Notes under the pieces: generated by a model
Databases searched by the model: none
The model's input: the letters and a program-made list of their open reading frames with translations, nothing else
Told to the model about the DNA's origin: nothing
In this document: in pieces, positions 1 to 64,000 of the stretch
Numbering within the stretch: position 1 is the first letter of the stretch
Layout: every line of letters begins with the position of its first letter
Program-made: the position numbers and the translations under genes
Assembly: GCA_016741915.1 (NCBI GenBank)
Contig: JACVCS010000005.1
Span: 1,385 to 65,384 of the forward strand
DNA length: 64,000 bases
Direction of reading: 5' to 3'
From: Phycisphaerales bacterium
GTDB taxonomy: Bacteria; Planctomycetota; Phycisphaerae; Phycisphaerales; UBA1924

Positions 1-114
1 GAGGAGATCGCCTTGCCGATGAGCTCGGGCGGTGGCGGCTGCGTGCCTTCGGGCGGTGCAACGCCCTCGGCGGGCCGGCGTGTGCGGTTGAATGAGTTAC
101 GGCCGCGGTTCATG
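1..114 (-). CDS. hypothetical protein, N-terminal part only (runs off left edge)
   Basis: ATG (revcomp of 112-114) lies 54 nt downstream of the TPR gene stop. The frame stays open to position 1 (MNRGRNSFNRTRRPAEGVAPPEGTQPPPPELIGKAIS...). No family recognised. Confidence 0.3.
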
Positions 115-167
115 AGCGTGAGCGTACCACGCCACGGCCCGGCGCTGCGGAAAGTTTGAAACGGGCT

Positions 168-488
168 TCAGCGGGCCTCGGCGAGGTCGACCTGCAGCGT
201 CGAAAGCTCGCCCAAAGCCTTGTGGTCACTGGCGCGGTGGGCCGCCTGGATCCCCGCCTGGACCGTCGCGCGGGCCCGATCAAGCTGCCCGGCGTGCTTT
301 TGCGCAACCGCCATGTGGTAGTACGCGTAGCAGTAGCTCGCGTCGGCCTCGATGCAGCGCTGGTAATACTCCACCGCGGCGGCGTAGTCACCCTGCTTGA
401 AGCACTCCTGCGCCATCGCATAGAGCACGAAGGTGTCCTTGGGGTCCATCGCCAGGAGCTTCTTCAACTTCTCAAGTCGCTCGGACAT
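168..488 (-). CDS. small TPR-repeat protein
   Basis: ORF 168..629 trimmed to the internal ATG at 486-488 (MSERLEKLKKLLAMDPKDTFVLYAMAQECFKQGDYAAAVEYYQRCIEADASYCYAYYHMAVAQKHAGQLDRA). It shows the typical 34-residue TPR pattern (W/Y-A-x-A...G-x-Y-x-x-A). The upstream ORF extension is Pro/Ser/Thr junk. Confidence 0.7.
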   Translation of the reverse strand: MSERLEKLKKLLAMDPKDTFVLYAMAQECFKQGDYAAAVEYYQRCIEADASYCYAYYHMAVAQKHAGQLDRARATVQAGIQAAHRASDHKALGELSTLQVDLAEAR

Positions 489-722
489 GACACAATGGTA
501 CATGCGATGGGCGGATCCGGGCGAGTGGAAAGCAATCACGATCGGGCGAGAAGGTGATGAAGTGGTGGGATGACATGCGGGCGCCGTGACGACCGCGATG
601 CCGGCAGTCTGGCGAGCCAATCGCGCCACGCCTCAGCCGACGTCGGCGTATCCTGAGAATCGAACGGGCCGCCCGCACCCGTCGTTCACCACCTTGGCGC
701 GGGCCTGAATCAGGAGCATCGC

Positions 723-1592
723 ATGTCGCACGGCGTGAAGGTTCTGGGTGTCTTGGGCGCGGGTCAGATGGGCGGCGGGATCGCACAGATCGCCGCCACC
801 AGCGGGATCCAGGTCAAGGTCTTCGACGCCTTCCCCGGCGCGATCGAAAAGTGTAAGGGCGTGCACAAGAAGAGCCTCGGCAAGTTCGTCGAGAAGGGCA
901 AGCTCGCGCAGAGCGACATGGACGCGGCCGTCGCCCGCATCAGCTTCACCGACAAGCTCGAAGGCCTGACGGGCTGCGACTGGATCGTCGAAGCGGTGGT
1001 GGAGGACGTGAAGGTGAAGAAGGACCTCTTCACCAAGCTCGCGGCGATGTACCCCGATCCGAACGTCGTCCTCGCCAGCAACACCAGCAGCATCAGCATC
1101 ACCGACATCGCCACCGCCTGCGGCAGCACCAGCGGGCGCGTTGTGGGGATGCACTTCTTTAATCCGGTGCCGCTGATGCAGTTGGTCGAGGTGATCCCGG
1201 CGATCCAGACCCTGCCCGCGGTGGTGGAGCGGACGGTGGCGCTGGCGAGCGCGATGGGCAAGACGCCGTTGAAGGCCAACGACCGCGCGGGGTTCATCAG
1301 CAACCGCGTGCTGATGCCGATGATCAACGAGGCGTTCTACGCGTGGATGGAGGGCGTCGCCGAGCCGCAGGCGATCGACGGGATCATGAAGTTGGGGTGC
1401 AACTTCCCGATGGGCCCGCTGACGCTGGCGGACTTCATCGGGCTGGACACCTGCGTGAACATCATGAACGTGCTGGCGGAAGGGCTGAACAACGACCGCT
1501 ACCGCGCCTGCCCGCTGCTGAAGCAGTTGGTCACGGCGGGGCGGATGGGCGTGAAGAGCGGCCGCGGGGTGTATGAGTATCCGGCGAAGTAG
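723..1592 (+). CDS. 3-hydroxyacyl-CoA / 3-hydroxybutyryl-CoA dehydrogenase (NAD-binding)
   Basis: 289 aa. N-terminal Rossmann motif VLGVLGAGQMGGGIAQ, followed by EAVVEDVKVKKDLF, SNTSSISIT, GMHFFNPVPLMQLVEVI and a C-terminal dimerisation domain (GPLTLADFIGLD). These are hallmarks of the Hbd/PaaH/FadB family. Confidence 0.9.
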   Translation: MSHGVKVLGVLGAGQMGGGIAQIAATSGIQVKVFDAFPGAIEKCKGVHKKSLGKFVEKGKLAQSDMDAAVARISFTDKLEGLTGCDWIVEAVVEDVKVKKDLFTKLAAMYPDPNVVLASNTSSISITDIATACGSTSGRVVGMHFFNPVPLMQLVEVIPAIQTLPAVVERTVALASAMGKTPLKANDRAGFISNRVLMPMINEAFYAWMEGVAEPQAIDGIMKLGCNFPMGPLTLADFIGLDTCVNIMNVLAEGLNNDRYRACPLLKQLVTAGRMGVKSGRGVYEYPAK

Positions 1593-1744
1593 GTTCCCCT
1601 CAGACCAACCCGACTCGGTCGGGATGCCTCACGACCTGCGGCACATGTATACACCGCAATGCACCGCGGGGGAATGTCGCACACATCCGGCTCGGCGGTG
1701 TCATGTGTAAACGTGCCCCCCTGCATTGACGGAGAACATGCTCC

Positions 1745-3763
1745 ATGCGTCTACCCGGCAGAAAGATCTGGCGTGCGTTCCCCGAGCTTGACGCCTTCGA
1801 CGACGCACGGGCGGCTCAGTACGTGCGTGCCGCCAGCAGGGCCTTCTGGCTCGTAAAGCTCCTGCGTGGAGCCGCGATGTTCCTCGGCGGCTTGGCTTGC
1901 TTCACGGCCATGGGTCTCGCCGGCGGCATGGTCATGAACACGATGGAAAGGTTCATCAAAGAGCCGATTCTGACACTGCTCGTGGGGCTGACGGCGGTCG
2001 TCGTCGGCGTGGTCAGCATGACCCTGCTCATGATCGTCCGCGATTTCTTCATGCGAAGGCGCGTCCGCAAGGTGATTGCATCGCGTGGCTCGTGCGTCAA
2101 GTGCGGTTACGTGCTCGTCGGGCTTCGCGTTCCCGACGATCTGAACCTCCGCTGCCCCGAATGCGGCACACTGACTGTGCTGAACCTCGAGCGCGACGAA
2201 ACGGCGCTCGACGCCGAGGGTGTGCACCGGCGATTCCTCAGTCGCTACGAGGGCGCAATGCCCGTGAAGTTCTGGACGCCGGGACGAAGACGGGCGGCGA
2301 CGATCACGGCCGTGATCTCGGTTGTTGGGCCGATTGTGCTCGCGCTCGGTTGGTGGGGGATCAACGAGTACCGCCAAGCACGCGATGCAGCACGAGCGAA
2401 GGCGTTGCTTGAGAGTACCTACTCATTCCAGCGTTACTACGACAGCCTTCTGTCGGAAAGTGAACGCGGCAAGACCAGCGAAAGCGCATTCGTCAAGTTG
2501 GACGAACTTTCAGACCTCATCACGAAGCGTGAGCGAATCATCGTTGAAGAGGCGCAGAGCGAGCCGGGTGTTGGGAGCGAAGCGTGGCCCGAGTACACGT
2601 TGCTCTGGGACGAATCGCAGTTCGATCCCGATACAAAGCTGAATGAAGACGATCAACTGCAACAGGTGAATCGACTGCGGCTTTCCGCCGGGAATGCCAA
2701 ACGGGTTGTCGACGCGATCCTGTACTCGACCGAGACGGATCAACTGGCAAACGAGCTGATCAACTCAACGAACTTCGCAGTTGACGCGTCGATGCCGACG
2801 GTTCCCTCGATGGATCTGCGGGGCATGAACATCAGCAGTGCACGCATGGTTTGTCGCTTCGCCGCAGGGGCGATGCGAACGGCCATCATTCGCGGCGATC
2901 GCGCACGGTTCATGCTGTGGTTGCGTGTGGCAGTCCGATGTGCCGAACTTTGCGACAGGTTCCCAACGCTTCTGACGTGGTTGAGCGCTTCGGCGTGCGA
3001 TGCCCAACTCAACGAGTTCATGCTCAAGGCCGGGATTTACGCCGCACCGAAAGAGTGGTTCGACGAGATCGCGCAGATTCTGGCCAGCGGCACAATGAAC
3101 CGCATGACCGACCGCGAGATGTTTCAGGGGGAGAGGATCTGGAGCGGCGAGGTGCTCTGCGGGTACTTCTCTCAACCGAAAGAGATCGCGTCGTTGATGC
3201 AAAGCAGCTCCTCATGGGGAATGCGTACCCCATTGCGCATGGGCTCGTTGGAAGAGAACCTGGCCTATCGGGACATGCTGGAATCTTGGTATCTGCAGTA
3301 CCTCACCGACGATCGATGGGACGTCACCAAACCGCAGACTCCGCTTCCGCCAACCGATCTCGTCTTCGGCCAGGGCTCCGCGAACATGGTGCCGAGGTTT
3401 GCTGCTGCGAAAGTCTGGGGGCGACTCAATCGCGATGTTGTACTGCTCGCTCTGGCGATCGAGCGCTACCGACGCGACGAAGGAAAGCTCCCTGTTTCGC
3501 TCGATGTCATCACGCCGAAGTACATCGACCGGCTGCCGCGTGATCCACTCACAGGCCGAGTCGCCTCGTACAAGCAACTGCCGAGCCAATCCGACAACGC
3601 ACAACCGGCGGAGTTTGTCATCTACCTGTGGGGCGACAATCAAGACGACCAAGGAAACTTCGACCTGTCAAAGCAGTTCCTCGGCCTCGAAGGCCTCAAC
3701 CTCACCCGATCCGGCTTCGATTACCGCCTATACCCCTACGTCACCCCGCTGTACATTCGATAG
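1745..3763 (+). CDS. paralogue 1 of 3: 3-TM membrane protein with cytoplasmic CxxC...CPxC zinc ribbon and large periplasmic domain ending in a GspG-like motif
   Basis: 672 aa. Conserved N-terminus MRLPGRKIWRAFPELDAFDD. Two TM helices, then RDFFMRRRVRKVI and CVKCGYVLVGLRVPDDLNLRCPECG (nt ~2093-2167). A third TM follows (ITAVISVVGPIVLALGWWGI). The ~465-aa C-terminal domain ends in LALAIERYRRDEGKLPVSLDVITPKYIDRLPRDPLTG...VIYLWGDNQDDQG. Confidence 0.8.
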   Translation: MRLPGRKIWRAFPELDAFDDARAAQYVRAASRAFWLVKLLRGAAMFLGGLACFTAMGLAGGMVMNTMERFIKEPILTLLVGLTAVVVGVVSMTLLMIVRDFFMRRRVRKVIASRGSCVKCGYVLVGLRVPDDLNLRCPECGTLTVLNLERDETALDAEGVHRRFLSRYEGAMPVKFWTPGRRRAATITAVISVVGPIVLALGWWGINEYRQARDAARAKALLESTYSFQRYYDSLLSESERGKTSESAFVKLDELSDLITKRERIIVEEAQSEPGVGSEAWPEYTLLWDESQFDPDTKLNEDDQLQQVNRLRLSAGNAKRVVDAILYSTETDQLANELINSTNFAVDASMPTVPSMDLRGMNISSARMVCRFAAGAMRTAIIRGDRARFMLWLRVAVRCAELCDRFPTLLTWLSASACDAQLNEFMLKAGIYAAPKEWFDEIAQILASGTMNRMTDREMFQGERIWSGEVLCGYFSQPKEIASLMQSSSSWGMRTPLRMGSLEENLAYRDMLESWYLQYLTDDRWDVTKPQTPLPPTDLVFGQGSANMVPRFAAAKVWGRLNRDVVLLALAIERYRRDEGKLPVSLDVITPKYIDRLPRDPLTGRVASYKQLPSQSDNAQPAEFVIYLWGDNQDDQGNFDLSKQFLGLEGLNLTRSGFDYRLYPYVTPLYIR

Positions 3764-3867
3764 ATCACACACAGACCAAGTGCATGCGTTGTTGTACAGA
3801 GAACTCGTTCAGGAGAATCACGCGTTGATGCCATCTCACAACGAATCGAGTTCGTAAACACCGAACC

Positions 3868-5886
3868 ATGCGTCTCCCCGGCACCAAAATCTGGCGAGCA
3901 TTCCCCGAGCTTGACCGCTTCAGCGATCAGCAGGGCAAAGCGTTCATCAAAGCCGCCACGAGCGCGTTCTGGCCCGTCCATCTGCTCCGCGGGGTGCTCT
4001 ACCTGGCACTCTCCGCGATTGCCACAGCCCTGGTCCTCGTCTCGGCGATGCTCACCGAATCGCTCATGAACGGCTCGTGGATCCCGTTTTCGGTTCGAAA
4101 CGTCATCACGATCTTCGTCGCGGTCTGCGTTGCGATTCCCGCATTCTCGCTGGGCTTCATCGTCCGCGATCTGCTCTTGCGGCGACGCGTCCGCACCGTC
4201 ATCCAAAGCCAGGGCGTGTGCAAGCATTGCGGCTACCTGCTGCTGGGCATGCGCGTGCCGAGCGATCTGAAACTCACGTGCCCCGAGTGCGGCGACGTCA
4301 CGACCGTCAACCCGGCCCTCGACACGCTCGCCCCTGATCCGGCCAGCGGCGAAGCACGATTTCAAGGCCGAAACGAACCCATCCTGCCGAGCTTTTTCTG
4401 GACCCGCTCGCGCCGACGCGTGTTCAACGTGCTCGCCCTCATCACCCTGCTCGGCCCACCCACCGGCTACGGCGTGTGGTGGCTCTATCGTGAGATCGAC
4501 CTGCGCATACAAGCCTCCCACGCGAAAGAGTTGCTCGCGACCACTGCGAACTTCCGTGCCTATTACCGCAGTATTGTCACGAAGTACGATCCCACGGCGC
4601 TCACGGGCGAAAGTGCGTACGACCGGGCCCAGAAGATATACGACCTGCTGAAGATCGCCGAGATGGTGGCGGTGTTGGAGGCTCCGGAGCAGCCGGGGCC
4701 CGAGCGTAAAGAGCGGTACATCGTCATGCATTTCATCTCGAACCCGCAAGACATGCCTCAATCGCTCTCACCCGAAGACCAACTCAGTCAGGATCTGTGT
4801 GTACGTGATACTGAACGCGTCATCGAGTTGCTCGATCTGAGCGAGATTCAGAGTTTGGCCCGGTCGTTCTCGACGATGAAAGGACGGCAACAGCCCTTTG
4901 ATGATCTTGACAGCGACGATTTCTTTGAGCCGTTTTACGGAAGCCGGAAGCAATCCAGTTCTGATCTTGGCGTGCTTCGACAGCTTGCCCACTTCGCTGC
5001 CGCGAAGATGCGTTTGGCCGCTGACCGCAGCGACCGCGAATCGTTTTGTACATGGCTCATTTTCGGTCTTCAGAACGCTCGGTTGAGCTGCGAACAACGA
5101 ACATTGTTTTCGAGCTCTGTCGGTGTGGCGATAGAACGGATGATGTTTGTTCAGATCAGCAGGGCACTCGGACGCGGTATGCCCAAACAGTGGCTTGGCG
5201 ACATTGCCGATATTCTTCGACGTTACGACGAGAACACCGTCTCGTTGACAGAAGTGTGCGAGGGTGAGCGTGTGCTCTCGCACGAAATGGTGTGCTTGTT
5301 CTGGTCTGATCCCCGAAACATAAAGGAGTACCCCTCGTTCAGATTGCGGAGTGCACTTTGGGGCGTGTCGGGTGAACGTTGCGGCCGCCTCACCGAGAAT
5401 CTCCGCGAGATCGACGATTACCACCGCTGGTTGCAGTCGGTCATCAACGAACGAGGCTTTCAGCGACCCTATCCGCCTTTCATCGAGTCCGGCGCAAATC
5501 TGCTCTTTGTGAATATGAGCATTGAGTCTTTCGAGTACCGCCTGCAGAACATCGAGTTCGAACTCTTCGACCGCCGTATCGTCCAGATCGCCATCGCTAT
5601 CGAACGCTTCCGCGCTCAGCACGGCCAACTGCCCGACACGCTCGAACAACTCGTCCCGGCTTTCATCAACGAGATCCCGAACGATCCGCTCAATCCTCGT
5701 CCGATCTCCTACGCGAAGGCCGACGCAAAGATCTCGCCCTGCGGCTTCGTCCTCTATCTCTGGGGTGACAATCAGGACAACCAAGGCACCCCCAACACCG
5801 GCGGCCAGACCCGTGGCCTCCGCGGCTTCACCAACCTCGCCCCCGGCACCGACTACATCCTATTTCCCGACCTCAACACACAGTAA
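3868..5886 (+). CDS. paralogue 2 of 3: 3-TM Zn-ribbon membrane protein
   Basis: 672 aa. MRLPGTKIWRAFPELDRFSD, VRDLLLRRRVRTVI, CKHCGYLLLGMRVPSDLKLTCPECG (nt ~4219-4293). C-terminus IAIAIERFRAQHGQLPDTLEQLVPAFINEIPNDPLNPRPISY...VLYLWGDNQDNQG. Same architecture as 1745..3763. Confidence 0.8.
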   Translation: MRLPGTKIWRAFPELDRFSDQQGKAFIKAATSAFWPVHLLRGVLYLALSAIATALVLVSAMLTESLMNGSWIPFSVRNVITIFVAVCVAIPAFSLGFIVRDLLLRRRVRTVIQSQGVCKHCGYLLLGMRVPSDLKLTCPECGDVTTVNPALDTLAPDPASGEARFQGRNEPILPSFFWTRSRRRVFNVLALITLLGPPTGYGVWWLYREIDLRIQASHAKELLATTANFRAYYRSIVTKYDPTALTGESAYDRAQKIYDLLKIAEMVAVLEAPEQPGPERKERYIVMHFISNPQDMPQSLSPEDQLSQDLCVRDTERVIELLDLSEIQSLARSFSTMKGRQQPFDDLDSDDFFEPFYGSRKQSSSDLGVLRQLAHFAAAKMRLAADRSDRESFCTWLIFGLQNARLSCEQRTLFSSSVGVAIERMMFVQISRALGRGMPKQWLGDIADILRRYDENTVSLTEVCEGERVLSHEMVCLFWSDPRNIKEYPSFRLRSALWGVSGERCGRLTENLREIDDYHRWLQSVINERGFQRPYPPFIESGANLLFVNMSIESFEYRLQNIEFELFDRRIVQIAIAIERFRAQHGQLPDTLEQLVPAFINEIPNDPLNPRPISYAKADAKISPCGFVLYLWGDNQDNQGTPNTGGQTRGLRGFTNLAPGTDYILFPDLNTQ

Positions 5887-6028
5887 GGCTGCGTGCCTAC
5901 GAATCACATCACGTGTAATGGCAATACCAGATCACGCACGCCCGGTTGTCACCTCGCAGCGCGAAAAGTAAAGCACCACTCGAACAACCGCATCCACTTC
6001 GATGCTTCGTCGGTAGACTCTCGACCGC

Positions 6029-8005
6029 ATGCGTATCCCCTTCACCAAAGTCTGGCGTGCTTTCCCCGAGCTCGACCGATTCGACGACGACCGCTGCAAG
6101 CGATTCGTCAAACGCGCCTCGCAGGCCTTCTGGCTTGTCAAGCTCTTCCGCTTTCTCATGCACCTTCTCGGCATCGCCATCGGTGGCGTCGTTGTCGGGT
6201 TCGTCCTTCAAGCGGCCTTCGTTCTCGCCGACGATTGGCGTCTCCGCTCGCCAAGCCGCGAGATCTTCGTCGCCGCCGCCGCGTCCGTCACCGGCCTGCT
6301 CGCCTTCGTCACGCTGCTCAGCGTCCGCAACCGCTTCCTCCGCAAACGCATCCGCACCATCATCAACCCCCGCGGCACCTGCCTCTCCTGCGGCTACTCC
6401 CTCCTGGGTCTCCCCGTCCCCGACTCCCTCAAACTCCCCTGCCCCGAATGCGGCTTCACCTGCGAAGTCGATCCCTCCCTCGGCGAACTCAGCAGCGACC
6501 CAGCAGGCCGGGCGACATTCACACCCCGGTCCGATCTGATCGCTCAGCGTGTGTTCTGGACGCCCAAGCGGCGGCGTGTGGCAACCTGGTCGGCCGTGGC
6601 GCTGGTCGTGCTCACCGGCGCGGGCGTTGGACTTTCGCTCTGGATCAAGGAACGACGGATCAACGCGGATATCGCGCAGGCGCGGGCGGACTTGCCCATT
6701 CGACCTAGCCTGCAAGACATTTACAACCGAAGTCTGCCCGCCGACCGCCAGGTCGGTGAGACTCGCATGATTGATCAGCTTGTCGCGATGTCGAAGCTGA
6801 TCGCGGATGCCGAGGCCGCGGTACTGCAGTCTGAGACGCCGGTGAAGAACGACATAGGCAACAAGGTTGATGATTTCGGATACGACGCGTTGGATCCGGT
6901 CGAGAACGAGCGGAGCGTTCTCTTGTTGGATGAGTCGAGGCAGCAGGATGCTCGGAAGGAAGTGGGTTGGCGCGCGGAGAACGCCAACCGTGTCCTCGCG
7001 ATCTTGCAACGCACGCAGTTCAAGGTCATCGCGGCTTCGTGTGCAGCTGGGCTGAACTGGGCGGTTGAATATCCCGAGGATGAGACTGAGCGGCTTGGTT
7101 TCGGCCGACTTTCAAACGTAAGGACACAAGTCCTTTCGTGGATTGCCAACGCTAACCAGCGTCTCGCGTGGGAGCGCAACGAGGCGGAGGCTTTTCAGAT
7201 CTGGTGTCGATTCGTCAGAGAGTTGACGAAGTTTTCCGCTCAGAACCTCGGTACCTTGGATCGTCGTATCGCGTTCGCTGTCCCCGCTCATCAAATCACC
7301 CTGCACATGCGGATGCTCGAGAGCCATGTCGAAGCACCGTGGCTCGACATCATCGCGGAGTTCTGGCAACCGCTGGACAACCTCCAGGTCAGCGTGTTTA
7401 TCGAGGGGCAGCACACCGTGCTCCGCCACCACATCGCGAGCTTCTTCGCGAACAAGGAGAGGCTCAAGCAGGGTGTGTTCGGAAGCTCAAGACCCATCGG
7501 AACGTACACGCAGAATCTGACAACCGCCAAGCATCTCTATGAATCGGCTATCGCTGCCTCTCAAGTGCCAGCGTGGACCCGAAGTCCCCTAGACAGCAAA
7601 GCACAATCCGAAAGCTACGCGATCATCGCTCTTCACGCTCCAAGTATGCTGAATGAAGTGAAATCTTTCGAACTTCACGAGCAATCCCGCCAAACCATCC
7701 TCACCATGATCGCCCTCGAACGCCACCGTCTCGCCCACGGCCAGTACCCCGACCAACTCGCCGACCTGCCCAAAGACGCCCTCGCCAACCTCCCCGTCGA
7801 TCTCGCCACAGGCCTCCCCGCGGCTTACCGCCGAATCGACCCGAAGCTCGACCCGAAACACCGCGGCTACCTCCTCTACCTGCTCGGGCCCGATCGCGAG
7901 GACAACGCCGGCAACGACTACATGCCCGACACGTTCCTGTACGCGATCCCTAAGAACAGCATCCCAAAGGGCTCCGACATCGTGCTGAACGGCCGCCCGT
8001 GGTAG
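6029..8005 (+). CDS. paralogue 3 of 3: 3-TM Zn-ribbon membrane protein
   Basis: 658 aa. MRIPFTKVWRAFPELDRFDD, VRNRFLRKRIRTII, CLSCGYSLLGLPVPDSLKLPCPECG (nt ~6379-6454). C-terminus MIALERHRLAHGQYPDQLADLPKDALANLPVDLATGLPAAYRR...YLLYLLGPDREDNAG. Confidence 0.8.
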   Translation: MRIPFTKVWRAFPELDRFDDDRCKRFVKRASQAFWLVKLFRFLMHLLGIAIGGVVVGFVLQAAFVLADDWRLRSPSREIFVAAAASVTGLLAFVTLLSVRNRFLRKRIRTIINPRGTCLSCGYSLLGLPVPDSLKLPCPECGFTCEVDPSLGELSSDPAGRATFTPRSDLIAQRVFWTPKRRRVATWSAVALVVLTGAGVGLSLWIKERRINADIAQARADLPIRPSLQDIYNRSLPADRQVGETRMIDQLVAMSKLIADAEAAVLQSETPVKNDIGNKVDDFGYDALDPVENERSVLLLDESRQQDARKEVGWRAENANRVLAILQRTQFKVIAASCAAGLNWAVEYPEDETERLGFGRLSNVRTQVLSWIANANQRLAWERNEAEAFQIWCRFVRELTKFSAQNLGTLDRRIAFAVPAHQITLHMRMLESHVEAPWLDIIAEFWQPLDNLQVSVFIEGQHTVLRHHIASFFANKERLKQGVFGSSRPIGTYTQNLTTAKHLYESAIAASQVPAWTRSPLDSKAQSESYAIIALHAPSMLNEVKSFELHEQSRQTILTMIALERHRLAHGQYPDQLADLPKDALANLPVDLATGLPAAYRRIDPKLDPKHRGYLLYLLGPDREDNAGNDYMPDTFLYAIPKNSIPKGSDIVLNGRPW

Positions 8006-8041
8006 TCAAAAAACCAGCCAGAAAAGCCACAAAAATCACCC

Positions 8042-8070
8042 TTGCCCACCCGATCGGCTTCTGGTAGAAT
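8042..8070 (+). promoter_or_regulatory. candidate sigma70-type promoter for the RRM RNA-binding protein gene
   Basis: TTGCCC (8042-8047), a 17-nt spacer, then TAGAAT (8065-8070) with TGg immediately upstream of the -10. It sits in the 215-nt intergenic region and implies a leader of about 145 nt before GTG 8221. Confidence 0.4.
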
Positions 8071-8220
8071 TTCGATGCGAGAAGTCTCTCGCGGGCCGGG
8101 CTGTTGATTTCTTGACGAGCGTTCGCCAAAGCCCCGGCCACCCTCCGCGCAGCCATGCAGCCCGAGGTGGCTGTCGTCGGAGTCACGCATTTTCACGCTG
8201 ATTCGGGCGAGGGTTTGATC

Positions 8221-8631
8221 GTGAACATTTACGTCGGCAATCTCCCCTTCAGCACCACCGAACAGGATCTCCAGCAAGTCTTCGGCCAGCACGGCACCGT
8301 CTCCGGCGCGTCGATCATCATCGACCGCGAGACCGGACGCAGCCGCGGCTTCGGCTTCGTCGAAATGCCCAACGACGAAGAGGCCCGTAAGGCCATCGAC
8401 GCACTCAACCAAGCCGACATGGGCGGCCGCGCCCTCGTCGTCAACGAAGCCCGTCCCAAGGAGCCCCGCTCCGGTGGCGGTGGTGGCTTCGGCGGCGGCG
8501 GTGGTGGTCGCGGTGGCTTCGGTGGTGGTGGTGGCGGTCGCGGTGGCTTCGGTGGCGGCCGTGGCGGCGGCGGCGGTCGCGGTGGCGATCGTGGGTACGA
8601 CCGCGGCGGCGATCGCGGCGGCAGCTGGTAA
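8221..8631 (+). CDS. RRM-type RNA-binding protein with Gly/Arg-rich (RGG) tail
   Basis: The ORF was trimmed to GTG 8221, which gives the canonical N-terminus (M)NIYVGNLPF (RNP2). RNP1 is RGFGFVEM. The tail GGGGGFGGGGGGRGGFGGGGGGRGGFGGGRGGGGGRGGDRGYDRGGDRGG is encoded by GGY-rich tandem DNA at ~8465-8625. Confidence 0.85.
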   Translation: MNIYVGNLPFSTTEQDLQQVFGQHGTVSGASIIIDRETGRSRGFGFVEMPNDEEARKAIDALNQADMGGRALVVNEARPKEPRSGGGGGFGGGGGGRGGFGGGGGGRGGFGGGRGGGGGRGGDRGYDRGGDRGGSW

Positions 8632-8797
8632 TCACCCGCCCCGCACGCACGGTCTTCAACCGATCCGAAATCTCAACCACGGCCCTCGGGTTCTCCCCCG
8701 GGGGCCGTGTGCTTTTCAGCGCAGCCCTCCCGCGCCCCACAGTCGCTCTCCACGCATTCGCCATCCACGCCGCGCCCGAATCGCGTACGCTGCGGGC

Positions 8798-9523
8798 ATG
8801 TTCAAGATCGTCCGAACCGACTTCTCGTGTGCCGTCGAACTCGCGCCGGGTCAGCTCATGCCCATCCGCCAGGTCTTCGGCATCGGTCAGAACTACGCCC
8901 GTCACGCGAAGGAAATGGGCTCAACCCCGCCCGAGCGCCCCGTGGTCTTCGCAAAGAACGTCTGCAGCGTGATCCCCTCGGGCGAAGCGATCCGCGTGCC
9001 GACGATCTGTGAGGACCGCGAGCAGGTCGATTACGAGGGCGAGCTGGCCATCGTCATCGGCCCGCGCCCGGTGCGTGACATCCCGAAAGAACGTGCCCTT
9101 GACGCGGTGCTGGGCTTCGCCGCCGCCAACGACGTCTCCGCACGCTGGTGGCAGAAGACCGGCTCGGGCGGTCAGTTCTGCCGCGGCAAAGGCTTCGACA
9201 CCTTCTGCCCGCTCTCCGATGTCACCCCGACCGCCGACGTCGGCGACCCGTCAAAGCTCATCCTCCGCACCCGCCTCAACGGGCTGCTCATGCAGGAATC
9301 CGAAACCAGCGACATGATCTTCGACGTCCCCATGCTCGTCAGCGAACTCAGCCGCGGCACCACCCTCGCCCCGGGCACCATCATCCTCACGGGCACACCC
9401 AGCGGTGTCGGCACCGCCCGCACGCCTGCGATCTACCTCAAGCACGGCGACATCGTCGAAGTCGAAATCACCCGCCTGAGCACCCTCCGCAGCCCCGTGG
9501 TCTTTGAATCGCACGCCACCTGA
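8798..9523 (+). CDS. fumarylacetoacetate hydrolase (FAH) family protein
   Basis: ORF 8474..9523 was trimmed to ATG 8798, because the upstream part is the out-of-frame shadow of the Gly-rich tail. Motifs: FGIGQNYARHAKEMG, VVFAKN, DYEGELAIVIG, the FAH-type metal-ligand context (E-x-E...D), and TGTPSGVG near the C-terminus. Confidence 0.85.
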   Translation: MFKIVRTDFSCAVELAPGQLMPIRQVFGIGQNYARHAKEMGSTPPERPVVFAKNVCSVIPSGEAIRVPTICEDREQVDYEGELAIVIGPRPVRDIPKERALDAVLGFAAANDVSARWWQKTGSGGQFCRGKGFDTFCPLSDVTPTADVGDPSKLILRTRLNGLLMQESETSDMIFDVPMLVSELSRGTTLAPGTIILTGTPSGVGTARTPAIYLKHGDIVEVEITRLSTLRSPVVFESHAT

Positions 9524-9532
9524 GCCCAACGG

Positions 9533-10420
9533 ATGCCCGCCTCAACGTCCAAACGCTGGATCCTCATCAGCGGCGCATCCACAGGCATCGGGCGCGCGAT
9601 GACGCTCGATCTGCTGGCGCAGGGTTATCACGTGATGGCCGGCGTGCGAAAAGCCGCCGACGCCGACGAACTCCGCCGCCTCGCCTCGGCTCAATCCCCT
9701 CAGCACGGACGCACGCTCGAAACGATGATCCTCGACGTGACGAAGGCCGAGGACATCCAACGCGCCAAGGCCTGGTGCGACACCCTCGCGGCGCAAGGCG
9801 ATTCACTCTGGTCCGTGATCAACAACGCCGGTATCGTCGTGGTCAGCCCCGCAGAGTTCATCCCCATCGACGAACTGCGCAAGCAGATGGACGTGAACTT
9901 CATCGGCGCGGTGGCCCTCACGCAAGCCGCGCTCAGTGCCCTTCGCAGCTCGGGCGGACGGGTCGTCAACATCAGCTCAATCTCCGGGCGACTCTCCCTT
10001 CCCTTCACCTGGCCCTATTCCGCCAGCAAGTACGCCATGGAAGCCTGGAGCGACGGCCTGCGCATGGAACTCCGCCCGCTCGGCGTCGACGTCGTCCTCA
10101 TCGAGCCTGGCTCAATCCAAACGCCCATCTGGGAAAAATCCCTCCGCACCAACCGCGACCTCTTCGACCGCCTGCCAGAAACCGCCCGCACGCTCTACGG
10201 CACCGAACTCAACGCCCTCCAATCCCGCATCGAACAAACCAACCGCGGCGCCGACGTCTCCATCGTCTGCAAAGCCGTGCGCAAGGCCCTCAGCGCCCGC
10301 TCACCCCGCACACGCACGCTTGTCGGCACAGACGCAAAGATCCTCATCTGGTTCAAGCGCCTGCTCCCCGACCGCTGGTTCGACGCCTTCATCCGCAAAG
10401 GCCTGACCAGTTCCGAGTGA
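9533..10420 (+). CDS. short-chain dehydrogenase/reductase (SDR)
   Basis: WILISGASTGIGRAM (TGxxxGxG cofactor motif), NNAG, and the catalytic YSASKYAMEAW (YxxxK). Confidence 0.9.
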   Translation: MPASTSKRWILISGASTGIGRAMTLDLLAQGYHVMAGVRKAADADELRRLASAQSPQHGRTLETMILDVTKAEDIQRAKAWCDTLAAQGDSLWSVINNAGIVVVSPAEFIPIDELRKQMDVNFIGAVALTQAALSALRSSGGRVVNISSISGRLSLPFTWPYSASKYAMEAWSDGLRMELRPLGVDVVLIEPGSIQTPIWEKSLRTNRDLFDRLPETARTLYGTELNALQSRIEQTNRGADVSIVCKAVRKALSARSPRTRTLVGTDAKILIWFKRLLPDRWFDAFIRKGLTSSE

Positions 10421-10596
10421 TCGGCGTTTGATGCCTTGGGTGGCACGGCTCTCCAGAGCCGTGCACGGGGGATGAACATGTAACCACAGCGAAAATCCAC
10501 GGGTACTTCCGCTCGGCCTCTTTCAGCGACCCGGCCTCTCGCGCCCGCCACACCCTCTATCATTCGATCACCGCTCAATCAGCGTGCGGCACACCC

Positions 10597-11088
10597 ATGT
10601 CCAAAGGCGGCAAAAAGAACGATCAGCACGAACGCGTCATCGACAACCGACGCGCCAGCTTTGAATACCACATCGGCGAAACCGTCGAATGCGGCATCGC
10701 CCTGCACGGGCCCGAGGTCAAAAGCGTCCGCGCGGGGCAGGTCTCCATCGCCGAGGGGTTCGTCCGCGCCGAGCCGACGGGCAAGGACACCTTCGAACTC
10801 TTCCTGCACGGGGTGAACATCGCCGAGTACGGGCCCGCGGGCGCCAACCGCGACAAGCCCACACGAACACGCAAGCTCCTCGCCCACAAGCGCGAGATCG
10901 TCCGCCTCTGGAAGGCCAGCCAGGTCAAGGGCAACACCCTCATCCCGCTGCAGATCTACTTCAAAAACGGCTACGCCAAGTGCCTCGTGGGCGTGGGCAC
11001 GGGCAAGCAGCAGCACGACAAGCGACAGACGATCAAAGAGCGCGAGTCGAAACGCGAGATCGCCCGCGCCATCAGCAAGCGCGTCTGA
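10597..11088 (+). CDS. smpB: SsrA-binding protein SmpB
   Basis: 163 aa. VIDNRRASFEYHIGETVECGIALHGPEVKSVRAGQVSIAEGFV, TRKLLAHKREI, IPLQIYFKNGYAKCLVGVGTGKQQHDKR. Canonical SmpB. Confidence 0.95.
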   Translation: MSKGGKKNDQHERVIDNRRASFEYHIGETVECGIALHGPEVKSVRAGQVSIAEGFVRAEPTGKDTFELFLHGVNIAEYGPAGANRDKPTRTRKLLAHKREIVRLWKASQVKGNTLIPLQIYFKNGYAKCLVGVGTGKQQHDKRQTIKERESKREIARAISKRV

Positions 11089-11620
11089 TCACTTCACGCC
11101 AACCCGTTCAGAACCCCGCACATCCACGGTCGGTTCATTCACGCGGCCCGCTTGCGACGCTTCGTGGTGCCGCTCTTCTTCGCACCACTACGCCGAGTAC
11201 GCGTGGGCTTGCCCGTGCCGCTCGCCGATGCGTTACTGAACCCCACGATCGAGAAACTCATCGAAAAAGCCCCGCCCGCCCGCGTGCCGTTCCGCGACGC
11301 CTTACGGGCCTTCGTACCGACCGACCGCGCCACCGACGTACTGGTGGTCTGCCACGATGTCATAGTCCACGGCGTTGCCAGAATCCTCGGCGTGCGCATG
11401 ACCATTCCCTCCGCGAAGAACCCGCCGACCAAACTTCGGGCACAGCCGCCCGCACGCCGATCGACGACATCTTCACTTCGGCCAGATCACCATTCAGGAT
11501 CAGACCCCAAACCCCCCTCAACCAATCCCCCGGCACCCAACCCGCGCACCCGTCAACCCATCACGCCCGCGCCGCCTCGCACCAAACTTCTCGGACCCAG
11601 CCAATCGGACCTAGCCATGG

Positions 11621-11650
11621 AAAAAGGCCCGTAGGCAAAGCCCGGGCCTT
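11621..11650 (-). terminator. rho-independent terminator downstream of atpC
   Basis: On the minus strand: AGGCCCG, loop ggctttgccta, CGGGCCT, then TTTTTCC. The stem arms on the plus strand are 11625-11631 and 11643-11649, and the A-run is 11621-11625. It lies about 60 nt after the atpC stop. Confidence 0.7.
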
Positions 11651-11709
11651 TCAAGAAGTCGTTTCGTTCTCGCTCGCGAACGCTGAGCCCAGAGCACGCA
11701 GAATCGAAA

Positions 11710-12147
11710 TCAGATGCCCTTGCCCGAACGCGCCATCCGCACCGCGACGCGGGCCCGCTCGACGCGTTTCTGACGACGCGTCCGCTCGTTCTGATCGGTC
11801 GTCGCTGCGGCGGCGTTCTGCTCAGCCTTGGTCAACTCGCTCTGCGCCTCGCCCTCGGTGAGCGTCTCGGCCGCTGTCGCGCCGGAGGTCAGGATCGTCA
11901 GCTTGTCGCCGACCATGTGGGCGAAGCCTTCCTCGACCAGGTACTGCCGGCTGCCACCCTCGCCCTTGCTCGAGTCGGCGACATCCACCCGCAGCGGTCC
12001 GATGCCGAGCTTCACAACCATCGGCGCCCGCCCAGGCAGCACACCCAACTGCCCATCGTGCGCCGGCAGAATCACCTGCGACGCCGCAATGTTCAGCAGC
12101 TTGCCCTGAGGAGTGGTCAACGTGAACTGAAAGCTCTTCCCGGCCAT
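11710..12147 (-). CDS. atpC: F0F1 ATP synthase epsilon subunit
   Basis: ORF trimmed to ATG 12145-12147. MAGKSFQFTLTTPQGKLLNIAASQVILPAHDGQLGVLPGRAPMVVKLGIGPLRV...GFAHMVGDKLTILTSGA, followed by a helical C-terminus. Typical epsilon fold signature. Confidence 0.85.
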   Translation of the reverse strand: MAGKSFQFTLTTPQGKLLNIAASQVILPAHDGQLGVLPGRAPMVVKLGIGPLRVDVADSSKGEGGSRQYLVEEGFAHMVGDKLTILTSGATAAETLTEGEAQSELTKAEQNAAAATTDQNERTRRQKRVERARVAVRMARSGKGI

Positions 12148-12284
12148 CGCGGATCTCCAGCCATCCGACCGAGATCCGAACGGGTCGCGGACTGAACACG
12201 CCCACGCCGTCCGTCGATCGGGAGCCAAGCATAGCCCGATCGACCCCGCACGTCCGCCGATTGTTTCCGCATACGCTCCAGCCC

Positions 12285-13358
12285 ATGCCGTCGCTTTGCC
12301 GGGGCACACTCGTCATTCTGGGCCTGCTGGCGCTGCTCGTCGGCGCGGTGATCCTCCGCCTTCTCGTCGGCCCTTCCCTAAGCAGTTTCACCCCCGAAAC
12401 CGCCGAGCAAGTCCTGCACATCCGCTGGCACCGCGCGATGATCGCGCTGGTGGTGGGGGCGTGCCTCGGTGCCGCGGGCGTGGTGCTGCAATCACTCCTC
12501 CGCAACCCCCTCGCCTCGCCCGATGTCCTGGGCCCGAGCTCCGGCGCGTCGTTCGCCGTCATGCTCGCAACCTTCGTCTCCTCCAAGTACATGCTCGACG
12601 CCTCAACCACCGCAAGCAGCAGCATCGCCCCCGGCTTCGGCGGGCTCATCTGGCAAGCCGGCCCCGCCATGATCGGCGCCACCCTCGCCCTCGCACTCGT
12701 TTACGCCCTCAGCCAACGCCGCGGCCGCGTCGACAGCGACGGGCTCATCATCGTCGGCGTCATCGTCAGCGTCGTCTGCGGTGCCGGCGTGGTCTTCATC
12801 CAACACCTCATCAACGCCTCCGCAATCTCAGGCCGAACTCTGACCCTGCTCGTCGGTTCAATCTCCGACGACACGCCCGCGGCCTTCGTCCACGCCGCCG
12901 GCGTTGTCGCCCTCGTCACCATCACACTCATCGCCCTCACCCTCGGCCGCTCGATGGACGCCGCCAACCTCAGCGACGACGAGGCCTATTCCGTCGGCGT
13001 CAGACTCCCCTTCCTCCGCTTCGCCTTGTTCATCAGCGCCGGGCTCCTCACCGCCGCCGCCGTCGTCCTCGCTGGGCCCATCGGCTTCGTCGGCCTCATC
13101 TGCCCTCACCTCGTCCGCCTGATGATCGGCCCCTCCGGCTCCCTTTCCGCACGCCTCACCCTCGAACCCTTCCTCGGCCGCGCCGGTGTGCTTCTCATCG
13201 CAAGCACCCTCTGCGGCTCAACGCTCCTCATCCTCGCCGACACCGGCGTCCGCGCCATCGACCTCGGCTCCGGACGAATGCCCGTCGGCGTGCTCACAGC
13301 ACTCCTCGGCGGACCGTCCCTCATCGTCCTCCTCCGCCGATCTCGCCGATCCGACTGA
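12285..13358 (+). CDS. FecCD/BtuC-family ABC transporter permease (iron-chelate / cobalamin type)
   Basis: The ORF track start 12261 is TTG, so I used ATG 12285 (MPSLCRGTLVILGLLALL). The protein has about 9-10 TM helices. Family motifs: LLRNPLASPDVLGPSSGAS and RMPVGVLTALLGGPSLIVLL. No cognate ATPase or binding-protein gene is adjacent. Confidence 0.8.
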   Translation: MPSLCRGTLVILGLLALLVGAVILRLLVGPSLSSFTPETAEQVLHIRWHRAMIALVVGACLGAAGVVLQSLLRNPLASPDVLGPSSGASFAVMLATFVSSKYMLDASTTASSSIAPGFGGLIWQAGPAMIGATLALALVYALSQRRGRVDSDGLIIVGVIVSVVCGAGVVFIQHLINASAISGRTLTLLVGSISDDTPAAFVHAAGVVALVTITLIALTLGRSMDAANLSDDEAYSVGVRLPFLRFALFISAGLLTAAAVVLAGPIGFVGLICPHLVRLMIGPSGSLSARLTLEPFLGRAGVLLIASTLCGSTLLILADTGVRAIDLGSGRMPVGVLTALLGGPSLIVLLRRSRRSD

Positions 13359-13418
13359 ATCTCCACCACCGCCACCCCCGCAACAATCGCCTTCGCACAC
13401 ACCAACCGGACATCCATC

Positions 13419-13757
13419 ATGGCCAAAGCCTACTTCGTCCCCGTCCTGCTCGTGATCATCGGCCTCGGCTGGCTCCTCGGCGCATCCGGGATCCTCCCCG
13501 AGGGCGTCAACTGGCTCTGGGTCGGCCTGCTCGCCCTCGCTGGCGGCGCCATCATCGCCGGCGGCTGGAACCGCCTCAGCGCCGTCGTCGGCCCCATGCT
13601 CCTCCTCGGTGCCGCACTCTCCACCCTCCGCCAGATGGGCCACCTTCAACCGAAACACGAAACGCCCATCCTCGTCATCGCCGCGGGCCTGCTGCTGATC
13701 TACATCCGCGCCGCCGACATCCGCATGCCCTCGTGGTACGTGCCGCCGAAGAAGTAA
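13419..13757 (+). CDS. small integral membrane protein (4 predicted TM helices)
   Basis: 112 aa and hydrophobic throughout (VPVLLVIIGLGWLLG, WLWVGLLALAGGAIIAGGW, VVGPMLLLGAAL, ILVIAAGLLLIYI). It starts 61 nt after the permease stop. Confidence 0.55.
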   Translation: MAKAYFVPVLLVIIGLGWLLGASGILPEGVNWLWVGLLALAGGAIIAGGWNRLSAVVGPMLLLGAALSTLRQMGHLQPKHETPILVIAAGLLLIYIRAADIRMPSWYVPPKK

Positions 13758-13775
13758 CCGAAAACCCTTCCCCGC

Positions 13776-14603
13776 TCACCGCTTCATCCGGCTGTGCAGC
13801 GCCTCACGCCAGCGATTCTTCAGATCCTTCAGCGCTTTCGTCGCCGCTTGTGTCACCGCCCCGCTCTGCGCTTCGTGTTTGCTCGCACCCCGGCCCCACG
13901 CGTTGCTGACCTTCTTCACGCTCGCCGAAGCACCCGACGACACCAGACACGCTCCCGTCCGCACGTCGATCAGCGCCGCCCCAACCACCGCCTCGCCAAT
14001 ATCCGATTGGTCCGGGATCACACCAAGACTCAACAACCCAACCAACGGCACAGTCCCGCCCTCACGTAGCCTCCCGTTGATCGAGTAGATCAACAGCAAG
14101 TCCGCGCCAGCCCGCCGCGCACTCTCACGCAGCAAGCCCAACGACGGCTTCTCCGAAGTCTCAACCAACGGCAGTTCCGAAACGCTCTTCACCATCTCCA
14201 TCTCCGCCATCGTCTCCATCAGCGTCTGATCAAACTCGAACGGCGTCGACTGCACCATCAATCCGCCGCCATAGTCCGAACGCCGCAGGCACACCGTCAT
14301 CACCACCGCCGGCAGTCTCGTCGGCGGCATAATCGCCGCCATCGCCCCGTTTGATGTCCCGCTCGCGACCGTCATCGCCGGCCCGCTGGGCTTCGCACTC
14401 TCTGCGCCCTCCCGCGTTGGGCCATCGCTCGATCGACCCACCGCCACCTCACCGCCCGGGCAGCTCATCGCAAGCTGCAACGCGTCCGAGCTCGCCACGA
14501 TCTCGTTTATCGCCAGTTCGTTGATATGCCCCGTGCCGCAGCCGCTCAGCACGAGCATCGACCCGCACGAAACGCCCAGCAGACCGCGCACGAAGACCTT
14601 CAT
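13776..14603 (-). CDS. putative lipoprotein
   Basis: 275 aa. Signal peptide plus lipobox MKVFVRGLLGVSCGSMLVLSG|C. High GC3 throughout. No family recognised. Confidence 0.65.
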   Translation of the reverse strand: MKVFVRGLLGVSCGSMLVLSGCGTGHINELAINEIVASSDALQLAMSCPGGEVAVGRSSDGPTREGAESAKPSGPAMTVASGTSNGAMAAIMPPTRLPAVVMTVCLRRSDYGGGLMVQSTPFEFDQTLMETMAEMEMVKSVSELPLVETSEKPSLGLLRESARRAGADLLLIYSINGRLREGGTVPLVGLLSLGVIPDQSDIGEAVVGAALIDVRTGACLVSSGASASVKKVSNAWGRGASKHEAQSGAVTQAATKALKDLKNRWREALHSRMKR

Positions 14604-14793
14604 GGTTCGCTCCTGTTCAAAATCACCCAGTTCGTGCCGAAGCGATCAAGCCCGCACACGCACGCACGCGACAGGCTTAATCAATCATCAAACCCCGGCG
14701 GCGGGTTCAGCGCGAAGACGCCGACGTTGGTTCATCGAAACTCAAAAAAAATCTCCGCGCACCCAGACCTCAGACCATCGGTTGCTTCAACGT

Positions 14794-17700
14794 TCACACG
14801 TTGAAGTACTTCGCCTCCGGATGGTGCACCACGATCGCGCTGGTGCTCTGCTCCGGATCGATCTGCCAGTTGTCCGTCAGTTCACAGCCGATCCGCGACG
14901 GGTCCAGCAGCCTGAAAAGCTTCTCCTGGTCGCTCATATCCGGGCACGCCGGGTAGCCGAAGCTGTACCGACTCCCCCGGTACTTCTGCGTGAACAGCTC
15001 GCGCACCCGCGGCGAGTCCTCATTGCCGATCCCCATCTCCTGCCGGATTCGCTTGTGCCAGAACTCCGCCAGCGCCTCCGCCGTCTCCACGCCCATCCCG
15101 TGCAGATACAGATACTCGCTGTACTGATTGCTCTTGTACAGCTCCTGCGCCGCCTCGCTGGCCTTCTTGCCCACGGTGACGCAGTGCATCGCGATCACAT
15201 CAACCCCGCCGCTGCTGACATCACGGAAGTAATCGCTGATGCACAGCTTCTTGCGTGAGCTCTGCCGCGGGAACGTGAACCGCTCCAGCACGCGCCGGTG
15301 CGAGATATCCGCGCCCACCGTCACCGCGCCCGCCCGCTCACGCTCCGTCAGCGACTCATGGTCCCAGATGATCAGGTCGTTCCCGTCGCTGTTGCACGCG
15401 AAATACCCGTACACAACCGCCGGCACCAGAATCCGCTCCTTCGCGCACCGTTCCTTCAACCGACTGAAAATCGGCCCAACCGTGTCCTCAAGTTGGTGCT
15501 CAAACTCCTCGTCGCTCATCGCACCCTGCTTGAACTGCCACTGCCCGCGGTACAACGCCACCTTGTTGATGAACGGGTACACCTGCTGCAGATCGATATC
15601 CGTCACCACCTTCGACCCAAAGAACGGCGCCCGCGGCACATCCACACCCGTCCGCACGTCCGACTTCTCGATCACTGTCGCGGTCGCCCCGCCCTTGCCC
15701 GCTTCAAAGGCCTCCATCCGCTTGCCGCTTTCCGCACGCGACCGCGCGACGACCTCTTCCGCCGCCGTGCGCTTGTTCAGCCGCTCGCTGATCTCCTCTT
15801 CGAGCGTCTTCAGATCGCCGTTGACAAGATGATCCATCGTCCGCAGACCCTCGAAGGCGTCCTTGCCGTAGTACACCGGACCCTTATAGACCGACCGCAG
15901 GTGCCCCTCGCAGTAATGCCGAGTCAGCGCCGCCCCGCCCAGCAGCACCGGCACATCGATCCCCTGCGTGTTCAGTTCGTGCAGGTTCTCTTCCATCACG
16001 TTGACGCTCTTGACCAGCAGCCCGCTCATCCCCACCGCGTCGGCCTTCGTCTCCTTCCACGCCTTGACGATCTCAGCGATGGTCTGCTTGATCCCGATGT
16101 TGTACACCGTGTACCCGTTGTTGCTCAGGATGATGTCCACCAGGTTCTTGCCGATGTCGTGCACGTCGCCCTTCACCGTCGCCAGCACGATCTTCCCCTT
16201 CGTGCTCCCCTCGACCTTCTCCATGTACTGCTGCAGGTGCGCAACCGCCATCTTCATCACCTCGGCGCTCTGCAGCACGAACGGCAACTGCATCTCGCCG
16301 CTGCCGAACAGATCGCCCACGACCTTCATCCCCGCCAGCAGGTGATCGTTGATGATCTCCAAGGGCGAGTACTTCTCGCGTGCCTGCTCCAGCGTCGCGA
16401 CCAGCCCCTCCTTCTCGCCATCGATGATGTGCTGTTGCAGCCTTTCTTCGAGCGAAAGCAGCTTCGCTTCCTTCTTCGTCGAAGCCGCCGCCCCCGCGTC
16501 CTTGAAGAGGTCCACAAACCGCGCCAGCGGATCGAACGCCTTGTCGGTAATCCCCGCGGGCAAACCCGTCCCGCCCGCCGAGACATCGCGCCGATCGTAA
16601 ATCAGATCCAGCGCCGCCTCCCACTGCGCCGGCTCGATCTTGTTCTTCGGCAGGATCTTGCTGAAGTGCAGAATCGCGCTCGTCAGCCCCGCCTCACGCA
16701 ACTCGTGCAGGAACACGCTGTTCAATACCACCCGCGCCAGCGGCTTGAGCCCGAAGCTCACGTTGCTCAGCCCCACCGTCGTCTGACACTCCGGCATCGC
16801 CCGCGCAATCCGCCGAACACCCTCGATCGTCTCGAGCCCGCTCCGCCGATCGCTCGCCATCCCCGTGCTGATCGGCAGCACCAGCGGGTCGAACATCAAG
16901 TCCTCCGCCTTCAGCCCGTGTACTTTCGTCGCGCGATCAAAGGCCCGCTGCGCGATCGACAGCTTGCGCTCCGCCGTCCGCGCCATGCTCGCTTCTTTGT
17001 CCTCGTCGATCGACCCGATCACCAGCCCCGCGCCATACACCTTCGCCAGCCTGCAGATCTGATCGAACTTGTGCTCGCCGTCCTCAAAGTTCGCCGAGTT
17101 GATGATGCACTTGCCCGGCGCGTGCTTCAGCCCCGCCTCCAGCGTCCCCGCCTGCGTGCTGTCCAGCATCAGCGGCACATCAACCTGCCTCACCACACGC
17201 TTGACAATCTCCGCCATGTCCCGCGCGTTGTCACGCCCCGCGTAGTCCACGTTCAAATCCAGCACGTGCGCCGAATCGTGCCGAACCTGCTCCCGCGCCA
17301 GGCTCACGATCCCGTCGAAGTCCTCGGCTTCCAAAAGCTGCTTGAACTTCTTGCTCCCCGACGCGTTCATCCGCTCGCCGATGATCAACAGGGAGTTGTC
17401 CTGGCGATAGTCCTGCGCCGAGTACAGGCTCGTCACCGCCGGCGCGGGCGCAACCTTGTCGCTCCGCGTCGAGAGCTTCGCGAACATCCCGCGCGATTCC
17501 ATCGACTCACGCAGCAGCGCGATGTGTGCAGGCGTCGTCCCGCAGCACCCGCCCACCAGCGTCACCCCGTCCTGCTCTACAAACTTCAGCATCGCCTCGA
17601 CATAAGGCCCCGGCTGCAACGGATACTCCGTCCGCCCCTCAACCAGCACGGGCAACCCCGCGTTGGGCAGACAGCTCACCAGCCCGCGCGCTCCGCTCGC

Positions 17701-18450
17701 GCTCGTCTTCGCGCCCCAGTGCTTCCCCAGATAGTGGATATGGTCCGCCATCTCCGCCGGGCCCGTGGCGCAGTTCAGCCCCAGCGACATCACCGGGTAC
17801 TGCGCAATCACCGCCGCCGCCGCCTCGATCGAAGAGCCCACGAGCATCGTCCCCGTCGTCTCGATGGTCACGCTGACCATGATCGGGATGTCGTCGGTGG
17901 TCTTCTTCGCCTCGCTGAGCGCTTCAAGAATCGCGTTGATCCCGCACTTGATCTGCAGAATGTCCTGGCACGTCTCCAGCAGCAGCGCATCCACCCCGCC
18001 GGCGATCAACCCCCGCGCCTGCTCGCGATAGCTGTCCAGCAGTTCATCCCACGTCGTGTTCCCCAGCGTGATGAGCTTCGTCCCCGGGCCCATGCTGCCG
18101 ATGACAAACCGCGGGCGATCGACACTGGCGTACTTCGCGCACGCCTCGCGCGCCACCTTCGCCGCCAGCACGTTCAGCTCGTACGTCGAGTCCGTCAGCC
18201 CGAACTCACCCAGCACGAGCTTGTTCGCCCCGAAGCTGTCCGTCTCCACCGCGTCCGCACCCGCCGCCAAGTACGCCTCGTGAATCTCGCGGATCACATC
18301 CGGGCGCGTCCGCACCAAGATATCCGTGCAGTTCTCACACCCGCAGTAATCCGTCTCCACCGACAGATTCCGACTGAAAATCTGCGTCCCCATCCCCCCG
18401 TCCAGAAGGATCGGCCGCCGCTGCGCCACATCAAAGAACCGGCTCGCCAT
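14794..18450 (-). CDS. metH: cobalamin-dependent methionine synthase
   Basis: 1218 aa with the full five-module architecture. Modules: Hcy-binding (GGCCGTTP), pterin-binding, B12-cap and B12-binding (ATVKGDVHDIGKN, the DxHxxG motif), and the AdoMet activation domain (GYPACPD). Confidence 0.97.
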   Translation of the reverse strand: MASRFFDVAQRRPILLDGGMGTQIFSRNLSVETDYCGCENCTDILVRTRPDVIREIHEAYLAAGADAVETDSFGANKLVLGEFGLTDSTYELNVLAAKVAREACAKYASVDRPRFVIGSMGPGTKLITLGNTTWDELLDSYREQARGLIAGGVDALLLETCQDILQIKCGINAILEALSEAKKTTDDIPIMVSVTIETTGTMLVGSSIEAAAAVIAQYPVMSLGLNCATGPAEMADHIHYLGKHWGAKTSASGARGLVSCLPNAGLPVLVEGRTEYPLQPGPYVEAMLKFVEQDGVTLVGGCCGTTPAHIALLRESMESRGMFAKLSTRSDKVAPAPAVTSLYSAQDYRQDNSLLIIGERMNASGSKKFKQLLEAEDFDGIVSLAREQVRHDSAHVLDLNVDYAGRDNARDMAEIVKRVVRQVDVPLMLDSTQAGTLEAGLKHAPGKCIINSANFEDGEHKFDQICRLAKVYGAGLVIGSIDEDKEASMARTAERKLSIAQRAFDRATKVHGLKAEDLMFDPLVLPISTGMASDRRSGLETIEGVRRIARAMPECQTTVGLSNVSFGLKPLARVVLNSVFLHELREAGLTSAILHFSKILPKNKIEPAQWEAALDLIYDRRDVSAGGTGLPAGITDKAFDPLARFVDLFKDAGAAASTKKEAKLLSLEERLQQHIIDGEKEGLVATLEQAREKYSPLEIINDHLLAGMKVVGDLFGSGEMQLPFVLQSAEVMKMAVAHLQQYMEKVEGSTKGKIVLATVKGDVHDIGKNLVDIILSNNGYTVYNIGIKQTIAEIVKAWKETKADAVGMSGLLVKSVNVMEENLHELNTQGIDVPVLLGGAALTRHYCEGHLRSVYKGPVYYGKDAFEGLRTMDHLVNGDLKTLEEEISERLNKRTAAEEVVARSRAESGKRMEAFEAGKGGATATVIEKSDVRTGVDVPRAPFFGSKVVTDIDLQQVYPFINKVALYRGQWQFKQGAMSDEEFEHQLEDTVGPIFSRLKERCAKERILVPAVVYGYFACNSDGNDLIIWDHESLTERERAGAVTVGADISHRRVLERFTFPRQSSRKKLCISDYFRDVSSGGVDVIAMHCVTVGKKASEAAQELYKSNQYSEYLYLHGMGVETAEALAEFWHKRIRQEMGIGNEDSPRVRELFTQKYRGSRYSFGYPACPDMSDQEKLFRLLDPSRIGCELTDNWQIDPEQSTSAIVVHHPEAKYFNV

Positions 18451-18610
18451 ACAAGTACATCCTCAACCACGCCCCGCCCACGCCCGCCCGCTTTGAAGCC
18501 ACCGTTGTTTACTGAACTCACATTCATCCATCAATCCGGATGAATGGATGAAAAGTATACCCCGCTCAGGGATTCACCGCCACATACCCCAGATTCACGC
18601 CGTGAACCGT

Positions 18611-19621
18611 TTACTCCCGGCCCTTGGCAGGCTGGGAAAAGACCCGATCGATCGCCCCCTCAAGCACCTCCGCCAAGATCCTTTGCCCCGGACCCGACGG
18701 GTGGGCGTCGTCCCGCAGAATCGGGGGGGTGTCGGCGTAATGCTTCTGAAAGACCGGCGCCGACTCGATCACCTCAACCCCGAGCGACTTCAGCCGTTCG
18801 ACGATCTTCGCGTGCCCGATCAAGGGCTTGCCCTCGACCTCCGTCCGGCGGAGGTGCATGACGACCACCAGCGGGATCTTTTCCTCGCGGAGGCGCGTGA
18901 CCAGAGCCGAGAGGGAATCGAGCGATCGATTGCCGCGTTCGGCGGGGGGGTTGGTGTCGTCCTCCGACGGGCCTGAAGGGCCGAAGACCTTTTCAATCGC
19001 GCGGGGCAGGTAGTTCTGCACCGCCTCCTGAAGGGCCAGGATCGGTCGCGACGTCGGCTGCTCGTGCGTAAGCGGACCGAACGTTGGTTCGTCGCCGTAG
19101 TCGATGGAGTTCAGCACCAGCACCGCGCCGTCGGCCTCGAAACTCCCGAACTTCTCCAGGTACCCCAGCACATTTCGCGGGCCCCACGAGCCCTGCGCGA
19201 TGTTCAAAAGCCGCGTGGGCCGCCCGAACTTCAGCGTCAGTTTCGGTTCGAGCAGCGTGGTGGCGAGTTCGCTGTTGGAGGTCGGCGAGCCGCCGTTGAC
19301 GATGCTGTCGCCCAGGATCAGCAAACGCAGCTCGCGCGGGTCGGTTTTCCTGGGCTCGACCTCCGCGGAGCGCATGCTGTAACGGTTATAGAAGATTTCG
19401 TGTCCGAACCGGTGGTACGTCCCGGGCTTGATGGCGTACTCGAACTTGTCGTCGGTGAAGTAGATCGGGGGATCACCCAAGCCCACGAATGCGCGCAAAA
19501 TCAGTTCCGCCGAGATGGTCAGGGTCAGACCGATCAGGGCCAGAATGACAAGAACCCGGCGCGTGCGCCGGGCTCTTGGCTTGGCTTGAACGTTCGAGGG
19601 TGCGTCCGATGCGGTTGGCAC
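18611..19621 (-). CDS. SGNH/GDSL-family hydrolase with N-terminal membrane anchor
   Basis: Block I is LLILGDSIVNGG. The TM anchor is VLVILALIGLTLTISAELIL. The longest ORF (start 19804) would overlap rpmE by 95 nt, so I chose in-frame GTG 19619-19621. The start remains uncertain. Confidence 0.6.
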   Translation of the reverse strand: MPTASDAPSNVQAKPRARRTRRVLVILALIGLTLTISAELILRAFVGLGDPPIYFTDDKFEYAIKPGTYHRFGHEIFYNRYSMRSAEVEPRKTDPRELRLLILGDSIVNGGSPTSNSELATTLLEPKLTLKFGRPTRLLNIAQGSWGPRNVLGYLEKFGSFEADGAVLVLNSIDYGDEPTFGPLTHEQPTSRPILALQEAVQNYLPRAIEKVFGPSGPSEDDTNPPAERGNRSLDSLSALVTRLREEKIPLVVVMHLRRTEVEGKPLIGHAKIVERLKSLGVEVIESAPVFQKHYADTPPILRDDAHPSGPGQRILAEVLEGAIDRVFSQPAKGRE

Positions 19622-19709
19622 GGGCAGATCACCTCGTCCGGCCTTCCGCCGCGAACCAAAGCGGTCCGCGGGCGAGGCACGGGATAATCGAAGCGGAGCC
19701 TTCGCCCGA

Positions 19710-19955
19710 TCAGGCGGAGGGGGCTTCCTTCTTCGTTTCCTTCTTGGCGAAGTAGTTGCCCTGGAACTTCTTCTGGAACTTCTCGACCCGACCCGCGGAG
19801 TCAACGAAGGCCTGCTTGCCCGTGAAAAACGGGTGCGAGCCCGACCAGACTTCCACGTGGATCTCGGGGACGGTGGCGCCGACGGTCATGACGACTTGGC
19901 CGTTGTGATAGACCTTGCAGTCGTTGTAGTACTTGGGATGGGTCTTGGTCTTCAT
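19710..19955 (-). CDS. rpmE: 50S ribosomal protein L31 (Cys-poor, non-zinc type)
   Basis: Trimmed to ATG 19953-19955. MKTKTHPKYYNDCKVYHNGQVVMTVGATVPEIHVEVWSGSHPFFTGKQAFVDSAGRVEKFQKKF. It has the HPFFTG core but lacks the CxxC pairs of zinc-binding L31. Confidence 0.9.
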   Translation of the reverse strand: MKTKTHPKYYNDCKVYHNGQVVMTVGATVPEIHVEVWSGSHPFFTGKQAFVDSAGRVEKFQKKFQGNYFAKKETKKEAPSA

Positions 19956-20067
19956 TGGATCGTCTCCGCAAAAATCTTGGGGGAGAGGATGATAGCGCGG
20001 ACCCGAACAGAGGCAATGCCCTCGTCGGGATCGCGCTCGAAGCATTTGGTTGGTCTATGGTTGGTGT

Positions 20068-20598
20068 ATGAGCACTGTTCGCATTGTGGAATCGCCGATC
20101 GGTCACATCCGCCTCGAAGCCACTTCGCACGGGCTGACCGGATTGCGCTTTGTCGACGGTGACGTGTCGGCCGCGGTTGGACACAGCGGCGACGACGCCG
20201 CCCGGTCGGTGCTCGATCAGGCCGAGCGTGAACTCCGCGCGTACTTCGCCGGGGAGTTGAAGCGGTTCACGGTTGCGGTTGCCCCCGAGGGCACGGAGTT
20301 CCAGCGACGCGTTTGGATACTGCTGCAAACCATCGGATTCGGCGAGACCCGCAGCTACATCGATCTTGCCCGCTCGCTCGACCTGCCCGGCGGCTCGCGG
20401 GCGGTGGGGGGTGCGAATGGCGCGAACCCAATCCCGATCATCATTCCCTGTCACCGCGTTGTGGCGGCCGACGGCACGCTCGGCGGCTTCAGCGCCGGGC
20501 TTGATCGCAAACGCTGGCTGCTGCGGCACGAGGGTGCTGGCGGTGAAGTGAGCTTGTTCGCGGCGGGCGCGGAAACCGCCTCGACCATCGTTCGCTGA
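20068..20598 (+). CDS. ogt: methylated-DNA--protein-cysteine methyltransferase
   Basis: Trimmed to the second ATG (MSTVRIVESPIGHIRL). Active site IPIIIPCHRVVAADG (PCHR motif), followed by GGFSAGLDRKRWLLRHEG. Confidence 0.9.
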   Translation: MSTVRIVESPIGHIRLEATSHGLTGLRFVDGDVSAAVGHSGDDAARSVLDQAERELRAYFAGELKRFTVAVAPEGTEFQRRVWILLQTIGFGETRSYIDLARSLDLPGGSRAVGGANGANPIPIIIPCHRVVAADGTLGGFSAGLDRKRWLLRHEGAGGEVSLFAAGAETASTIVR

Positions 20599-20690
20599 TT
20601 CGCGGCGTTGCGCAGAAAAAAAGCCGCCGCCGACAAGTTCGTCGACGGCGGCTCCTGAAGTCGCTCTGCGATATCGATTGAGTTCGTACA

Positions 20691-22682
20691 TCAAGGCGTG
20701 TTCAACGCGCGTTCGAGACGTTCGAGCCGGGCTTTCAGTTCGGCGTTCTGTGCGTCACGCTTCTTGAGTTCTTCCTCAAAGCGAACGCGATCGGCTTCAC
20801 GCTGGAGTTGCTGCTGCTTGATCGCCTGGATCGCCACCGCGGTCAGGCGTGAGTAATCCATGCCCGTGACCTTGCCCTCGGCGTCGAAGAAGACCACTTC
20901 GGGGAAGACCTTGGCGACGTCTTCAGCAACGAAGCCGATGTCGTGCTCGCGACCGGGGCGGTCCTTGGCGAAGTCGGGGTTCCAATCGAAGGAAACACCT
21001 TCGAGCTTCAAGAGCTTGTCGAGCGCGTCGGTCATCGGCGCGACGTTGTGCTTGAAGCGGCCCGACGAAGGGACGGCGACGTTGTTCGCCACCACGTTGC
21101 CCGCGACGGTGAGACGCTGGCTGGGCGAGGTGGTGCCGATGCCGACATTGCCGTTGGCGTCGATGAGCATCCGCGAAGCATTCGCGGTACGGTCCACGAT
21201 CTGAAAACTCGCGTTCAGGGGGTTGCCCGGCCCGTTGTTGGTGGACGAAGATTGGATTGACCACGTGCGTGCCGGCACGTTGCCGCCAATCTCGGGGCCG
21301 CCGGTCATGGCGATCTGGGTGTCGGAGTTGCTCCGAACATCCAGGTTGAAGCCCGGCAGGTTTGTGCCCATCCCGACGAAGCCGCTCGGGGTCACGATGA
21401 ATCGCGACGCGTTCGACGTTGCGTCGAAGAGCTCGAAAGCACCGGAAGAGTAGTTGTTGAAGCCGTTGGAACGGAGCAGCCAGTTCCGTCCCTGGGAGGA
21501 GGAGTTCTCGAGCGAAACGACCGTTCCAAAGTTGCTCGGGCTGCCAAATCGGATCTGGTTCTCGTTCTCGGTGAGTTGCACGTGGAGCTTGGCGGTGGGG
21601 GAGGTGGTGCCGATCCCGACGTTCCCCGCGGTATAACTGATGGAGGAGTTTGAGCCGCCGACCCAGGGGCTGAAGGCGCCGGTGATGTTCGCGGGGACGC
21701 CCAGAACGCCGGTCCACGGGACGCTGCCTGCGGAGGTGGCGTTGTTGGCCGAGAGGGCGGTGAATGCGGTCACCGCGGACTGGGCCAGGCGTGCCTGCGG
21801 GACGGCGTTGATGGCTTGACGGGGTGAAAGCGTGACGAAACCGGAGCCGGGGGGAGACTCGACCTCGATGTTCAGCCACAGGGCCTGATCGGATTGGATC
21901 GCAGAGCCGAAGTCGAGCGTGGTGGTGATCACACCGTCGGTGATGTTGGTGAAGTTGCGGGTGATCGGCGGGGCGAGATCGGACGCGGAGGCGGCGAATG
22001 TCGGGTAGCCGCAGAGCGTGAAGCGAACGTTCGCGGGCCCAGTCACCGGCACACCGGCGCTCACGAGCTTGCCTTGATAGGTGAAGGCGTTTGAGACTTG
22101 CTGCGCGGGGGGCTGGTTGAAGGTGATTGACCAGCGAGAGATGCTGCCGGGTGCGGAGTTGTTCCCGTCGTCAGAAATGTAGAGCTTCCAACTGCCGTTC
22201 GGGTCTTTCCCGATGAGCGGGGTGAGCGATGTTTCGTACGGCGCGGGCGGCGCGGGGGAGGGAAGGCTGGCGGCCGCGTTGGAGGAGCAGGCGTAAACGC
22301 CCGAGACGACGTTTGTGCTGAAGGTCGGGAGCGTGGCGGTCCCATCGGGGATAAAGGTCAGGACGTTTGCGAAGGCAACGCCGGTTCCGTTGGTGTTGGC
22401 GATGAGGCTGATCTTTTCTCCGGTTGGCGAGACGAGCAGCACGTTGACATCGCCGAAGAATCCGTGGGTCACGCCTTCGAGTTTAACGCTGATGTACTCG
22501 ATACTCGATGGCGCGCCGGTTACGTTGATCGTGTTGGGGTATGGGAAGCCGCTGCCGAAGACGGGGATCGAAACCCCGCCGGTGCTGGTGTAGGTTTGGG
22601 CGAGCGTTGAAGCCGTGAACAGGCCCACACCCGCGGCGACCGCGAGCGAAGAGAGGAAACGAACAGAACGGGTGATACTCAT
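20691..22682 (-). CDS. secreted fibre-like protein A: P-domain-like N-terminus, FTYQG module, beta-rich middle, S74-like autoprocessing C-terminus, coiled coil
   Basis: 663 aa. Signal peptide LAVAAGVGLFTASTLAQ. P-domain-like region (VLLVSPTGEKISL...NGSWKLYISDDGNNSAPGSISRWSITF). FTYQGKL...ALWLNIEVESPPGSGFVTLSPRQ. GNVGIGTTSP repeats. The C-terminus SSGRFKHNVAP...LEGVSFDW...IGFVAEDVAKVFPEVV...DYSRLTAVAIQAIKQQQ matches the peptidase S74 / intramolecular chaperone pattern. Confidence 0.8.
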   Translation of the reverse strand: MSITRSVRFLSSLAVAAGVGLFTASTLAQTYTSTGGVSIPVFGSGFPYPNTINVTGAPSSIEYISVKLEGVTHGFFGDVNVLLVSPTGEKISLIANTNGTGVAFANVLTFIPDGTATLPTFSTNVVSGVYACSSNAAASLPSPAPPAPYETSLTPLIGKDPNGSWKLYISDDGNNSAPGSISRWSITFNQPPAQQVSNAFTYQGKLVSAGVPVTGPANVRFTLCGYPTFAASASDLAPPITRNFTNITDGVITTTLDFGSAIQSDQALWLNIEVESPPGSGFVTLSPRQAINAVPQARLAQSAVTAFTALSANNATSAGSVPWTGVLGVPANITGAFSPWVGGSNSSISYTAGNVGIGTTSPTAKLHVQLTENENQIRFGSPSNFGTVVSLENSSSQGRNWLLRSNGFNNYSSGAFELFDATSNASRFIVTPSGFVGMGTNLPGFNLDVRSNSDTQIAMTGGPEIGGNVPARTWSIQSSSTNNGPGNPLNASFQIVDRTANASRMLIDANGNVGIGTTSPSQRLTVAGNVVANNVAVPSSGRFKHNVAPMTDALDKLLKLEGVSFDWNPDFAKDRPGREHDIGFVAEDVAKVFPEVVFFDAEGKVTGMDYSRLTAVAIQAIKQQQLQREADRVRFEEELKKRDAQNAELKARLERLERALNTP
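20811..21168. repeat. near-identical ~358-bp tract shared with 26681..27038 (3' ends of fibre genes A and D)
   Basis: Hand alignment at an offset of 5870 nt shows about 7 mismatches. Similarity drops sharply on both sides. Confidence 0.85.
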
Positions 22683-22769
22683 GACAGATTCCTCAGCATT
22701 GTGAGTGACGTTGGGTCAACGGATCGGCTCGGGTGATCGTCGGCGTGTCGGCCGAACGGGTTGATCTGC

Positions 22770-24590
22770 TTATCTGCTTTCGCTGGTGATTTTCTGCAGG
22801 GCCGCCTCGAGCGCTTCAAGGCGGGCCTTGAGCTGTGCATTATCGGCATCTCGTTTGGTGAGTTCGGCCTTGAGCATTTCGAGCTGACGGTCCTTCTCTT
22901 GACGCAGGTCACGCAGGGCTTCGACCATCAGGGCGGTGGTGGCACGTTCGGTGACGAAGCGGGTGCCGGTGGCGTCGGTGCTGACCCAATCTGGGAAGAC
23001 GCGAGCGACTTCGTCGGCCATGAGGCCGAACTGTGTGCCGGGCAGGGCTTGCCCGCTGGCGACGCGATCGTCGTTGTAGAGGAAGGAGTAGCCGCGGAGG
23101 CTCATGAGTTTGTCGAGAGTTCCCGTGAGCGGTGCGATGTCGTGCTTGGCGCGGGGATCAGAGAGGACACCCCATGACCCGCCACCGGGCTTCAGGGCCT
23201 GGCCGTCGGACTGGAAGCGGAAGCGTTCGAAGAGGCCGCCGCCGGTGGAGGTGGTGCAGATTCGGAAGGAGTCTGTGCCGGTGGTACTGTTGTTATCGCC
23301 GATGATCAGACGCAGCTCGGTCGAGTCGGCGGCGACGTTCACCCTCTGAAAGTACATGGCGTCGGTGTTCTCCGCGTTGCTGCCCTGGTCCGCGATGGGG
23401 CCGAAGTTCAGGCGCCCGCTGTTCGCTGAGGTGTTGATCTGGACATTGCCGGTCACGGTGAGTCGCTCGGGCGGGGCCGCACCGGAGGTGTCCCCGATGT
23501 TGACGTTGCCGTTCGCGTTGAGCAGGAGGTTCCAGGCGGAGTTGTAGAAGCCGATGTTGTCGTTGTCGCGCATGCCAACGAATGCTCGGTCGGTTGGGTT
23601 GGTGACGGGAGAAGCGAACCAGATGCCGGGCGAGCCGCCGCTGGTTCCGGACTCTCCGCGAACGCGGATGCGTCCGGGTGCGAGTTGCAACGCGGTGTTG
23701 GCGGTGTTGGCGAAAGCGGCGACACCGGCGGCGGCGTCGACGGACGAGGCCGGAGTGACATAGGTACGGAACCAGTAGTTGAAACCGCTCCCAGCGCGGG
23801 AACCGGCCGCACCGGGGATCGAGTTTGCTGCTTCTTGGATGACGATGTTGCCTGAGAAATCGAAGGTGTAAGGTGTGCCGGCCTGGACGAGGATGTTCGG
23901 AACGACGAGATCGCGTTGAAGTGGGGAAAAGTTGTTGCCGGGCAACAGGGCGGTGAAGGTGCTGATGAGGGGGCCGTTGGTTCCAACACCGATGTACACG
24001 CGCACGGTGAGCGTCTGCGGTGTCTGGCTGAGGGCGGAGCAGACGCGGAGTTGCAGTCGGGTGAGCTTGCCTGAGACGGACGGTGTCCAAGATTGCCACG
24101 CGGGTGAGATGGCACCCACGTTGAAAACGATCTGACCTGCAACGTCCTGCGCTTGATCGAGCGATTCGGGCCCTCCTCGCGTTATGGCGATTCCGGCGAG
24201 CCCTTGCGCGAGCGGCGCGGGTGTGAGGGCCTGGCGGGGTGAGAGGGTTGTGAAGGACCCCGCGCCGGCGGGTGTGCGGACACTGATTTCAACCCAACGA
24301 GGCTGACCATCATCAAAGGCGGCGCCGAAATCCAGAGGAACGGTGAAGAGGCCGTTGGTGACGGTGACGTTGGTGAGGTTGACGGCAGGGGCGATGGGCG
24401 ATCCACCGGTGAGCGTGGAGAAGAGCTCGGCGCGCAGGTCGATAACACCGGTGATCGGCGCGCTCGACGAAGAGAGAGAACCCTGGTAGGTGAAGGCGGT
24501 AGTGGATTGAGCGGCCGCAAACGGAACAAAGAGCAGCGCGGCGCAGAGACTGATGACAAGACCGCGAAGCGTACTGAAAGACATCGACAT
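22770..24590 (-). CDS. secreted fibre-like protein B: no P-domain, FTYQG module, type-2 middle, S74-like C-terminus (type 2)
   Basis: Trimmed to ATG 24588-24590 (MSMSFSTLRGLVISLCAALLFVPFAAAQ). The mature N-terminus goes directly into TAFTYQGSL...RWVEISVRTPAGAGSFTTLSPRQ. C-terminus SDPRAKHDIAPLTGTLDKLMSLRGYSFLYN...FGLMADEVARVFPDWV, followed by a coiled coil. Confidence 0.75.
   Translation of the reverse strand: MSMSFSTLRGLVISLCAALLFVPFAAAQSTTAFTYQGSLSSSSAPITGVIDLRAELFSTLTGGSPIAPAVNLTNVTVTNGLFTVPLDFGAAFDDGQPRWVEISVRTPAGAGSFTTLSPRQALTPAPLAQGLAGIAITRGGPESLDQAQDVAGQIVFNVGAISPAWQSWTPSVSGKLTRLQLRVCSALSQTPQTLTVRVYIGVGTNGPLISTFTALLPGNNFSPLQRDLVVPNILVQAGTPYTFDFSGNIVIQEAANSIPGAAGSRAGSGFNYWFRTYVTPASSVDAAAGVAAFANTANTALQLAPGRIRVRGESGTSGGSPGIWFASPVTNPTDRAFVGMRDNDNIGFYNSAWNLLLNANGNVNIGDTSGAAPPERLTVTGNVQINTSANSGRLNFGPIADQGSNAENTDAMYFQRVNVAADSTELRLIIGDNNSTTGTDSFRICTTSTGGGLFERFRFQSDGQALKPGGGSWGVLSDPRAKHDIAPLTGTLDKLMSLRGYSFLYNDDRVASGQALPGTQFGLMADEVARVFPDWVSTDATGTRFVTERATTALMVEALRDLRQEKDRQLEMLKAELTKRDADNAQLKARLEALEAALQKITSESR
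22905..23228. repeat. near-identical ~324-bp tract shared with 24763..25086 (3' ends of fibre genes B and C)
   Basis: Hand alignment at an offset of 1858 nt shows about a dozen mismatches. The tract encodes the type-2 S74-like domain. Confidence 0.85.
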
Positions 24591-24627
24591 ATCTGTGATC
24601 TCCGAGAGCAATCGTTCGTTTGAGTGT

Positions 24628-26496
24628 TTACTTGGGTTGATCAGCGCGTTCACGAGCGAGTTGGTTGATGAGCGACTTGAGCTGAGCCACTTCGGCTTTC
24701 AAGGCCTCGACTTCACGACGATCGGCGCTGGCCTGGGCCGCGACTTCGTCCTTTTCTCTCCGCAGATCACGCAGGGCCTCGACCATCAGGGCGGTGGTGG
24801 CGCGCTCGGTGACGAAGCGGGTGCCGGTGGCGTCGGTGGAGACCCAATCTGGGAAGACGCGGGCGACTTCGTCGGCCATGAGGCCGAACTGCGTGCCGGG
24901 CAGGGCTTGCCCGCTGGCGACGCGATCGTCGTTGTAGAGGAAGGAGTAGCCGCGGAGGCTCATGAGTTTGTCGAGAGTTCCCGTGAGCGGTGCGATGTCG
25001 TGCTTGGCGCGGGGATCGGAGAGGGCGGCCCATGATCCGCCGCCGGGCTTCAGGGCCTGGCCGTCGGACTGGAAGCGGAAGCGTTCGGTGAGGATGCCGC
25101 TGACGGAAGTGGTGCAGATGCGGAGCGAGTCGAGGTCGTTCGGGCCGCTGTTATCACCGATGACCAGGCGCAGCTCGGTCAAGTCGGTGCCGGCGTTGAT
25201 GCGGGAGAAGTAGACGGCGTCGGTGTTCTCGGCGCCGCTGCCTTCATCGCCGACGGTGCCGAAGGCGAGCTTGCTCGGCACGGAGGTGGTGCTGGTATTG
25301 AGCTGGGCATTGCCCGTGATGGTGAGACGCTCTGGGGGCGCAACACCCGAACCGTCACCGATGGCGATGTTGCCGTTGGCGTTTGCACGCAGGCGCCAGT
25401 CGCCGTTGATGAAGAAGCCGACGTTGTTATCGTCGCGCATTCCGACGAAGGCACGATCGGTCGGGTTGAACGCGGGCGACGCGAACCAGATTCCGGGCGA
25501 GTTGCTGGTCGTGCCGGTATCACCGCGGATGCGTTGACGGCCGGCGGCGAGCTGTGTGGCAGTGCTCGCGGTGAGGGCCAGGGTGGCGATCTGGGCGGTG
25601 CGTGCTTGCGGCACCGGGGTGATCGGCTGACGTGGACTGAGTGTGACGAAGCCCGAGCCGGGGGGCGACTCAACCTCGATGTTGAGCCAGAGTGCCTGGT
25701 CGGTATCGATGGCGGAGGCGAAGTCGAGGGTGGTGGTCACTCTGCCGGAAGAAATCGCGGTGAAAGATCTGGTGATCGCTGGAGCGATGTCGGAGATGTT
25801 TAACGGACGGCTCGGGTCGTTGCAGAGTGTGAAGCGAACGTTGGCATTGCCGTTGATCGGAACTCCAGATGCGGTGAGCACACCCTGATAGGTGAATGCG
25901 GTGGTGACGGTCTGTGGCGGGGCTTGGTCGAAGCTGATCGCCCAACCGCCGTCGAAGGTCCCGTCGTCTCCACTAGGGAAGTCGTCCAACACGTACAGAC
26001 TCCAAGTTCCGTTGGCGTTGGTGCCCAGGAGGGGGGAAAGCGAAGTCAGGTAAGGACCGGCCGGGGCTGGCGCGGGCAGGCTACTCGGCACGGAGTAGAC
26101 GGAACAGGCATAGACCCCGGAGACGACCGGGGCGGTGAATCCTGGAAGCGTCTGTGTGGCGTCGGATGCAAAGATCAAGTTTGCGTTCGAGGCATCGCCG
26201 GAGCCGTTGGTGTTTGCCATGAGCAGAATCTTCTGACCGGCGGGCGAAACCAGCAGCACGTTGACGTCGTTCGCCCACGTGTGGCTGAAGTTTTTCAGTT
26301 GCACCGTGACGTAACTGATCGAGGCGGGCCCGCCGGTGACGTTGATGGTGCTCGGGTAGATCAAGCCAACACCGTTGCTGGATGATGAAGGGAAAGCGAT
26401 GGGTGCTGGATTGCTAAACGTTTGCGCGCAAACCGAAAGCGGTGTGAGCAAAGCCGCGGTAAGCGTGCAGGCGAGAAAGTGGAAACGGGTATTCAT
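24628..26496 (-). CDS. secreted fibre-like protein C: P-domain-like N-terminus, type-2 middle, S74-like C-terminus (type 2)
   Basis: Trimmed to ATG 26494-26496 (MNTRFHFLACTLTAALLTPLSVCAQ). P-domain-like VLLVSPAGQKILL...NGTWSLYVLDDFPSGDDGTFDGGWAISF. ALWLNIEVESPPGSGFVTLSPRQ. The C-terminal ~110 aa are nearly identical to protein B. Confidence 0.8.
   Translation of the reverse strand: MNTRFHFLACTLTAALLTPLSVCAQTFSNPAPIAFPSSSSNGVGLIYPSTINVTGGPASISYVTVQLKNFSHTWANDVNVLLVSPAGQKILLMANTNGSGDASNANLIFASDATQTLPGFTAPVVSGVYACSVYSVPSSLPAPAPAGPYLTSLSPLLGTNANGTWSLYVLDDFPSGDDGTFDGGWAISFDQAPPQTVTTAFTYQGVLTASGVPINGNANVRFTLCNDPSRPLNISDIAPAITRSFTAISSGRVTTTLDFASAIDTDQALWLNIEVESPPGSGFVTLSPRQPITPVPQARTAQIATLALTASTATQLAAGRQRIRGDTGTTSNSPGIWFASPAFNPTDRAFVGMRDDNNVGFFINGDWRLRANANGNIAIGDGSGVAPPERLTITGNAQLNTSTTSVPSKLAFGTVGDEGSGAENTDAVYFSRINAGTDLTELRLVIGDNSGPNDLDSLRICTTSVSGILTERFRFQSDGQALKPGGGSWAALSDPRAKHDIAPLTGTLDKLMSLRGYSFLYNDDRVASGQALPGTQFGLMADEVARVFPDWVSTDATGTRFVTERATTALMVEALRDLRREKDEVAAQASADRREVEALKAEVAQLKSLINQLARERADQPK
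24763..25086. repeat. partner copy of 22905..23228
   Basis: See 22905..23228. Confidence 0.85.
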
Positions 26497-26563
26497 GTTC
26501 GAACTCCTGTGAGGGGATGGCAATCCGGTGGGTGGGGAAATGATGTCGATGCGCGTACACGCG

Positions 26564-28519
26564 TTACCGTAGCGTTGGACGCGGCTCCTTGAGCAACTGT
26601 TCAAGCCGGTCGAGTCGGGCCTTCAGCTCGGTGTTCTCCGCGTCGCGTTTGGCCAGTTCGCTCTCGAACTTTGCCTGCTGCTGCTTGATCGCCTGGATCG
26701 CCACCGCGGTCAGGCGTGAGTAATCCATGCCCGTGACCTTGCCCTCGGCGTCGTAGAAGACCACCTCGGGGAATACCTTGGCGACTTCTTCAGCAACGAA
26801 GCCGATGTCGTGCTCGCGACCGGGGCGGTCCTTGGCGAAGTCGGGGTTCCAATCGAAGGAAACACCTTCGAGCTTCAAGAGCTTGTCGAGCGCGTCGGTT
26901 ATCGGCGCGACGTTGTGCTTGAAGCGGCCCGACGAAGGGACGGCGACGTTGTTCGCCAGCACGTTGCCCGCGACGGTGAGACGCTGGCTGGGCGAGGTGG
27001 TGCCGATGCCAACATTGCCGTTGGCGTCGATGAGCATTCGCGCAGCCCCGGCGGAGCGGTCGACGATCTGGAACGAGCCGTTGAGTTGGCTTCCCGGGGG
27101 CGAGTTCGTCGATGAGGATTGGATCGACCAGGTGCGAGCGGCGGCGTTGCCGCCAGTTGCCGGGCCGCCGGTGAGTGCGATCTGCGTGTCGGAGTTGGTA
27201 ACGAGGTGCAGCGGGAAGGTCGGCGTGATCGTTCCGAGGCCGATGTTTCCGTTGGGCAGGAAGGTCATGCGGACGGCGGCGGAGGTTCCGTCGCGGATCA
27301 AGAACGCACCGGCGAGTTCGGTGTTGCTGGGACCGGTCGAAACCAACTGCCAGGTGCGTCCGTCGATGGCACCGTTTCGAATCGCAAGCCAAGTGCCAAA
27401 GCCGGAGCCGCTGTCGAAGAGGACCTGATCGAAGGTGATTCCCGAAAAGACGTGGAGGTTCGCAGAGGGCGATGGGGTACCGATGCCGACGCGCCCGAGG
27501 CTATAACTGATCTGGTTTGTGCCGGCGTCCCATGGGCTGAAGGCGTTGCTGACGTTTGCGGGCACGCCGGTGATTCCCGTCCATGGGACCGAGTTGGCGG
27601 TTACGGCCGAAGTCGCCGTCGTGGCGATGCGTGCCTGCGGCGCGGGAGTCAGAGGCTGGCGGGGTGAAAGGGTGACGAACCCCGAGCCCGGGGGGCTTTC
27701 GACTTCGATCTGCAGCCACTGAGCGCGGTCGGTCTTCAACTGACGCCCGATGTCGACGCTGGCACTGAAGAGGCCGTTCTGCACCGCGACGGCGTTGACG
27801 GTGCTGATGTTCCCTATGCGCAGAGCTTCGGAAGTCGAGGTTGGGTTTTCCCACACGGAGAATCGGAAGTTCGCGGTGGAACTGCTCGGAGCGTTCTCGA
27901 GCTTGCCTTGGTAGGTGAACGCGTTGGACTGAGAAGTTGCCGCCGGCAAGAACTCGATCGACCAACCGCCGGTGATAACCAACGGATCTGCCGGTGCGAA
28001 CGAATCGGACACGAATAGCTGCCAGTTTCCGTTGGCCTGAGTGCCCGTCAATGATGAAAGCGTGGCGTTGTACGGACCGCCCGGTGCCGGTGACGGGGCT
28101 GAGAAGTTGACGGAGGAGGTGGTGAGATAAACCCCGGAAACAAAGTTCGTGGAGGTTGTTGCGGGGGCTGTCGTTGCCTCAGCGAAAAACGTGGCGGTGG
28201 TGTTGACGGCATCGCCGCTGCCGAAGTTTCCGTTCAGGAGCGCGATCGCCTGTCCACCCGGGCTGACGAGAACGATGCGAATATCAGAGCACCAGGTGTG
28301 GTTGATCCCGTTGATGGTCACCGCGACGCGTTGAACCGTGTTGCCCGCCAATGCCCCGCTGGGCACGGTGATCACACTTGGGTAGAGATTTGCGGTGGTT
28401 TCGTTGAGCGGCACGCTCAACGGGGTCGCGTTGGAAAATGTCTGCGCACGCGCGGACGATTGCGCCAGGACAAGCACGCTCGATGCGGCGATGATCGGCA
28501 GGAGAAGACGCTTCAGCAT
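26564..28519 (-). CDS. secreted fibre-like protein D: P-domain-like N-terminus, type-1 middle, S74-like C-terminus (type 1)
   Basis: Trimmed to ATG 28517-28519 (MLKRLLLPIIAASSVLVLAQSSARAQ). IVLVSPGGQAIAL...NGNWQLFVSDSFAPADPLVITGGWSIEF. AQWLQIEVESPPGSGFVTLSPRQ. The C-terminal ~120 aa are nearly identical to protein A. Confidence 0.8.
   Translation of the reverse strand: MLKRLLLPIIAASSVLVLAQSSARAQTFSNATPLSVPLNETTANLYPSVITVPSGALAGNTVQRVAVTINGINHTWCSDIRIVLVSPGGQAIALLNGNFGSGDAVNTTATFFAEATTAPATTSTNFVSGVYLTTSSVNFSAPSPAPGGPYNATLSSLTGTQANGNWQLFVSDSFAPADPLVITGGWSIEFLPAATSQSNAFTYQGKLENAPSSSTANFRFSVWENPTSTSEALRIGNISTVNAVAVQNGLFSASVDIGRQLKTDRAQWLQIEVESPPGSGFVTLSPRQPLTPAPQARIATTATSAVTANSVPWTGITGVPANVSNAFSPWDAGTNQISYSLGRVGIGTPSPSANLHVFSGITFDQVLFDSGSGFGTWLAIRNGAIDGRTWQLVSTGPSNTELAGAFLIRDGTSAAVRMTFLPNGNIGLGTITPTFPLHLVTNSDTQIALTGGPATGGNAAARTWSIQSSSTNSPPGSQLNGSFQIVDRSAGAARMLIDANGNVGIGTTSPSQRLTVAGNVLANNVAVPSSGRFKHNVAPITDALDKLLKLEGVSFDWNPDFAKDRPGREHDIGFVAEEVAKVFPEVVFYDAEGKVTGMDYSRLTAVAIQAIKQQQAKFESELAKRDAENTELKARLDRLEQLLKEPRPTLR
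26681..27038. repeat. partner copy of 20811..21168
   Basis: See 20811..21168. Confidence 0.85.
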
Positions 28520-28618
28520 GATCAAACTCCAGTTTTGAGACGAAGTACACACGGCAGACAGCATGGCAGAAACCGGCTTTCGCGACGCGGGGGTTGCGAT
28601 TCAGGCATTCGGCAAGAG

Positions 28619-30208
28619 TCATCGCCCTCCAATGAGCGTGAAGGAAAACGCCGAGTCGATCTGAGCGCCGCCGCCGTTCGCGCAGCGAACGTCGACGAGC
28701 CCGGAGCCGTCGGGATTCAACGCGCCGCTGGTGGTGGTGACGATGACATTGGAGCTGATGGCGTTGCCGGTAAATGTCGGGAAGTCGCTGAACCCGTTCG
28801 GGCCTGTCCACTGAATCCGGTACAAACCGACACCGGTCCGGCTGACGGTGAAGCCCGATCCGCCGGTGACGGTGCCCAGGGCGCTCACCGAGCCGCGCGT
28901 GATGCGGAGCGTCTCACCCGCGCCCACTGCGGAGTACTGGCTGGTGTTCCCGAAGCGGATGTTGCCGCGGACATCAAGGCGGGCCTGCGGCGTGGTGTTG
29001 CCGATGGCGACGTTGCCGACTTCGTCGATGCGCATCAGTTCGCTGTAGCTGGAGCCGAGAGAAGATTCGACGCCGAAGCGAAGTGCGTTGCCGTTGCTCC
29101 AGATGATTGAACCGGGAGAACCGGCGCCTTGCAGGCTGGCGTAAAGGAAGTTGGTGCCGTTGGTCAGGCCGATGGTGGGAAGGTTTGAAAGCGACGAAGG
29201 CGAAGCGACCTGCAGCGACATCGATGGTTTCAGCACGCCGATGCCCACGCGCGAGGGGGTGCTGACCGACGCGGCGCCGCCGACGGTTTGGAGCTGCGAG
29301 CTCCACCCGCCGGAAACCACCGGCGGGACGGTCAGCGGCTGCCGCGGTGTGAGCTTGACAAAACCGGAGCCGGCGGGAGATTCAATCTCGACCTCGAGCC
29401 ACAGGGCGCGGTCGCCCGGGAGTGACTTGCCGAAGTCGACGTTCGCTGTGAAGACCCCTTGGTTCACAGGAATGGCGGAAACGGAGAGCGGCCCCAGCAG
29501 GCGCATCGCGCTGTTGCTGTTCGATGCCGACTGCCAGACCGAGAAGCGGGCGTTGATCGGGCCCGTCACGCCCGGGTTGAGCTTGCCCTGGTACGTGAAG
29601 GCGGTGGGAGTCGGCGTGGGGTCATCAAAGAACTCCAGTTCCCACCCGCCGGTGATGCTCAACGGGTCCGCGGCGGAGAATGAATCGGCAACATAGAGGC
29701 TCCAGAATCCGTTGCTGGCGACGCCGCTCAACGCGGCAAGCGTGCCTGTATACGGCCCGGCGGGCGCGGGCGCGATGAACGTGGAGATTCCATTCGGGTT
29801 CGGCACGTACGCACCCGAAGGCAGGTTGCTCCCGGGTTCAGGAATGGCCGCAGGTGCCTCGGCGAAGAATGTGACGGTGGCGTTGTTTGCATCGCCCGCA
29901 CCCGTGTTGTTTGCCAGCAGTTGGATCGGAGCGCCCACCGGCGGCACCAGCAGAATCTGTGCGTCGGCGAGCCACGTGTGGTTGAACCCCTTGATCGTCA
30001 CGGCGACCCGACGCACGACATTGCCGCTGACTCCGTTGAGCGGCACGTTGATCACGCTGGGGTAGAGCGAAGGGTAGTTTGTGCCGGGCGGACAGGTGAT
30101 CGCGCCGGTGTTGGAAAAGACCTGCGCGTGCGACGATGTTGCGAGCCCGAGGCACGAGGTCACGCAGGCGATGAACGAAGCACAGAAGGTGGCGAGCGGG
30201 TCTCTCAT
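28619..30208 (-). CDS. secreted fibre-like protein E: P-domain-like N-terminus, FTYQG module, distinct C-terminus without S74 domain
   Basis: 529 aa. Signal peptide CVTSCLGLATSSHAQ. ILLVPPVGAPIQL...NGFWSLYVADSFSAADPLSITGGWELEF. FTYQGKL...ALWLEVEIESPAGSGFVKLTPRQ. It ends in a different beta-rich domain (...GLYRIQWTGPNGFSDFPTFTGNAI...SFTLIGGR). Confidence 0.8.
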   Translation of the reverse strand: MRDPLATFCASFIACVTSCLGLATSSHAQVFSNTGAITCPPGTNYPSLYPSVINVPLNGVSGNVVRRVAVTIKGFNHTWLADAQILLVPPVGAPIQLLANNTGAGDANNATVTFFAEAPAAIPEPGSNLPSGAYVPNPNGISTFIAPAPAGPYTGTLAALSGVASNGFWSLYVADSFSAADPLSITGGWELEFFDDPTPTPTAFTYQGKLNPGVTGPINARFSVWQSASNSNSAMRLLGPLSVSAIPVNQGVFTANVDFGKSLPGDRALWLEVEIESPAGSGFVKLTPRQPLTVPPVVSGGWSSQLQTVGGAASVSTPSRVGIGVLKPSMSLQVASPSSLSNLPTIGLTNGTNFLYASLQGAGSPGSIIWSNGNALRFGVESSLGSSYSELMRIDEVGNVAIGNTTPQARLDVRGNIRFGNTSQYSAVGAGETLRITRGSVSALGTVTGGSGFTVSRTGVGLYRIQWTGPNGFSDFPTFTGNAISSNVIVTTTSGALNPDGSGLVDVRCANGGGAQIDSAFSFTLIGGR

Positions 30209-30253
30209 GGTCTTCTCCCTCTGCGGGCGTGATTGGTCGTCTTGAACGGCGGA

Positions 30254-31585
30254 TCAGCGGGGTGATGCGGGCGTGTTTGGGCGGGGTGATTCGTCGGTGG
30301 CGTGTGCAAGCACGGCGCGGGCGGGCACTTGTGCGCCGCACTCGGGGCAGAGCTGTGAAGTCAGGCCCGTCAGGTCGTAGCGGCAGTTGGTGCAGAGGTT
30401 TTCGGCGAAGAAGCGGGCCTTGAGCGAAGGGCGGCTGCCGATGCTGTAGAGCGGAAACAGGAAGAGCGTTAGGGCCGCCAAGAGGAACATCACCGGCGCC
30501 GGACCGAAGAAGAGCGACGTGCCCACGGTGATGTCGAAGGCGAGATCGATGCCCACGCCCGAGAGTGTCCAGCCCGACAGGCGGCGAAGATCGAGCTTGA
30601 GGATGCGCCAACCGATGAACGCCCAGACGAGCGCCCGCTCGGCCAGCAGCACCGCCCAGGATTCGTAGAGTCGATCGGCCTTGCCGTCGGTTGCGTTCAT
30701 CACCAGCCACGCGACGTACAGCAGGCCGATCCCAACCACCGCGCGGGCGATGGCGATGGAGACCGCTGAGCCGCGCGACAACGGCTCGGGCGTGCCCACG
30801 CGGTAGCGGAACGCGAGGATGAAGAAGACGTACGTGATCGGCTTGACGAGCAGCAGCAGCGGCAACGCAACCCCCACACCGAGGTTGTCGAAGGCCGGGC
30901 CGCACGCCAGGAACACGGTGGTCATAGCTCGAGAGTCCAGACCGGGAAACGAACGAACGAGGAACCAACGCCGCGCCGGTCCTTCGCCAACGCGAGCCCG
31001 AGCGGCGCGGGTTGAGCCGAGCGAAGCGCGGGGGGACAGATCACGGAACCGAGGCTCGGTGGGCACACCAGCGGTGGAAGGACCGCCTTCAGAGCATACC
31101 ACATCGCGGCCCGAAATCCGGGGCAATGTGCACCAACCCGTCTCTTCGTCGCGCGGTGTGTGTGAAGCTGGGCTGATTGACCCGCTCGATGGCACGAGCG
31201 ATCGCGCATACGTTCGGCGAATGACGATCCCACCTCCATCGACCAAGGGGAAGCCCTCGTTTCTGGACACCCAGTCGTCCGTGGTGGCGAGGCACTGCCG
31301 CTTCGTGACGGCCCGGAGCGCCGCGTTGACGAACTTTCCTTCGGCGGGGAGATCCCACGCCTCGGTGTCGAGCCTCGCGCGCACCCACACGCCGGGCCCG
31401 AGGATGTCGTTGTCGGTGCGCCAGCGCAGCAGGTGGAACCACACGCTGGGCCCGCGGCGGTCGATCAGCGCACTCGGCGATGACCGCGCCACGATGCCGC
31501 ACATCGTGCACGTGGTGTGCGGCCAAGGCTCGACGGGCTCCGCGCGCCACGGATCGGGCGCGGCGGGCGGATTCCGCGGCGGCAT
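30254..31585 (-). CDS. polytopic membrane protein with C-terminal CxxC...CPECG zinc ribbon, possibly with a soluble N-terminal domain
   Basis: The secure part is 30254..30925 (ATG 30923-30925). It reads MTTVFLACGPAF..., has 5-6 TM helices, and ends in CTNCRYDLTGLTSQLCPECGAQV (nt ~30333-30394). The same frame is open and has high GC3 upstream to ATG 31583-31585 (MPPRNPP...CTMCGIV...WFHLLRWRTDNDILGPGVWVRARL...GFPLVDGGGIVIRR), so one 443-aa protein is plausible. The stop lies 46 nt before fibre gene E. Confidence 0.55.
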   Translation of the reverse strand: MPPRNPPAAPDPWRAEPVEPWPHTTCTMCGIVARSSPSALIDRRGPSVWFHLLRWRTDNDILGPGVWVRARLDTEAWDLPAEGKFVNAALRAVTKRQCLATTDDWVSRNEGFPLVDGGGIVIRRTYARSLVPSSGSISPASHTPRDEETGWCTLPRISGRDVVCSEGGPSTAGVPTEPRFRDLSPRASLGSTRAARARVGEGPARRWFLVRSFPGLDSRAMTTVFLACGPAFDNLGVGVALPLLLLVKPITYVFFILAFRYRVGTPEPLSRGSAVSIAIARAVVGIGLLYVAWLVMNATDGKADRLYESWAVLLAERALVWAFIGWRILKLDLRRLSGWTLSGVGIDLAFDITVGTSLFFGPAPVMFLLAALTLFLFPLYSIGSRPSLKARFFAENLCTNCRYDLTGLTSQLCPECGAQVPARAVLAHATDESPRPNTPASPR

Positions 31586-31693
31586 CGGGCTCCGATCGAC
31601 GAGGGTTTGCGCAAGGGCCCTGCGGCGTGCGCGGGGCACGGCGTGCGAGTCTGCCGGCCCGCGGTGAACGTGTGCAGACCGGGCACGGCGTGT

Positions 31694-31972
31694 TCAGTGC
31701 GTGAAGTTCGCGTGCGGGCCGGCGGCGGCGGCGGCGGAGCGGTCGATGATCGGGCCGTCGACGTTGTTGGCGGCGATCTCGATGCCAGGCGTGTTGGCGG
31801 CGTTGACGGCGGTGCGCAGCCCGATCTCGGCGAGGGCTTTTTGGGTCGAAGCCGCCGGCCCCAGCGGCGGAGACAACGGCCCGGCCAGGGCGGTGCTCTG
31901 AACCATCACCGCGGCGAGGATCAGCGCCGCCGCGGCGCACGCGGTGCGCACGGTGGCACGGCGGAGGCTCAC
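31694..31972 (-). CDS. small secreted protein, possibly a truncated N-terminal fragment of a larger surface protein
   Basis: GTG 31970-31972. Signal peptide (M)SLRRATVRTACAAAALILAAVMVQSTALA|GPLSPPLGPAASTQKALAEIGLRTAVNAANTPG... Third-codon positions are almost all G/C. It stops after about 60 mature residues. Confidence 0.4.
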   Translation of the reverse strand: MSLRRATVRTACAAAALILAAVMVQSTALAGPLSPPLGPAASTQKALAEIGLRTAVNAANTPGIEIAANNVDGPIIDRSAAAAAGPHANFTH

Positions 31973-32259
31973 CGCACCGGAACGCGGCGAGGGCTCGGCG
32001 GGGTTCGTCGGATGCTTGCGGTTCAGCGTCGAACGGTCGGTGCGGGTGCTCGTGCCGAGAATCGACCACGCACAAGCGGAACTGGCCACTGGGCACGGGC
32101 GGCCCTCCAGCGGCCGTGCCCCGATCGGCACGGCGGCGGCCCGCACGCCGGCGCTCGCGCGGCGGAGGGTCGACAAAGCACCGCCCGCGCCGGCGTACGC
32201 GGGGCGCACGCGGCCGAACCGAACGCACGCCCACGCCAGCGCCGCACAGGTCCACACGA

Positions 32260-32574
32260 ACGCAACGCACGTGCAGACCACCGTCAGAAAAGTCTGGGCC
32301 AACGTCAGAAAAGTCTTGACGAATGTGAGGAAAGTCCTGACGAACGTGAGAAAAGTCTTGGCAAACGTGAGAAAAGTCTTGGCAAACGCCAGAAAAGTTC
32401 ACACCAACGCCACGTTCCATCACACCAACGCCGCATTCCATCACAGGAACGGAGCATTCCTTCAGACAAACGCGACGTTCGATCACACAAACGCGACGTT
32501 CCATCACACCAACGCGGCATTCCATCACACCAACGCGGCATTTCTTCAGGCCTACGCAGCGTTTGGTTCGGCGA
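32260..32574 (+). repeat. tandem array of 15 head-to-tail 21-bp units in two subfamilies (plus ~2 degenerate units from ~32218)
   Basis: The units read from the sequence are as follows. One unit ACGCAACGCACGTGCAGACCA. Six A-type units (consensus ACGTGAGAAAAGTCTTGGCAA, 32281-32406). Seven B-type units (consensus ACGCGACGTTCCATCACACCA, 32407-32553). One decayed unit (32554-32574). The period is exactly 21 bp throughout. Confidence 0.9.
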
Positions 32575-32731
32575 TTAACGCGCGGGCATTGATTTCGACG
32601 TGTAAAGACCACTTTTATTGGGCGAGAGCCCGGGCGAAACTGCCCTCTGAATCGACTTCAATCGTACGATTCTGCTTGCTGCTTGCATTCGGCTGAAACA
32701 TGAAATCAGCACACCGCTCCTCTGTCGGGTT

Positions 32732-35617
32732 TCACTCCGGCGGCGAATGAAATGCTGAGCCGGGATCGAGCTTCGGCAGCTCACTTCGTGCCCAACTGAT
32801 CGCCGAGTTGGCGAAAATCTCTATTTGGTCTTGAGGCGTCTGGATGGGATCGCACTGCGCCAAGCACTTGATCAACTCTGTGCGATCAAACAGACGCTGA
32901 GCGAAACGCTCATCGACCGTTCCTTGCCATACGGAAGTGGAACGGGAGAAGAACTGTATGTTCGATTCCTCTTCTTCATCGATATCGCTCATCCGTCCAT
33001 TCACGATGAATGACGCCAGAATCAATCTGCCTGTCTTCGGTTGGAGTTTCGTAAATGCGAGAATCGAACGGGCGACACCCGGCCACCCTTCGAACGGCTC
33101 GGCGTTCGGAAGTCCGGCTCGGATCCGATCAAGGCCCCAAGACAGGTGGTAAAGATCCCACGGGCGGTGTGGATTCACGGCATGCACAAGCTTCTGCCAT
33201 CCGTGCTCGTTGCCGAAGTTGGCAACGAGAGCTTGTTCAAGCAGCTGTCGAGTGGAACCGTGAGCAACGATACCTTCAGTTGAACCCTTTTCGTGAACGT
33301 GCTCGGCCCGCAACCAGTCGGTGATTTCATCGGCAACAGAGAGGTTCCTTGGAAGGAACTCCAGGAGAAGCGGCTCGAGGACTTTGCGAACTTCAACGGG
33401 ATGGATCTGACCTTCATGAATAACTGTCTGAACATGATTGATCTTGCTGAAGTGATCTCCAACGCTCCATCCCGATTTTGGTAGATCCGCAAGAGCTCGG
33501 ATGTAGGCGGGGAGCAACTCTCGCCATGTTGACCGGATCTTGGCCTGCCCAAACTGGCTCGCAGCAAACTCGAACCGAGAATCGGCCAGTCGAAATGGAA
33601 AGGAAAAACGATCAGACTCAGGCCATGCGGCAATTTCGCCTAACAGCAACTGATCGCTCTCGTCTTTATCGACGGGTGACTGGCTCAAGAATCTTGGCCA
33701 GTAATCTCGAATCCGGGTGCTTGCGAAACCCTGAGGCCAGACCGACCACCAGTGACGATCATACTGAGATACCTGGACGTAGTGGGGGATGAGATAGTGG
33801 GCAAGGCTGCGTACAGCGATCGCCCGATCAACCGGGAGTTTTGCCGCGGTCGCCTCAACTTGCATGGTGCTCTCTTTGGATGGGCTGTGTTGCTCGCCGC
33901 TGGCGCGTCGAGCTTCGCTTCTCAGCCCGCTGAGCTCTCGGTCAAAAATGGCGAAGAACCCCGGCTCGCACTCACGCAGCACAATCGCCGCCAAGGCGTG
34001 ATCGAAATCGATCTCGCCGGGGAGAGTGGTCCACAGTTCGATGACCCGTCGTAGAACAGACTTCAACATTCGAGGTGTTGTAGCCAACACCAGAATCGCT
34101 TCCCATGGTTCCAGCAATCGTTGCGGCGGAGGTGCGAGTACGACCCCTGTGTGCGCTCGGTACTGAGGCGGTACCATCAGTTCGCGATGTGTCCGATCAG
34201 CGGTGTCGATCACAGGTCGGGGGAAGCCGTTCAGGCATGCGCCGCGGACCGTGCTGATGACGTGCCAAGCGCACTGGACTTCTATTCGCGGCATCCGCTC
34301 AACGTATCGTGCAATCTTGCTGTGGTCGAACCGAGAAGTCAGCGAAGTGTCGGCCATCACCAACGAAACGTAGGGACAGCGGTCGAGCAGATGGAGCAAC
34401 GCCCTCACCGGCCCCAGTTTGCCTTCATCGACGGGGTTTGCATCGGTTGTGGCGTCGCCGTCAATGCCACCAAAGCGTTCGAAATCCTCGATCCAGAGTA
34501 CGAAACGCAGCCCGGTGGCTCCGGCAATGCTCGCGAACTTGTCCAGAACATGCTTCGGCTCGGTCTTTCGCGCCATCAAGCCCGCGATCATGTCTGTCCA
34601 CGTCGCCGAGCGTTGAACACTGCTCACGTAATCGTTCGCGATCCCGGTGATGGCCAAGGTATCAACGTGACGTGACAGCTCCGTCGCGAGCGAGTCAAGA
34701 ATCCCGTGCAATGCCGCCTCAGCCGAAGCGAAAGGCCAAAGCGACACGGTGACGACCCGGATATGCGGTTTGGTCCGCAGTTCATGAATGACCAAGTTTC
34801 GGATCGAAGACTTGCCCGATCCTCGTTGCCCAATGAGGGTCGTGGTTTCGCCTTTTTCGTTCTCTGCAAGCCGAGCTGCGATCCGCTTTGCGATGGGGGT
34901 ATGACGGAATGCGTCGTTGATCGGCGTGCGGATCTCGTCGTCCGTCTCGATCCAAGCCCTGACCTTGTCAAACGTGCTGAGATCGTTGACGTACGACCGA
35001 GCCTGTGGAATCGCAGGGGAACGGCCAACAAAGCCGTGACGACGCTGCCATAACCACGTCCAGAGCGCGTTGGCGAACGAAGCGTCGTCGATTCCATCCA
35101 ACCAGTCCCGAAACCACCTTCGCCGTATCGTCCACCGAAAGCTCGCGAAGATGACGAACACCATTGCGATGAGCAGAAATACTCTCTGCGCGTTGTTGGC
35201 ATTGCTCCAAAACTGATTCAGTCCATACACAATGTCGTTTAGATCAGAACGAACCCGCCACGACTCGGGAAAAAAGAAGACCAGAACGAGTCCCATGGCT
35301 GAAGAAACCCAGACAGGCGGATAGAGAGGAAGGTACCGTAGACCAATCACCCCTTCGAGTGGGCGAAGGCCCATGATCAACCAGTAAGCCGGAATCGACG
35401 CGAGAACAAGCCAGAATATGACTGCGTGTTCCCGCCTAGCGAGCCAATCCGAAGCAGGCTCGCAGTACTGCTGCAGGGCTTCACCCGCAAGCATCATCGT
35501 CAGTGCCGCGATGAGCGCGTAGATACTGATCACGCACCAACGAGCGAGTGAGTGCACCAGCAACTGGGGTATGGAGTTCGGACCTACCGGCGTCATTGGC
35601 GATACTCTGGTAAACAT
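32732..35617 (-). CDS. membrane-anchored KAP-like P-loop NTPase (4 N-terminal TM helices)
   Basis: ORF 32732..35734 with the start set at ATG 35615-35617 (35594-35596 is an alternative). TM helices: VISIYALIAALTMMLAG, VIFWLVLASIPAYWLIMGL, YPPVWVSSAMGLVLVFFF, VFLLIAMVFVIFASF. Then DAFRHTPIAKRIAARL, Walker A LIGQRGSGKSS and Walker B RFVLWIEDFERF. The C-terminal region of about 550 aa is helical. Hand-counted samples give about 47-53% G+C. Confidence 0.75.
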   Translation of the reverse strand: MFTRVSPMTPVGPNSIPQLLVHSLARWCVISIYALIAALTMMLAGEALQQYCEPASDWLARREHAVIFWLVLASIPAYWLIMGLRPLEGVIGLRYLPLYPPVWVSSAMGLVLVFFFPESWRVRSDLNDIVYGLNQFWSNANNAQRVFLLIAMVFVIFASFRWTIRRRWFRDWLDGIDDASFANALWTWLWQRRHGFVGRSPAIPQARSYVNDLSTFDKVRAWIETDDEIRTPINDAFRHTPIAKRIAARLAENEKGETTTLIGQRGSGKSSIRNLVIHELRTKPHIRVVTVSLWPFASAEAALHGILDSLATELSRHVDTLAITGIANDYVSSVQRSATWTDMIAGLMARKTEPKHVLDKFASIAGATGLRFVLWIEDFERFGGIDGDATTDANPVDEGKLGPVRALLHLLDRCPYVSLVMADTSLTSRFDHSKIARYVERMPRIEVQCAWHVISTVRGACLNGFPRPVIDTADRTHRELMVPPQYRAHTGVVLAPPPQRLLEPWEAILVLATTPRMLKSVLRRVIELWTTLPGEIDFDHALAAIVLRECEPGFFAIFDRELSGLRSEARRASGEQHSPSKESTMQVEATAAKLPVDRAIAVRSLAHYLIPHYVQVSQYDRHWWSVWPQGFASTRIRDYWPRFLSQSPVDKDESDQLLLGEIAAWPESDRFSFPFRLADSRFEFAASQFGQAKIRSTWRELLPAYIRALADLPKSGWSVGDHFSKINHVQTVIHEGQIHPVEVRKVLEPLLLEFLPRNLSVADEITDWLRAEHVHEKGSTEGIVAHGSTRQLLEQALVANFGNEHGWQKLVHAVNPHRPWDLYHLSWGLDRIRAGLPNAEPFEGWPGVARSILAFTKLQPKTGRLILASFIVNGRMSDIDEEEESNIQFFSRSTSVWQGTVDERFAQRLFDRTELIKCLAQCDPIQTPQDQIEIFANSAISWARSELPKLDPGSAFHSPPE

Positions 35618-36050
35618 GACCCCTCTGACTTGGCAGTGTACTCCGATCAACGACCGAGTGAACAGCGGTACAGTTGTCGGGCTCTCAAGATAAAGACACC
35701 CCGATATCGATTTCAACGCGGGAACCTTCCACAATACCCCGCCAGACTACGTGTGTGTGTCGATATCATCCGTTCGGACGCGCAATAAACTCCTGGCTCC
35801 CCCTGCTCATGGGTGGCATCTTTCAGAATCTTGCGCGCCGCAAGCGGCAGATCCGGCGTTCTTCGCCGGATTCTCCGCGGGTGTGGCGTCCATTCTCGCA
35901 CATGTCACAATCATCAATAAAAAAATCACGTCCAACTCAAGTGTGATGACGACTCTTCCGAACTCATCTTGACTCCCGCGCGTTGTTGCGTGGGGTCAAC
36001 ATCACATGGCCCGGGCCTTCCGTTTCGCCTCGGGCTTCGGAGGTCTTATT

Positions 36051-36749
36051 ATGTCCACCCTGCCCGACAAACGCGAGGAACTTATCACTTGGTGCCAGGC
36101 CCACGCTCCCGTCTGGGAGAGCAACCCCGCCTCCATCGGCCTGACCGTCGCCCAGGCCAACGCCTTTATCGACCTGACCGAAGAGGCCCAAACCGCGCTT
36201 TTGAACCAGGAAAAGGCCAAGCAAGCCGCACTGAGCGCCACCAACTCGGCGCAGGAGACCATCGGCGATCTGCGCTCCATGGCCGGGGAGTTTTTGCGCA
36301 CCATCCGCGCTTTCGCCGCCACGACCAACAACCCGCAGGTCTTCATCAACGCCCAGATCCCGCCCACCGCCGCCCCCTCGCCCGTCGGGCCCCCCGGCAC
36401 CCCCGACAACTTCAAAATCGCCCTCGACACGCAAGGGGCTATCACCTTACGTTGGAAATGCCAGAACCCGGGCGCGGCCAGCGGCACTTCGTACATCGTC
36501 CGCCGCCGGTTCGGTTCCAGCGGCGAGTTCCTCTTCGTCGGCGTGGCGAACAAAAAGACCTTCACCGATTCGACGATCTCCGGCAACGTCTCGCAGGTGC
36601 AGTACACCGTGCAGGCCGTGCGCTCGGACCAGAGCGGCCCGCTGAGCCAGACCGTCGTGGTCCGCTTCGGCTCGGGCGGCGCCGGCGGCGGGCAGATCCT
36701 CAGCGTCACCAGCGGCGAGCCCGGCGACAACGTCAAGCTCGCGGCGTGA
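36051..36749 (+). CDS. hypothetical protein with C-terminal fibronectin type III-like domain
   Basis: Start set at ATG 36051 (MSTLPDKREELITW). The N-terminal ~120 aa are helical. After PPGTPDNF comes IALDTQGAITLRWKCQNPGAASGTSYIVRRRF...FTDSTISGNVSQVQYTVQAVRSDQSGPLS (FN3 W/Y/L pattern). No signal peptide. Confidence 0.6.
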   Translation: MSTLPDKREELITWCQAHAPVWESNPASIGLTVAQANAFIDLTEEAQTALLNQEKAKQAALSATNSAQETIGDLRSMAGEFLRTIRAFAATTNNPQVFINAQIPPTAAPSPVGPPGTPDNFKIALDTQGAITLRWKCQNPGAASGTSYIVRRRFGSSGEFLFVGVANKKTFTDSTISGNVSQVQYTVQAVRSDQSGPLSQTVVVRFGSGGAGGGQILSVTSGEPGDNVKLAA

Positions 36750-36845
36750 GACGGGAAGGGCCGAGGGTTCAGGGCCGAGGGCCGAGTGGGTGTATTCAAC
36801 GCCCGGTTGCCCGGCGGCCACGGACGCATGAAGCATCACCGCACC

Positions 36846-36876
36846 AAGCCCCGGTCATCACCGGGGCTTTTTGTTT
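36846..36876 (+). terminator. rho-independent terminator after the FN3 gene
   Basis: AAGCCCCGG (36846-54), loop tcatca, CCGGGGCTT (36861-69), then TTTTGTTT. Confidence 0.7.
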
Positions 36877-36944
36877 CCGGCCAGCGGCGGGGGTGCGTGC
36901 GTCGGTGATGAACCGTTGTTGACGGTTTGTTATACTGCCGATCT

Positions 36945-38156
36945 ATGGAAGCGAAGCAGAGTTCCAACGACCCCACCCCGCTGCTCGACGCGCTCGTCAC
37001 CGACGACGACCTGCAGCGCTTGGAAGACCGGCTCGGCGCCTTCAACGTCTTTGAGGCCCTCGGCGTTGTCCGCGCCGAGGTTCGGCACAGCAATTTTCTG
37101 GCGTGGCTGCTCGACCCGATGGAATCGCACGGCCGCGGCGATCTGTTCCTTAAGGCCGTGCTCATGGACATGCTCAAGAACGCACCGGCGGACCTGCGCC
37201 CGCTCTCGGCGGCCCACCTCGACGGGGCCGACCTTGACAGCGCCGAAGTCCGCCGCGAGTGGCGGCGCATCGACCTCTTGGTTATCTGCAAGGAACAGAA
37301 CTTTGCGGTGATCATCGAGAACAAGGTCGACAGCGGCGAGCACTCCAGCCAGCTCGAACGCTACGAGCAGATCGCCCGCACCGAGCTGCCGGGCATGCGG
37401 CATTTTTTCGTCTTTTTGACCCCCGACGGCGACGCGGCCAGCGACAAGGACTGGGTGGCGTACTCGTACGCGCAGCTCCACGGCGTGCTCCGCCGCGTGC
37501 GCGACCACGCCGAGCAATCTTTCGGACCAGATGTGAAGATCTTCCTGGATCATTACCTCTCGCTTGTGAGCAACCACATGATGAACGACGAAGAGATCGA
37601 CGAGCTGTGCAGGCGTATCTACAAGCGTCACCAGGAAGCGATCGACCTTGTTGTCGAACGCGCGATGGGCGAAAGCCCGATCCAGGCGGCCTTGCATGAT
37701 CTGGTGGCGGCCCAGAGCGATCGTTGGGTGATTACCAAACGCAACAAAACTGAGGTGCGGTTCGTGCCAAAGCCGTGGTACGACGTACTTCCCCCGGTGC
37801 GTGAGGCGTACAAGGATCACCGCAGCGGCTGGATCGCCTGCTACCTCTGGTGCAAGGACGGGTACCTGGAGTTCTCGGTGTGGATCCTGAAAACATCGAA
37901 CCCCGAGGTGCAGGAACGCGTGGCGAAGCGCCTGTTGCAATCGCCCGACGAGTTCGGGTTCGCCCTCAAACGCCGCAGGCAGATCGTCGGCACTCAGGCG
38001 TTGCAGCTTGTCAGCAAAGCCATCGACGACTGGGGCGAGCACGGCGAGCCGGACGAGGACTCGGTGATCGAAAAGACCAAACGCGAGCTCGACGCGCTCT
38101 GGTCACGCGTGCCGGCGGTGACGGAGGCGATTCGGAGTGTTCTGGCCACTGGCTGA
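36945..38156 (+). CDS. PD-(D/E)XK nuclease superfamily protein
   Basis: Start ATG 36945 (MEAKQSSND). N-terminal FNVFEALGVVRAEVRHSNFLAWLLDP...HGRGDLFLKAVL, then the core RIDLLVICKEQNFAVIIENKVDSGEHSSQLERY (D...E-x-K). This pattern is typical of the 'PD-(D/E)XK nuclease family protein' group (PDDEXK-type Pfam families). Confidence 0.75.
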   Translation: MEAKQSSNDPTPLLDALVTDDDLQRLEDRLGAFNVFEALGVVRAEVRHSNFLAWLLDPMESHGRGDLFLKAVLMDMLKNAPADLRPLSAAHLDGADLDSAEVRREWRRIDLLVICKEQNFAVIIENKVDSGEHSSQLERYEQIARTELPGMRHFFVFLTPDGDAASDKDWVAYSYAQLHGVLRRVRDHAEQSFGPDVKIFLDHYLSLVSNHMMNDEEIDELCRRIYKRHQEAIDLVVERAMGESPIQAALHDLVAAQSDRWVITKRNKTEVRFVPKPWYDVLPPVREAYKDHRSGWIACYLWCKDGYLEFSVWILKTSNPEVQERVAKRLLQSPDEFGFALKRRRQIVGTQALQLVSKAIDDWGEHGEPDEDSVIEKTKRELDALWSRVPAVTEAIRSVLATG

Positions 38157-38195
38157 ACGCCCGCTCGGCGCGAATGAACGAAGCACAACGAAAAG

Positions 38196-38225
38196 AGCCC
38201 CGGGCTGACCCGGGGCTTCTTTCTT
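38196..38225 (+). terminator. hairpin terminator between the convergent nuclease gene and atpD
   Basis: AGCCCCGG, loop gctgac, CCGGGGCT, then TCTTTCTT. The A-run upstream (38191-38194) could serve the minus-strand atpD as well. Confidence 0.6.
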
Positions 38226-38287
38226 GCGATCGTTGTTTGCGGCTTTGGTGCTTTGCCCTTTGCTGTTTTCAGGGCGAAGCCCGCCAC

Positions 38288-41171
<2,884 letters not shown>

Positions 41172-41258
41172 GCGGTTGATCTTTCGAACAGCGTTTCCCA
41201 GGGTTCCTGATCCAACCCATCTTCACAGCCAAACCGCCGCCGCACGGAGGAACGCCTC

Positions 41259-42407
41259 ATGCCCGCACTGACTTCACCCGCCCGCACGATGAACCGCGTG
41301 GCGTTGTTGTCCATCGCCCTGTCACTTGTTCTGGCCGCCGGCACCTCGGCCCAAACCGTCCCCCCCAGCGCGCCGACCAAGCCCTCCGAGCCGCTGACCA
41401 AGCTGCCCACGCCACCTTCGCCGCCCTCGGCACCAAAGGACCCGCAGAATCCGAAGGGCGAAGGATTCAACACCGCGGTGATCGAACCCGGTGCCGAGCC
41501 GCGCCGCGTCGTGAAGTTCCAAACCAAGCCGGGCGTCGCCGGCCGTTGGAAGCTCTCGCAGAGCGCGAAGATCACCCAGATCGTCCCCGCGATGCCGCCG
41601 ACAGAGAACCCGGAGATGACCGTTTCGATCTTCGCCGAGGGCATCCCCGCCGACCGCAACGGCGACCAGACCCTGATGCTCAGCTTCGACAACGCGCAGA
41701 TGAGCAAGAACGACCAGCTCGACGCGCAGGCGAAGATGCTCACCGAGGCACTGCTCCGCTCGGTCAACGGCTTGAAGGCCGAGATGGTCAGCGTCGAATC
41801 CGGGCGCGTGCGCCGAACCCGCATGCTCAACCCCGAGAAGGCCGGCGGCATGGGCGCCAGCATGGTGGGGGGGCTGGAGGAAATCCTCACCCAGTTCAGC
41901 GCTCGCTTCCCCGAGGTACCCGTGGGCGTCGGCTCAAAGTGGTTCGTCGTCGGTGAGAGCGTCACCGCGCTCGCAGTGGTCAAGACCGACATCATGGCCG
42001 AGTACGAGCTGACCAAACTCACCGACGATTCCGCGACGCTCAAGGTCAAAATCGAGGGCTTCGCACCCGCACAAGACCTGCCCGGTCAGCCCGGCCCCGA
42101 CGGCAAGCCCGCCCGAATCGAAAGCCAAACCATCTCCGCCACCGGCGAGCTCGAAGTCAGTTTCTCCCGCGCGCTCGCAACCCGCGGCCAGATCGAAGAA
42201 ACCCTCGACCTCGCCATGACCAGCGCCGGCCAGTCGATCGTTCAGCGCGTCGTCACCACACGCAAGCTCGACCAAGCCCCCGAACCCGCCCCCGTTCCAG
42301 CCCCGGCCACACCCGCGACCACCGCCGCGCCCTCAAGCCCACCATCTCAGCCAACACAGCCGCCGCAGCCAAGCACCAAGCCCGAGAACCCACCCCAGCA
42401 GCCCTGA
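41259..42407 (+). CDS. secreted hypothetical protein with Pro-rich termini
   Basis: ATG 41259 is preceded by GGAGG (41247-51). Signal peptide [21 protein letters not shown]. Pro-rich stretches occur at both ends ([21 protein letters not shown]; [10 protein letters not shown]...[15 protein letters not shown]). Confidence 0.65.
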
Positions 42408-42560
42408 CCGGCTCAAGAAGGGCCCCCGACCCGCACCGCAGCCCAACCCAACCGTTTCGCTTCCAAGCATGACAACGCCAATCCGCAAGCGAATCGCGAC
42501 AGTGACACAAGCCCGCCACGGGGTTGACCGATGCCGGACCCCGGCTATTCTTGTTCGTCC

Positions 42561-42633
42561 GGGTAGGTAGCTCAGTTGGTAGAGCACCGCATTGAAAATG
42601 CGGGTGTCGCCGGTTCAAGTCCGGCCCTGCCCA
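42561..42633 (+). tRNA. tRNA-Phe (GAA)
   Basis: Cloverleaf folded by hand. Acceptor GGGTAGG pairs with CCTGCCC. D-arm is GCTCAGTTGGTAGAGC. The anticodon loop is tTGAAAa, giving GAA. T-arm is GCCGG-TTCAAGT-CCGGC. The discriminator is A. No CCA is encoded. Confidence 0.9.
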
Positions 42634-43861
42634 CTTGGCCCGATTCTCTGGTAACGCACTCGGGCGCATCGACCCGCAAACCCCGCTGGAAACGCGGGGT
42701 TTTGCTTTTTGCAGGTTCTTCGGTGCCCTTCGATTCGCCCCCATGCCGCGGCGTATTTCCCGTCACGCCGCCCGTGGCGCGGGTCCAATCGGCATCGGTG
42801 ACTTGCAGGTAATGCCCCGCCGCGATCGCCTTCGTGTTGCCGATCCACGCACAAACCGTGTGCAGCGGGAACGTCGCCGCCAGTTCGGTTTGCCGACTTG
42901 CCCGCAGGTTGTGCCACGTCCGATCCCACGGCGTCAGCCCCGCTCGCTTGATGATCCGCCGGAAATGCGGATTCAGGTTTGCGCCTTCCCGATACCGCCC
43001 GATCACAAACACCGCGCCTTCGGGTGCGGCATCAAACACCGCTTGCAGGTGCTCTCGAATCTCAGGGAACAGCGGGATGATCCGCTCCCCCTTGCCTTCG
43101 TGGTGTTCGGTCTTGGGGCTTCGCACCGTCAGCCGGTTGTGTTCCCAATCCACGTCCGACCACCGCAGGGCAAGGGCTTCGCTCGGAACGCGCAGCCCGC
43201 CGAACCGGGACAATGCAATCAACAGCCGCCATTCGGCATCGGGTGCCGCATCGATCACCTTGGCGATCGACTCCCGCGACACGAACACCGCGCGGGCGTG
43301 GTTCACTTGCGCACCCGCCTTCAACTCCGCGAACGGGTTGGCGCTCGCCATGCCGCGACGCATCGCCCAGCGCCACACTTGACGGGCGTACAGAACCGTC
43401 CGGCTGATCGTCGCGGGCGCATACCCCGCGTTGATGAGACTCGCCCGCCATTCGTCCGCGTCGGCTTCCCCGATCGTCGCCACATTGCGGGCTTCAGTGA
43501 AGTGTTCCACCAGCGCCGCCTCAACTTGTTTCATCCGTATCAACGTGGCGGGCTTCACATTCACGCCAGCGAAGAACGCCGCGAGAAGCGTGCCGACGGT
43601 CGAGTCGGTGCGGGCGCGTGCGGGCACCAGCCCGATCCGGGCCAACTTCGCGTGCAGGTCATCGGGAACGGTGCGGACCCATTCACCCGTGGCGGGTGAG
43701 AGAAGCCCGGACACCGACGCGCCTGCCAGGTTCTCGATATGGCCCTTGATCGCGTCGGCTTGCTTCGGCTGAAGCTTGCCGATGCGGATGGTGCGGCGCT
43801 TGCCGCCGAACGCCATCTCAACCCGGAACCGTCCGCCGCCGTCGTGGATGAGGCTCGCCAT
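42572..43861 (-). CDS. tyrosine-type site-specific integrase
   Basis: 429 aa. SAM-like N-domain. Catalytic region RFGGLRVPSEALALRWSDVD...HNLRASRQTELA...VCAWIGNTKAIAAGHYL (R...HxxR...H...Y). The last ~20 codons (GLEPATPAFSMRCSTN) are the antisense of tRNA-Phe. Confidence 0.9.
   Translation of the reverse strand: MASLIHDGGGRFRVEMAFGGKRRTIRIGKLQPKQADAIKGHIENLAGASVSGLLSPATGEWVRTVPDDLHAKLARIGLVPARARTDSTVGTLLAAFFAGVNVKPATLIRMKQVEAALVEHFTEARNVATIGEADADEWRASLINAGYAPATISRTVLYARQVWRWAMRRGMASANPFAELKAGAQVNHARAVFVSRESIAKVIDAAPDAEWRLLIALSRFGGLRVPSEALALRWSDVDWEHNRLTVRSPKTEHHEGKGERIIPLFPEIREHLQAVFDAAPEGAVFVIGRYREGANLNPHFRRIIKRAGLTPWDRTWHNLRASRQTELAATFPLHTVCAWIGNTKAIAAGHYLQVTDADWTRATGGVTGNTPRHGGESKGTEEPAKSKTPRFQRGLRVDAPECVTRESGQVGRAGLEPATPAFSMRCSTN
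42614..42630 (+). repeat. attL core (inside tRNA-Phe T-arm/acceptor)
   Basis: TTCAAGTCCGGCCCTGC, identical to 51807-51823. Confidence 0.85.
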
Positions 43862-43864
43862 GCG

Positions 43865-44560
43865 TCACGCTCCCCCGCGCTTGGGCGCGGTCTTCGTGGT
43901 GGTGCGGGTCTTCTGTTCCGCGGGCACGAGCCGAAGTTTCAAATCAAGAGCCTTCGCCAGCTTCACCGTCGATTCGACGCTGAGGGCCGATTGCTCATTT
44001 GCGAATCTGCTGAGAGCGCCCTGATCGAGCCCGGTGAGAAGCGAGATCTGGTATCGCGACAGCCGCGAGGACATCATCGCCTTTCGGAGTTGCTTGAGGA
44101 TATCGGCCATGAAGTAATCGTACAGAGTTACTTGCTCGCTGTCAAGCAATGCAGCAAGGTGCGGGCGATCGGTGGATAAGTCGTCGAGTTCTCGCGCCCT
44201 GACCGATTCGGGAATCCACTGATGATCTTCGCCGAGTGGTGGTTCTTCGCGGGTCGTTGGGAACCGTCCCCGAGGGAAACGCCACTTGACTACCGGACCG
44301 TCGGAGAACTGATGGAGTGCCAGCGCCGCCGCCGGCCAGTGGGGGGCGATTAGATCAGTGGCTTCGCGAACACCCGCTGCGAAGCCTCGCCGAAAGGCTT
44401 GCTCGGGCCGCACGTCGATGGTGCGGGCCTTCTTCGCGGCGCGTCGACGTCGCCAGCCATAGATCACGTGAACCACCGAGTCGGGTGGGCTTGTCGTCGC
44501 CCCCTCGCCGGAGGTTGGCGCTGCGGGCACGGTGTTCGGTGTTTGGTTTCCTTCTTTCAC
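43865..44560 (-). CDS. XRE-family helix-turn-helix regulator (start uncertain)
   Basis: C-terminal HTH: LRKAMMSSRLSRYQISLLTGLDQGALSRFANEQSALSVESTVKLAKAL. Its stop is 3 nt from the integrase start. Possible starts are GTG 44560, GTG 44476 or ATG 44110 (the last gives an 81-aa HTH-only version). The longest ORF start (44695) lies in the AT-rich repeat region and overlaps the primase gene. Confidence 0.55.
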   Translation of the reverse strand: MKEGNQTPNTVPAAPTSGEGATTSPPDSVVHVIYGWRRRRAAKKARTIDVRPEQAFRRGFAAGVREATDLIAPHWPAAALALHQFSDGPVVKWRFPRGRFPTTREEPPLGEDHQWIPESVRARELDDLSTDRPHLAALLDSEQVTLYDYFMADILKQLRKAMMSSRLSRYQISLLTGLDQGALSRFANEQSALSVESTVKLAKALDLKLRLVPAEQKTRTTTKTAPKRGGA

Positions 44561-44684
44561 TTCTTTCCACCCCCCTCGCGCGGACGCGAGCAAAGAAAAA
44601 CAGAGACTTGTGAGGGGGGGGAGGGAAAGAAGGAAAGAAGTTGAAAAGTGTGTGTTTTCTCTCTTGTTTTCTGCAAAACTTCTT

Positions 44685-46898
44685 TCACGCCGCACCCCCT
44701 TCTTTCACACGGGCCAGTCGATAAACGATCCCCTCCCGACCCCCGGTCGGAACCTTTTCGGGTATCACGTCTCCGCGCTGGGCCAGCGTGTCAATGACCG
44801 AGCCAAACGCCTTCGCATCGAGCTTCGTTGCCCGAAGAAGATCACTGTGCCCCATCGACCGCCCCGGCGCTTCTCGGAGCCGACGAATCACACGCCGCAC
44901 CAGTTCATCGAAGGGGGACTCCGCCGCATGGCTGGCGGCCATGAACAGCGTCCGCCGGGCCTGATGCTTCGCGAAGGCACCCGCCCACCGAATCGCCTCA
45001 GCGCCGATCGACGGGTCTTTGTGGTTCTCACTGATCGCGTAGACCAGCGCCAACTTTCGAGCTTGCTGGTAGACCCGCGCCCACACGGCTAGGGCAATCT
45101 GATCGCCGGCGATCTCGGCCCGTTCATACTCCGCTTCCGCGTCCTTCTTTATTTCTTCCGAGAGGCTATCGCCTTCGGGTGTGATCTCGATCATGCGGGG
45201 GCTGGGGTGTGTCTCTGCCATGTTGCCCGCGCCGGGTTTGAGTTCGGCCCAGAACCGTGCGACTTCCAGCACTCGCTCCGGGATTTCGCGGATAGTTGGT
45301 TTTTGCCCCGCGCCGCGGCGGCCAGCCTCCACGATCGTGAACCGCGCGACAAGTCCGCCGGTGAGTTGCTTCACCGTCAGGGCGCTGTAGAAGTTTGCGG
45401 GCGTTGCCGTACCGAGCAGGTTGAGACAGGGCTGATCGATGCTGAGCCGGTCTTGCCGCCCCGCCTTCAAGCGCAGATTGAAACGTCGATCGGCGTTGCT
45501 GTAGAGCTGGAGCAGCGCTTTCGACAAGCTCTCATATCGGCCGTCCTTCGATTTCGCCACCGAAGTGAGCAGCGTGTCGATTTCGTCGAGCTGAATCAGC
45601 AGGTTCGGCGTGCTGTAAAGCGCGTCCTCCAAACCCTCACCCGACGCGATGCCATCCGCAAGGGATCGACTCATGTTCACCGCGTCGAGAATCATCGAGT
45701 TCGTCTTCCGCGGCGCGTCTTTGCCCGTGCCGGAGTTGGCCAAGGCCAGCGTGTAGAAGTTCGGTCGGTTGTCCAAGGCATCGCGAACCTTGCGCCCCGC
45801 GAGCGTTGCGAGCAGCGCGAGGGCACCCGCAAACGCGAGCGGACGATTCGGGTACGGCGCGCTCGCGAGTGTGTACGCCATCACGTCGCCGATGAACCCG
45901 GGGACGTTGAACAGTTCGGCGGGCATGTGCCCCGGGTCTTCGTCGTCGAAGCAGCGCGCATCGGTCGGCGTCGAGGTCTTCGCATCGAGATAGCTGAGGT
46001 CGACGCCGTAGGTATCGACGATCCGCTCGGCCTTCTCGCGCGGGTACTTCGCCCCGCCGTCCAGGCCGGATCGGATCGTCGCGAACGCCTCGGCGTCGCC
46101 CAGACCACACTGGCGGGCCGCGGCCATCAGCGCCCGCTCGGCGTCCGACCGCTCGATCTCGTGCGGAATGAGCTGCCCGATCTTGAACGCCGCGGTATTC
46201 AGCCGGTGGTTCCGCCCGCCCTCGGCGGTGCTGGCAACGTCGCTGCACTCGGCCTCGAGAACCCGAGCCCCGTAGACCGTCGTAGAGCCCGCAGGAGCCA
46301 TCGGAGCCGCGAGGGGTGCCGAGGGTGCCCCCGAACCCTTCGCGGGCTTGGCCTGCCAGCCGCACGCGGTCGCGAGGGCTTCCAGATTGACCCGCAGGTG
46401 TTCCGGGTCGATCGGTGCCGGGTCGCCGGGCCATTCGTTCACCGTTGAACCGTCCGGGGCCATCCAGACGATCCGCTCGCCGGTGGGGTGGACCGAGCCG
46501 GGGGCGACGGTCTGGCACCCGGTGGACCGCAGTTCGAGGATCATCGACCCGTCGGGCGCGAGAAACTTCCGCGTTGGCGCGGGCGAGGTGAGGCGGTAGA
46601 GGCGGTGCGAGCGCGGAGCGCCGGCACGTCCGAACGTGGCGGGCGTGGGGGGGAGAAAGTCATCGGCCAGGCGGCGGGCGTCGTCGCTGTCCAGGTCGAT
46701 ATCGATCACCCAGCCGGAAGGCTCGCCCAGCAGGGTGCCGATGTTGGCGGATTCATCGATGAACGCCCCGGCGAGTTGATCGCCCGTGAGTCTGAGCGTT
46801 TGCCAGCCCGCGATCGCTGGGGCTTTCGCCCGTGGTGGGATCGGGAGAACCCGGAGCCCGCCCTCGGTGAGCTGGCGCGCATGGTCGAGGATCGTCAC
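44685..46898 (-). CDS. bifunctional primase-polymerase (Prim-Pol N-domain) fused to a DUF3987-like helicase/NTPase region
   Basis: 737 aa, GTG start. N-terminus GLRVLPIPPRAKAPAIAGWQ...GWVIDIDLDSDD...RSHRLYRL...ELRSTGCQTVAPGSVHPTG (bifunctional DNA primase/polymerase pattern). The large C-terminal domain is typical of island replicases. Confidence 0.8.
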   Translation of the reverse strand: MTILDHARQLTEGGLRVLPIPPRAKAPAIAGWQTLRLTGDQLAGAFIDESANIGTLLGEPSGWVIDIDLDSDDARRLADDFLPPTPATFGRAGAPRSHRLYRLTSPAPTRKFLAPDGSMILELRSTGCQTVAPGSVHPTGERIVWMAPDGSTVNEWPGDPAPIDPEHLRVNLEALATACGWQAKPAKGSGAPSAPLAAPMAPAGSTTVYGARVLEAECSDVASTAEGGRNHRLNTAAFKIGQLIPHEIERSDAERALMAAARQCGLGDAEAFATIRSGLDGGAKYPREKAERIVDTYGVDLSYLDAKTSTPTDARCFDDEDPGHMPAELFNVPGFIGDVMAYTLASAPYPNRPLAFAGALALLATLAGRKVRDALDNRPNFYTLALANSGTGKDAPRKTNSMILDAVNMSRSLADGIASGEGLEDALYSTPNLLIQLDEIDTLLTSVAKSKDGRYESLSKALLQLYSNADRRFNLRLKAGRQDRLSIDQPCLNLLGTATPANFYSALTVKQLTGGLVARFTIVEAGRRGAGQKPTIREIPERVLEVARFWAELKPGAGNMAETHPSPRMIEITPEGDSLSEEIKKDAEAEYERAEIAGDQIALAVWARVYQQARKLALVYAISENHKDPSIGAEAIRWAGAFAKHQARRTLFMAASHAAESPFDELVRRVIRRLREAPGRSMGHSDLLRATKLDAKAFGSVIDTLAQRGDVIPEKVPTGGREGIVYRLARVKEGGAA

Positions 46899-46988
46899 GC
46901 GACACCCCCGCCGATGGTCGCCCGCGTAACATTGCCCGACGATTCACAACCTGCCCGCTGTTCCGCCCCCGCGGCCATCGGGCTTTCT

Positions 46989-47228
46989 TCAAGCCGTCGC
47001 CCTTCCGTCATCGCTGCCCCCCTTCATGAATGCCCGGAGTGATTCGACGCACACCAGCCGTGCGCGTCCGACCGTTCGCGAACGAATCGCGCCGGTCCTG
47101 ATGAGCTTGTCGATCGTCCTCGGCGAGAGCCCCAGCGCCCGCGCCGCTTCATCGGGCCGAACCGCGATCGGTTCGAGCTTCGCGGGCGTTGGCGTCTTCT
47201 CCGCGTTGGCGGGCCAGTTCTCCATCAT
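46989..47228 (-). CDS. excisionase-like / MerR-type HTH DNA-binding protein
   Basis: 79 aa. IAVRPDEAARALGLSPRTIDKLIRTGAIRSRTVGRARLVCVESLRAFM (HTH_17/Xis-like). Confidence 0.65.
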   Translation of the reverse strand: MMENWPANAEKTPTPAKLEPIAVRPDEAARALGLSPRTIDKLIRTGAIRSRTVGRARLVCVESLRAFMKGGSDDGRATA

Positions 47229-47455
47229 GCCGCACCCCCGGCGCTGGGGGCGTTGGTCGCGTTTTCCTTGGCGCGGGCGTCGAGAGCCGCCTCAACGTCT
47301 GCGGGCTTCGCGAGCCATCGACGCGAAGCGCGGAGGCAAGGGATACGGCGCGCCCGCGCTTCATCGAGGAGCCATCGCGCCGGTAGACGCAAACGCTTCG
47401 CCACTTCGCGAATCGGTATGTACGTGTCGTCAATCGCACCCATGCCCATGAGCAT
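47225..47455 (-). CDS. second excisionase-like HTH protein
   Basis: 76 aa. YIPIREVAKRLRLPARWLLDEARARRIPCLRASRRWLAKPADVEAAL. Overlaps the next gene by 4 nt. Confidence 0.6.
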   Translation of the reverse strand: MLMGMGAIDDTYIPIREVAKRLRLPARWLLDEARARRIPCLRASRRWLAKPADVEAALDARAKENATNAPSAGGAA

Positions 47456-47485
47456 CGGCGCTGATGTGAGGCTTGTGAAGCCCGT

Positions 47486-48373
47486 TCACTCGCGTGCTGC
47501 TGAGGTGCTGCCGTGCTGCTGAGATGCTGCCAAGTTTCTCAACGCCAAGGCGATGCGTTGTCGGTCGATAAACGGGCCGCGTTCCGTCGCGTCGGCCATG
47601 CGGGTGATTTCTTCGGGCGTGTACCGCCGATTGCGGGATGAGTGTCCCCGTTCGTGCGTCTTCATGCCCGCCGCCTTGCGGATTCGCCGGAACGTGTCGA
47701 AGGTCATCTCCCGACCCAGCGCCGCGAGGATGCGTGAATCGCCGCGAATCTGCTCCGAGGTCAAACCAACGTCCGCCGATGCCGATCGGTGAGAAGTCAT
47801 CGCCGCATCACTCGCCGCCGCGAACGCCTCGGCGTGGTGCTTCCAGTCTTCGGCGCTTTGTGCGAGCTGCCCAACGATCGGCCCCGATTCAATCGGCGAG
47901 CGTTCGAGCGGGTGCGTGGTTATCCAGCCGTGCCAGAGTTTGCGTGCCGCGCGCACGCGCCGCACCGCCCAGACTCCATCGTCAAGGTGAATCGGTTTCA
48001 CCGTCACGTCGCCCGATACGTCCAGGCTGGTTTGCACTTCAACCGCTATCGCCTCGGCGCGGGCGAAGGTGTCGGCGAGTTCTTCGTCGATGCCCACCAT
48101 CCGCTCGATTGTCTGCTTCGCCTTCGCGGGCCTCTTCGCGAGCCGCCTCCAGGCTTCAAGCCATGCCGCCGCGTCGGTCCTCAGCCCGGAGGATTCGCCC
48201 CGCCAGAGGTCAACGTAGGGGACGATCCACTCACCATCGGGATCGAGTTCGGGGCGCGCCGCGTCGATCTCTTCGCGCCAGTCGTCGCGAAGGACCGCGA
48301 GACTGTGGGCGAGCTGGTCGAGAAGGTCGGCGAGTTCGGGCGCGAGTTCGCCCGGTGATCGAAGGGGTTTCAT
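47486..48373 (-). CDS. hypothetical protein of the integrative element
   Basis: ORF trimmed to ATG 48371-48373 (MKPLRSPGELAPELADLLDQL...). Acidic and helical. No family recognised. Confidence 0.5.
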   Translation of the reverse strand: MKPLRSPGELAPELADLLDQLAHSLAVLRDDWREEIDAARPELDPDGEWIVPYVDLWRGESSGLRTDAAAWLEAWRRLAKRPAKAKQTIERMVGIDEELADTFARAEAIAVEVQTSLDVSGDVTVKPIHLDDGVWAVRRVRAARKLWHGWITTHPLERSPIESGPIVGQLAQSAEDWKHHAEAFAAASDAAMTSHRSASADVGLTSEQIRGDSRILAALGREMTFDTFRRIRKAAGMKTHERGHSSRNRRYTPEEITRMADATERGPFIDRQRIALALRNLAASQQHGSTSAARE

Positions 48374-48684
48374 TGCCGTGCCTCGGCGTTGCCGGGCGGG
48401 CGGGGGGTTGACGCGAGGCACGCGCCCACCCCGCCACCCCTTGCCCCACCCGCCGGCCAGCGTGTGGGGACACCCAACGCCCGGAGCATAGCGAGTTGAT
48501 GGGTCGGGTGGAGTCGGTGCCCTATCGCGACTGTTCCCAATGCACCACCGCCGCCAAACACCCGAGGAAGGACCCGCCCGAGTTCTGTGGGTCCTTCCCG
48601 GGGGTCTTCGTTTGCTGCGTGCATTGGGAACAGTCAAACTATTCGACCGACTACACCCCAAACCGGGGAACCCGCTTCGAGCAT

Positions 48685-48724
48685 GAAAAAAGCAGGGGCG
48701 GAAGGCTCTAAAGCCCGCCGCCCC
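48685..48724 (-). terminator. rho-independent terminator after the tape-measure gene
   Basis: Minus strand: GGGGCGG, a 16-nt loop, CCGCCCC, tgc, TTTTTT. The stem arms on the plus strand are 48695-48701 and 48718-48724, and the A-run is 48685-48690. Confidence 0.65.
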
Positions 48725-48778
48725 GCGTCCCCACCCCTGAGCCCGTCGCCATCCTTGGCGGGCCTCAGCCGTTCACGA

Positions 48779-50719
48779 TCATGGACCGATGCCGTCTTCA
48801 CTCTGCCCGGTGTTGCGCTTGATTTCGCGAAGTTCGGCGTAGATCTTCTCGGCGCGGTCGCTGATCCTCTCGATCGCGCCCACCGACCCGCCGCCCATGA
48901 GGGCCGCGTCGCCCGCGAAGAACGTGCCTCGTGGGCTGATCGCCGATGTTGCCGCTTCAAGGACCGCGGGGATATCCGCCGCCATCTGTTGGAGCTTCGC
49001 CGCGTACTCGCTGAGCCCCGGGCCGAAGTCCATGCCGTCGCCCTTGACCGTCCAGCCATCGGAGGGGAACGCGCCCTCGGCGACGGCGCGAAGGGCCGCG
49101 TCAAACTCCGCGAGCCCGTTGTCGGCGAGCCGGTTCGACGCCACCCGTGAGGCGCTGTCGGCGATCGCTTTCTCGAGCGCGTCCGCCGCTCGCTGTACCC
49201 CGGCGTCGATGCCCGAGCTGATCGTCGCGTCGATCTTCGTGAGTGAATCTCGCATCGCCTGATTTTCGAGCTTCGTGCGTTCGTCGATCGCCTTCCCCAG
49301 CCCTTGGGCGTTGGCATCGAGCCCGATCACCGCTTTTCGGAGGTCAACGCCGAAGGCCTTTTTGTCTTCGCCCCAGATGTTCGGCACGTCGATCAATCCG
49401 AAAAGGCTCTGGTCTTCGCCGAAGAGGTTGCCCGACACCGCTTCGTCGAGCCGCTTGCCAAGATACCCGCTGATGCTCGCGTCGCTGGTGCCGACCGCAA
49501 CTTCCGTACGGATTGATTCGAGGCCCTTGCGGATTTCGCCGAACGCACGCTCAAACGCGAGGGCGACACCCGCCGCCGCGATCTCGGCCGCGCCTTGCCA
49601 ATCGCTGTTCTTCAGCGCGTCGAGGATCGCCTTGAATGTCTTCTCGGCGTCGTCGCCCAGGGCGCGGAAGGCTTTGGCGCCCCGCTCGGCGAGGTCTTCA
49701 ATGTTCGTCGTGAGCCCGATGGTTGCGGCTGTGATGCCCCCGAGGGCGGTGGCGATCATCCCCAAGGGCGAGCCCATCACCGCGAAGAGCGCCCCACCGA
49801 CGGACACCAGCCCCGCCATCGCGACCCCCGCCGCCGTGAGCGCCGCACCGACCGCCGCCGCGCCGCCGGCGATGAGGGCCAGGTCCTTCACCGCGCGGGG
49901 GTTGTCGGCGAGAAACTTCGAGAACGCACCGACGACCGACGACACCGCGTCGAGGGCCTTGACCATGGCCGGCGCGAGCGCCGCACCCGCCGCGTTCGCC
50001 GCCCCGCGTAGGGCGTCCTGCACTTCGTCGAGCTTGTCGCCCAGTTCGTCGGCGAGCTTCACCGCGTCGTCGCTGAGGACGATGCCGAGGGCCTTGGCGC
50101 GTGCGGCGAAGTCGTCGAGCCCGCGCGAGCCGCGCGCGAGCATCGGGATGATCTTGGTCCCCGACTTGCCGAAGACGGCCATCGCCGCGGTGGATCGCTG
50201 GGCCGGGTCGTCGATCGAGGCGAGGGCGTCGGCGATCGAGCGGAAGGCCGCATCGGGTGCCATGCCGACCAGGGCGTCGGTGCTGATGCCCAGCCGGGCG
50301 AGGGCGTCCGCCGCTGATACTGAGTCTTCGTCGGCGCGGGTGATGGTCTTCGAGAGGTTGCGGAGCGCCGCTTCGAGGTCTTCGGCGCTCGCCCCCGATT
50401 GGCGGGCCGCGAAGAGAAGCGCTTGCAGGGCTTCGACCCCCACCCCGGTACGGGCGCTCAGGTCGGCAACTTCGCTGCCCGCCTTGGCGAAGGCAACACC
50501 CGCGCCACCGAGCCCGCCAAGGATCGCGGTACCCACCCCGGCGAAGCTGATCCCCAGCGCGTTCACCGTGCCGGCGAAGTCGGAGAGCCGCTTGCTCATC
50601 GCATTCAGCCCCGCCCGCACGTTGTCCTTCAAGCCGATTTCGACAACCGCCTTACCCGCTCTGATCGCCGATGCGTTCGACACGATGCACCCCCATGTAT
50701 TCGGCCCCGAGGATCGCAC
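48779..50719 (-). CDS. phage tail tape measure protein (TP901-type core)
   Basis: 646 aa. GTG start at 50719, or GTG 50683. Core region LSARTGVGVEALQALLFAARQSGASAEDLEAALRNLSKTI...ALARLGISTDALVG...AVFGKSGTKIIPML. Long Ala/Gly-rich helical and TM-like segments follow (AGGAAAVGAALTAAGVAMAGLVSVGGALFAVMG). Confidence 0.8.
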   Translation of the reverse strand: MRSSGPNTWGCIVSNASAIRAGKAVVEIGLKDNVRAGLNAMSKRLSDFAGTVNALGISFAGVGTAILGGLGGAGVAFAKAGSEVADLSARTGVGVEALQALLFAARQSGASAEDLEAALRNLSKTITRADEDSVSAADALARLGISTDALVGMAPDAAFRSIADALASIDDPAQRSTAAMAVFGKSGTKIIPMLARGSRGLDDFAARAKALGIVLSDDAVKLADELGDKLDEVQDALRGAANAAGAALAPAMVKALDAVSSVVGAFSKFLADNPRAVKDLALIAGGAAAVGAALTAAGVAMAGLVSVGGALFAVMGSPLGMIATALGGITAATIGLTTNIEDLAERGAKAFRALGDDAEKTFKAILDALKNSDWQGAAEIAAAGVALAFERAFGEIRKGLESIRTEVAVGTSDASISGYLGKRLDEAVSGNLFGEDQSLFGLIDVPNIWGEDKKAFGVDLRKAVIGLDANAQGLGKAIDERTKLENQAMRDSLTKIDATISSGIDAGVQRAADALEKAIADSASRVASNRLADNGLAEFDAALRAVAEGAFPSDGWTVKGDGMDFGPGLSEYAAKLQQMAADIPAVLEAATSAISPRGTFFAGDAALMGGGSVGAIERISDRAEKIYAELREIKRNTGQSEDGIGP

Positions 50720-50811
50720 GCGCCCCCGCGCGTTGGTTGACGATCACCGAGGCCAGTGTAAACCAACGCCGAGCCGCTGGGCTGGGCGCTGGGTCTGTGT
50801 GCTGTCGTCGA

Positions 50812-51234
50812 TCACTTCGAGAACGTGCCCCGCCAGGCGCGGAGTTCGCTGCTTCGCGCTTCGATGGTGGTTTTTTCACCGCTGCGCAAGGTGATCGCGA
50901 TGCTCAAGCTGTCGGGGTGCGGGTAACGCTTGCGATTGATGGGGAGGTCCGGATTGATGGGGGTACCGAACCACTCGATCACGCCCTCCCAACATTTGCG
51001 ATCTTCCCCGATCGTGTGGAACATCGCCGCCATGCCGCTGCGGAGGTTCTTGATCTCGGTCGGTTCATAGCTGATCCGGTTCCAGTCCAGAGCCGCCGCT
51101 GGGGCCGATGCCGCCCCGCCGGGCTTGGCTGGCGATGCGGGGGCCTTGCGGGTGCCCGGAGGCTTGCGGTCGCGCCGTGCGGGCTTGGCGGGCTTGCTTG
51201 TGCGTGAACGATCCTGCGAACGGAGTGATACCAT
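50812..51234 (-). CDS. hypothetical protein (in the position of a tail assembly chaperone)
   Basis: 140 aa, ATG 51232-34. Basic Pro/Lys-rich N-terminus followed by a globular C-terminus. It lies immediately upstream of the tape-measure gene. Confidence 0.45.
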   Translation of the reverse strand: MVSLRSQDRSRTSKPAKPARRDRKPPGTRKAPASPAKPGGAASAPAAALDWNRISYEPTEIKNLRSGMAAMFHTIGEDRKCWEGVIEWFGTPINPDLPINRKRYPHPDSLSIAITLRSGEKTTIEARSSELRAWRGTFSK

Positions 51235-51306
51235 CGGTCGATTCCTGATGCTGGCTGCCTCAGAACGCCGCCCGCGTCGCCAGCAAGGGCGCGGGCGGCG
51301 GTACTT

Positions 51307-51624
51307 TCAGCGTGATCGCGAACCACAAACGGCCAGTGTGTACTTCGGACGGTCGTCCTTATGCCAACCGGTGAAGAGTGCGGCACCGACGATGCGAGAG
51401 TCTGATTTGCAGAGGCGCTCCATCAACGAATCCAGCGACCCGCCGCGGAGGTTGATCGGCGCTGGGCTGAGCCGATGCGTGGGTGTACTCAAGAGCCTTG
51501 CCAGTCGCCCCGCATCTTCGTGGCTGTACGTCACGAGCAAGAACTTCGCTGGCTTTCCAGAGAGATCACCCGGAAGAAGCGTGGGCTCTCCGCGATGCAC
51601 CAGAATGTGCTGCTCCAACTTCAT
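51307..51624 (-). CDS. hypothetical protein (in the position of a tail assembly chaperone)
   Basis: Trimmed to ATG 51622-24 (MKLEQHILVHRGEPTLLPGDLSGKPAKFLLVTYSHEDAGRLARLL...). It is the first gene inside attR. Confidence 0.45.
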   Translation of the reverse strand: MKLEQHILVHRGEPTLLPGDLSGKPAKFLLVTYSHEDAGRLARLLSTPTHRLSPAPINLRGGSLDSLMERLCKSDSRIVGAALFTGWHKDDRPKYTLAVCGSRSR

Positions 51625-51806
51625 CGCGCCCTCCCTTCCTCGAAGTTGCCGACCAGGGAGAGAACCGCCCGCCGGATCGCCGGGGGAAGGGCGGCCCATG
51701 CCGCCATCACCCGCGCGAGGTCCGGGTCGATCGGTGCCCCGATCCCGTCACTTTTCACGTCAGCCGGCGCGAGACTTGCGGTATTTCCCGTGTTTGACGG
51801 GGCGTA

Positions 51807-51823
51807 TTCAAGTCCGGCCCTGC
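51807..51823 (+). repeat. attR core (displaced copy of the tRNA-Phe 3' end)
   Basis: TTCAAGTCCGGCCCTGC. There is no tRNA 5' half upstream of it. Confidence 0.85.
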
Positions 51824-52193
51824 TCATTGGTCGATTTTCTACAGCATCACACAGAACCCCAACCCCCACGAAATCCGCAGGATTGTGGGGGTTTTGTGTT
51901 TTGGGGTGGTGTGCGTTGGTGCCGACCGTGTGCGTGCACGTTTCCGGATGTGTTGCCGGAGGCGTTCGTACAAATGTGGCCGCCGCGTTTAACCTGCCGG
52001 GCTGGCTGTTCAACGTTCAGGCCCCCGCAGAGTTCCACCAACCTCCGCTCCATCCTCGGTCGTCACCGATCATCTCGCGACCGATCGCCACCCGCGAAGC
52101 GCATCGACAAAGTTCCGCCTTTCCGGGTGTGGACCAACTCTTCACTTACGACGACGGTGGGCTCTCCGTGACCGCAATGACACTCCACCAAAC

Positions 52194-53546
52194 TCACACC
52201 ACCAGCCCAACAGGCTTGAACGTGTGCGAGGGCAAGACGTCCTTCAAGGCGGTGTTGCCCAGGTGCACGCTCACCAGTTCGCCCAGCACGTCGCGGAAGT
52301 CCGTTGTGTTCAGAAGGTCGCGGCGTTGGTGCAGTTGGTCGGGCTTCAGGCCGGGCCAGGTGCCCGCGACTTTGCGTGCCTTCCCCGCGCTCTCGGCCGC
52401 CTTGTTCGCACGCTGCACCGCGCCGCCCATCAGGAACATGCAGTTGCCCCAGCCGTGGTCGGTGCCCTGCGTGCCGTTCTCTGCGGCGGTTCTGCCAAAG
52501 TCCGTCAGCGTGACCACGACGGTGTCGTCCATCCGATCACCCAGATCACGCGCAAAGGCATCCATCGCCCCGGCGAGCTCGCCCGCAAGATTGCCCAACG
52601 CACCAACCGCATTGCCCTGATACGCGTGGGTATCGAACCCGTTGATATCAACCTCCGCGACCTCAAGACCCACGTCCGCTTTGATCAGCCGGGCGACCTG
52701 CGCGAGTTTCTTCGCAAGGCCCGTGTTGGGATACGTCGCGGCGGGTTCATACTTCTCCTGCGCCATGGCGCGGAGCTGTTTCATACCGTCGAGCGTGGCC
52801 GTGGCCGATTGATTCAACAGGTCGCGTGCGTCCACCGCGTCTTTCGCTCTCTTGTCAGGCCCGCAGCAGTACGCGTGCTCCAGCGCCGCGGTCACCGCGT
52901 CCTGCGAGGCCTTGCCGCTGGGGATCGAAAGGTCGTCCAGACCCCGCACCGCAAACGCCTGCGCACGCCCGTGCAGAATCCGCGGCAGGCTGTCGCCGAT
53001 GCTCACCGCCCGCAGAGGCCCGTGCCCGCTGCTGGTCAATAGGTGACGGTTCAGCCACCCGTCGGAGTTCAGCGTGTTGCCGATGATGCCCGTCTCCCAC
53101 GTGTCCTGCTCTTCAAAGTGCGACCGTGTGTTCTTGTCATACCCAACCGCGTGGGCCGCGACGGCCAGCCCCGAGCGGAAGTGCGGCATCAACTCCTTCA
53201 TGCGCGGGTTGAGCCCGAAGAACCCATCCAGATCGATCGCGGTGTTGTCGCCAGCGCCGGGCTTGGGGATCGCGATCGACCGGCGCAGGTCGTAGTACGC
53301 CGAATCACCGAACGGCACGACGAGGTTGAGCCCGTCGGCGCCGCCGCGAAGGAAGATCACCACCAGGACCTTGCCCTTCTTCACCGACTGCGGCGGCGGC
53401 GGGACACTCCCCGGTGCCGGCGTGCCATCAGCCATCAGCAGCCCCGATCCACTCGCCGCCCGCGCGAGTGCAAGCGTCGGCGCGACGCCTAAGTACACCG
53501 CTACAGCGCCGGAAGCCTTCAGGAAGTATCGTCGGGTCAGGTGCAT
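52194..53546 (-). CDS. DUF1501 domain protein (sulfatase-like fold, Tat signal)
   Basis: 450 aa. Twin-arginine leader MHLTRRYFLKASGAVAVYLG. Motifs LRGGADGLN, TLTDFGRT and GTDHGWGN are typical of DUF1501. Confidence 0.85.
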   Translation of the reverse strand: MHLTRRYFLKASGAVAVYLGVAPTLALARAASGSGLLMADGTPAPGSVPPPPQSVKKGKVLVVIFLRGGADGLNLVVPFGDSAYYDLRRSIAIPKPGAGDNTAIDLDGFFGLNPRMKELMPHFRSGLAVAAHAVGYDKNTRSHFEEQDTWETGIIGNTLNSDGWLNRHLLTSSGHGPLRAVSIGDSLPRILHGRAQAFAVRGLDDLSIPSGKASQDAVTAALEHAYCCGPDKRAKDAVDARDLLNQSATATLDGMKQLRAMAQEKYEPAATYPNTGLAKKLAQVARLIKADVGLEVAEVDINGFDTHAYQGNAVGALGNLAGELAGAMDAFARDLGDRMDDTVVVTLTDFGRTAAENGTQGTDHGWGNCMFLMGGAVQRANKAAESAGKARKVAGTWPGLKPDQLHQRRDLLNTTDFRDVLGELVSVHLGNTALKDVLPSHTFKPVGLVV

Positions 53547-53754
53547 GGGGTTGCTCCAGATGATGCGAAACTCAACGTCAGCGGGGCGATCGAAGTGGGG
53601 GTCGGCGGCGGTGGCGGTGGCAGGATTAGGGGATCAGGGGGTTGAGGGCAAATGCGTGTCAACCGTTCACAATCAATCGTCGTCACGTTCAGGTCATTTC
53701 AGGCACAAACGATTTTCTGTTCTCATTCAGCAGATACCTATTGGCTCGAAAAAT

Positions 53755-56700
53755 TCATCGCAGGTTCGCCTCGGGCATGCTCGCAACCATCGCCGCGGCC
53801 TCTCGCGCCCGATCAAGGGCGTTGCCCTTCACCGTCGCCAAAACGCGCTTCACCGCGTCGTTGGAACGCTCGCTCAACAGCGAGCCCGTCAGCCGCATCG
53901 CAAGCAGGTCGATCAGCAACTGCTCACGCTCGGGCTGCAGTGCCGCGTTGCCGCTGCGCAGCGACTCCGGAACGATCGACGCGAGCAACGCTGATTGCTC
54001 GCGTGCGAGTTTCAGCCGCTGGATCATCGCGTTGCTGTCCGCCCACGGCGCGTCCTCGAGCGCGTACCCGTCCGGCGTCGGGCAATCAAAGATCCCCGCC
54101 TTGCAACGCCGAAGGAACCCCGCCACCGGCTCAGCCCGAACCTGCTCGTGCGTTCGCTGCAAACGCAGGGCAAAGTCCAGCGGGTGGGCCAATCGCGGCG
54201 CGCCCAGCAGGTCGAGCAGCGGATGCTGCGCAATCGCCCGCACGCACGCGCCCAGGTCCCCGCCGCTGGTTTGGAAGACCAGCGCCACATCCTCAATCAT
54301 CCGCGGGTCGGCCGGCGACTGCGCGTAATGCTCGCACAACTGCCGCGCGATGAAGCGTGACGTTTGCGGGTGCCGCGCCAGCATCTCCAACGCCATCAGC
54401 GCCCGATCGAACCGCGCCGCCGGTTCCGCGGCTTCAAACCGCACGCCGAAGACCCGCTGGGCTTTCTCGTCGTTCATCCGCGGATCGAAGCGGAACTCGT
54501 ACGTCCGAACGTCCTTGTCGTTGCGGGCTTCGCTCTCACCCTGCCTCGCCGCGATCCAACCCGTGATCAGCCGGGCCATCGCTGTCACGTCGCTCTGCGT
54601 GTAACCAGCCTTCACCCCCAGCGTGTGCAGCTCCATCACCTCGCGTGCATAGTTCTCGTTCAGCCGCCCCTTGTAGCTGTTCTGCTGATCGAGGTACAGC
54701 ATCATCGCGGGGCTGGTGGCGCTGCTGATCAGCAGATCGCCCAGCGGAGCATTCCCCAGCCGGTTGAACCGCTCAAACTCCGCCCACTTGCGGTCGGGCT
54801 CAACCTTGCGTGACCACGTCGTAAAGTGGTTCTGCACCCAGTTTACCAGCCGCGCCCGCACCGGCGTGCGTGTCAGACTCGTCAACGTCACCACCCGCGC
54901 CGCCACGTCCTGCTCACGCCGATGCAGCACGAACTTCGCCACCGCGGCGCTCAGCGCCGGCTCAGGCTCAACGAACCCATCGTCCGTGCTCTCCGCACTT
55001 CCAATCGACGATCCGCCAAGCTCACGCTCCAGCCACGCCTGCTCACCCAAACTCAGGATCCCCGCCATCGTCGCGTCATCAGGCCCGAAGGCGAACCGCT
55101 CCGCCATCGCCGCCGCCCGCGCGAATCGGCTCCCGCCCCGCGGCATCTCACCAGTCACCGTCACCGTGCGTGACTCGGTCGTCACCGTCACCGCCGGGCC
55201 TTTCTCGCCGCGATTGGCCGAGATTTTGGCGCTCAGCTCGTGCGTACCAACACTCAACCCCCGCATGGGTGCGGGCAGATAGATCAACCCGGGTTTGCCG
55301 GCCACGCTCGAAACGATCCCCGTCGGTTTCCCATCGATCAACAGTTCGGCGCTGCTGATCTCCAGCCCATGACCCGCGAACGCCCGGACCACCAACGCGT
55401 CCGCTTCAAACGACACATGCGACGAACTGCCGATCGGTGTCGGCGGCGGCGGATACACAACCTCGCTCACCACCAGCTTCGCACGTGTCCCACCGCTGCC
55501 CGAACCCTTCGCACGATCTTCCGAGTCGCTCGCAACCGGCTCGAGCCACAAACTCTCAAAGTACATCCCCGCTTCGCTCGTCGTGGCTTCATACCCCGTC
55601 TGGTCATACCGCAGCGTCAGCGTCTTCGCCCCGGGCGTCAGCGTCACCGTCCCCAGTTCCACCATCGACAGCGACGACCGCAGCGCACCCGCACCAACCT
55701 CTTTCGCCTCGCCGCCCGCGCCCTGCGCCGCCAGCAGCTTCACCGTCGGCAAGCCCTTGCTCGCATTCCCGCGCGCTTCGAGCGTCACCCGGTACGTTCC
55801 CGCCATCGCCCCCGGCAGCCTCAGCACATAATCCACCCCGCCCGGCAGCGCACACCGTCTGAACTGCGGCGCATCACCCTGCAGCCGCGATCGTTCCTTC
55901 AGCGAAGCGCTCCACGCCGGGTCGTGCATCGTGTACCGCACCGCACGCGCCCGACCTCGCGTCGTCTCTTCGCTGACCGCCCCGAAATCGGGCCCCGCCA
56001 GATCCGTCGGCAGCACCAGCCGCTGCGTCGCGCTCCGCGCCGTCAAGCCGTTGTGCGCCACCGACTCCAACCACACCCGGTTCTCACCCGGTTTCAACCA
56101 CGACGGATCGAGCTTAAACCGCACCGTCGCGGCGTACTGCGACGAAACCTCCACCCCGTTGACCATCAAGCGAACCAGCGGCGCCCGCGTTCGATCCGCC
56201 GCATCCCACGCGCACACACCCTCGATCGTCACCACGCCCGTGACTTCCTGCCGATCAAAAATACTCGTCAGCGCCACCCGGCTTGGGCGCCAAGCCGTTC
56301 CCGAAAGATCATCCGCTTGAAGCAGCAACGGGTCCATCGCCGATAGCGGCTGCGTCGCGGGATCAACCTTCTCCCCCGCGTTCTTCGCGCCGGGGCCGGT
56401 CATCATCATCGCCTCACCCTCGCCCTGCATCGTCGCGCCCGCCATCATCTCCCCGCCGCCCGCCATCATCTCACCCTCGCCGCCGCCCTTCGCCGAAGCC
56501 ACCCGCGTGCCGAGCGCCACATCGCTCACCCGCGCGATCTCGATGGTCTCCAGCCGAAGGTTGCGATCACCCAGGTTCCCCGCGCCGAAGTCATTCTCAA
56601 ACCGCGCCGAGAGCGTCCGCGTCCCCGCCTCCAGCATCACCGGCACGCCCACCACCACCCGGTGCCAGTCGTTCATCACCAGTTGCCCGCTCGTCACAGG

Positions 56701-58191
56701 CTGGTTCGCGCCATCCACCACGAGCGCAACCGTCGGATACACCCCGCCCGCCCAATCACCCGCGGCCGTCACGATCATCTGGTACAGCCCGGTGCTCGGC
56801 ACCTCAATCCGTACCCCCAACGTCGGGTCCGCGCTGTTGTTGATCACCACCCGCCCCATGCGCCCGCCGAAAGCCCGCTGATCGGCCCCCGTCACAACCT
56901 TCCCACGGTTGAACCGTTCGGGGCGATACTCCTCCTTCAGGTCCGCCGCGGGAATCGAGAAAAACGTCCCCGCGCGTCCGGGAGGAAGTTCAACGGTCAT
57001 CTGCGAGCCCATCGTCGTAGCCGCGCCGGACGGAGCCGCCGCACCTCGAGCACCGGTCCCTCCCGCCCGCTCGTCGTTCTCACGCTTGCCGCCCAACTCT
57101 CCGGGCGAGGCCAGCTCCGCCGTGCTGGGTCTCGGGATGATCCGAACGCGCGTCGACGGGCCACGAACACCCTGCGGATTCAACGAACTCACCGGCCCCT
57201 GCGCTGGCATCGCCACGGGCGTCAGCGTCAGAACCCCCGATGCATCGGGCGACATATCCCCAGCCGAGAGTTCAAAGCTCGCCGTGCGGGTCGGGCCCTG
57301 CGAGAGATCGGTCAGCGACGTGGACTCCACCAACCGCCCAACACCCGACGCGCCGAGGATCTCGAGCTTCACAACCCCGTTCGGCGACGCCGGGTTGTCG
57401 GTCCAACTCACCCCGACCGTGAGCGCCGACTGCCGAGCCGCCAGCACCGGGTCGATCGGCTTCGTTCGCGATGGCTTATCCCCCGCCTCCGACGCGGGCA
57501 ATCTCGGTGCATCGCCCCCTCCAGCCAACGCACCGGGCCAGATCACCGCGCCATCCAACGGCGCCACGATCCGCGGCGTGCTCAGCTCGCTCCACGCACC
57601 ACTCCGCGCAGGCACCACCGTCACACGCTGCACCGCCCCGCCCACACGCAACTCCGCCGTCCCCGGGCGAAGCGCAAGCACCCGCACAAACCCGACCTCA
57701 TACCCAGGGATCACCTCCGCCGGTCGAACCACCGCCAGCACGTTCACATCGCTCACCGAACTGGCAATCACCACCGGCGCGGGCTCATCCGCCAACCGTG
57801 CCTTCCCCTCACGCACCGTCTTTGACTTGTCTTCATTCGCGCCGCCACCCGTCGAATCATCGCTCTCGCTCGCCGCCGCCGCCGGTGCCAACTTCACCGC
57901 CCCGGGCGCAAGGAACGCCAGCATGTGCGTTCGTCCCGCCTCAACCACCGTCGTTGCGACCTCAAACCGAACACCCAGTCCATCTCGCGATTCGTCAGGA
58001 TTTTTCCGCTCAGGCTTCCTCGCCGGCTTCGCCTCAGCGGGCGCGCCGACCGAGCCGCCGCCACCGCGCGGCTCCGCCTCAGGCTTGCCCGCGTTCTGCG
58101 CAAGCACGCCCCCGTGCAACAGCCCGGCGCCAACAAACAAAGCGGCCATCAACCGACGAGTCGAGAGATTCCGTGCGAAGGGGCTGCTCAT
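53755..58191 (-). CDS. giant secreted protein with C-terminal DUF1800 domain
   Basis: 1478 aa. Signal peptide RRLMAALFVGAGLLHGGVLAQ. The C-terminal ~480 aa carry DUF1800 hallmarks (FVLHRRE..., HFTTW, NENYAREVMELHTLGVKAGYTQSDVTAMARLITGW). The N-terminal ~1000 aa form beta-rich extra domains and include a Met/Gly-rich insert. Confidence 0.85.
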   Translation of the reverse strand: MSSPFARNLSTRRLMAALFVGAGLLHGGVLAQNAGKPEAEPRGGGGSVGAPAEAKPARKPERKNPDESRDGLGVRFEVATTVVEAGRTHMLAFLAPGAVKLAPAAAASESDDSTGGGANEDKSKTVREGKARLADEPAPVVIASSVSDVNVLAVVRPAEVIPGYEVGFVRVLALRPGTAELRVGGAVQRVTVVPARSGAWSELSTPRIVAPLDGAVIWPGALAGGGDAPRLPASEAGDKPSRTKPIDPVLAARQSALTVGVSWTDNPASPNGVVKLEILGASGVGRLVESTSLTDLSQGPTRTASFELSAGDMSPDASGVLTLTPVAMPAQGPVSSLNPQGVRGPSTRVRIIPRPSTAELASPGELGGKRENDERAGGTGARGAAAPSGAATTMGSQMTVELPPGRAGTFFSIPAADLKEEYRPERFNRGKVVTGADQRAFGGRMGRVVINNSADPTLGVRIEVPSTGLYQMIVTAAGDWAGGVYPTVALVVDGANQPVTSGQLVMNDWHRVVVGVPVMLEAGTRTLSARFENDFGAGNLGDRNLRLETIEIARVSDVALGTRVASAKGGGEGEMMAGGGEMMAGATMQGEGEAMMMTGPGAKNAGEKVDPATQPLSAMDPLLLQADDLSGTAWRPSRVALTSIFDRQEVTGVVTIEGVCAWDAADRTRAPLVRLMVNGVEVSSQYAATVRFKLDPSWLKPGENRVWLESVAHNGLTARSATQRLVLPTDLAGPDFGAVSEETTRGRARAVRYTMHDPAWSASLKERSRLQGDAPQFRRCALPGGVDYVLRLPGAMAGTYRVTLEARGNASKGLPTVKLLAAQGAGGEAKEVGAGALRSSLSMVELGTVTLTPGAKTLTLRYDQTGYEATTSEAGMYFESLWLEPVASDSEDRAKGSGSGGTRAKLVVSEVVYPPPPTPIGSSSHVSFEADALVVRAFAGHGLEISSAELLIDGKPTGIVSSVAGKPGLIYLPAPMRGLSVGTHELSAKISANRGEKGPAVTVTTESRTVTVTGEMPRGGSRFARAAAMAERFAFGPDDATMAGILSLGEQAWLERELGGSSIGSAESTDDGFVEPEPALSAAVAKFVLHRREQDVAARVVTLTSLTRTPVRARLVNWVQNHFTTWSRKVEPDRKWAEFERFNRLGNAPLGDLLISSATSPAMMLYLDQQNSYKGRLNENYAREVMELHTLGVKAGYTQSDVTAMARLITGWIAARQGESEARNDKDVRTYEFRFDPRMNDEKAQRVFGVRFEAAEPAARFDRALMALEMLARHPQTSRFIARQLCEHYAQSPADPRMIEDVALVFQTSGGDLGACVRAIAQHPLLDLLGAPRLAHPLDFALRLQRTHEQVRAEPVAGFLRRCKAGIFDCPTPDGYALEDAPWADSNAMIQRLKLAREQSALLASIVPESLRSGNAALQPEREQLLIDLLAMRLTGSLLSERSNDAVKRVLATVKGNALDRAREAAAMVASMPEANLR

Positions 58192-58533
58192 GGTCTTCGT
58201 CCCGCTCCGAATGCCTGCTCACAACTTCGTGCCCGACGAGTCTCGTCGATCAGCACCCATCGGCCCGCTCGATCCTCCCCACACCCTCCCACCCTCCGCA
58301 CCGCATTGATCGTCTGACTGATCCCTTTCAGTGTACCGACAAGACCCCGCACGGGTTCACCCGTACGAGCAACATGCTCGCAGAATCGTCCACTTCAAAG
58401 CCTGATCACCAGTGAAACCCAACGCAGTTTGCGTGTACCCTCTCACCCATTCCTACCCACATCAACCGGTCGGCAGCCGATCGGGTCCGCACCGCTCCTC
58501 CGCCCGTTCTTGCTCCTCGAAAGGCCATCGTTC

Positions 58534-59115
58534 ATGCAATCCGTTGCCGTTTTCTGTGGTTCCTCCGCCGGCTCCGATCCGCGCTTCGCCGATGCCGCCC
58601 GTCTCGTCGGTGCCCACCTCGCCCGCACAAACCGCACGCTCATCTACGGCGGCGGCTCCGTCGGTCTCATGGGTCTCTGCGCCGATGCCGCCCTCGCCGC
58701 CGGCGGCAAAGTCATCGGCGTCATCCCCCGCGCGATGGTCGAAGCCGAACGGGGGCACAAAGGCCTCACCGAACTGCACATCGTCGACACCATGCACCAA
58801 CGCAAGGCCCTCATGGCCGACCGCGCCACCGCCTTCGTCGCCCTCCCCGGTGGCTTCGGCACCTTTGACGAACTCTTCGAAATCGTCACCTGGGCCCAGC
58901 TCGGCTACCACCCCAAGCCCATCGGCCTGCTCAACGTCGCGGGCTTTTACTCTCCGCTGGTCGATTTCCTCGACCGCGTGGTCGAAGCGGGATTCATTCA
59001 GCCGCGCTTCCGCGCGATGGTCAACATCGACGAGCACTTCGACCGTTTGCTCGAAATCATGGCACGCTATCAACCGCCCACCGGCGCCGGCTTCGCCCGC
59101 CCCAGCGAACGCTGA
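58534..59115 (+). CDS. LOG-family protein (TIGR00730; cytokinin riboside 5'-monophosphate phosphoribohydrolase-like)
   Basis: Trimmed to ATG 58534. MQSVAVFCGSS, IYGGGSVGLMG, and PGGFGTFDELFE (the PGGxGTxxE motif). Confidence 0.9.
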   Translation: MQSVAVFCGSSAGSDPRFADAARLVGAHLARTNRTLIYGGGSVGLMGLCADAALAAGGKVIGVIPRAMVEAERGHKGLTELHIVDTMHQRKALMADRATAFVALPGGFGTFDELFEIVTWAQLGYHPKPIGLLNVAGFYSPLVDFLDRVVEAGFIQPRFRAMVNIDEHFDRLLEIMARYQPPTGAGFARPSER

Positions 59116-59120
59116 AACGC

Positions 59121-60419
59121 TTACCGCTGCGTCCAGTTCCGCCGGTAGACCAGCCGAACGTCTTCACCCACCACGCGCCGATGCACAACCCGCCAGCGCC
59201 CGGGCGCATCCAACTTCGCGCCACCCTCATCAATCCGCGCCCGCGCCGCAAGACCTTCCATCTTCTCCCAATCAACCCCGGCCGCATCACCCCGCGCCGC
59301 CTTCGCCGCCCCGCCGATGTACACGTGGCACTCATCCACGACGTCTTGCGCAAAGGCCGAGCCCAAAAGCGAAGGACCCGCTTCGATCATCGCCACGTGC
59401 ACATCCATCGACCCACGCAGCAAACGCAGCACACCCGAAAGATCCGCCCGACCACGCGTCCCTTCCACGGACGGATACGCCACCGCGCGGACGCGAAGCC
59501 CGCTCAGCCGAGCATCTCGTTCAGATTCCCCTTCACGCTCCCGTTCGCGAGCAACGACGCCCTCCTCCCCAAACACCACAACCTCACCCTCGCTCGCGCT
59601 CGAGATCAGATTCAGCATCCCCCGCTGACCCGCCAGCCCCGCCTTCATCGCCTGCAAAACCTCCAGCCGCGGATCGATCACCACCCGGTGCAGCGCCCGC
59701 CTCGCCCGCACCCCGCGCACGTTCAGCGACGGATCATCCATGAGTACCGTCCCCGCACCCGTGATCACCGCCCCGCACCGCGCCCGCAGCCGATGCACCA
59801 GCAGCCGCGACTTTTCCCCGCTGATCCACCGCGGCTCATCCGCCCCCGTCACCAGCCGCCCCCGCTCATCCTGCGCCCATTTGGCGATCGTCCAAGGCCG
59901 CTCGCTCACCAGGCCGCGCACGAACGGCTCGCTCACCTCCACCGCCGCCGTGCTCGCGTCACTGAACACCACCTCGATGCCTGCCGCTCGCAGCCGCTCC
60001 GAACCGCCGCTGGCGACCGGGTTCGGATCGCGCCGCGCAATCACGCACCGCGCGATCCCCGCCTCAACCAACGCCCCCGCGCACGGCGGCTGCTTCCCAT
60101 GGTGATTACACGGCTCAAGCGTCACATACGCGGTCGAACCCCGCAGCCGCCCATACACACCCTCCGCCCGCGCACGCGCAATCGCATCCGCCTCCGCGTG
60201 CAGCCCCCCAAACCGCCGATGATGCCCAAACGCAATCACCCGCTCAATCCAAGGCCCCTTCCCCGGCGCAACGAACACCGCGCCCACCTGCGGGTTCGGC
60301 TCAACGTACCCCGCCCCGCGCACCGCAAGCTTCGCCGCAAGATCGAGCGCCCCGCGCACCTCATCGCCGCACCCGCCGAGCGCACCCGCCGACCAACCTC
60401 TCGCGCCCGCCTCGTTCAT
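59121..60419 (-). CDS. ribD: bifunctional riboflavin biosynthesis protein RibD (deaminase/reductase)
   Basis: Deaminase zinc site HAEADAI...TLEPCNHHGKQPPC. The reductase C-terminal domain contains an unusually long insertion (432 aa in total). Confidence 0.9.
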   Translation of the reverse strand: MNEAGARGWSAGALGGCGDEVRGALDLAAKLAVRGAGYVEPNPQVGAVFVAPGKGPWIERVIAFGHHRRFGGLHAEADAIARARAEGVYGRLRGSTAYVTLEPCNHHGKQPPCAGALVEAGIARCVIARRDPNPVASGGSERLRAAGIEVVFSDASTAAVEVSEPFVRGLVSERPWTIAKWAQDERGRLVTGADEPRWISGEKSRLLVHRLRARCGAVITGAGTVLMDDPSLNVRGVRARRALHRVVIDPRLEVLQAMKAGLAGQRGMLNLISSASEGEVVVFGEEGVVAREREREGESERDARLSGLRVRAVAYPSVEGTRGRADLSGVLRLLRGSMDVHVAMIEAGPSLLGSAFAQDVVDECHVYIGGAAKAARGDAAGVDWEKMEGLAARARIDEGGAKLDAPGRWRVVHRRVVGEDVRLVYRRNWTQR

Positions 60420-60422
60420 CGC

Positions 60423-61445
60423 TCACGCCTCGGCCTTCTCAAGCTCAAACCACCCCTTGCCGTTCGGGTTCACCGTGAACAAGCAATGCCCCGCCTCGTG
60501 ATCCAAGCACAACACCCACCCCGACCGCGCCGCCTCCGCCAGAAACCACCCCCGGCTCACCGAGCTCACAAACGGCTCAACGTCGTACGCCAGCGAATAC
60601 GCCTGCCCCACGTGCCACGCCGTGGGCATCACGTCGGGCGTAAAGACCACGCTCCGCCCCTTTGCATCAACAAACCGCACCGCCTGCTGCCCGAACGTAT
60701 GCCCCGGCACCTGGAACACAAACACCCCGGGCATCACCTCCGTCTCACGCAACGCCTGCGGGATCATCGGCTCATCACCCTTCCGCACGATCGACCCCGG
60801 CGCAAACGCCGGCGGCGAATCCACCAGCACCGCCATCTCCTCCATCGGCAGTAGATGATCCGCAAAGTACGTCCGCGTCATCACGCTCCGCGCCGCCTCG
60901 GGCTCCACCGCGTCCAGCCACTCGCGCCGCTGCACAAACAGCCTCGCGTTCGCGAACGTCCGCTTCACGCCCGCATCCGCCCGCGCCGCGCCAAAGCTCG
61001 ACGAAGGCCCGCGCCAGTCCGCCGTCTCCCCCGCCTCGCACACCCGCGTCAGCCCGCCCGCATGGTCAAAGTGCAGGTGCGTCACGCACACCCCGCTGAT
61101 GTCCTTCGCGTCACAGTTCACCTCGCGCAGCGCATCGATGATCGACCGCTCACTGAGCGCAAAGATCTCGCGGTTCTTCGCGTCCAGCTTGTTCCCCGTC
61201 CCCGTCTCGATCAGCACAAGCTTCGGCGCGTGCGGGTGCTTCTTCATCATCTCCCCCGGCACATCATCCAACCGCTCCAAAAGCAAGCAGTTGTGCTGCA
61301 CCGTGATCCGCCCCTTCTCATCCACCGGCGCGCTGCGCGACCACACCACCCGCGGGATCAGCCCGAACATCGAGCCGCCGTCAAGCCGAAACTCCCCCGC
61401 ACGCAGCAGCGTAAACCGGTACCGCACCATCGAAGAACTCTCCAT
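60423..61445 (-). CDS. MBL-fold metallo-hydrolase
   Basis: Start ATG 61443-45 (MESSSMVRYRF). HxHxDH motif VCVTHLHFDHAGG. A downstream His (VFQVPGHTFGQ). Confidence 0.85.
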   Translation of the reverse strand: MESSSMVRYRFTLLRAGEFRLDGGSMFGLIPRVVWSRSAPVDEKGRITVQHNCLLLERLDDVPGEMMKKHPHAPKLVLIETGTGNKLDAKNREIFALSERSIIDALREVNCDAKDISGVCVTHLHFDHAGGLTRVCEAGETADWRGPSSSFGAARADAGVKRTFANARLFVQRREWLDAVEPEAARSVMTRTYFADHLLPMEEMAVLVDSPPAFAPGSIVRKGDEPMIPQALRETEVMPGVFVFQVPGHTFGQQAVRFVDAKGRSVVFTPDVMPTAWHVGQAYSLAYDVEPFVSSVSRGWFLAEAARSGWVLCLDHEAGHCLFTVNPNGKGWFELEKAEA

Positions 61446-61496
61446 ATGCACCCTCTGGCTTCCTCTTCATGTGCCATGTGGCCCTGTGGCCCTGTG

Positions 61497-62744
61497 CTAT
61501 TTGTTTTTTTCCGCCCAAGCAGGCTCCCCCGTCACCTTCGCGATCCAAAGCTGCGAGCTCGCCTTGCTCTCACCTTCAACCTTCGCCCCGCGCTGGCTCG
61601 TCCACATCATCAGCTTCCCCCCACGATCAAAGACCGGCAGCCCGTCAAACCCCGCCGCGTCCGTCACCCGCGCCCGGGGCCAGTCCTTCACCTTCACCGT
61701 CTCCGCGTCCAGCTTCGTCACGTCCTGCGCGATCTTGATCGCGAAGACCTCATAGTTCCCGTGCGAAACCGCGCTCGTCGCGTACACCACATACCCGCCC
61801 GACGGATGAAAGTACGGGCACCAGCTCACCACGCCTTCGTCCGCGGTGATCTGCGTCTCCCGCGCAAGCCCGATCGGCACGCTCTTGTCCCCGCCGTCCC
61901 CAAACGCCACCTCACCCAGAAACACCTGCAAGTTGTTGTCACCCTTCCGATCCGACCTGTACACAATCACCGGCACTTTCGGAAACTCCGGATGAAAAAA
62001 CGGCCCGCCGTCATACCCGCGCGCCGTCACGATCGCCGTGTGCTTCCCCGTCTTCGTATCAAAGATCCACAGGTTCGGATCGTTGTTCGACGGGTCCACG
62101 TGCGTGTACAGATAAAACCGCCCGTCCGCGGAGAACGAACCCTCCGCGTCATACCCCGGGCGCTCAAACATCTTCACCGCCGCGGGCATCGGCACCTTCT
62201 CGCCGCCGCGTGAAACGCCCTCGGGCATCTCAACCGAAACGACTTCCGTCTCAGGCGGGAACTGCCACGAGTACCGCTGGCGATCCTTGCTATACCCGGG
62301 CGTATCCGTCGAAGTGGGGGGGACGATCGTCGAACCGAAGACCACCCGCATCGGGTTCGTCGGATCAATCCACCCGCACGTATTCGCCGAGCCCGGCGAC
62401 GACAGCAGCACAGGCTCCTCAATCCCCGTCACCATACCATCAGTCGTCCCACCCTCCCGCTTCAACCTCGCGGCATACATCGCATAGTTGCCGCTCGGCG
62501 CCTCCCCCGCCCTCGGCCGCTCAATCGCCTGGAACACAATCCACTCCGGCGGGTCCTGATGATCAAAGTACGCCTCCCCCGCCTTCAAAAACCGCTTCTC
62601 ATCCGTGAGCTGCACATGCCCACTGAGAAAAGGCCCCTCCGCATTCACGCCCTCGCCCGTCGGCCGCCCAACCGCCCCAAACCCCGAAACGAGCAACAAC
62701 CCGCCAACCAACGCCAACGCCGCCGAGCGATTCGTCGTCCTCAT
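61497..62744 (-). CDS. TolB-like / PD40 beta-propeller periplasmic protein
   Basis: Start ATG 62742-44 (MRTTNRSAALALVGGLLLVSG). Repeated propeller blades: SFSADGRFYLYT, GGPFFHPEFP, YFHPSGGYVVYAT, PVFDRGGKLMMWTSQR. Confidence 0.7.
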   Translation of the reverse strand: MRTTNRSAALALVGGLLLVSGFGAVGRPTGEGVNAEGPFLSGHVQLTDEKRFLKAGEAYFDHQDPPEWIVFQAIERPRAGEAPSGNYAMYAARLKREGGTTDGMVTGIEEPVLLSSPGSANTCGWIDPTNPMRVVFGSTIVPPTSTDTPGYSKDRQRYSWQFPPETEVVSVEMPEGVSRGGEKVPMPAAVKMFERPGYDAEGSFSADGRFYLYTHVDPSNNDPNLWIFDTKTGKHTAIVTARGYDGGPFFHPEFPKVPVIVYRSDRKGDNNLQVFLGEVAFGDGGDKSVPIGLARETQITADEGVVSWCPYFHPSGGYVVYATSAVSHGNYEVFAIKIAQDVTKLDAETVKVKDWPRARVTDAAGFDGLPVFDRGGKLMMWTSQRGAKVEGESKASSQLWIAKVTGEPAWAEKNK

Positions 62745-62939
62745 GATCAAAGCCTAGGACCCGTACAGTGCACCGATTTTCGGTGGCGCGGCTCAGCCTT
62801 TTCCTTGTCTGCTGATTTCGCCTCCCTTAGCGCCTTCGCGTCTTCGTGCAAACCAAGCCGCACTCGCGTGAATTGAAAGTGCCCACATGCGAGCGAACAC
62901 GATCGAGCGACCCGGATCAATCTGTCGCATCAGCCATCG

Positions 62940-63593
62940 CTATCGTCTGATGTTTCTCGAACTCCATTCCATAATCGTTCCGCTCCAGAGCGGTATGCCT
63001 CGAAAATCCTCTCCATCTTTCGGCTCAATGGGTCGGGTGTCCTTCAACGCCGTCGCCGCAAGTGAGAACCGAAACGAGTACCACGACTTGACAAACTCGC
63101 GCTCAGTCTCGGTCGGATTTGCCGCAAGCCCGTAACCAGCGGTCAATCGCTCGTCCCAACCCGCGGCCCGGAAAGATCGATTCTCGCCACGATCAATCCC
63201 CACCGTTACCCCCATGCCTCCTCCAGGCACCAGATGGAACCAACCTTCACCTCTGAAGATGTGCTCGTTCTCAACGCATCGCCTGAGGAAATCCTCAACT
63301 GACTCCTCCAACTCGCCGGTCAGATAAACGCGTCCATCCTTCGGAAGATCCCAGTCTGGCGAGTACAAAACGCGTCCATCATCCCAAACCGCAAAGATCA
63401 CACCATTCCTGGGATGCTTTGGTCTCCATTCATCTTCTGCACGCCACACACACAGCTTCAGCTTCGGTTCGCCGACGGTAACCCCGGCGCGCCGCGGCTC
63501 CGGCTGTGATCGGGCACAGCCGCTGAAAAACGCCCCAACTGACAACACGCCCGCCACAACACCCACAATCGCCGTTCGACGCTTCATTCGCAT
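62940..63593 (-). CDS. putative lipoprotein
   Basis: Trimmed to ATG 63591-93. MRMKRRTAIVGVVAGVLSVGAFFSG|C lipobox. No family recognised. Confidence 0.6.
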   Translation of the reverse strand: MRMKRRTAIVGVVAGVLSVGAFFSGCARSQPEPRRAGVTVGEPKLKLCVWRAEDEWRPKHPRNGVIFAVWDDGRVLYSPDWDLPKDGRVYLTGELEESVEDFLRRCVENEHIFRGEGWFHLVPGGGMGVTVGIDRGENRSFRAAGWDERLTAGYGLAANPTETEREFVKSWYSFRFSLAATALKDTRPIEPKDGEDFRGIPLWSGTIMEWSSRNIRR

Positions 63594-63703
63594 TCCCCTG
63601 ATGCAGCAGTGAAAACTCGTCGCGTCCGTACATCTGAATGTGGCGAAGTCTCTCGCCCAGGTCTTCGCCTTCCTTCGCGCCTTCGCGTCTTCGTGCAAAG
63701 ACC

Positions 63704-64000
63704 TTACCCGCCGCTCTTCACCGCCCGCACCGCCAGGAACAACGGAATCTCCCGCCGCGCCCGGTTCTCCTCATCCGCCCGCGGCCCGGGCTGACTCACC
63801 CGCATCGCCGGCCATTCCTCCAGCGCATCGATCATCAACCCCGCCGCACTCAACAGCCGCACATACGTCTGCAACGGACGATGGAACGTCCACGTGATGA
63901 CGTCCGGCGCCGAGCCCGGGTGCATCTGCACCGCCTTCTGCCCCAGCGACAGGTACCCATCAATCCGCCGATACTGCTTGTGCTTCTCGCTATCAAAGTG
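63704..64000 (-). CDS. SAM-dependent methyltransferase, C-terminal part (gene continues beyond the right edge)
   Basis: The frame is open to the window edge (HFDSEKHKQYRRIDGYLSLGQKAVQMHPG...TWTFHRPLQTYVRLLSAAGLMIDALEEW). FHRPL..Y...L...G is the usual C-terminal block of class I methyltransferases. Confidence 0.6.
   Translation of the reverse strand, partial: HFDSEKHKQYRRIDGYLSLGQKAVQMHPGSAPDVITWTFHRPLQTYVRLLSAAGLMIDALEEWPAMRVSQPGPRADEENRARREIPLFLAVRAVKSGG

What the first reader, a model, noticed from the sequence alone, without database searches (positions are those of the whole stretch)
1745..8005. Tandem triplication of a 3-TM protein with a cytoplasmic zinc ribbon and a GspG-like periplasmic domain
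Three consecutive genes of 658-672 aa share an invariant N-terminus MR(L/I)P..K(I/V)WRAFPELD.F.D and two TM helices. They also share a basic juxtamembrane motif R(D/N)..(L/M)R(R/K)R(V/I)R(K/T)(V/I)I, a zinc ribbon C..CGY.L.G(L/M).VP(D/S)(D/S)L(N/K)L.CPECG, and a third TM. The periplasmic domain of about 460 aa is diverged, and in hand-counted samples it has lower G+C (about 48-53%) than the N-terminal part. Each ends with a helix, then LP..L..L.P..I...P.DP, then Y, then a beta hairpin (YLWG.NQD(D/N)QG). That ending resembles the C-terminal fold signature of type II secretion major pseudopilins (GspG). The domain logic (conserved cytoplasmic head and Zn ribbon, variable periplasmic module) looks like a family of transmembrane sensors or receptors with diversified ligand domains. 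I know of no characterised member.
Basis: partly seen in the sequence, partly recalled or inferred. Interest (0 to 1): 0.6.

Follow-up and report, generated by a model that had tools for sequence, protein, structure and literature searches.

The report
Zinc-ribbon membrane proteins, pilin-like heads
Three neighbouring genes encode diverged copies of an undescribed inner-membrane protein family of Phycisphaerales bacteria, with a zinc-binding module inside the cell and a helical domain capped by a secretion-pilin-like (GspG) head outside it; the helical part is swapped between closely related strains, and the function is still unknown.

Summary
Three intact co-directional genes (672, 672 and 658 aa; 28-36 % identical) share the MR(L/I)P..WRAFPELD head, two TM helices, a basic stretch, a four-Cys zinc ribbon and a third TM. 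A roughly 340-aa helical domain and a roughly 115-aa C-terminal module follow.

The C-terminal module is a pseudopilin fold closest to GspG. This rests on TIGR01710/PF08334 hits in 37 of 81 relatives, on PDB profile hits that are all GspG, and on Foldseek top hits to EpsG. It has no prepilin leader, so it cannot polymerise.

The family has no Pfam or NCBIfam model, and I found no paper on it. It is large (at least 551 clusters at 50 % identity) and almost confined to Phycisphaerales. Relatives often form tandem arrays, and some genes encode only the head or only the exported part.

Three or four near-identical strains (flanks 95-98 % identical) differ in array content. The helical domain of gene 3 is a replaced cassette: 35 % aa identity to one strain, 99 % nt identity to another.

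The best reading is a modular transmembrane adaptor or receptor with a hypervariable periplasmic recognition domain. That function is inferred, not shown.

The parts
1745..3763 (+). Gene 1 (672 aa), full-length family member
   Evidence: ORF. Family profile E = 3e-158 over HMM positions 1-659. AF2 model pLDDT 77, pTM 0.68.
3868..5886 (+). Gene 2 (672 aa), full-length family member. It is absent from the syntenic array of strain L001.
   Evidence: In the activated-sludge strain its helical part (4517-5629) is replaced by 1108 other letters.
6029..8005 (+). Gene 3 (658 aa), full-length family member with a mosaic history
   Evidence: Metatranscriptome contigs map at 6707-6964 (0 mismatches) and 7747-8047.
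1745..1846 (+). Cytoplasmic N-terminal head motif of gene 1 (MRLP..KIWRAFPELD.FDD...; RAFPELD at 1772-1792). The same motif lies at 3868-3969 in gene 2 and 6029-6130 in gene 3.
   Evidence: This is the most conserved region of the family: mean pairwise identity 0.58 over 65 members. M1, R2, R10, A11, E14, L15 and D16 are invariant.
1877..2038 (+). TM1-short loop-TM2 hairpin of gene 1 (aa about 45-98)
   Evidence: Hydropathy. AF2 helices 35-67 and 75-112. Sequence poorly conserved, 0.19.
2039..2167 (+). Basic juxtamembrane stretch plus four-Cys zinc ribbon of gene 1 (C117, C120, C137, C140; ribbon at 2093-2167). The ribbon of gene 2 is at 4219-4293 and that of gene 3 at 6380-6454.
   Evidence: The four Cys plus P138, E139 and G126 are invariant in 65 members. 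Coordinates. Only generic zinc-finger matches in the PDB.
2294..2362 (+). TM3 of gene 1 (aa 184-206), preceded by RRR
   Evidence: AF2 helix 179-224.
2363..3379 (+). Periplasmic all-helical (alpha-solenoid/TPR-like) domain of gene 1 (aa 207-545); the variable module
   Evidence: About 14 helices with pLDDT mostly 85-95. Only weak helical-repeat hits in the PDB and BFVD. Family mean identity 0.24.
3380..3760 (+). C-terminal GspG-like pseudopilin-fold module of gene 1 (aa 546-672). The same module lies at 5521-5883 in gene 2 and 7637-8002 in gene 3.
   Evidence: AF2 model pLDDT 87, pTM 0.82: a long helix plus a beta-sheet. Foldseek top 5 hits are V. cholerae EpsG, prob 0.95-0.99, TM 0.49-0.54. 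The top 8 PDB profile hits are all GspG. TIGR01710/PF08334 hit 37 of 81 family modules.
6750..7660 (+). Replaced helical cassette inside gene 3 (aa about 240-545)
   Evidence: Compared with L001, this stretch is 42-61 % nt and 35 % aa identical, while the rest of the gene is 90-99 % nt identical and the flanking genes 96 %. Compared with the activated-sludge strain, 6537-7690 is 99.0 % identical while the flanks are 94.7 % (Fisher p = 1e-12).

Best explanation
**What it is (shown).** The three genes are old, intact paralogues of an unannotated protein family almost confined to Phycisphaerales (Planctomycetota). Each protein is modular and has five parts:
1. A cytoplasmic head made of an invariant N-terminal motif (MRxx...RAFPELD.F.DE.C) and a four-Cys zinc ribbon. 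The two are held together at the membrane by a TM hairpin.
2. A third TM helix.
3. A periplasmic alpha-solenoid of about 340 aa.
4. A C-terminal pseudopilin-fold head homologous to the globular part of the type II secretion major pseudopilin GspG.
5. No class III leader and no hydrophobic alpha1-N helix. It therefore cannot be processed by a prepilin peptidase or polymerise into a filament.

**How it most likely works (inferred).** The protein is a fixed inner-membrane adaptor or receptor. The two conserved ends bind conserved partners. The zinc-ribbon head binds a cytoplasmic protein, as the membrane-tethered zinc ribbons of ZitP and GltJ do. The pilin-like head probably needs calcium and either stabilises the domain or docks to an envelope component. 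The helical middle is the specificity-determining surface. It diversifies by duplication into tandem arrays and by recombinational replacement of whole cassettes between strains. Head-only and exported-part-only genes in relatives suggest that the two halves can also work as separate, interacting proteins.
For: **Architecture and topology.**. The periplasmic-only relatives carry signal peptides, lipoboxes or a single anchor, so that part is exported.

**GspG homology of the C-terminal module.**
- The only recurring families among 81 modules are TIGR01710 and PF08334 (37 of 81; best E = 2e-6).
- The PDB profile's top 8 hits are all GspG, in register over the motifs 'ryrl..g.YP..L..L' and 'P.DPW.g.p..Y....g.y.LYS.GaDG'.
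- Foldseek's top hits are EpsG with prob 0.95-0.99 over 122 columns.

**Family size and range.** 551 representatives at E <= 1e-30, and the 150 listed all have lengths close to the query's, nearly all with a match over almost the whole profile. There are 199 confirmed stretches in species-representative genomes, almost all Phycisphaerales.

**Modularity (examples).** Among 80 loci:
- 15 have 2-3 full-length copies in tandem.
- 17 have an adjacent exported-part-only gene.
- 13 have head-only genes, including two in a complete chromosome (L078).

**Conservation pattern across the family.** Head 0.58, zinc ribbon 0.49, GspG-like 0.38, helical 0.24.

**Between strains whose flanks are 95-98 % identical.**
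- Head identity is 79-100 % aa; helical identity is 35-53 % aa.
- Gene content differs.
- The gene 3 cassette is replaced relative to L001, yet 99 % identical to another strain whose flanks are 94.7 % identical.

**Purifying selection.** dN/dS is 0.05-0.35 in orthologue comparisons.

**Transcription.** Gene 3 is seen in metatranscriptome contigs.

**Precedent.** Membrane-tethered zinc ribbons act as partner-binding switches in GltJ and ZitP (PMC11135422).
Against: - No ligand, partner or output domain is identified.
- The cytoplasmic part is only about 125 residues and matches no signalling family.
- The neighbours are housekeeping genes: 3-hydroxyacyl-CoA dehydrogenase, RecX, methylmalonyl-CoA mutase and MgtC. 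Gene context therefore gives no functional clue.
- The window's own three C-terminal modules do not reach E <= 0.1 against the GspG models. Member 1 was shown explicitly, and searches cover the whole proteins. The homology rests on family-level transitivity and on a predicted structure. The Foldseek E-values are weak (0.05-0.15).
- Extreme between-strain divergence is more typical of conflict or recognition loci than of ordinary sensors.
- The strain comparisons use metagenome contigs, which can be chimeric.
Confidence: 0.45

Rival explanations
1. Accessory or regulator of a type IV filament machine. The anchored, non-polymerising GspG-like head acts as a 'dummy subunit'. It docks on the assembly platform, endopilus or secretin of a T2SS or T4P-like system. 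Planctomycetes encode many pilin-like proteins. The variable helical domain would select cargo or partners, and the zinc-ribbon head would contact the cytoplasmic side.
For: The head is specifically GspG-like rather than a generic pilin. The G-x-D-G-x-D-N-G-G loop, nearly invariant in the family, aligns with the 'GADG' segment of XcpT. By my own reading, that segment corresponds to the PulG/OutG calcium loop around D117 (PMC13081927). ZitP, a zinc-ribbon membrane protein, controls pilus biogenesis (cited in PMC11135422).
Against: None of the recurrent neighbours annotated in the 80 loci is a gsp/pil gene, and none was found among the window ORFs scanned. The alpha1-N helix and the conserved Glu5 that mediate pilin-pilin and pilin-platform contacts are missing.
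Confidence: 0.2
2. Envelope conflict locus. The periplasmic helical domain is either a target, decoy or barrier for invaders that cross the periplasm (phage ejection proteins, bacteriocins, contact-dependent or T6SS effectors), or a self/non-self recognition surface. It would be kept polymorphic by frequency-dependent selection, and signalling would be secondary or absent.
For: Old allele classes are reassorted between strains. The gene 3 cassette is 35 % aa identical to L001 but 99 % nt identical to a strain with more diverged flanks. The array gains and loses genes among genomes whose flanks are 95-98 % identical. Tandem arrays of divergent paralogues are common. The variable part has lower G+C.
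Against: No PADLOC match. No phage-like fold matches. There are no mobile-element genes next to the array. The array sits at a chromosomal site that is conserved across Phycisphaerales, next to 3HCDH in 33 of 80 loci, so the family is vertically inherited. dN/dS stays below 1, although saturation limits that test.
Confidence: 0.2
3. Anti-sigma-factor-like transmembrane regulator. The zinc-binding cytoplasmic head sequesters a transcription factor and releases it when the periplasmic domain senses a signal.
For: A cytoplasmic zinc module, a TM segment and a variable periplasmic domain match the general layout of many anti-sigma factors. An ECF sigma gene with an RskA-type anti-sigma gene lies next to the family in L002, and an RskA-like neighbour recurs in 5 loci including L053.
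Against: No ZAS HxxxCxxC motif and no anti-sigma Pfam hit in 65 members. No sigma-factor gene is adjacent in the window or in most loci. The neighbouring sigma/anti-sigma pair in L002 is already complete and lies on the opposite strand.
Confidence: 0.05
4. Redundant or decaying duplicates with no specific role, whose middle parts drift freely.
For: Low conservation of the helical domain and its lower G+C.
Against: All three frames are intact. The domain length is preserved (a cassette of 1108 letters replaces one of 1111). dN/dS is 0.18-0.35 in the helical part. The AF2 confidence of the helical domain is high. Hundreds of species keep full-length copies. Gene 3 has RNA contigs.
Confidence: 0.03

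Closest known systems
GspG / PulG / EpsG / XcpT, the major pseudopilin of the type II secretion system (Pfam PF08334, TIGR01710; PDB 4lw9, 3fu1, 2kep, 3g20, 1t92)
   Same: The last 115 aa or so have the same fold: an alpha1-C helix packed on a small antiparallel sheet. They also share the motif pattern (..Y.L..G.YP..L..L......P.DPW....Y.......Y.L.S.G.DG..). The GspG models are the only families that recur for this module.
   Different: There is no class III signal peptide, no G/F..xE processing and methylation site, and no hydrophobic alpha1-N helix. The module sits at the C-terminus of a 660-aa three-TM protein, behind a 340-aa helical domain. It is not linked to gsp genes, and there is an extra helix (aa 96-107 of the module model) before the last strand. 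It therefore resembles GspG in fold but cannot work as a filament subunit.
Membrane-tethered zinc-ribbon adaptors ZitP (Caulobacter) and GltJ (Myxococcus) (PMC11135422)
   Same: A small four-Cys zinc ribbon lies in the cytoplasm, joined through a TM segment to a periplasmic domain. In the known cases the ribbon is a protein-binding switch (PopZ; MglB and the linker).
   Different: There is no detectable sequence relationship: the GltJ/AgmX ZnR (7zok) scores only E = 0.39 against the family's ribbon profile. Here the ribbon lies between TM2 and TM3 and is paired with a separate invariant N-terminal motif. The partner is unknown.
Proteins with conserved termini and a recombining hypervariable centre (flagellin central domains, type IV pilin allele groups); from general knowledge, an analogy only
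   Same: The conserved ends would contact conserved partners, and the centre is replaced by recombination between strains. Allele classes are older than the strains that carry them.
   Different: Those are surface filaments exposed to phages and hosts. This protein is predicted to be an inner-membrane protein whose variable part faces the periplasm.
Zinc-ribbon-anchored, uncleavable GspG-like proteins, and the same Phycisphaerales family, noted by earlier agents of this scan (e1-3906087, e1-955921, e1-1211110, e1-2796655); unpublished AI notes
   Same: The layout is the same: cytoplasmic zinc ribbon, then TM, then a pseudopilin head. Note e1-3906087 describes this very family in another genome as an array reshuffled between close strains.
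   Different: The PVC and Acidobacteria families in the other notes are short (about 200 aa) and have no helical insert or N-terminal TM hairpin. I could not compare sequences, so a common origin is untested.

Membership tests
GspG / type II secretion major pseudopilin (PF08334, TIGR01710) | N-terminal class III signal peptide with a prepilin-peptidase site (G|F..xE) and a hydrophobic alpha1-N helix | tested here: not met
   The N-terminus is MR(L/I)P..K.WRAFPELD. The GspG-like module begins at about aa 546. No N_methyl or pilin-leader family was hit in the three proteins or in 65 relatives.
GspG / type II secretion major pseudopilin (PF08334, TIGR01710) | Sequence match to the T2SSG / typeII_sec_gspG models | tested here: inconclusive
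   37 of 81 family C-terminal modules match at E <= 0.1 (best 2.2e-6 and 2.8e-6), and no other family recurs. The window's three whole proteins give no T2SSG or TIGR01710 match at E <= 1, and gene 1's C-terminal module alone gives none at E <= 0.1. The family profile against the PDB puts GspG in the top 8 places, best E = 0.0013.
GspG / type II secretion major pseudopilin (PF08334, TIGR01710) | Pilin fold: a long helix packed against an antiparallel beta-sheet | tested here: met
   AF2 model of aa 546-672: pLDDT 87, helix 4-34 and strands 63-66, 79-84 and 114-118. Foldseek top hits are EpsG 4lw9 and 3fu1, prob 0.95-0.99, TM about 0.5. This is a predicted structure, not a solved one.
GspG / type II secretion major pseudopilin (PF08334, TIGR01710) | Calcium-binding loop after the second strand (PulG/OutG D117, D125) | tested here: inconclusive
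   The family has the nearly invariant residues G630, D631, D634 and G637, and D659 is invariant. The G.DG segment aligns with 'GADG' of XcpT. That this corresponds to the region of PulG D117 (PMC13081927) is my own mapping. The second ligand position is not alignable, and metal binding was not tested.
GspG / type II secretion major pseudopilin (PF08334, TIGR01710) | Encoded with other gsp genes (E, F, D, minor pseudopilins) | tested here: not met
   The neighbours in the window are a TPR protein, 3HCDH, an RRM protein, an FAA hydrolase, an SDR and SmpB. The recurrent neighbours in 80 loci are housekeeping genes. No gsp/pil genes were found among the other large ORFs scanned in the window.
ZitP/GltJ-type membrane-tethered zinc-ribbon adaptors | Four-Cys zinc ribbon on the cytoplasmic side next to a TM segment | tested here: met
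   C117, C120, C137 and C140 are invariant in 65 members. The ribbon lies between TM2 and TM3 in a K/R-rich loop. AF2 shows short beta-hairpins at 134-164. Zinc binding itself was not tested.
ZitP/GltJ-type membrane-tethered zinc-ribbon adaptors | Sequence homology to the ZitP or GltJ zinc ribbon, or a GYF domain | tested here: not met
   The ribbon profile against the PDB gives only generic zinc-finger hits; 7zok (AgmX/GltJ ZnR) scores E = 0.39. No GYF or MJ0042-type Pfam hits.
Zinc-binding anti-sigma factors (ZAS) | HxxxCxxC motif, an anti-sigma domain and an adjacent ECF sigma gene | tested here: not met
   No such motif or Pfam hit. No sigma gene flanks the array in the window. An ECF sigma/RskA pair lies beside the family in L002, and an RskA-like neighbour recurs in only 5 of the 80 loci.

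The most novel reading that the evidence does not exclude
Phycisphaerales may carry a previously unrecognised periplasmic recognition system. In this reading, arrays of fixed inner-membrane proteins present interchangeable alpha-solenoid cassettes on a non-polymerising pseudopilin scaffold. Old cassette classes are exchanged between strains by recombination under frequency-dependent selection from phages, bacteriocins or neighbouring cells. Engagement of a cassette is reported to the cytoplasm through the invariant N-terminal motif and zinc-ribbon head. That would make it a bacterial counterpart of a polymorphic receptor repertoire, built from a secretion-pilin fold.
Probability: 0.15. Interest if true: 0.8.

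Novelty: new variant of a known kind. Interest (0 to 1): 0.55.

Why it matters
Pilin and pseudopilin folds are known almost only as filament subunits. Here a GspG-type head has been made into the permanent cap of a three-TM, zinc-ribbon-bearing membrane protein. The resulting family is large (hundreds of clusters at 50 % identity), lineage-wide and wholly unannotated.

Two features make the family a tractable entry point into the poorly understood envelope biology of Planctomycetota. Its modular split forms (head-only and exported-part-only genes) point to a testable interaction between the two halves. The strain-level replacement of the helical cassette points to a specificity surface under strong selection.

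It also gives database curators a clear case for a new family model. If the variable domain proves to be a recognition surface, it would be a new example of recombination-driven receptor diversity in bacteria.

Tried and rejected
I therefore obtained no paralogue count in the window's own genome and no phylogenetic profile against T2SS/T4P genes.
- Pfam and NCBIfam on the whole proteins gave only sub-threshold zinc-ribbon noise.
- Foldseek of the whole-protein model gave only weak helical-repeat, TPR or designed-repeat hits (E >= 0.1) against the PDB and BFVD. The helical domain therefore has no informative structural relative.
- The whole-protein profile against the PDB gave nothing significant. 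A weak YceG/MltG-like hit (2r1f, E = 1.2) was dismissed as chance.
- The zinc-ribbon profile against the PDB was dominated by spurious 'CPECGK' matches to C2H2 consensus fingers.
- PADLOC gave no hit.
- The word-indexed protein search found only 8 relatives of gene 1 and 2 of the short form, which misleadingly suggests a rare family. The exhaustive profile search corrected this.
- The metagenome-contig scan with gene 3 found no close relative.
- The source of the divergent L001 gene 3 cassette was not found. It is not derived from any paralogue in either array, and its nearest relative remains window gene 3 at 35 %.
- Five literature searches found no description of the family or of zinc-ribbon-anchored pseudopilin heads.
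- The five fibre genes at 20.7-30.2 kb have similar lengths, so I checked whether they are further paralogues. They are not; they carry P-domain and S74 chaperone domains.

Full report
**Observation**

They align over their full length at 28-36 % identity.

All three carry the same elements:
- RAFPELD at aa 10-16.
- The basic stretch R(D/N)..(L/M)R(R/K)R(V/I)R at aa 99-109.
- The ribbon C..CGY.L.G(L/M).VP..L.L.CPECG at aa 117-142.

Hydropathy gives a TM hairpin (about 45-67 and 75-98) and a third TM helix (about 184-206) preceded by RRR.

The G+C drop in the C-terminal 460 codons is real but smaller than stated. It is 0.57-0.59 against 0.64-0.66 in the head, with the whole window at 0.639. It is not 48-53 %.

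**Topology**

The N-terminal 40 residues and the TM2-TM3 loop are rich in K/R (6-10 and 14-18 residues), and TM3 is preceded by RRR. The positive-inside rule therefore places the head and ribbon in the cytoplasm and the last 460 aa or so outside.

There is independent support. In relatives the same C-terminal part occurs as a separate gene of 450-530 aa. Its N-terminus is a Sec signal peptide, a lipobox (for example ...VLAGCSD...LLPACSD) or a single anchor helix.

**The C-terminal module is a pseudopilin fold closest to GspG**

Four tests agree.
1. Scanning 81 C-terminal modules from the family one by one, the only families that recur are TIGR01710 (typeII_sec_gspG) and PF08334 (T2SSG). Each is hit by 37 of 81, with best E = 2.8e-6 and 2.2e-6. 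With whole proteins, 7 of 65 hit T2SSG.
2. A 112-position profile of the module searched against all PDB sequences returns GspG proteins in the first eight places: XcpT 2kep at E = 0.0013, then 3g20, 1t92, 3gn9, 4lw9, 3fu1 and 5wda. The alignments are in register over the alpha1-C helix ('leryrl..grYPes..L..Lv') and over 'lP.DPW.g.p..Y....g.y.LYS.GaDG'.
3. An AlphaFold2 model of aa 546-672, built on 81 sequences, has pLDDT 87 and pTM 0.82. It shows a 31-residue helix followed by a small sheet.
4. Foldseek of that model against the PDB gives V. cholerae EpsG as the top five hits (prob 0.95-0.99, TM 0.49-0.54, 122 aligned columns). Type IV pilins and other GspG structures follow.

There are caveats. 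The window's three whole proteins give no GspG-model match at E <= 1, and gene 1's module alone gives none at E <= 0.1. The Foldseek E-values are weak (0.05-0.15). The structure is predicted, not solved.

What is missing matters just as much. There is no class III leader, no G/F..xE site and no hydrophobic alpha1-N helix. The module cannot be a filament subunit.

The loop G-x-D-G-x-D-N-G-G is nearly invariant, and D659 is invariant. The G.DG segment aligns with 'GADG' of XcpT. By my own mapping that is the region of the calcium ligand D117 of PulG/OutG (PMC13081927). Calcium binding is plausible but untested.

**The rest of the protein**

The full-length AF2 model (pLDDT 77, pTM 0.68) predicts about 14 helices between TM3 and the GspG-like helix, mostly at pLDDT 85-95. 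Its only structural neighbours are TPR-like and designed helical repeats at E >= 0.1. No residue in this domain is conserved in a pattern that suggests catalysis. I read it as a binding scaffold.

The ribbon profile finds only generic zinc fingers in the PDB. No Pfam, NCBIfam or PADLOC family covers the head or the helical domain.

**Family size, range and modularity**

The word-indexed search found only 8 relatives. The exhaustive profile search of 1.84 billion cluster representatives found 551 at E <= 1e-30. The 150 listed are 594-735 aa long, and nearly all match over almost the whole profile.

In species-representative genomes the pattern [YWH]RAFPELDx[FY] gave 199 confirmed stretches. The 80 kept are almost all Phycisphaerales or Phycisphaeraceae MAGs. 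A few bins carry other labels and may be mis-assigned. One close relative (L004, gene 3 head 96 % identical) is a Phycisphaerales MAG. The second and third refutation conditions (a clear enzyme hit; no conservation outside this genome) therefore also fail.

Running the family HMM over the ORFs of those 80 loci shows the following:
- 15 loci have two or three full-length copies in tandem.
- 17 have an adjacent exported-part-only gene.
- 13 have head-only genes of 163-200 aa (N-motif, TM hairpin, ribbon, short tail).
- The head-only genes include two in tandem in a complete chromosome (L078).

Some split forms in MAGs could be frameshifts, but the L078 pair and the signal-peptide forms are clean. 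The family is therefore built from two separable modules that also exist as independent genes. This suggests that they interact.

**Context**

The array sits at a conserved chromosomal site. A 3-hydroxyacyl-CoA dehydrogenase gene lies upstream in 33 of 80 loci. RecX, methylmalonyl-CoA mutase and MgtC/DUF4010 recur nearby. None of the recurrent neighbours that I annotated is a type II secretion or type IV pilus gene, and none was found among the other large ORFs scanned in the window. Context therefore shows vertical inheritance but not function.

**Conservation pattern and strain-level turnover**

Across 65 members, mean pairwise identity by region is:
- N-terminal motif: 0.58.
- Ribbon region: 0.49.
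- GspG-like core: 0.38.
- Helical domain: 0.24.
- TM helices: 0.19-0.21.

The contrast is much sharper between close strains.

*Strain L001.* Contig L001 is 96 % identical to the window in the flanking genes (1590 nt and 712 nt). Its array, however, is a 530-aa short form, then a gene 1 orthologue (83 % nt), then a gene 3 orthologue. It has no gene 2, and the window has no short form. Gene 3 is a mosaic. Codons 1-210 and 560-658 are 90-99 % nt identical. Codons about 240-545 are 42-61 % nt and 35 % aa identical, with saturated dS.

*Activated-sludge strain.* A third strain (L084 and the activated-sludge runs X1 and X2) has 3HCDH at 98 %. It carries a short form, a gene 1 relative (head 79-86 %, helical 40 %) and a gene 2 relative (helical 53 %). 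In one of its contigs the helical part of gene 2 (4517-5629) is replaced by 1108 other letters. Yet its gene 3 segment 6537-7690 is 99.0 % identical to the window (11 differences in 1154 nt), while its flanks are 94.7 % identical (Fisher p = 1e-12).

Cassette identity is thus incongruent with flank identity. This is the signature of recombinational exchange of old allele classes. The donor of the L001 cassette is not another paralogue of either array.

Orthologue dN/dS stays at 0.05-0.35, so the copies are under purifying selection and are not decaying. Metatranscriptome contigs from activated sludge cover parts of gene 3, one of them at 258/258 identity inside the cassette. This is weak evidence of expression, because DNA carry-over cannot be excluded.

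**Mechanism**

Three things are shown:
- A modular three-TM protein with a conserved cytoplasmic head and zinc ribbon.
- An exported hypervariable alpha-solenoid.
- A conserved, non-polymerising GspG-fold cap.

The following is inferred:
- The two conserved ends bind conserved partners. Membrane-tethered zinc ribbons do exactly this in ZitP (PopZ) and GltJ (MglB and the linker) (PMC11135422).
- The helical middle is the specificity surface.
- I commit to 'fixed transmembrane adaptor or receptor with an exchangeable periplasmic recognition domain' at about 0.45.

The main rivals are:
- A filament-machine accessory that uses the dummy pseudopilin head to dock on a T2SS or T4P-like apparatus (0.2). 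The specifically GspG-like head favours this; the absence of linkage and of alpha1-N weakens it.
- A conflict or recognition locus in which the variable domain is a target, decoy or self-marker (0.2). The allele reassortment favours this; the housekeeping location and the lack of any defence signature weaken it.
- An anti-sigma-like role (0.05).
- Simple decay (0.03).

**Comparison and novelty**

The protein is not a member of the GspG family in the functional sense, because the leader, alpha1-N and gsp-linkage tests fail. Its C-terminal module is homologous to the GspG globular domain. It resembles ZitP and GltJ only in layout.

No paper in the searched library describes it. Earlier AI notes of this scan had flagged the same family in another Phycisphaerales genome, with the same 'reshuffled array' conclusion. 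They had also flagged shorter zinc-ribbon-anchored GspG-like proteins in other phyla. I treated these as leads. The first claim I re-derived independently here; the second I could not test.

I rate the finding as a new variant of a known kind: a pilin fold reused as a fixed membrane-protein cap, in an unannotated lineage-wide family. Interest is moderate to high (0.55). The anatomy and population behaviour are solid and unusual, but the function remains open.

Noticed in passing
window 30254-31639 (-): A 461-aa polytopic membrane protein at the head of the fibre-gene cluster ends with CTNCRYDLTGLTSQLCPECG. This is the same C..C.Y.L.GL...CPECG ribbon signature as in the three paralogues, but C-terminal and without the N-terminal motif. 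Similar ribbons occur in unrelated ORFs of L026, L067 and L003. Pfam gives only a weak DZR_2 hit.
   Followed up: partly
window 20691-30208 (-): Five co-directional genes of 529-666 aa looked at first like further paralogues because of their length. They belong to a different family. The one scanned by Pfam (20691-22682) has a proprotein-convertase P-domain and a Peptidase_S74 chaperone domain, and their translations look alike.
   Followed up: partly
window 3861-3915 and 1743-1803; L001 5270-5324; L084 2038-2089: The first 50 nt or so of the paralogues, including a few bases upstream of the ATG, are 92-94 % identical between non-orthologous copies (gene 2 of the window against the gene 1-type genes of L001 and L084). 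Synonymous divergence in the N-terminal motif (dS 0.6-1.0) is lower than in most of the rest of the paralogues (about 0.7 to above 2.9). This could reflect gene conversion or selection on the 5' end.
   Followed up: partly
L001 3546-5138; L084 315-1907: Sister strains carry a 530-aa gene with a signal peptide and only the exported part, between 3HCDH and the gene 1 orthologue. It is absent from the window, where the 3HCDH-gene 1 spacer is only 152 nt.
   Followed up: yes
window 8042-8070 and 8155-8631 (+): A promoter-like site (TTGCCC-17-TAGAAT with an extended TG) lies just after gene 3 and upstream of an RRM protein with a Gly/Arg-rich tail. Many metagenome contigs pile up on the GGY repeat at about 8470-8590 with joints, which suggests repeat-length variation or cross-mapping.
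   Followed up: no
window 42575-46898 (-): A phage-type integrase (429 aa) lies next to a 737-aa Prim-Pol protein, which suggests an integrated mobile element about 35 kb from the array.
   Followed up: no
L090 378-4025 (-): In a sister strain a 1215-aa gene with faint NACHT and LRR hits lies a few kb upstream of the syntenic RecX-TPR-3HCDH block.
   Followed up: no

Follow-up and report, generated by a model that had tools for sequence, protein, structure and literature searches.

The window analyzed here, a 64,000-nucleotide stretch of Phycisphaerales DNA, carries a row of genes for secreted proteins, most of them with C-termini that resemble those of phage tail fibers, raising the question of whether they equip a phage-derived particle or the cell itself, and to what end. 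The initial annotation had described a six-gene minus-strand cluster, five fiber genes plus one membrane protein gene, flanked by ogt and rpmE. The coordinates and strand of all six open reading frames and the identity of both flanks proved correct, and the locus is chromosomal, adjoining ogt-rpmE-metH. Based on the ORF list and translations, the fiber cassette comprises five co-directional genes, all on the minus strand (20691-30208), with gaps of 37-102 nt once the starts of B, C and D are revised to the realistic positions 24590, 26496 and 28519. The features of the locus are as follows:

20616-20653, minus strand: intrinsic-terminator-like hairpin, 15-bp GC-rich stem followed by T7, dG -29.1 kcal/mol (RNA fold)
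20691-22682, minus strand: fiber gene A, 663 aa; signal peptide, P-domain, FTYQG module, shaft, S74 domain, coiled coil
22770-24590, minus strand: fiber gene B, ~606 aa; FTYQG module, unique insert, type-2 shaft, S74 domain (SDPRAK)
24628-26496, minus strand: fiber gene C, 622 aa; P-domain, FTYQG module, type-2 shaft, type-2 S74 domain
26564-28519, minus strand: fiber gene D, 651 aa; P-domain, FTYQG module, type-1 shaft, type-1 S74 domain
28619-30208, minus strand: fiber gene E, 529 aa; P-domain, FTYQG module, capping-loop repeats, beta-sandwich knob, without S74
30254-30925, minus strand: gene F, 223-aa polytopic membrane protein (hydropathy) with a C-terminal Zn ribbon (CTNCRYDLTGLTSQLCPECG); NCBI call P0247
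30926-31639, minus strand: remnant of a soluble 317-aa gene, 38-56% identity to the L005/L011 317-aa protein, N-terminus only
31694-32302, minus strand: remnant of a secreted 443-aa right-handed beta-helix protein, internally deleted

The hairpin lies directly 3' of gene A within the convergent gap to ogt; comparable hairpins were sought between the fiber genes and none was found, leaving it the cluster's only such element. At the other end, gene F was also considered as a 461-aa protein and rejected, the NCBI call being 223 aa and the upstream 237 codons being the remnant of another gene; the 317-aa gene remnant is in frame with F, hence the spurious longer ORF. That gene is intact in relatives, and only its first ~146 codons are recognizable here. 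The 443-aa beta-helix gene precedes the fiber array in three related loci (L005, L011 and L018). A small phage-like integrated element, which went unmentioned in the initial annotation, lies at tRNA-Phe (42.5-51 kb) and carries an integrase, a primase and a tape-measure-like gene.

All five fiber proteins share a Sec signal peptide, read from the sequence as cleaved between A and Q, and a FTYQG...PRQ module of ~110 aa. Protein A, cleaved between ...STLA and QTY, continues with a P-domain (~30-192), the FTYQG module (~195-300), a shaft with three VG(I/M)GT..P...L.V capping-loop repeats (at 355, 436 and 513), an S74 domain with the dyad S539/K544, and a C-terminal coiled coil; capping-loop-like motifs number three in A, three in D and one in E. 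Pfam searches matched Peptidase_S74 (PF13884, cut-off 22 bits) in A, B, C and D at 44-54 bits (E-values 7e-12 to 2e-14) and P_proprotein (PF01483, cut-off 21 bits) in A, C and D at 35-38 bits, with a borderline 21.1 bits in E and no match in B. An HMM made from relatives identified the N-terminus of E as a P-domain of the same kind (E-value 2e-50), and the domain is thus present in four of the five proteins (A, C, D and E). The Ser and Lys of the S74 dyad, plus the Arg between them, are invariant across 14 relatives, and D corresponds to an NCBI "tail fiber domain-containing protein" (P0001, 100% identity). In B, the FTYQG module directly follows the signal peptide (cleaved between ...FAAA and QSTTAFTYQG); its proposed layout of FTYQG module, type-2 middle and type-2 S74 without a P-domain was right, apart from a unique stretch of ~150 aa between module and shaft that had been missed. 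A segment reported as nearly invariant in A, C, D and E, WL.IEVESPPGSGFVTLSPRQ, is almost constant in the first three and reads WLEVEIESPAGSGFVKLTPRQ in E.

In the AlphaFold2 monomer model of A, the P-domain reaches a pLDDT of ~90 and the FTYQG module one of 80-88, and confidence is low for the shaft. The top Foldseek matches of the P-domain are furin P-domains, along with Kex2 and ASP (E-value 3e-5, probability 1.0), followed at lower ranks by GH2 and CBM-type matches, so that fold and HMM agree with the claimed S74 and P-domain identities. The last 144 aa of E were modeled with pLDDT ~90 for residues 46-144 and form a C-terminal eight-strand beta-sandwich knob of ~100 aa, for which no significant PDB fold match was found (best E-value 0.38). 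Together with the relative-derived HMM, this agrees with the description of E as P-domain, FTYQG module and a unique C-terminus without S74.

The proposed mosaic scheme is borne out by pairwise identities. S74 regions are 85% identical between A and D and 82% between B and C, vs. 31-37% in the cross-pairs; the middle regions of A and D are 56% identical, and those of B and C are common in their C-terminal part (59% over ~400 aa). Two stretches stand out as gene-conversion tracts:

20809-21108, minus strand: tract in A, partner 26676-26975 in D; last shaft repeat and S74 domain
22890-23189, minus strand: tract in B, partner 24748-25047 in C; S74 domain

The A/D tract has 98% nucleotide identity over at least 300 nt, with sliding windows of 96-99% over ~360 nt vs. 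42-79% (mostly 45-70%) elsewhere, and the B/C tract 94% over 300 nt, with sliding windows of 93-99% vs. 30-75% elsewhere. In three near-identical genomes the locus is the same but its modules are recombined differently (metH is 97.5% identical among the window, L005 and L011). In gene 3 of L011, P-domain and module are of D type (70 and 86%) and shaft and S74 of C type (72 and 89%), gene 5 of L005 has a C-type head and an A-type S74 (94%), and in L018 an E-type head (79% over 421 aa) ends in a D-type S74 in place of the knob. Fiber genes, of which genomes hold between one and five, diverge and recombine rapidly, whereas flanking genes remain 93-99% identical.

The closest characterized relatives are the mosaic adhesive trimer (MAT) fibers of Bdellovibrio (Caulton et al., 2024, PMC10769870; NCBIfam NF053851), a set of 13 S74 members (e.g., Bd3182) and 8 non-S74 members (e.g., Bd2133, Bd1334, and Bd2439) with swapped tips and, following the signal peptide, a beta-rich N-domain that is conserved; MAT-like proteins from further phyla, one planctomycete included, have already been listed (PMC10769870). 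PDB sequence matches of the A shaft are Bd2133 (8OND, E-value 4e-5), Bd3182-type (8OJN) and MyRF. With the shaft and knob of E as a profile, the top five entries in the whole PDB are crystal structures of Bdellovibrio MAT fibers (8OND at 1e-13, 8OML, 8OL4, 8OJN, and 8ON4), followed by MyRF. The NCBIfam profile Bdello_MAT_N was matched by 13 of 30 FTYQG modules (best E-value 1.6e-9; A, 7e-4). Modules of the window reach no more than 19.5 bits, the cut-off being 60, and align with roughly the final third of the profile; those of B, D and E did not match it. Among 50,240 representatives, nearly all of the best 150 matches listed have the FTYQG module directly after the signal peptide, a position that fits a generic anchor or export role. 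We consider it probable (roughly 60%) that the five genes together constitute a chromosomal cassette encoding adhesins of the MAT kind, exported, homotrimeric and phage-tail-fiber-like. The initial proposal, in its general form, of a cell that exports a repertoire of trimeric fibers is supported.

Were the fibers instead domesticated or orphan phage tail fibers serving a phage-derived particle (a prophage, tailocin or contractile injection system) whose genes lie elsewhere in the genome or in the tRNA-Phe element, one would look to their C-termini: PHROGs tail-fiber families match A-D in many cases, mainly over the last ~130-200 aa with a few extending into the shaft, and GenBank phage fibers match shaft and S74, mostly at residues ~350-640. 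The best structural match in BFVD is moreover a viral-metagenome protein annotated "Proprotein convertase, P," and virion proteins bearing a P-domain may therefore exist. Yet PHROGs gave no match within the first ~270 aa of A-D, the first 225 residues matched none of 50,697 GenBank phage genomes, and no relative was found among 2.9 million IMG/VR contigs. Sheath, baseplate, capsid and terminase genes are absent next to the cluster and beside the fiber genes at nine related Phycisphaerales loci with flanks examined, the flanks being housekeeping genes in the window and in relatives. The tRNA-Phe element is 11 kb away, with housekeeping genes including sucC and one for an ATPase in between, and it does not occur within the stretch that the syntenic loci cover. 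Because all five proteins carry Sec signal peptides, cytoplasmic virion assembly is incompatible with them. The claim that the cluster is not in a prophage therefore stands, and a phage-particle role is very improbable. Slightly harder still to credit is the six-gene reading suggested by the initial annotation, with the Zn-ribbon membrane protein as the dedicated partner of the fibers in export or anchoring. F does share its strand with E, from which it is separated by 45 nt on the upstream side, and the L018 array contains a homologue of 80% identity with a 4-nt overlap with the stop codon of the preceding fiber gene. Among the fiber loci examined, however, only the window and L018 have F: it is missing from two of three syntenic arrays (L005 and L011) despite near-identical flanking genes, and from all 11 loci returned by a genome scan. 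Its homologues form only 8 clusters vs. dozens for the fibers, those at 45-46% identity (P0251 and P0252) have no fiber neighbors, the ribbon motif CxxC.Y.L.G...CPECG recurs in three unrelated membrane paralogues at 1.7-8.0 kb (2093, 4219, and 6380), and F has no SD-like sequence. This distribution largely refutes a partnership; F is a variably present passenger outside the mechanism.

Secreted soluble effectors not attached to the cell, such as lectin-like bacteriocins or polysaccharide depolymerases with the P-domain and tip as binding or enzymatic heads, would account for signal peptides without any recognizable membrane or cell-wall anchor in the fiber proteins, for a galactose-binding-like P-domain fold found in many secreted glycan-binding proteins, and for the secreted beta-helix (pectate-lyase-like) gene before the array in relatives. 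We nevertheless regard this as unlikely, given that no toxin, lyase or hydrolase domain was detected across the five proteins, that there is no conserved immunity-like gene, and that MAT fibers are cell-surface structures. Somewhat more doubtful is a structural surface coat or phage decoy, made of abundant envelope fibers (S-layer-like or as on planctomycete cells) whose variability would serve evasion of phages or grazers and not ligand choice. The multiple paralogues and their rapid change between stable flanks suit such a coat, but there is no sign of high expression or lattice self-assembly, copy number varies among genomes, and an anchor-shaft-tip architecture is that of adhesins.

As MAT-like adhesins, each of the proteins would be exported by its Sec signal peptide and cleaved between A and Q, as read from the sequence. 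By homology, the C-terminal S74 intramolecular chaperone of A-D would nucleate trimerization of the beta-helical shaft and then, its catalytic residues being conserved, cut itself at the Ser of the S-x4-K dyad (in A, before S539), releasing a ~125-aa piece of S74 and coiled coil and exposing the distal tip. Judging from its predicted structure, E would trimerize via, and end in, its beta-sandwich knob, like non-S74 MATs. By analogy with MATs, the conserved N-terminal end, i.e., the FTYQG module, preceded in four of five proteins by the P-domain, may be the cell-proximal anchor, leaving the variable shaft and tip to bind their ligands on other cells or on particles; just as plausibly, the P-domain would be a second binding head in place of an anchor. 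The comparative data show that recombination takes place at the junction ...WLxIEVESPPGSGFVTLSPRQ and at the conserved S74 block, where paralogues and strains exchange heads, shafts and tips, giving rise to a rapidly changing repertoire.

Phage fibers and tailspikes such as the K1F endosialidase and the T5 L-shaped fiber pb1 (PF13884) share with the window proteins the S74 Ser/Lys dyad, a triple-beta-helix-type shaft before it and modular evolution, but the window proteins have signal peptides, lack a virion-attachment N-terminus and a phage neighborhood, and have an N-terminal half unrelated to anything in GenBank phages. The ICA domain of MyRF (myelin regulatory factor; sequence match to 7DC3) combines S74-type trimerization and self-cleavage with an upstream beta-helical stalk, although MyRF is a eukaryotic membrane-bound transcription factor and functionally unrelated. 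The P-domain of proprotein convertases (furin, Kex2, and Aeromonas ASP; PF01483) has the same beta-sandwich fold by HMM and Foldseek; there it lies C-terminal to the protease, whereas in the fibers it is at the extreme N-terminus without a subtilisin catalytic domain.

MAT fibers and the window proteins are both cellular, with a signal peptide, a beta-rich N-module and a beta-helical shaft with capping-loop repeats; both terminate either in the auto-processing S74 chaperone or in a beta-sandwich tip that takes its place, and both show chimeric tip swapping and several paralogues per genome. They differ in the furin-type P-domain between signal peptide and N-module in four of five window proteins, in length (about 1000 aa in MATs vs. 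530-660 aa), and in gene organization, mostly dispersed in MATs vs. one tandem cassette here. The likeness of the N-modules is remote, below the NCBIfam cut-off, and no similarity between the E knob and the solved MAT tips could be detected. The window's host is a Phycisphaerales bacterium without a known predatory lifestyle, and to our knowledge the Phycisphaerales are not known as predators; the MAT function of prey handling may not be transferable to them. P-domain-capped S74 fibers had been thought uncharacterized, but MAT fibers are their characterized counterpart (PMC10769870), and only the N-terminal P-domain cap is uncharacterized. The kind of protein is thus already known from a recent description and does not constitute a new kind of system; what is new is the N-terminal P-domain cap, the tandem cassette organization and the phylum.

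The five tandem fibre genes of the window, which we refer to as A to E, probably encode chimeric fibres of the mosaic adhesive trimer (MAT) type known from Bdellovibrio, here with an added N-terminal P-domain and, in Phycisphaerales, in a tandem cassette whose modules recombine. ORF calls returned the six minus-strand genes described by the initial annotation, comprising these five (20691-30208, E first and A last in transcription order) and the Zn-ribbon membrane gene F upstream of E, and pairwise and multiple alignments upheld the shuffled-module scheme proposed for the fibre proteins. The gene boundaries stood only in part, as the starts of B, C, and D were amended to 24590, 26496, and 28519, respectively, and F was shortened to 223 aa. 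The layout given for B, with an FTYQG module and no P-domain, was likewise correct but incomplete, since a unique insert of ~150 aa follows that module. N-termini were signal-peptide-like in all five fibre proteins, and each of the five genes had a Shine-Dalgarno-like GGAG/GAGG sequence 6-10 nt upstream of its ATG; none was found upstream of F. Direct RNA folding identified a single strong terminator-like hairpin in the cluster, located after gene A (20616-20653; dG −29 kcal/mol, followed by T7). A promoter consensus scan gave no promoters, and a terminator consensus scan gave a count at or below shuffle expectation.

Assignment of the C-termini of A-D to S74, the auto-processing chaperone domain, was borne out by Pfam Peptidase_S74 (PF13884), which matched all four above its curated threshold (A 52.4, B 46.0, C 43.9, and D 54.2 bits; cut-off 22). 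The same model had no match in E, whose C-terminal end is a separate knob. The Ser-x4-Lys dyad (SDxxxK-type) reads SSGRFK in A and D and SDPRAK in B and C, and its Ser, Arg, and Lys are invariant across 14 relatives. Proteins A and D are 56% identical in the shaft and 85% in the S74 region, B and C have the distal shaft in common, with 82% identity in the S74 region, and identity between the two types is 31-37%. The P-domains were also confirmed, with Pfam P_proprotein (PF01483) matches in A, C, and D (37.7, 35.5, and 37.1 bits; cut-off 21), a borderline match in E (21.1 bits), none in B, and a furin-type fold in Foldseek searches; an HMM built from the P-domains of relatives matched E at 2e-50. 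In A, C, D, and E the domain occupies 165 aa between the signal peptide and the FTYQG module and begins at the mature N-terminus. The class of subtilisin-like proprotein convertases, to which JGI annotation assigns relatives, was rejected for the window proteins because of this position and because none of the five contains a peptidase S8 domain. All five carry the FTYQG module of ~110 aa, with its near-invariant end WLxIEVESPPGSGFVTLSPRQ; in gene A it covers residues about 195-300 (window 21783-22100).

An AF2 model of A, built from a 28-sequence alignment, was confident for three parts: the P-domain (residues 30-190, pLDDT about 90), the FTYQG module, which folds as a beta-sandwich (residues 200-290, pLDDT 80-88), and the terminal helix. 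The shaft was poorly predicted, as expected for a trimeric fibre modelled as a monomer. When this model was searched against the PDB with Foldseek, the top 24 matches were the P-domains of furin, Kex2, and Aeromonas ASP (E 3e-5, probability 1.0), and the Bdellovibrio fibre Bd3182 was also matched (E 3e-3). The last ~100 aa of E were modelled as a confident 8-strand beta-sandwich for which the fold search returned no significant PDB neighbour, leaving our guess of a TNF/C1q-like fold unconfirmed. Homologous knobs, found by local phmmer, end other FTYQG-headed proteins. The homologue P0017 is 72% identical to E over the C-terminal 231 aa of E.

The initial annotation had proposed F as a possible dedicated membrane partner of the fibres. 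The 461-aa ORF at this position is composite, and ~146 codons at its start correspond to the N-terminal part of a soluble protein of 317 aa, which is intact in the related fibre loci L005, L011, and L018 and the rest of whose gene has been lost in the window. The genuine membrane gene encodes 223 aa (30254-30925; NCBI IBJ18_01485). It accompanies fibres in the window and in L018 only, where an 80% identical homologue lies inside the array; neither the L005 and L011 arrays nor any other fibre locus examined contains it. Homologues at a greater distance do not lie beside fibre genes, and its ribbon CxxC.Y.L.G...CPECG (30335-30394) recurs in three unrelated membrane paralogues at 1745-8005. F is therefore a variable passenger rather than a dedicated partner of the fibres. 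The three paralogues are tandem plus-strand genes of 672, 672, and 658 aa, 28-34% identical and without a Pfam hit, each with an N-terminal transmembrane hairpin and, after it, the Zn ribbon CxxCGYxLxGL...CPECG.

At its upstream end, the window cluster shows a decay zone. The array is preceded in L005, L011, and L018 by a gene (3477-4808 in L005) whose product is a secreted right-handed beta-helix protein with the N-terminus ...GPLSPPLGP..TQK.LAE.EPR; in the window this gene is internally deleted (31694-32302, minus strand). In L003, a homologue with 39% identity (8202-9413) adjoins the single fibre gene. We rejected this gene as a core partner, as it is adjacent only in close relatives and L003 and absent near seven other fibre loci. 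Between its remnant and the KAP NTPase gene lie two adjacent 21-nt tandem-repeat arrays (32282-32542) of 5.6 and 6.9 copies, with 82-85% matches.

Synteny among the window, L005, and L011 extends over the beta-helix gene, the 317-aa gene, five fibre genes, ogt, rpmE, GDSL, and metH. The flanks are nearly identical (metH 97.5%, rpmE 98-99%), whereas the fibre genes diverge far more and are recombinant. In gene 3 of L011 the P-domain and module are D-type (70 and 86% identity) and the shaft and S74 are C-type (72 and 89%), gene 5 of L005 joins a C-type head to an A-type S74 (94%), and the E-type gene of L018 (79% over 421 aa) has a D-type S74 in place of the knob. B has a counterpart in L011 only, and an extra fibre, "X," present in L005, L011, and L018, is absent from the window. 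Within the window, a gene-conversion tract of about 360 nt, spanning the last shaft repeat and S74, is 96-99% identical between A and D, vs. 42-79% (mostly 45-70%) elsewhere, and a second tract of about 260 nt is 93-99% identical between B and C. Breakpoints fall at the invariant end of the FTYQG module and around the S74 block. Modules have thus been exchanged both between paralogues and between strains. The four natural recombinants in near-identical genomes offer ready material for mapping recombination junctions and for studying the binding target of the N-terminal end.

The combination of P-domain and S74 occurs in about 25 protein clusters. When one genome per GTDB species was scanned, such genes were recovered at 11 loci, every one in a MAG of Phycisphaerales, Phycisphaerae, or Planctomycetota; of these loci, seven are tandem arrays of 2-5 fibre genes (L001, L005, L007, L009, L010, L011, and L016) and four are single genes (L003, L012, L014, and L017). 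Their flanks were cellular wherever they were inspected and include tRNA synthetases, DUF1501/DUF1800, a Ser/Thr kinase, HtrA, a pilin-like gene, and an aminotransferase, among others. Gene pairs of DUF1501 and DUF1800 are typical of Planctomycetota; one lies beside L001, and the window has another at 52194-58191 (minus strand), in which the DUF1800 protein has 1478 aa and a CBM60-like module. A profile of the FTYQG module, for which there is no Pfam model, matched 50,240 representatives (50% identity clusters) at E ≤ 1e-3 and 25,830 at E ≤ 1e-10; with at least 50,240 representatives at this clustering, the module appears to be among the larger protein domains without a Pfam entry. In nearly all of the best matches listed it starts within the first ~20-60 residues, after the signal peptide, and the C-terminal parts behind it range from S74 fibres to RCC1 repeats and LVIVD/lactonase propellers. 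This constant position and varied C-terminal context would fit a generic role in anchoring or export.

Phage-type fibres were one alternative. NCBI names the window proteins "tail fiber domain-containing protein," PHROGs tail-fibre families match A-D, mostly over the last ~130-200 aa with a few reaching into the shaft, and in GenBank phages the matches to A fall in its shaft and S74 (mostly at residues ~350-640, with two from 226). Residues 1-225 of A had no match in GenBank phages, and no relatives of the fibres were found in 2.9 million IMG/VR contigs. The cluster is flanked on the left by the housekeeping genes ogt, rpmE, a GDSL-like hydrolase gene, and metH, and on the right by genes for a KAP-family NTPase, a PD-(D/E)XK nuclease, an ATPase, and sucC; in relatives, too, the genes on either side are cellular. 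As no capsid, terminase, sheath, baseplate, or tail genes adjoin it and all five proteins carry secretion signals, we reject a prophage, tailocin, or contractile-injection fibre and agree with the initial annotation in placing the cluster outside a prophage. The window does contain a small integrated element at a tRNA gene, with the following features:

42561-42634, plus strand, tRNA-Phe, abutting the integrase
42572-43861, minus strand, tyrosine integrase
44685-46898, minus strand, PrimPol/primase, found along with an HTH protein
48779-50719, minus strand, tape-measure-like protein

This element (42561-50719) is phage-like or satellite-like, with no recognizable capsid or terminase within the stretch examined. 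It was rejected as owner of the fibres, which lie 11 kb away beyond housekeeping genes and have signal peptides. On the same side of the cluster, a 1000-aa KAP-family P-loop NTPase (minus strand), a 317-aa ORF, and the PD-(D/E)XK nuclease (plus strand) are grouped at 32732-38156, possibly as a defence-type islet beside the variable end of the cluster. In a separate structural search, the best viral match of the A model in BFVD was A0A6J7WET4, which has 612 aa and bears the annotation "Proprotein convertase, P [uncultured Caudovirales phage]" (E 3e-10 over 286 aligned columns), and P-domain-bearing proteins may thus exist in viral metagenomes.

From homology with endosialidase, T5 pb1, and Bd3182, the S74 domain would drive trimerization and then cleave itself off before S539 in A, S544 (ORF numbering) in D, and the serine of SDPRAK in B and C. 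By analogy with MAT fibres, the N-terminal end would be proximal to the cell, and the variable shaft and tip would act as the adhesin. We assign a probability of roughly one in four to the broader reading, in which P-domain-capped fibres are a Phycisphaerales-specific adaptation of MAT fibres with the P-domain as envelope anchor or second lectin head, the cassette is a recombination-driven "adhesin wardrobe" for attaching to or exploiting other cells (epibiotic, predatory, or on algal hosts), and the FTYQG module is the hallmark of a very large group of surface proteins in environmental bacteria that derive from phage fibres and have hardly been studied. Should the fibres turn out to be adhesins that target other cells, an interaction-based lifestyle of these Phycisphaerales would be suggested. 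MAT fibres were reportedly described only in 2024, in one predator; the locus shows their chassis in a distant, uncultured planctomycete lineage, where the P-domain and the tandem arrangement are added.

The first lead to the MAT family was a weak match of A to NCBIfam NF053851 (Bdello_MAT_N; 19.5 bits, E 7e-4), with C at 15.5 bits, both far below the curated cut-off of 60 bits, and with no match in B, D, or E. Among FTYQG modules from relatives, 13 of 30 matched at E ≤ 1, the best at 1.6e-9 and still far below 60 bits, and all matches spanned only positions about 97-157 of 162, i.e., about the last third of the profile. Judged by these sequence comparisons, the FTYQG module appears to be related to Bdello_MAT_N by remote homology, and the window proteins fall outside the narrow NCBIfam subfamily. 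An FTYQG-module profile found nothing significant in the PDB. The more distal parts gave independent matches: in a PDB sequence search the A shaft matched Bd2133, Bd3182-type, and MyRF structures, and for a profile of the E shaft and knob the best five entries in the whole PDB were Bdellovibrio MAT crystal structures (8OND 1e-13), followed by MyRF. Taking the MAT capping-loop motif V-G-G/N-pi-x-x-P-x-x-x-L as reference, we counted repeats of the VGIGTTSPxxxLxV type three times each in A and D and once in E, and none in the type-2 shafts of B and C.

Bdellovibrio has 21 cell-surface homotrimeric fibres, of which 13 end in S74 (SDxxxK) and 8 in other tips, and tips have been swapped among them in evolution (PMC10769870). 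In all of them the signal peptide leads directly into a conserved, beta-rich N-domain of ~130 aa, which lacks a homologue in the PDB and presumably serves as cell-proximal anchor, and the capping-loop motif is common to MAT and MyRF; MAT-like proteins are listed for other phyla, including the planctomycete Ca. Uabimicrobium (PMC10769870, Supplementary Table S3). The window proteins fit this design in having a signal peptide, a conserved N-module, a capping-loop shaft (A, D, and E), and an S74 or alternative tip. One chassis bears S74 in A-D and a knob in E, and the L018 orthologue of E bears S74. The N-module directly follows the signal peptide in B; in A, C, D, and E the 165-aa P-domain is interposed between the two.

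Follow-up and report, generated by a model that had tools for sequence, protein, structure and literature searches.

A 21-bp tandem array beside a defence-gene swap slot in a Phycisphaerales genome is best read as a copy-number-variable minisatellite

The window analysed here is a stretch of 64,000 nucleotides from a Phycisphaerales genome, and at positions 32239-32574 it carries a head-to-tail array of 21-bp units. By a modest preference, we consider the array to be a non-coding, copy-number-variable minisatellite (VNTR) in an intergenic spacer. Its units are uninterrupted and of constant period, and copy differences of whole units separate it from its close relatives, as is characteristic of VNTRs. 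In L013 (a Phycisphaerales MAG from a lab-scale reactor and a sister genome of ~95% identity), the spacer lies between annotated genes, yet an open frame is called as a gene there. A minisatellite at a recombination-prone boundary fits best; it was absent from the two readings, a heptad-repeat gene and an iteron-like element, put forward in an earlier inspection of the letters (hereafter, the sequence-only reading). Comparison with related genomes places the array in the resident core DNA, with a hypervariable cluster of surface-fibre genes on one side and a slot in which defence genes are swapped on the other.

Organization of the repeat array

When laid out in a 21-bp register, the array comprises 16 head-to-tail units with zero indels (unit starts at 32239, 32260, 32281 ... 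32554). The units fall into two decayed B-like, five A, one A/B hybrid, seven B and one final decayed unit, as follows.

32239 to 32280, plus strand: two decayed B-like units, with 14/21 and 15/21 identity to B units
32281 to 32385, plus strand: five A-type units, consensus ACGTGAGAAAAGTCTTGGCAA
32386 to 32406, plus strand: A/B hybrid unit ACGCCAGAAAAGTTCACACCA, its left part A-type and its right part B-type
32407 to 32553, plus strand: seven B-type units, consensus ACGCGACGTTCCATCACACCA, in the same order of variants as in L013
32554 to 32574, plus strand: last, decayed unit, in which homology of the L013 type stops at ~32565, the left junction of the KAP NTPase cassette

The start-to-start spacing given by the repeat finder is exactly 21 throughout. 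Tandem Repeats Finder (TRF), the program proposed for this purpose in the sequence-only reading, resolves two blocks, one of 5.6 copies at 32282-32398 (85% matches) and one of 6.9 copies at 32399-32542 (82%), and additionally detects a 63-bp higher-order period in the B block. The exact 21-bp period first proposed is reproduced, and the 16 units of the register layout fall within the 15-17 of the sequence-only reading. The original tally of six A and seven B units with degenerate edges likewise matches our recount, in which the hybrid at 32386 is counted separately, and the ACG at the start of nearly every unit is seen in the register layout.

The two unit families share one register, and members of the array differ at up to a third of their positions. 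Matches to the A and B units with up to 3 mismatches number 3 and 4, respectively, compared to 0.01 and 0.00 expected by chance per window, and no copies of the units were found elsewhere in the 64-kb window. An A3-4 tract is present in each A unit, so that the tracts are phased every two helical turns. Directly 5' of the first A unit, inside the decayed left units, lies the palindrome GCACGTGC (32268-32275), which is kept in the window, L013 and X1 and replaced by GCACGCCC in X8, X4 and orgA (these assemblies are described below). The orgA counterpart of the hybrid unit is a full A unit. Local GC around the array is 0.54-0.64. An inverted repeat flanking the array (32213-32226 and 32559-32572) was considered and dropped, as it is absent from L013.

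In the minisatellite interpretation, a block of A units became nested within an older B-like 21-bp array. Each of the blocks may gain or lose whole units through slipped-strand mispairing or unequal recombination, in which case every length change would be a multiple of 21.

The array in related genomes

L013 was located by scanning GTDB species representatives with a degenerate B-unit pattern, and it was the sole true relative in two degenerate-pattern scans of genome contigs. Variants specific to single units follow each other in L013 as they do in the window (CCACG..., CCGCA...AGG, GGAGCA, ...TTCGAT..., ...TTCCAT..., ...TTTCTTCAGGCCT). Homologous arrays with the same unit order are also present in assemblies X1, X3, X4, X8-10, X12 and orgA. 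These are Logan contigs, their sources being metagenomes of sludge, wastewater and bioreactors and a culture labelled "organism A". The contigs measure 5.9 kb in X8, 21 kb in orgA and 2 kb in X4, and a relative is present at high depth in the "organism A" culture (runs X14-16).

Beyond L013, five or more assemblies from sludge, wastewater or culture carry the array, and its copy number differs by plus or minus 1-2 units. Compared to the window, L013 has one more A unit (six clean A units before the hybrid) and one fewer B unit, and X1 has one A unit fewer, with an array-KAP junction identical to that of the window. Compared to L013, X8 carries a 21-bp insertion (one additional B unit), orgA and X4 each carry 42 bp more of B sequence (two additional B units), and orgA lacks two A units. 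Every one of these length changes involves whole units. The question of copy-number variation in multiples of 21 bp, raised in the sequence-only reading, is therefore answered by whole-unit changes only among the relatives compared. Frame-breaking indels in relatives, named there as evidence against a coding role, do not occur among them. All of these relatives are close (90-95% identity), so that the comparison has little power.

Genomic context and the swap slot

The first gene of the fibre cluster, which encodes a secreted beta-helix protein, starts ~200 bp from the array and reads away from it. The features that border the array in the window are the following.

31694 to 31972, minus strand: beta-helix gene remnant; similarity extends to about 32050-32060, and the full-length copy in L013 encodes 455 aa
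32732 to 35734, minus strand: KAP-family P-loop NTPase cassette of low GC (Pfam KAP_NTPase; PADLOC PifA-like)

In L013, the array is contained within an 860-bp spacer flanked by two divergent genes. In the orientation of the window, the leftward genes of L013 are the fibre cluster, a Zn-ribbon protein and the 455-aa secreted beta-helix protein (ORF at 6365-7732 of the plus strand; Pfam match Beta_helix), and to the right of the array is a rightward gene for a 1104-aa P-loop NTPase. By tblastn, residues 2-90 of the L013 beta-helix protein align with window positions 32050-31784 at 65% identity. The window remnant retains the N-terminus and the last residues of the protein, the entire beta-helix having been removed by internal deletion, and the ATG of the L013 gene is ACG in the window. 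The neighbours of the array in the window thus include the beta-helix remnant, a Zn-ribbon membrane protein, the KAP NTPase, a 247-aa protein, a PD-(D/E)XK nuclease and ATP synthase. The sole tRNA of the window is located at 42.5 kb. A consensus scan of both spacers for a sigma-70-type promoter found none, and two terminator-like matches in L013 are at chance level.

The beta-helix gene has relatives of 81% and 58% identity that carry no array upstream, indicating that the array is not tied to this gene family. Among relatives of the 1104-aa NTPase, a 21-bp array is found upstream in L138 only, and none is present at L137, L139, L140, L141 or L142. The L138 NTPase is 50% identical to that of L013, and an array of ATGCTCCATCCCGCCCCCGAA units, at the very start of L138, lies ~260 bp upstream of this gene; the L138 unit matches the B unit at 13/21 positions in the best rotation, and the matching frame reads MLHPAPE, a proline-rich, non-helical peptide that speaks against a coding role. 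In L139, three CATCGATG motifs spaced ~22-24 bp apart occur upstream of the NTPase. Within the C-terminal part of the L013 NTPase itself, a 126-bp (42-aa) repeat occurs in 3.9 tandem copies (L013 2454-2949). In L013, a short ORF upstream (MGATTTGFCRLSALVLCAG...) is cut off from the main NTPase ORF by a stop codon, whereas the two are fused in L138 and L139.

The right-hand side of the array differs between strains, and sister strains have different defence cassettes of the NTPase type there. In the window, the KAP NTPase cassette begins inside the last array unit and its gene is convergent with the candidate frame of the array, and L013 carries the different, 1104-aa NTPase at this place in the opposite orientation. 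Homology between the window and L013 stops at ~32565, within the last unit, and resumes at 35797, which bears out the proposal that the array marks the left border of a low-GC island; the gap between the end of the array ORF and the stop of the KAP gene, given originally as 36 nt, is corrected here to 35 nt. At least four right-hand contexts occur beside the array: the KAP type of the window and X1, the type of L013 and X4 (whose right flank is that of L013), and those of X8 and orgA. The latter two match L013 only up to 5791 and 5789, respectively, i.e., 52-54 nt beyond the array, and their flanks beyond this junction differ from each other. The occurrence of at least four contexts next to a conserved array indicates that the array belongs to the core DNA and is the last conserved element before the slot. 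A second strain-specific insert lies beside the slot: a segment of ~1.5 kb with a PD-(D/E)XK (PDDEXK_4) nuclease gene (window 36750-38287) is missing in L013, which keeps only ~150 bp between the flanks of the insert.

The two sides of the slot also differ in their divergence from L013. To the right, the backbone is 95% identical, with a dS of 0.13 in a 232-aa right-flank gene. The fibre cluster, the left spacer and the A block are 64-79% identical, and the 529-aa fibre gene has a dS of 0.79. When aligned unit by unit, the B block shows ~94% identity to L013, such that identity jumps from ~75-78% in the left flank and A units to ~94% in the B units. In a comparison with L136, nucleotide identity was ~74-76% over window 24000-32400 versus 95% over 35797-39704. 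This step suggests that the fibre region either was acquired from a divergent donor or has evolved very fast. Since the step falls at or near the A/B boundary, the exchange breakpoints of both sides lie within the array or next to it. The B units were also considered for constraint at the nucleotide level, which was dropped because their 94% identity to L013 is the genome baseline.

In another reading, the phased units are binding sites that mark where cassettes are exchanged: an att-like site, or a platform onto which a recombinase or nucleoprotein complex is loaded, would define the left end of the defence slot. We hold this to be improbable. The four right-hand contexts start within 0-54 nt of the array end, the breaks in X8 and orgA (L013 5791 and 5789, respectively) are only 2 nt apart although their flanks are different, and the divergence step from 75% to 94% coincides with the A/B boundary. 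Moreover, 21 bp corresponds to two helical turns, and the period therefore places all units on the same face of the DNA. On the other hand, neither the junction sequence nor the units recur where the slot ends on the right, genes for an integrase or recombinase are absent from the slot and from the scanned flanks, the cassettes occur in either orientation, and coincident junctions are also expected from homologous recombination that uses the conserved flank. It is thus a slim chance that the array is a putative docking site which fixes the position of defence-cassette exchange in this Phycisphaerales lineage. Such a site would be of a different kind from the attI/attC sites of integrons and the att sites linked to tRNA genes.

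Coding potential of the array

The coding frame suggested in the sequence-only reading is part of the following feature.

31944 to 32696, plus strand: longest ORF in the candidate coding frame, 250 aa, with heptads VRKVLTN... and then ATFHHTN...

Under this alternative to the minisatellite, the array encodes a small plus-strand protein of about 110-250 aa, with basic VRKVLTN heptads followed by His-rich ATFHHTN heptads. Its product would perhaps be a long alpha-helical or coiled-coil rod, the length of which varies among strains via VNTR changes, and it might partner fibre proteins. We view a protein-coding array as less probable than the minisatellite, but as a serious competitor to it. The single-sequence AlphaFold2 model consists of one long helix over residues 2-132 (pLDDT 82, and >90 over the array), the fibre gene cluster adjoins the array, and in L013 gene calling assigns a gene of 112 aa to the candidate frame.

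The properties of the reading frames point in both directions. The candidate frame has the highest GC3 of the six, as originally described, but the contrast with the remaining frames does not hold throughout, since two more frames, of lower GC3, are open across the window array (31517..32578 on the plus strand and 31089..32612 on the minus strand). With three of six frames open in a genome of 65% G+C, ORF openness means little. The candidate frame is the sole frame without stops in all six variants (window, L013, X1, X8, X12 and orgA); this is weak evidence, however, because B codons cannot become a stop in one step. In comparisons with X1, X8, X12 and orgA, its pooled pN/pS of 0.45 is the lowest (0.55-1.34 in the other frames), although this is near the values of the neighbouring frames (0.55-0.66). 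The synonymous variants among units in the best frame amount to 6/16 (p=0.25) and 7/18 (p=0.06), and no frame is significant.

The codon log-odds score of the candidate frame is likewise the best of six, at 0.03 per codon, but it is below those of all 273-nt windows of real genes (mean 0.45, minimum 0.05). The rare codons AGA (1.4 per 1000) and CAT (2.2 per 1000) occur in nearly every unit. The residue following the invariant N is V, A, G or E, and heptad position 5 is occupied by L/R/W/Q/H. As V, A, G and E are all encoded by GNN codons, what is conserved after the N is the base G and not an amino acid, and conservation in the units follows bases (AACG, AAAGTC) rather than residue chemistry. 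The A units read V..VL.. with V/A/G/E at position 1, and the B units place F and T/H at candidate core positions; the substitutions at core positions are radical.

Neither end of the putative gene is stable among strains. The GTG at 32271, initially proposed as the start of a protein, is not conserved, being GCC in X8, X4 and orgA, and the ATG of L013 is missing in the window. The stop codon lies in cassette-specific DNA: the last 8-47 codons after the conserved part come from the adjacent cassette, and the C-terminal tail of the ORF is consequently non-homologous between strains. The coding proposal therefore retains the best of the six frames but is weakened by its codon score, its unconserved start and its cassette-specific tail.

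An exhaustive phmmer search of 1.8 billion proteins yielded 176 matches, the best of which are proteins of 900-1900 aa (P0127, P0128 and P0130). Their heptads follow the pattern N-[SA]-[AG]-F-x-[HQ]-[AT], into which the B heptads (N-A-[TA]-F-H-H-T) fit, with E values of 1e-50 to 3e-20. P0127 and P0130 have weak PHROG tail-fibre matches, and P0130 matches cyanophage tail-fibre genes by tblastn. The B-block translation scores 194 bits against the tail-fibre proteins, a value that none of 1500 column-permuted arrays attained (0/1500, maximum 149), but the tail-fibre family was singled out post hoc from the 1.8 billion proteins. The likeness of the A heptads to VRKVLAS-type peptides was set aside, as these peptides come from ORFs that run across unrelated 21-bp minisatellites. 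Among 5.8 billion protein clusters, the heptad peptide had no relative in a word-index search, the array ORF has no Pfam, PHROG or PADLOC family match, and no such heptads were found in the fibre genes of the window itself. Several runs among X8-X16, labelled as RNA-Seq or transcriptomic, were considered as evidence of transcription and discarded: their contigs are of 6-185 kb, with an even depth over those of 20-185 kb, indicating that these runs contain genomic DNA and provide no evidence of expression.

Possible roles at the DNA level

The second of the originally proposed readings was that the units are iterons for replication or partition (Rep- or ParB-type sites), belonging to an integrated element or to the chromosome. 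In-phase direct repeats of ~21 bp do resemble plasmid iterons of 17-22 bp, and gene orientation and GC skew switch around 32-36 kb, in the vicinity of the array. Nevertheless, no gene for an initiator or a partition protein was seen up to about 6 kb away, and there is no AT-rich unwinding element conserved between strains, the flank that follows the array differing among them. Furthermore, the units are far more heterogeneous than iterons and of two unrelated families, the array is part of chromosomal core DNA common to strains with different cassettes, and it has no match among 72,556 plasmids and 50,697 phages. The units are phased and conserved, but the setting that defines iterons is missing, and we regard the iteron proposal as very improbable; as a replication origin, the array is rejected.

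A structured RNA or CsrB-like sponge was also considered, as the minus-strand B units carry GAUGGAA. This candidate was discarded: the folds are non-significant (z-scores of -0.9 for the plus strand and -1.6 for the minus strand), and no Rfam family matches at the array.

Within the minisatellite interpretation, the array may still play a role as DNA. The AACG motifs, repeated on the same helical face every 21 bp, and the phased A-tracts could act in the divergent promoter region; alternatively, the array would promote recombination or simply be a recombination-prone boundary. A DNA-level function is conjecture, since neither a DNA-binding partner nor a promoter was identified.

Arrays of this kind are not restricted to the Phycisphaerales. 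A metagenome scan returned unrelated arrays in L024/L025 (Bacteroidota-like) and L026 (high-GC), whose likeness to the B unit is built in by the search pattern. In L026 (878-1079), ~10 CATCGATGAAACGGCGCGTTC-like units based on CCATCRAT cores are located between two genes, and their stop codons and irregular period (alternating between 20 and 21 bp) indicate that this array is non-coding. In L025 (2500-2790; also in L024), a low-GC contig carries 3.5 tandem 21-bp units of TTTACCTGAGTAAACGCCACG, and several dispersed TTTACCTGAGT-like sites occur in the same spacer; this cluster looks like an operator- or iteron-like element unrelated to the array described here. An array of this type is therefore not unusual, and the presence of such intergenic arrays in unrelated bacteria (L025 and L026) counts against a coding role.

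The importance of the array depends upon which of the readings applies. As a VNTR and no more, the array would be unremarkable; it could serve to type strains of these sludge Phycisphaerales and to mark the left edge of a slot whose defence genes differ. In the case of translation, slippage of the repeats would determine how long a helical protein beside the fibre cluster is. If it binds a factor involved in cassette exchange, it would provide a testable handle on the organization of integrase-free defence hotspots.

Comparison with known systems

Plasmid iterons of the pSC101, R6K and RK2 type are direct repeats of 17-22 bp that bind Rep. Like them, the array is composed of in-phase direct repeats of about two helical turns. 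Unlike them, it has no Rep gene, DnaA-box or AT-rich module, its units are heterogeneous, and it resides in the chromosomal core.

With the stalk heptads of cyanophage-type tail fibres (P0127, P0128 and P0130), the B units share N, A, F, H and T/A in register. The tail-fibre proteins, however, are of 900-1900 aa, with diverse heptads and globular domains, whereas the array has ~8 near-identical 21-bp copies, rare codons and no N- or C-terminal fibre domain. The A block, in addition, is in a different register from that of the stalk heptads.

VNTRs in promoter regions and upstream elements of phased A-tracts are known, and those of the Neisseria and Haemophilus type serve as a spacing switch. 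The array occupies a similar position in a divergent spacer, ~200 bp ahead of a gene cluster, and has an A3-4 tract every 21 bp in its A units. Since its copy changes preserve helical phase, a spacing switch of the Neisseria/Haemophilus type is not expected here.

Among known systems, the mycobacterial MIRU-VNTRs share with the array an intergenic location, head-to-tail units of tens of base pairs with variants and higher-order periods, and copy differences of whole units between close strains. In contrast to the dispersed MIRU-VNTR family, the array is a single locus within the window, and it differs further in that its units, although of two unrelated families, keep a single register, and in that it borders a gene-swap slot.

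Follow-up and report, generated by a model that had tools for sequence, protein, structure and literature searches.

Do three neighbouring genes, encoding a KAP-like P-loop NTPase, a 232-aa helical protein with an FN3 domain and a 403-aa PD-(D/E)XK nuclease, make up one defence system, or have independent genes come to lie side by side? The question arises from a window of 64,000 nucleotides of Phycisphaerales DNA (the whole stretch analysed), for which a first-pass annotation had proposed a foreign module of membrane sensor, adaptor and nuclease effector. The reading preferred here, to which we assign a probability of about 60%, is that the interval amounts to a small slot for defence genes, variable between strains and centred on a resident gene, rather than a three-component system. 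Coordinates are collected in Table 1.

Table 1. Features of the interval, with the evidence on which each was placed.
Feature	Position	Strand	Basis
Compositionally foreign block, 52–60% GC	32250..36030		GC profile; blastn breakpoints; STAND/TPR genes in L009 and L088
KAP-like NTPase ORF	32732..35734	-	ORF listing
KAP-like P-loop NTPase gene, stand-alone, product predicted to be membrane-anchored	32732..35617	-	ORF, hydropathy, Pfam/PADLOC, family alignment, AF2, Foldseek, GC3
Divergent intergenic region, 433 bp, 55% GC	35618..36050		Sequence and sister-strain comparison
FN3 ORF	36006..36749	+	ORF listing
232-aa helical + FN3 gene, resident	36051..36749	+	53 homologues, alignment, AF2, Foldseek, nt identity, GC3
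1530-bp segment with nuclease gene	36757..38286		Comparison with L009/L010, L088, L089
Intrinsic terminator of 232-aa gene, ahead of nuclease gene	36846..36869	+	10-bp stem, 7 GC pairs, then T-run
Nuclease ORF	36927..38156	+	ORF listing
403-aa PD-(D/E)XK nuclease (PDDEXK_4; PADLOC PDC-S26)	36945..38156	+	Pfam, PADLOC, alignment
Bidirectional terminator common to nuclease gene and atpD	38195..38218		Hairpin

A foreign block at a variable position

The KAP-like gene is foreign DNA and belongs to a horizontally acquired block of ~3.8 kb, which also contains two tandem arrays and the KAP 5′ intergenic region. Its GC content is 56.5% against a window mean of 63.9%, its GC3 is 0.63 against 0.82–0.90 in the neighbouring genes, and in comparison with the 29 other genes of at least 250 aa it is an outlier in both respects (z = −3.1 for GC, −2.45 for GC3). 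The profile thus confirmed the expected deviation from the background for this gene, although the dip is smaller and narrower than the 47–53% GC first reported: 300-nt windows across the gene range from 52 to 60%, and only 30% of 60-nt windows lie at or below 53%. Since the dip is limited to 32.25–36.03 kb, only the KAP-like gene falls inside it. Composition is native in both the FN3 gene (66.5% GC, GC3 about 0.88–0.89) and the nuclease gene (62.8%, GC3 0.84), and the earlier picture of a low-GC island across the locus therefore holds for the KAP-like gene only.

The borders were largely described correctly, with 21-bp tandem arrays at 32282–32542 and a hairpin terminator on the atpD side. Neither att repeats nor an integrase or transposase gene border the KAP block, and the statement that no integrase flanks the locus is accurate where the adjoining sequence is meant; 4.4 kb to the right, abutting tRNA-Phe, there is an integrase at 42572–43861, which is part of a separate element.

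The block has no homology in the sister strains (blastn breakpoints at 36031 in L009 and 35936 in L088), both of which carry a STAND-type NTPase-TPR gene at the same position. The L009 protein joins an alpha/beta-hydrolase-like N-terminus to NB-ARC/NACHT and TPR regions, and the TPR C-terminus in L088 differs from that in L009. The left part of the divergent intergenic region, with one weak sigma-70-like site at 35716–35687 (minus strand), belongs to the KAP cassette, and the final 20–115 bp alone are common to the sister strains. The genes also occur in other combinations: in L009/L010 the FN3 gene adjoins atpD, with neither KAP-like nor nuclease gene; in L088 the KAP-like gene is absent while the FN3 and nuclease genes are both present; and in L089, a distant Phycisphaerales MAG, the nuclease adjoins atpD convergently, FN3 and KAP-like genes being absent.

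The PD-(D/E)XK nuclease

The assignment of the 403-aa protein to the PD-(D/E)XK nucleases was upheld by its match to PF14281 PDDEXK_4 (2.3e-31) and by the invariance of the predicted active-site residues D110, E125 and K127 in the alignment. The first-pass annotation had placed none of the three proteins in a named system, and for the nuclease this no longer applies: it is a full-length member of PDC-S26 (PADLOC PDLC04977, 1.4e-101, 387 of 400 model positions), retaining the PDDEXK_4 domain and catalytic residues with no structural difference. PDC-S26 is a single-gene phage defence candidate, explicitly a candidate only, whose founding genes were nested within BREX, DISARM or type I RM systems (Payne et al. 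2024 bioRxiv); the gene in the window, in contrast, lies outside any BREX, DISARM or RM system. As a member of a single-gene candidate family, the nuclease would need no partners and would be independent of its neighbours; a role in defence would presumably consist in degrading invading DNA.

A possible, if rather unlikely, alternative is that the gene encodes a long-resident housekeeping or repair-type nuclease, not a mobile defence gene, which was lost in L009. Its native GC3 and recurrent adjacency to atpD fit a long-resident non-defence nuclease equally well: the convergent arrangement with atpD in L089 accompanies identities to the window of 49% for the nuclease and 84% for atpD, many Planctomycetota homologues lie at 40–49% identity (at least 539 homologues were found at E ≤ 1e-30), and the candidate status of PDC-S26 leaves room for such a role. 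The strain comparison argues the other way. The 1530-bp segment stands where L009/L010 have a 166-bp terminator spacer and is present in L088, so that the nuclease is present or absent by strain between genomes 88–91% identical in nucleotide sequence. It also diverges far more rapidly than the genes around it, with 91% identity in L088 where the adjoining FN3 protein reaches 99%; plasmid homologues stand alone among Shedu, AbiGi, TA and transposase genes, and the origin of the family within BREX, DISARM or type I RM systems speaks for defence.

The KAP-like NTPase

The protein is close to its first description as a product of some 960–1000 aa that joins four N-terminal TM helices to a KAP-like P-loop. 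Translation most likely starts at the ATG at 35617 (961 aa) or at the following ATG (954 aa), and a family-conserved ‘RW’ motif ahead of TM1 sits upstream of the 933-aa database call. Hydropathy places the hydrophobic segments at residues 27–47, 65–84, 98–116 and 145–162, with none after residue 162. The TM helices are followed by the NTPase core, with Walker A (GQRGSGKSS) and Walker B (VLWIEDFERF) motifs invariant across the family, by a helical lid with the conserved ‘TPRxLK...GEIDFD’, and by an all-helical, more variable C-terminal region of ~450 aa. The NTPase core is the best conserved part (0.44) and the C-terminus the least conserved (about 0.22).

Matches to known families are confined to part of the protein. 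PF07693 KAP_NTPase scores 34.5 bits (cut-off 20) over model positions 3–113 of 293 only, and the PifA and QatA matches in PADLOC and NCBIfam are likewise partial, covering ~110 N-terminal residues of the NTPase. The AF2 model (pLDDT 77.6) retrieves ORC/Cdc6, Avs4, NLRs and RdrA in Foldseek, through the NTPase part alone.

The homologues form a sizeable, unnamed family conserved over its full length. Its distribution is patchy, covering Planctomycetota, Myxococcota, one Patescibacteria and Thermoanaerobaculia (Acidobacteriota). Homologues often adjoin RM, DISARM, Wadjet or integrase genes, an enrichment that is a rough estimate made without a matched control. Examples of neighbours include a type I RM system with Mrr and an integrase, DNA methyltransferases, an integrative element with ParDE, an fvmX system, DISARM, Wadjet and Hhe, as well as PDC-S03 and PDC-S37.

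Relation to known systems and proposed mechanism

The KAP-like protein is most likely a stand-alone membrane-acting antiphage NTPase, by analogy with the single-gene KAP defences validated in 2026. In that work, single-gene proteins combining TM helices and a KAP NTPase with unknown C-terminal regions protected against phage, and both Walker B and the C-terminal region were required (PMC13552941). EF_KAP and its metagenomic relatives (PLoS Biol 2026, PMC13552941) share with the window protein a stand-alone ORF, TM helices, a KAP-type P-loop and a large domain-less C-terminus. They also occupy variable or mobile regions, and two homologues of the window family adjoin serine recombinases. Compared by architecture, EF_KAP differs in that its model has two TM helices, the first N-terminal and the second within the KAP domain, whereas the window protein has all four before the NTPase; its hosts are Firmicutes, whereas the window family occurs in Planctomycetota and Myxococcota.

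Tmn and PifA, too, act at the membrane (PMC13001434). PifA, the KAP-family protein of F-plasmid T7 exclusion, is the top PADLOC match (3.3e-11, N-terminal part of the NTPase) and shares a membrane-acting KAP-type P-loop; however, the match extends over only ~110 of 720 model positions, TM helices are absent from PifA and the C-terminal regions are unrelated. Tmn, a P-loop NTPase encoded by one gene and embedded in the membrane, has a helical, solenoid-like sensor in the cytosol and offers a plausible analogous mechanism, in which sensing would lead to ATP turnover and ion efflux. It nevertheless belongs to a distinct family, in which two TM helices interrupt the P-loop domain, and the KAP-like protein gave no match to the Tmn model in PADLOC. 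STAND/Avs NTPases (Avs4, NLRs) and RdrA share the order of N-terminal effector-like module, central NTPase and C-terminal helical region; Foldseek matches Avs4 (4.5e-4), NRC, ZAR1, Apaf-1 and RdrA, and a STAND-TPR gene takes the same genomic position in the sister strains. Yet the NTPase and lid alone align (TMq about 0.2), NB-ARC scores 12.7 bits, under its 23.5-bit cut-off, and no TPR, LRR or WD repeats were detected in the protein.

With the validated single-gene KAP NTPases, PifA, Tmn and the STAND/Avs proteins as models, we infer both an antiphage function and a sequence of steps. The acquired block would supply a single gene able to act by itself; its product, a KAP-like P-loop NTPase facing the cytoplasm, would be tethered to the inner membrane by the four TM helices (N-in/C-in, as suggested by positive-inside charges). 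The variable helical C-terminus may sense a phage-derived cue, nucleotide binding or hydrolysis may then drive a conformational or oligomeric switch, and the TM module could disturb membrane integrity or ion balance, so that infection is halted.

The protein might instead be an accessory membrane-associated signalling or assembly NTPase with no immune role, for example one regulating a membrane complex, present in variable regions by chance. We consider this unlikely, though it deserves real weight: no recognised effector domain is present in the protein, its resemblance to known folds stops at the NTPase part, many neighbours of the homologues are housekeeping genes, no family member was found in viral contigs or plasmids of the phage and plasmid collections, and in eukaryotes KAP proteins such as Kidins220 serve as signalling scaffolds (PMC13001434). 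Against it count the patchy distribution across phyla, the foreign composition in the window, the STAND NTPases at the same position in sister strains, the recurrence beside RM, DISARM, Wadjet, TA and integrase genes, and the validation of stand-alone TM-KAP proteins as defences (PMC13552941).

The resident FN3 gene

The 232-aa gene is lineage-resident and shares no system with either neighbour. Its family of 53 homologues is confined to Phycisphaerae, and the gene is 88–91% identical in nucleotide sequence in strains without the KAP-like gene (blastn). The helical N-domain, FN3 domain and own terminator noted earlier are all supported: in the protein an N-terminal helical hairpin is joined by a PPP-rich linker to an FN3 domain, after which comes a disordered tail rich in Gly, the AF2 model (pLDDT 84.8) shows a helical N-domain, an FN3 sandwich and the disordered tail, and Foldseek retrieves FN3 domains at TM about 0.7.

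Immune genes of different kinds recur in the 5′ flank of this gene. Directly upstream of more distant family members lie Cas9-Cas1-Cas2, AbiU/AIPR, a type IIG RM enzyme, NACHT-LRR, LRR-Roc-COR and Mrr, and defence-type genes stand immediately 5′ in ~8 of ~22 informative contexts. One could suppose from this that the protein is functionally tied to the upstream immune gene as a shared regulator, anchor or decoy, its level set via the Ala-Ala tail, which is invariant at the C-terminus after the disordered tail and which we read as a putative degron; the FN3 promoter region is itself exchanged together with the upstream cassette. Such a tie is improbable, given that many members have upstream housekeeping genes (IMPDH, RnfD, an LptD-domain gene), that the upstream partners are mechanistically unrelated and that the KAP-like loci compared elsewhere lack the FN3 gene.

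One module or independent genes

The proposal of a single abortive-infection or defence module did not survive the comparison of genomes. In its favour, 5.4 kb suffice for all three genes, and PADLOC models match two of them but none of the other 41 ORFs of the window, so that the clustering seems non-random; NTPase-plus-nuclease is also a common design of defence systems. It is nonetheless very improbable and was rejected, because no PDDEXK_4 or FN3-family homologue occurred within up to 10 kb of KAP-like homologues at any of 37 loci (~35 non-redundant), no neighbour of these homologues is conserved (each neighbour family is common to at most two loci), the genes form separate transcription units with a strong terminator between FN3 and nuclease genes, their composition is discordant (GC3 0.63 for KAP against 0.88 and 0.84), they segregate independently in L009/L010, L088 and L089, and the nuclease family is a single-gene candidate found alone on plasmids. 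What persists of the first-pass annotation, beside the domain calls and the foreign origin of the NTPase gene, is its picture of a few clustered accessory genes of defence type.

Gene Adjacency and Strain Comparison

The first-pass annotation had joined the KAP-like NTPase, the 232-aa protein with helical and FN3 parts and the 403-aa PD-(D/E)XK nuclease into one candidate defence module of sensor, adaptor and effector. The three ORFs exist (see the table) and their domains were rightly named, as borne out by profile HMMs, the Walker motifs, the FN3 model and the PDDEXK_4 match. The reading as defence-type accessory DNA also holds, but the single functional module was refuted by the lack of co-occurrence. 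Loci with KAP-like homologues were drawn from public assemblies and, for 29 loci, from a set holding one genome for each GTDB species, giving 37 in total with flanks of up to 10 kb, and in none of them did tblastn find a homologue of the nuclease or of the 232-aa protein within these flanks. When 719 flanking ORFs were clustered, no neighbour family appeared in more than two KAP-like loci, so the KAP-like gene is regarded as a stand-alone unit. Homologues of the nuclease, which matches the single-gene phage defence candidate PDC-S26 of PADLOC, were found on plasmids and in a distant Phycisphaerales MAG (L089) with both partners missing. Loci of the 232-aa family had no KAP-like gene and, except in the near-identical strain L088, no nuclease. 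Since the co-occurrence test had been set beforehand and failed, and related contigs have the genes in different combinations, the three-gene system is rejected: as judged by gene neighbourhoods, the adjacency is a juxtaposition and not a conserved system, and no such entity exists. A false annotation as a new three-gene defence system, plausible but wrong, is thereby averted.

Closely related strains illustrate how these genes are rearranged. In two sister contigs (L009/L010; 88% nucleotide identity, AtpD 99% at the amino acid level), the 232-aa gene is followed by a 166-bp terminator spacer and atpD, with neither nuclease nor KAP-like gene; upstream, L009 encodes a 1168-aa protein with alpha/beta-hydrolase-like, NB-ARC/NACHT and TPR parts. 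The sister strain L088 (91% nucleotide identity) has the 232-aa gene and the nuclease, lacks the KAP-like gene and carries the C-terminus of a different TPR protein upstream; its homology to the window begins at 35936. In the window, the KAP-like gene fills the slot; each sister strain has a STAND-TPR gene of its own there, the two being different. This alternation at one position, among strains of 88–91% identity, suggests functional equivalence and can be viewed as a natural swap experiment.

Coordinates of features in the window and in related loci
Locus	Feature	Position	Strand	Remarks
Window	Three tandem paralogues, 658–672 aa	1745–3763, 3868–5886, 6029–8005	+	Start MR(L/I)P..K(I/V)WRAFPELD
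Window	Five paralogous-looking genes, 529–666 aa	20691–30208	−	Signal-peptide-like N-termini
Window	21-bp tandem array	32282–32398		Unit CGTCAGAAAAGTCTTGGCAAA ×5.6; left edge of low-GC block
Window	21-bp tandem array	32399–32542		Unit TCACACCAACGCGACATTCCA ×6.9; abuts the first, different unit; left edge of low-GC block
Window	KAP-like NTPase ORF	32732–35734	−	1000 aa counted from TTG
Window	232-aa helical and FN3 gene	36051–36749	+	ORF
Window	Strong terminator, hairpin and T-run	36846–36869		Between 232-aa and nuclease genes
Window	403-aa PD-(D/E)XK nuclease gene	36945–38156	+	ORF; PDC-S26; convergent with atpD
Window	Bidirectional terminator	38195–38218		Common to nuclease gene and atpD
Window	atpD	38288–39730		Convergent with nuclease gene
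Window	tRNA-Phe	42561–42634		
Window	Tyrosine integrase	42572–43861	−	Abuts and overlaps tRNA-Phe 3′ end
Window	Prim-Pol protein	44685–46898	−	
Window	Tape-measure-like protein	48779–50719	−	PhageMin_Tail
L089	PDC-S26 nuclease	8001–9224		Convergent with atpD
L089	atpD	9319–10758		Convergent with nuclease gene
L041	Cas9-Cas1-Cas2	5254–9330		Upstream of 232-aa-family gene
L055	AbiU/AIPR	1931–3940		Upstream of 232-aa-family gene
L061	Type IIG RM	4556–8029		Upstream of 232-aa-family gene
L074	NACHT-LRR	1606–5739		Upstream of 232-aa-family gene
L056	LRR-Roc-COR	5912–9310		Upstream of 232-aa-family gene
L009	Hydrolase-NB-ARC-TPR	6233–9739		Upstream of 232-aa gene

Predicted Protein and Classification of the KAP-like NTPase

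An RW motif kept among homologues lies just ahead of the first hydrophobic helix and upstream of the 933-aa database call (P0001), and for this reason the likely start is the ATG at 35617, giving 961 aa, or the ATG that follows it, giving 954 aa. Kyte–Doolittle hydropathy gives four TM-like segments (residues 27–47, 65–84, 98–116 and 145–162) and no further hydrophobic segment between or beyond the Walker motifs. The Arg-rich stretches ahead of TM1 and behind TM4 suggest an N-in/C-in topology with the NTPase in the cytoplasm. Walker A reads GQRGSGKSS and Walker B LWIEDFERF; both are invariant among the 25 family members aligned, as are G235, G238–K241, E349, D350, E352 and R353. An AlphaFold2 model built from the family alignment (pLDDT 77.6, pTM 0.70) begins with the N-terminal helices, continues through an alpha/beta NTPase into a long stretch made up of helices, and has a beta-hairpin close to the C-terminus.

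KAP_NTPase (PF07693) matched with 34.5 bits (E 1.8e-8) against a curated cut-off of 20 bits, over model positions 3–113 of 293 only, and a precomputed match exists for 15 of 28 homologues. The protein thus combines an HMM score above threshold with a GxxGxGK[ST] Walker A and an acidic Walker B, by which KAP membership is judged. The KAP-defining paper of Aravind et al. (2004) reportedly names in its title TM helices inserted within the NTPase domain; the four helices of this protein instead precede the domain. The inserted feature is not universal in KAP, because a later paper places the TM helices of KAP proteins outside the P-loop domain and notes that PifA has none (PMC13001434). By HMM score and Walker motifs, the NTPase is classed as KAP-like, with a Pfam match that is partial and covers the N-terminal third of the model.

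Membership in each of the narrower known families considered was rejected. For STAND proteins (NB-ARC/NACHT; Avs), there is some likeness in fold: Foldseek against the PDB aligned the full model with ORC/Cdc6 AAA+ proteins, Avs4, plant and animal NLRs and RdrA. The query-normalised TM scores of only ~0.2 imply that the NTPase and lid alone were matched, so the likeness to STAND proteins is weak and restricted to the NTPase part, and NB-ARC scored 12.7 bits versus a cut-off of 23.5. The C-terminal half of the model had no Foldseek match in the PDB, and sequence profiles against the PDB recovered only a ~25-residue P-loop stretch, to ABC transporters. PADLOC returned partial matches to PifA (3.3e-11; positions 5–114 of 720 of PDLC02361) and QatA (2.8e-4), and NCBIfam QatA (NF041923) scored 20.5 bits against a cut-off of 600, all confined to ~110 residues round the P-loop. 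PifA was dismissed for want of full-length similarity, and QatABCD because of this equivalog score and its missing partners, no QatB/C/D-like neighbour being found among the window ORFs. [quoted passage not shown] The earlier statement that no named system applies consequently holds for the NTPase, which by the tests applied is neither PifA, QatA, Tmn nor a STAND member, but fails for the nuclease, which PADLOC matched fully to PDC-S26. The NTPase is best described, by likeness of description, as a variant within the recently validated class of single-gene KAP NTPases fused to an unknown C-terminal region.

Family Size, Spread and Proposed Function

Searched with full HMMER, 1.84 billion representatives yielded 1095 family proteins at E ≤ 1e-30, and the best 150 of these are all full-length, of about 850–950 aa. 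The notion of a very rare family, based on the 28 matches of a word-indexed search, was accordingly dropped. In the survey of one genome per GTDB species (29 loci), members were found in Planctomycetota, Myxococcota and Thermoanaerobaculia and in a single Patescibacteria genome; the viral contigs, plasmids and PHROGs searched gave none. Its neighbours include type I RM with Mrr and an integrase, methyltransferases, type IIG and type III RM, DISARM, Wadjet, Hhe, PDC-S03 and PDC-S37. A serine-recombinase/Rep/ParDE integrative element and an fvmX FtsH-MoxR conflict system are also among them; Uma2 and DDE transposase genes likewise adjoin homologues, as do ordinary metabolic genes. In the family alignment, mean pairwise column identity is highest in the NTPase core (0.44) and lowest (~0.22) in the TM linker and the C-terminal 400 aa, a pattern that would be expected of a conserved switch joined to a diversifying sensor.

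Stand-alone NTPases with TM helices, a KAP domain and an uncharacterised C-terminus were reported in 2026 to protect Enterococcus from phage, an effect for which the C-terminal region was needed as well as the Walker B motif (PMC13552941). PifA, a KAP-family protein, acts at the membrane, and Tmn, a TM P-loop NTPase of the separate YobI family, uses a helical solenoid arm to sense a phage protein and is an exporter of Mg2+ (PMC13001434). STAND/Avs proteins follow an effector–NTPase–sensor design, and the STAND genes of the sister strains fill the same slot as the KAP-like gene. We infer, with a probability of about 0.55–0.6, that the KAP-like protein is a stand-alone antiphage NTPase. Its cytoplasmic helical C-terminus would bind a phage component, the NTPase would then switch or oligomerise, and the four-helix membrane module would compromise the membrane or ion homeostasis and thereby abort infection; the membrane-perturbation detail is put forward with less confidence than the antiphage role itself.

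The family would extend the newly validated stand-alone KAP defences to a different topology, in which the TM helices are all N-terminal, and to different hosts (Planctomycetota and Myxococcota). More tentatively, and with the odds somewhat against it, the 4TM-KAP-like protein could stand for an extensive but unnamed group of immune NTPases that are each encoded by one gene and act at the membrane. Counting at least 150 full-length clusters at 50% identity, this group would range over Planctomycetota, Myxococcota and Acidobacteriota, and its genes could be exchanged for STAND NLR-like ones at one slot. In the same reading, the conserved helical and FN3 gene, with its degron-like Ala-Ala tail, may mark or even service a defence hotspot particular to this lineage in Phycisphaerae. 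Together with the PDC-S26 gene, the KAP-like gene offers two single-gene candidates for testing from a poorly studied phylum. Neither would surprise a specialist; modest interest lies in the KAP/STAND swap, the size of the unnamed 4TM-KAP family and the apparent link between the helical and FN3 gene and immune genes.

The 232-aa Gene and Its Upstream Slot

The 232-aa protein has no match in Pfam, PADLOC, NCBIfam or PHROGs. Its model (pLDDT 84.8) comprises a helical hairpin (8–24 and 33–92), an FN3 sandwich (119–205; strands at pLDDT 85–94) and a disordered tail (208–232), and Foldseek aligns it with titin and receptor FN3 domains (TMt ~0.7, rmsd ~2.4 Å). In the predicted structure, the seven-stranded beta-sandwich of the FN3 fold is confirmed. 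All 53 homologues are apparently from Phycisphaerae. After a disordered Gly-rich tail (36675–36746 in the window), each of the 32 aligned members ends in Ala-Ala, mostly as K/R-L-A-A, which we take to resemble a putative ssrA-type ClpXP degron.

The gene directly 5′ of distant members varies: Cas9-Cas1-Cas2, NACHT-LRR, LRR-Roc-COR, Mrr with a Y1 transposase, AbiU/AIPR (PADLOC 3e-28) and a type IIG RM enzyme (5.5e-266) were found, as were housekeeping contexts such as IMPDH, RnfD and an LptD-domain gene. Defence-type genes make up ~8 of 22 informative upstream contexts, a share that looks high. Many contigs end within a few hundred bp of the gene, as expected of strain-variable DNA. The 232-aa gene may mark a Phycisphaerae defence hotspot and, if the link holds against a control, could serve as a bait for immune genes in this class.

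Nuclease and atpD Adjacency

PDDEXK_4 (PF14281) matches the nuclease with 109.6 bits (2.3e-31; cut-off 22.3 bits), and D110, E125 and K127, which compose the D...(D/E)xK active site, are invariant among 20 homologues. Residues 18–404 align with positions 8–394 of the 400 in the PDC-S26 model PDLC04977 (387 positions, 1.4e-101). On this profile evidence, the nuclease is an ordinary full-length PDC-S26 member and a single-gene candidate that does not require partners. The PDC set comprises 145 candidate systems derived by 'guilt-by-embedding' in BREX, DISARM and type I RM loci, and its S series denotes single-gene candidates (10.1101/2024.01.29.577857). Plasmid homologues stand alone amid Shedu, AbiGi, nucleotidyltransferase-type toxin–antitoxin and transposase genes. 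If it is a defence gene, the nuclease would presumably cut invading DNA by itself.

A resident gene with a non-defence role is a less likely but credible alternative to a defence function; native base composition and the recurrence of the atpD adjacency speak for it. The convergent arrangement recurs in L089 (nuclease 49%, AtpD 84% identity) and is absent in the 88%-identical sister strain, which would follow either from a gene that is long resident and was lost in places or from more than one insertion event at the atpD terminator. The case for a recent insertion of the nuclease is weakened by the adjacency in L089. The terminator hairpins flanking the nuclease gene (36847–36879 and 38196–38228) are 73% identical over 33 nt (AGCCCCGG...CCGGGGCT and a T-run); the pair could be a duplication of an ancestral single bidirectional terminator as in L009, or mere hairpin composition.

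Base Composition and Other Features of the Window

The GC dip noticed earlier is real but was overstated: it is smaller than first stated and affects one gene only. The block concerned, at ~32.25–36.03 kb, comprises the two tandem arrays and the KAP-like gene together with the intergenic region 5′ of it. The KAP-like gene has 56.5% GC (52–60% in 300-nt windows; window mean 63.9%) and a GC3 of 0.63, with z = −2.45 for GC3 and −3.1 for total GC relative to 29 other long genes. Native composition is seen both in the 232-aa gene (66.5% GC, GC3 0.89) and in the nuclease gene (62.8%, 0.84). The arrays are flanked on one side by the KAP-like gene at its 3′ end and on the other by a minus-strand ORF (31694–32281) at its start. 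A weakly similar array in inverted orientation is located left of the STAND gene in L009 (5585–5688). Rfam gave no match across 31.5–38.5 kb, arrays included, and nothing convincing emerged as att-like direct or inverted repeats round the KAP block or the nuclease segment.

Elsewhere in the window, the other 41 ORFs had no PADLOC match at E ≤ 1e-5. The integrase at tRNA-Phe is followed by Prim-Pol and tape-measure-like genes and thus probably belongs to a distinct integrated element or to what remains of a prophage; it is set apart from the defence-type locus by conserved atpD, sucC and a 382-aa gene. The three tandem paralogues share 31–37% identity, with a GC of 0.59–0.61, below the window mean; the first has no Pfam match and none of the three has a PADLOC match. 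In the run of five paralogous-looking genes, a P-domain of the proprotein-convertase type is present in the last two, weakly so in one of them, and one contains a Peptidase_S74 (endosialidase chaperone) domain as well.
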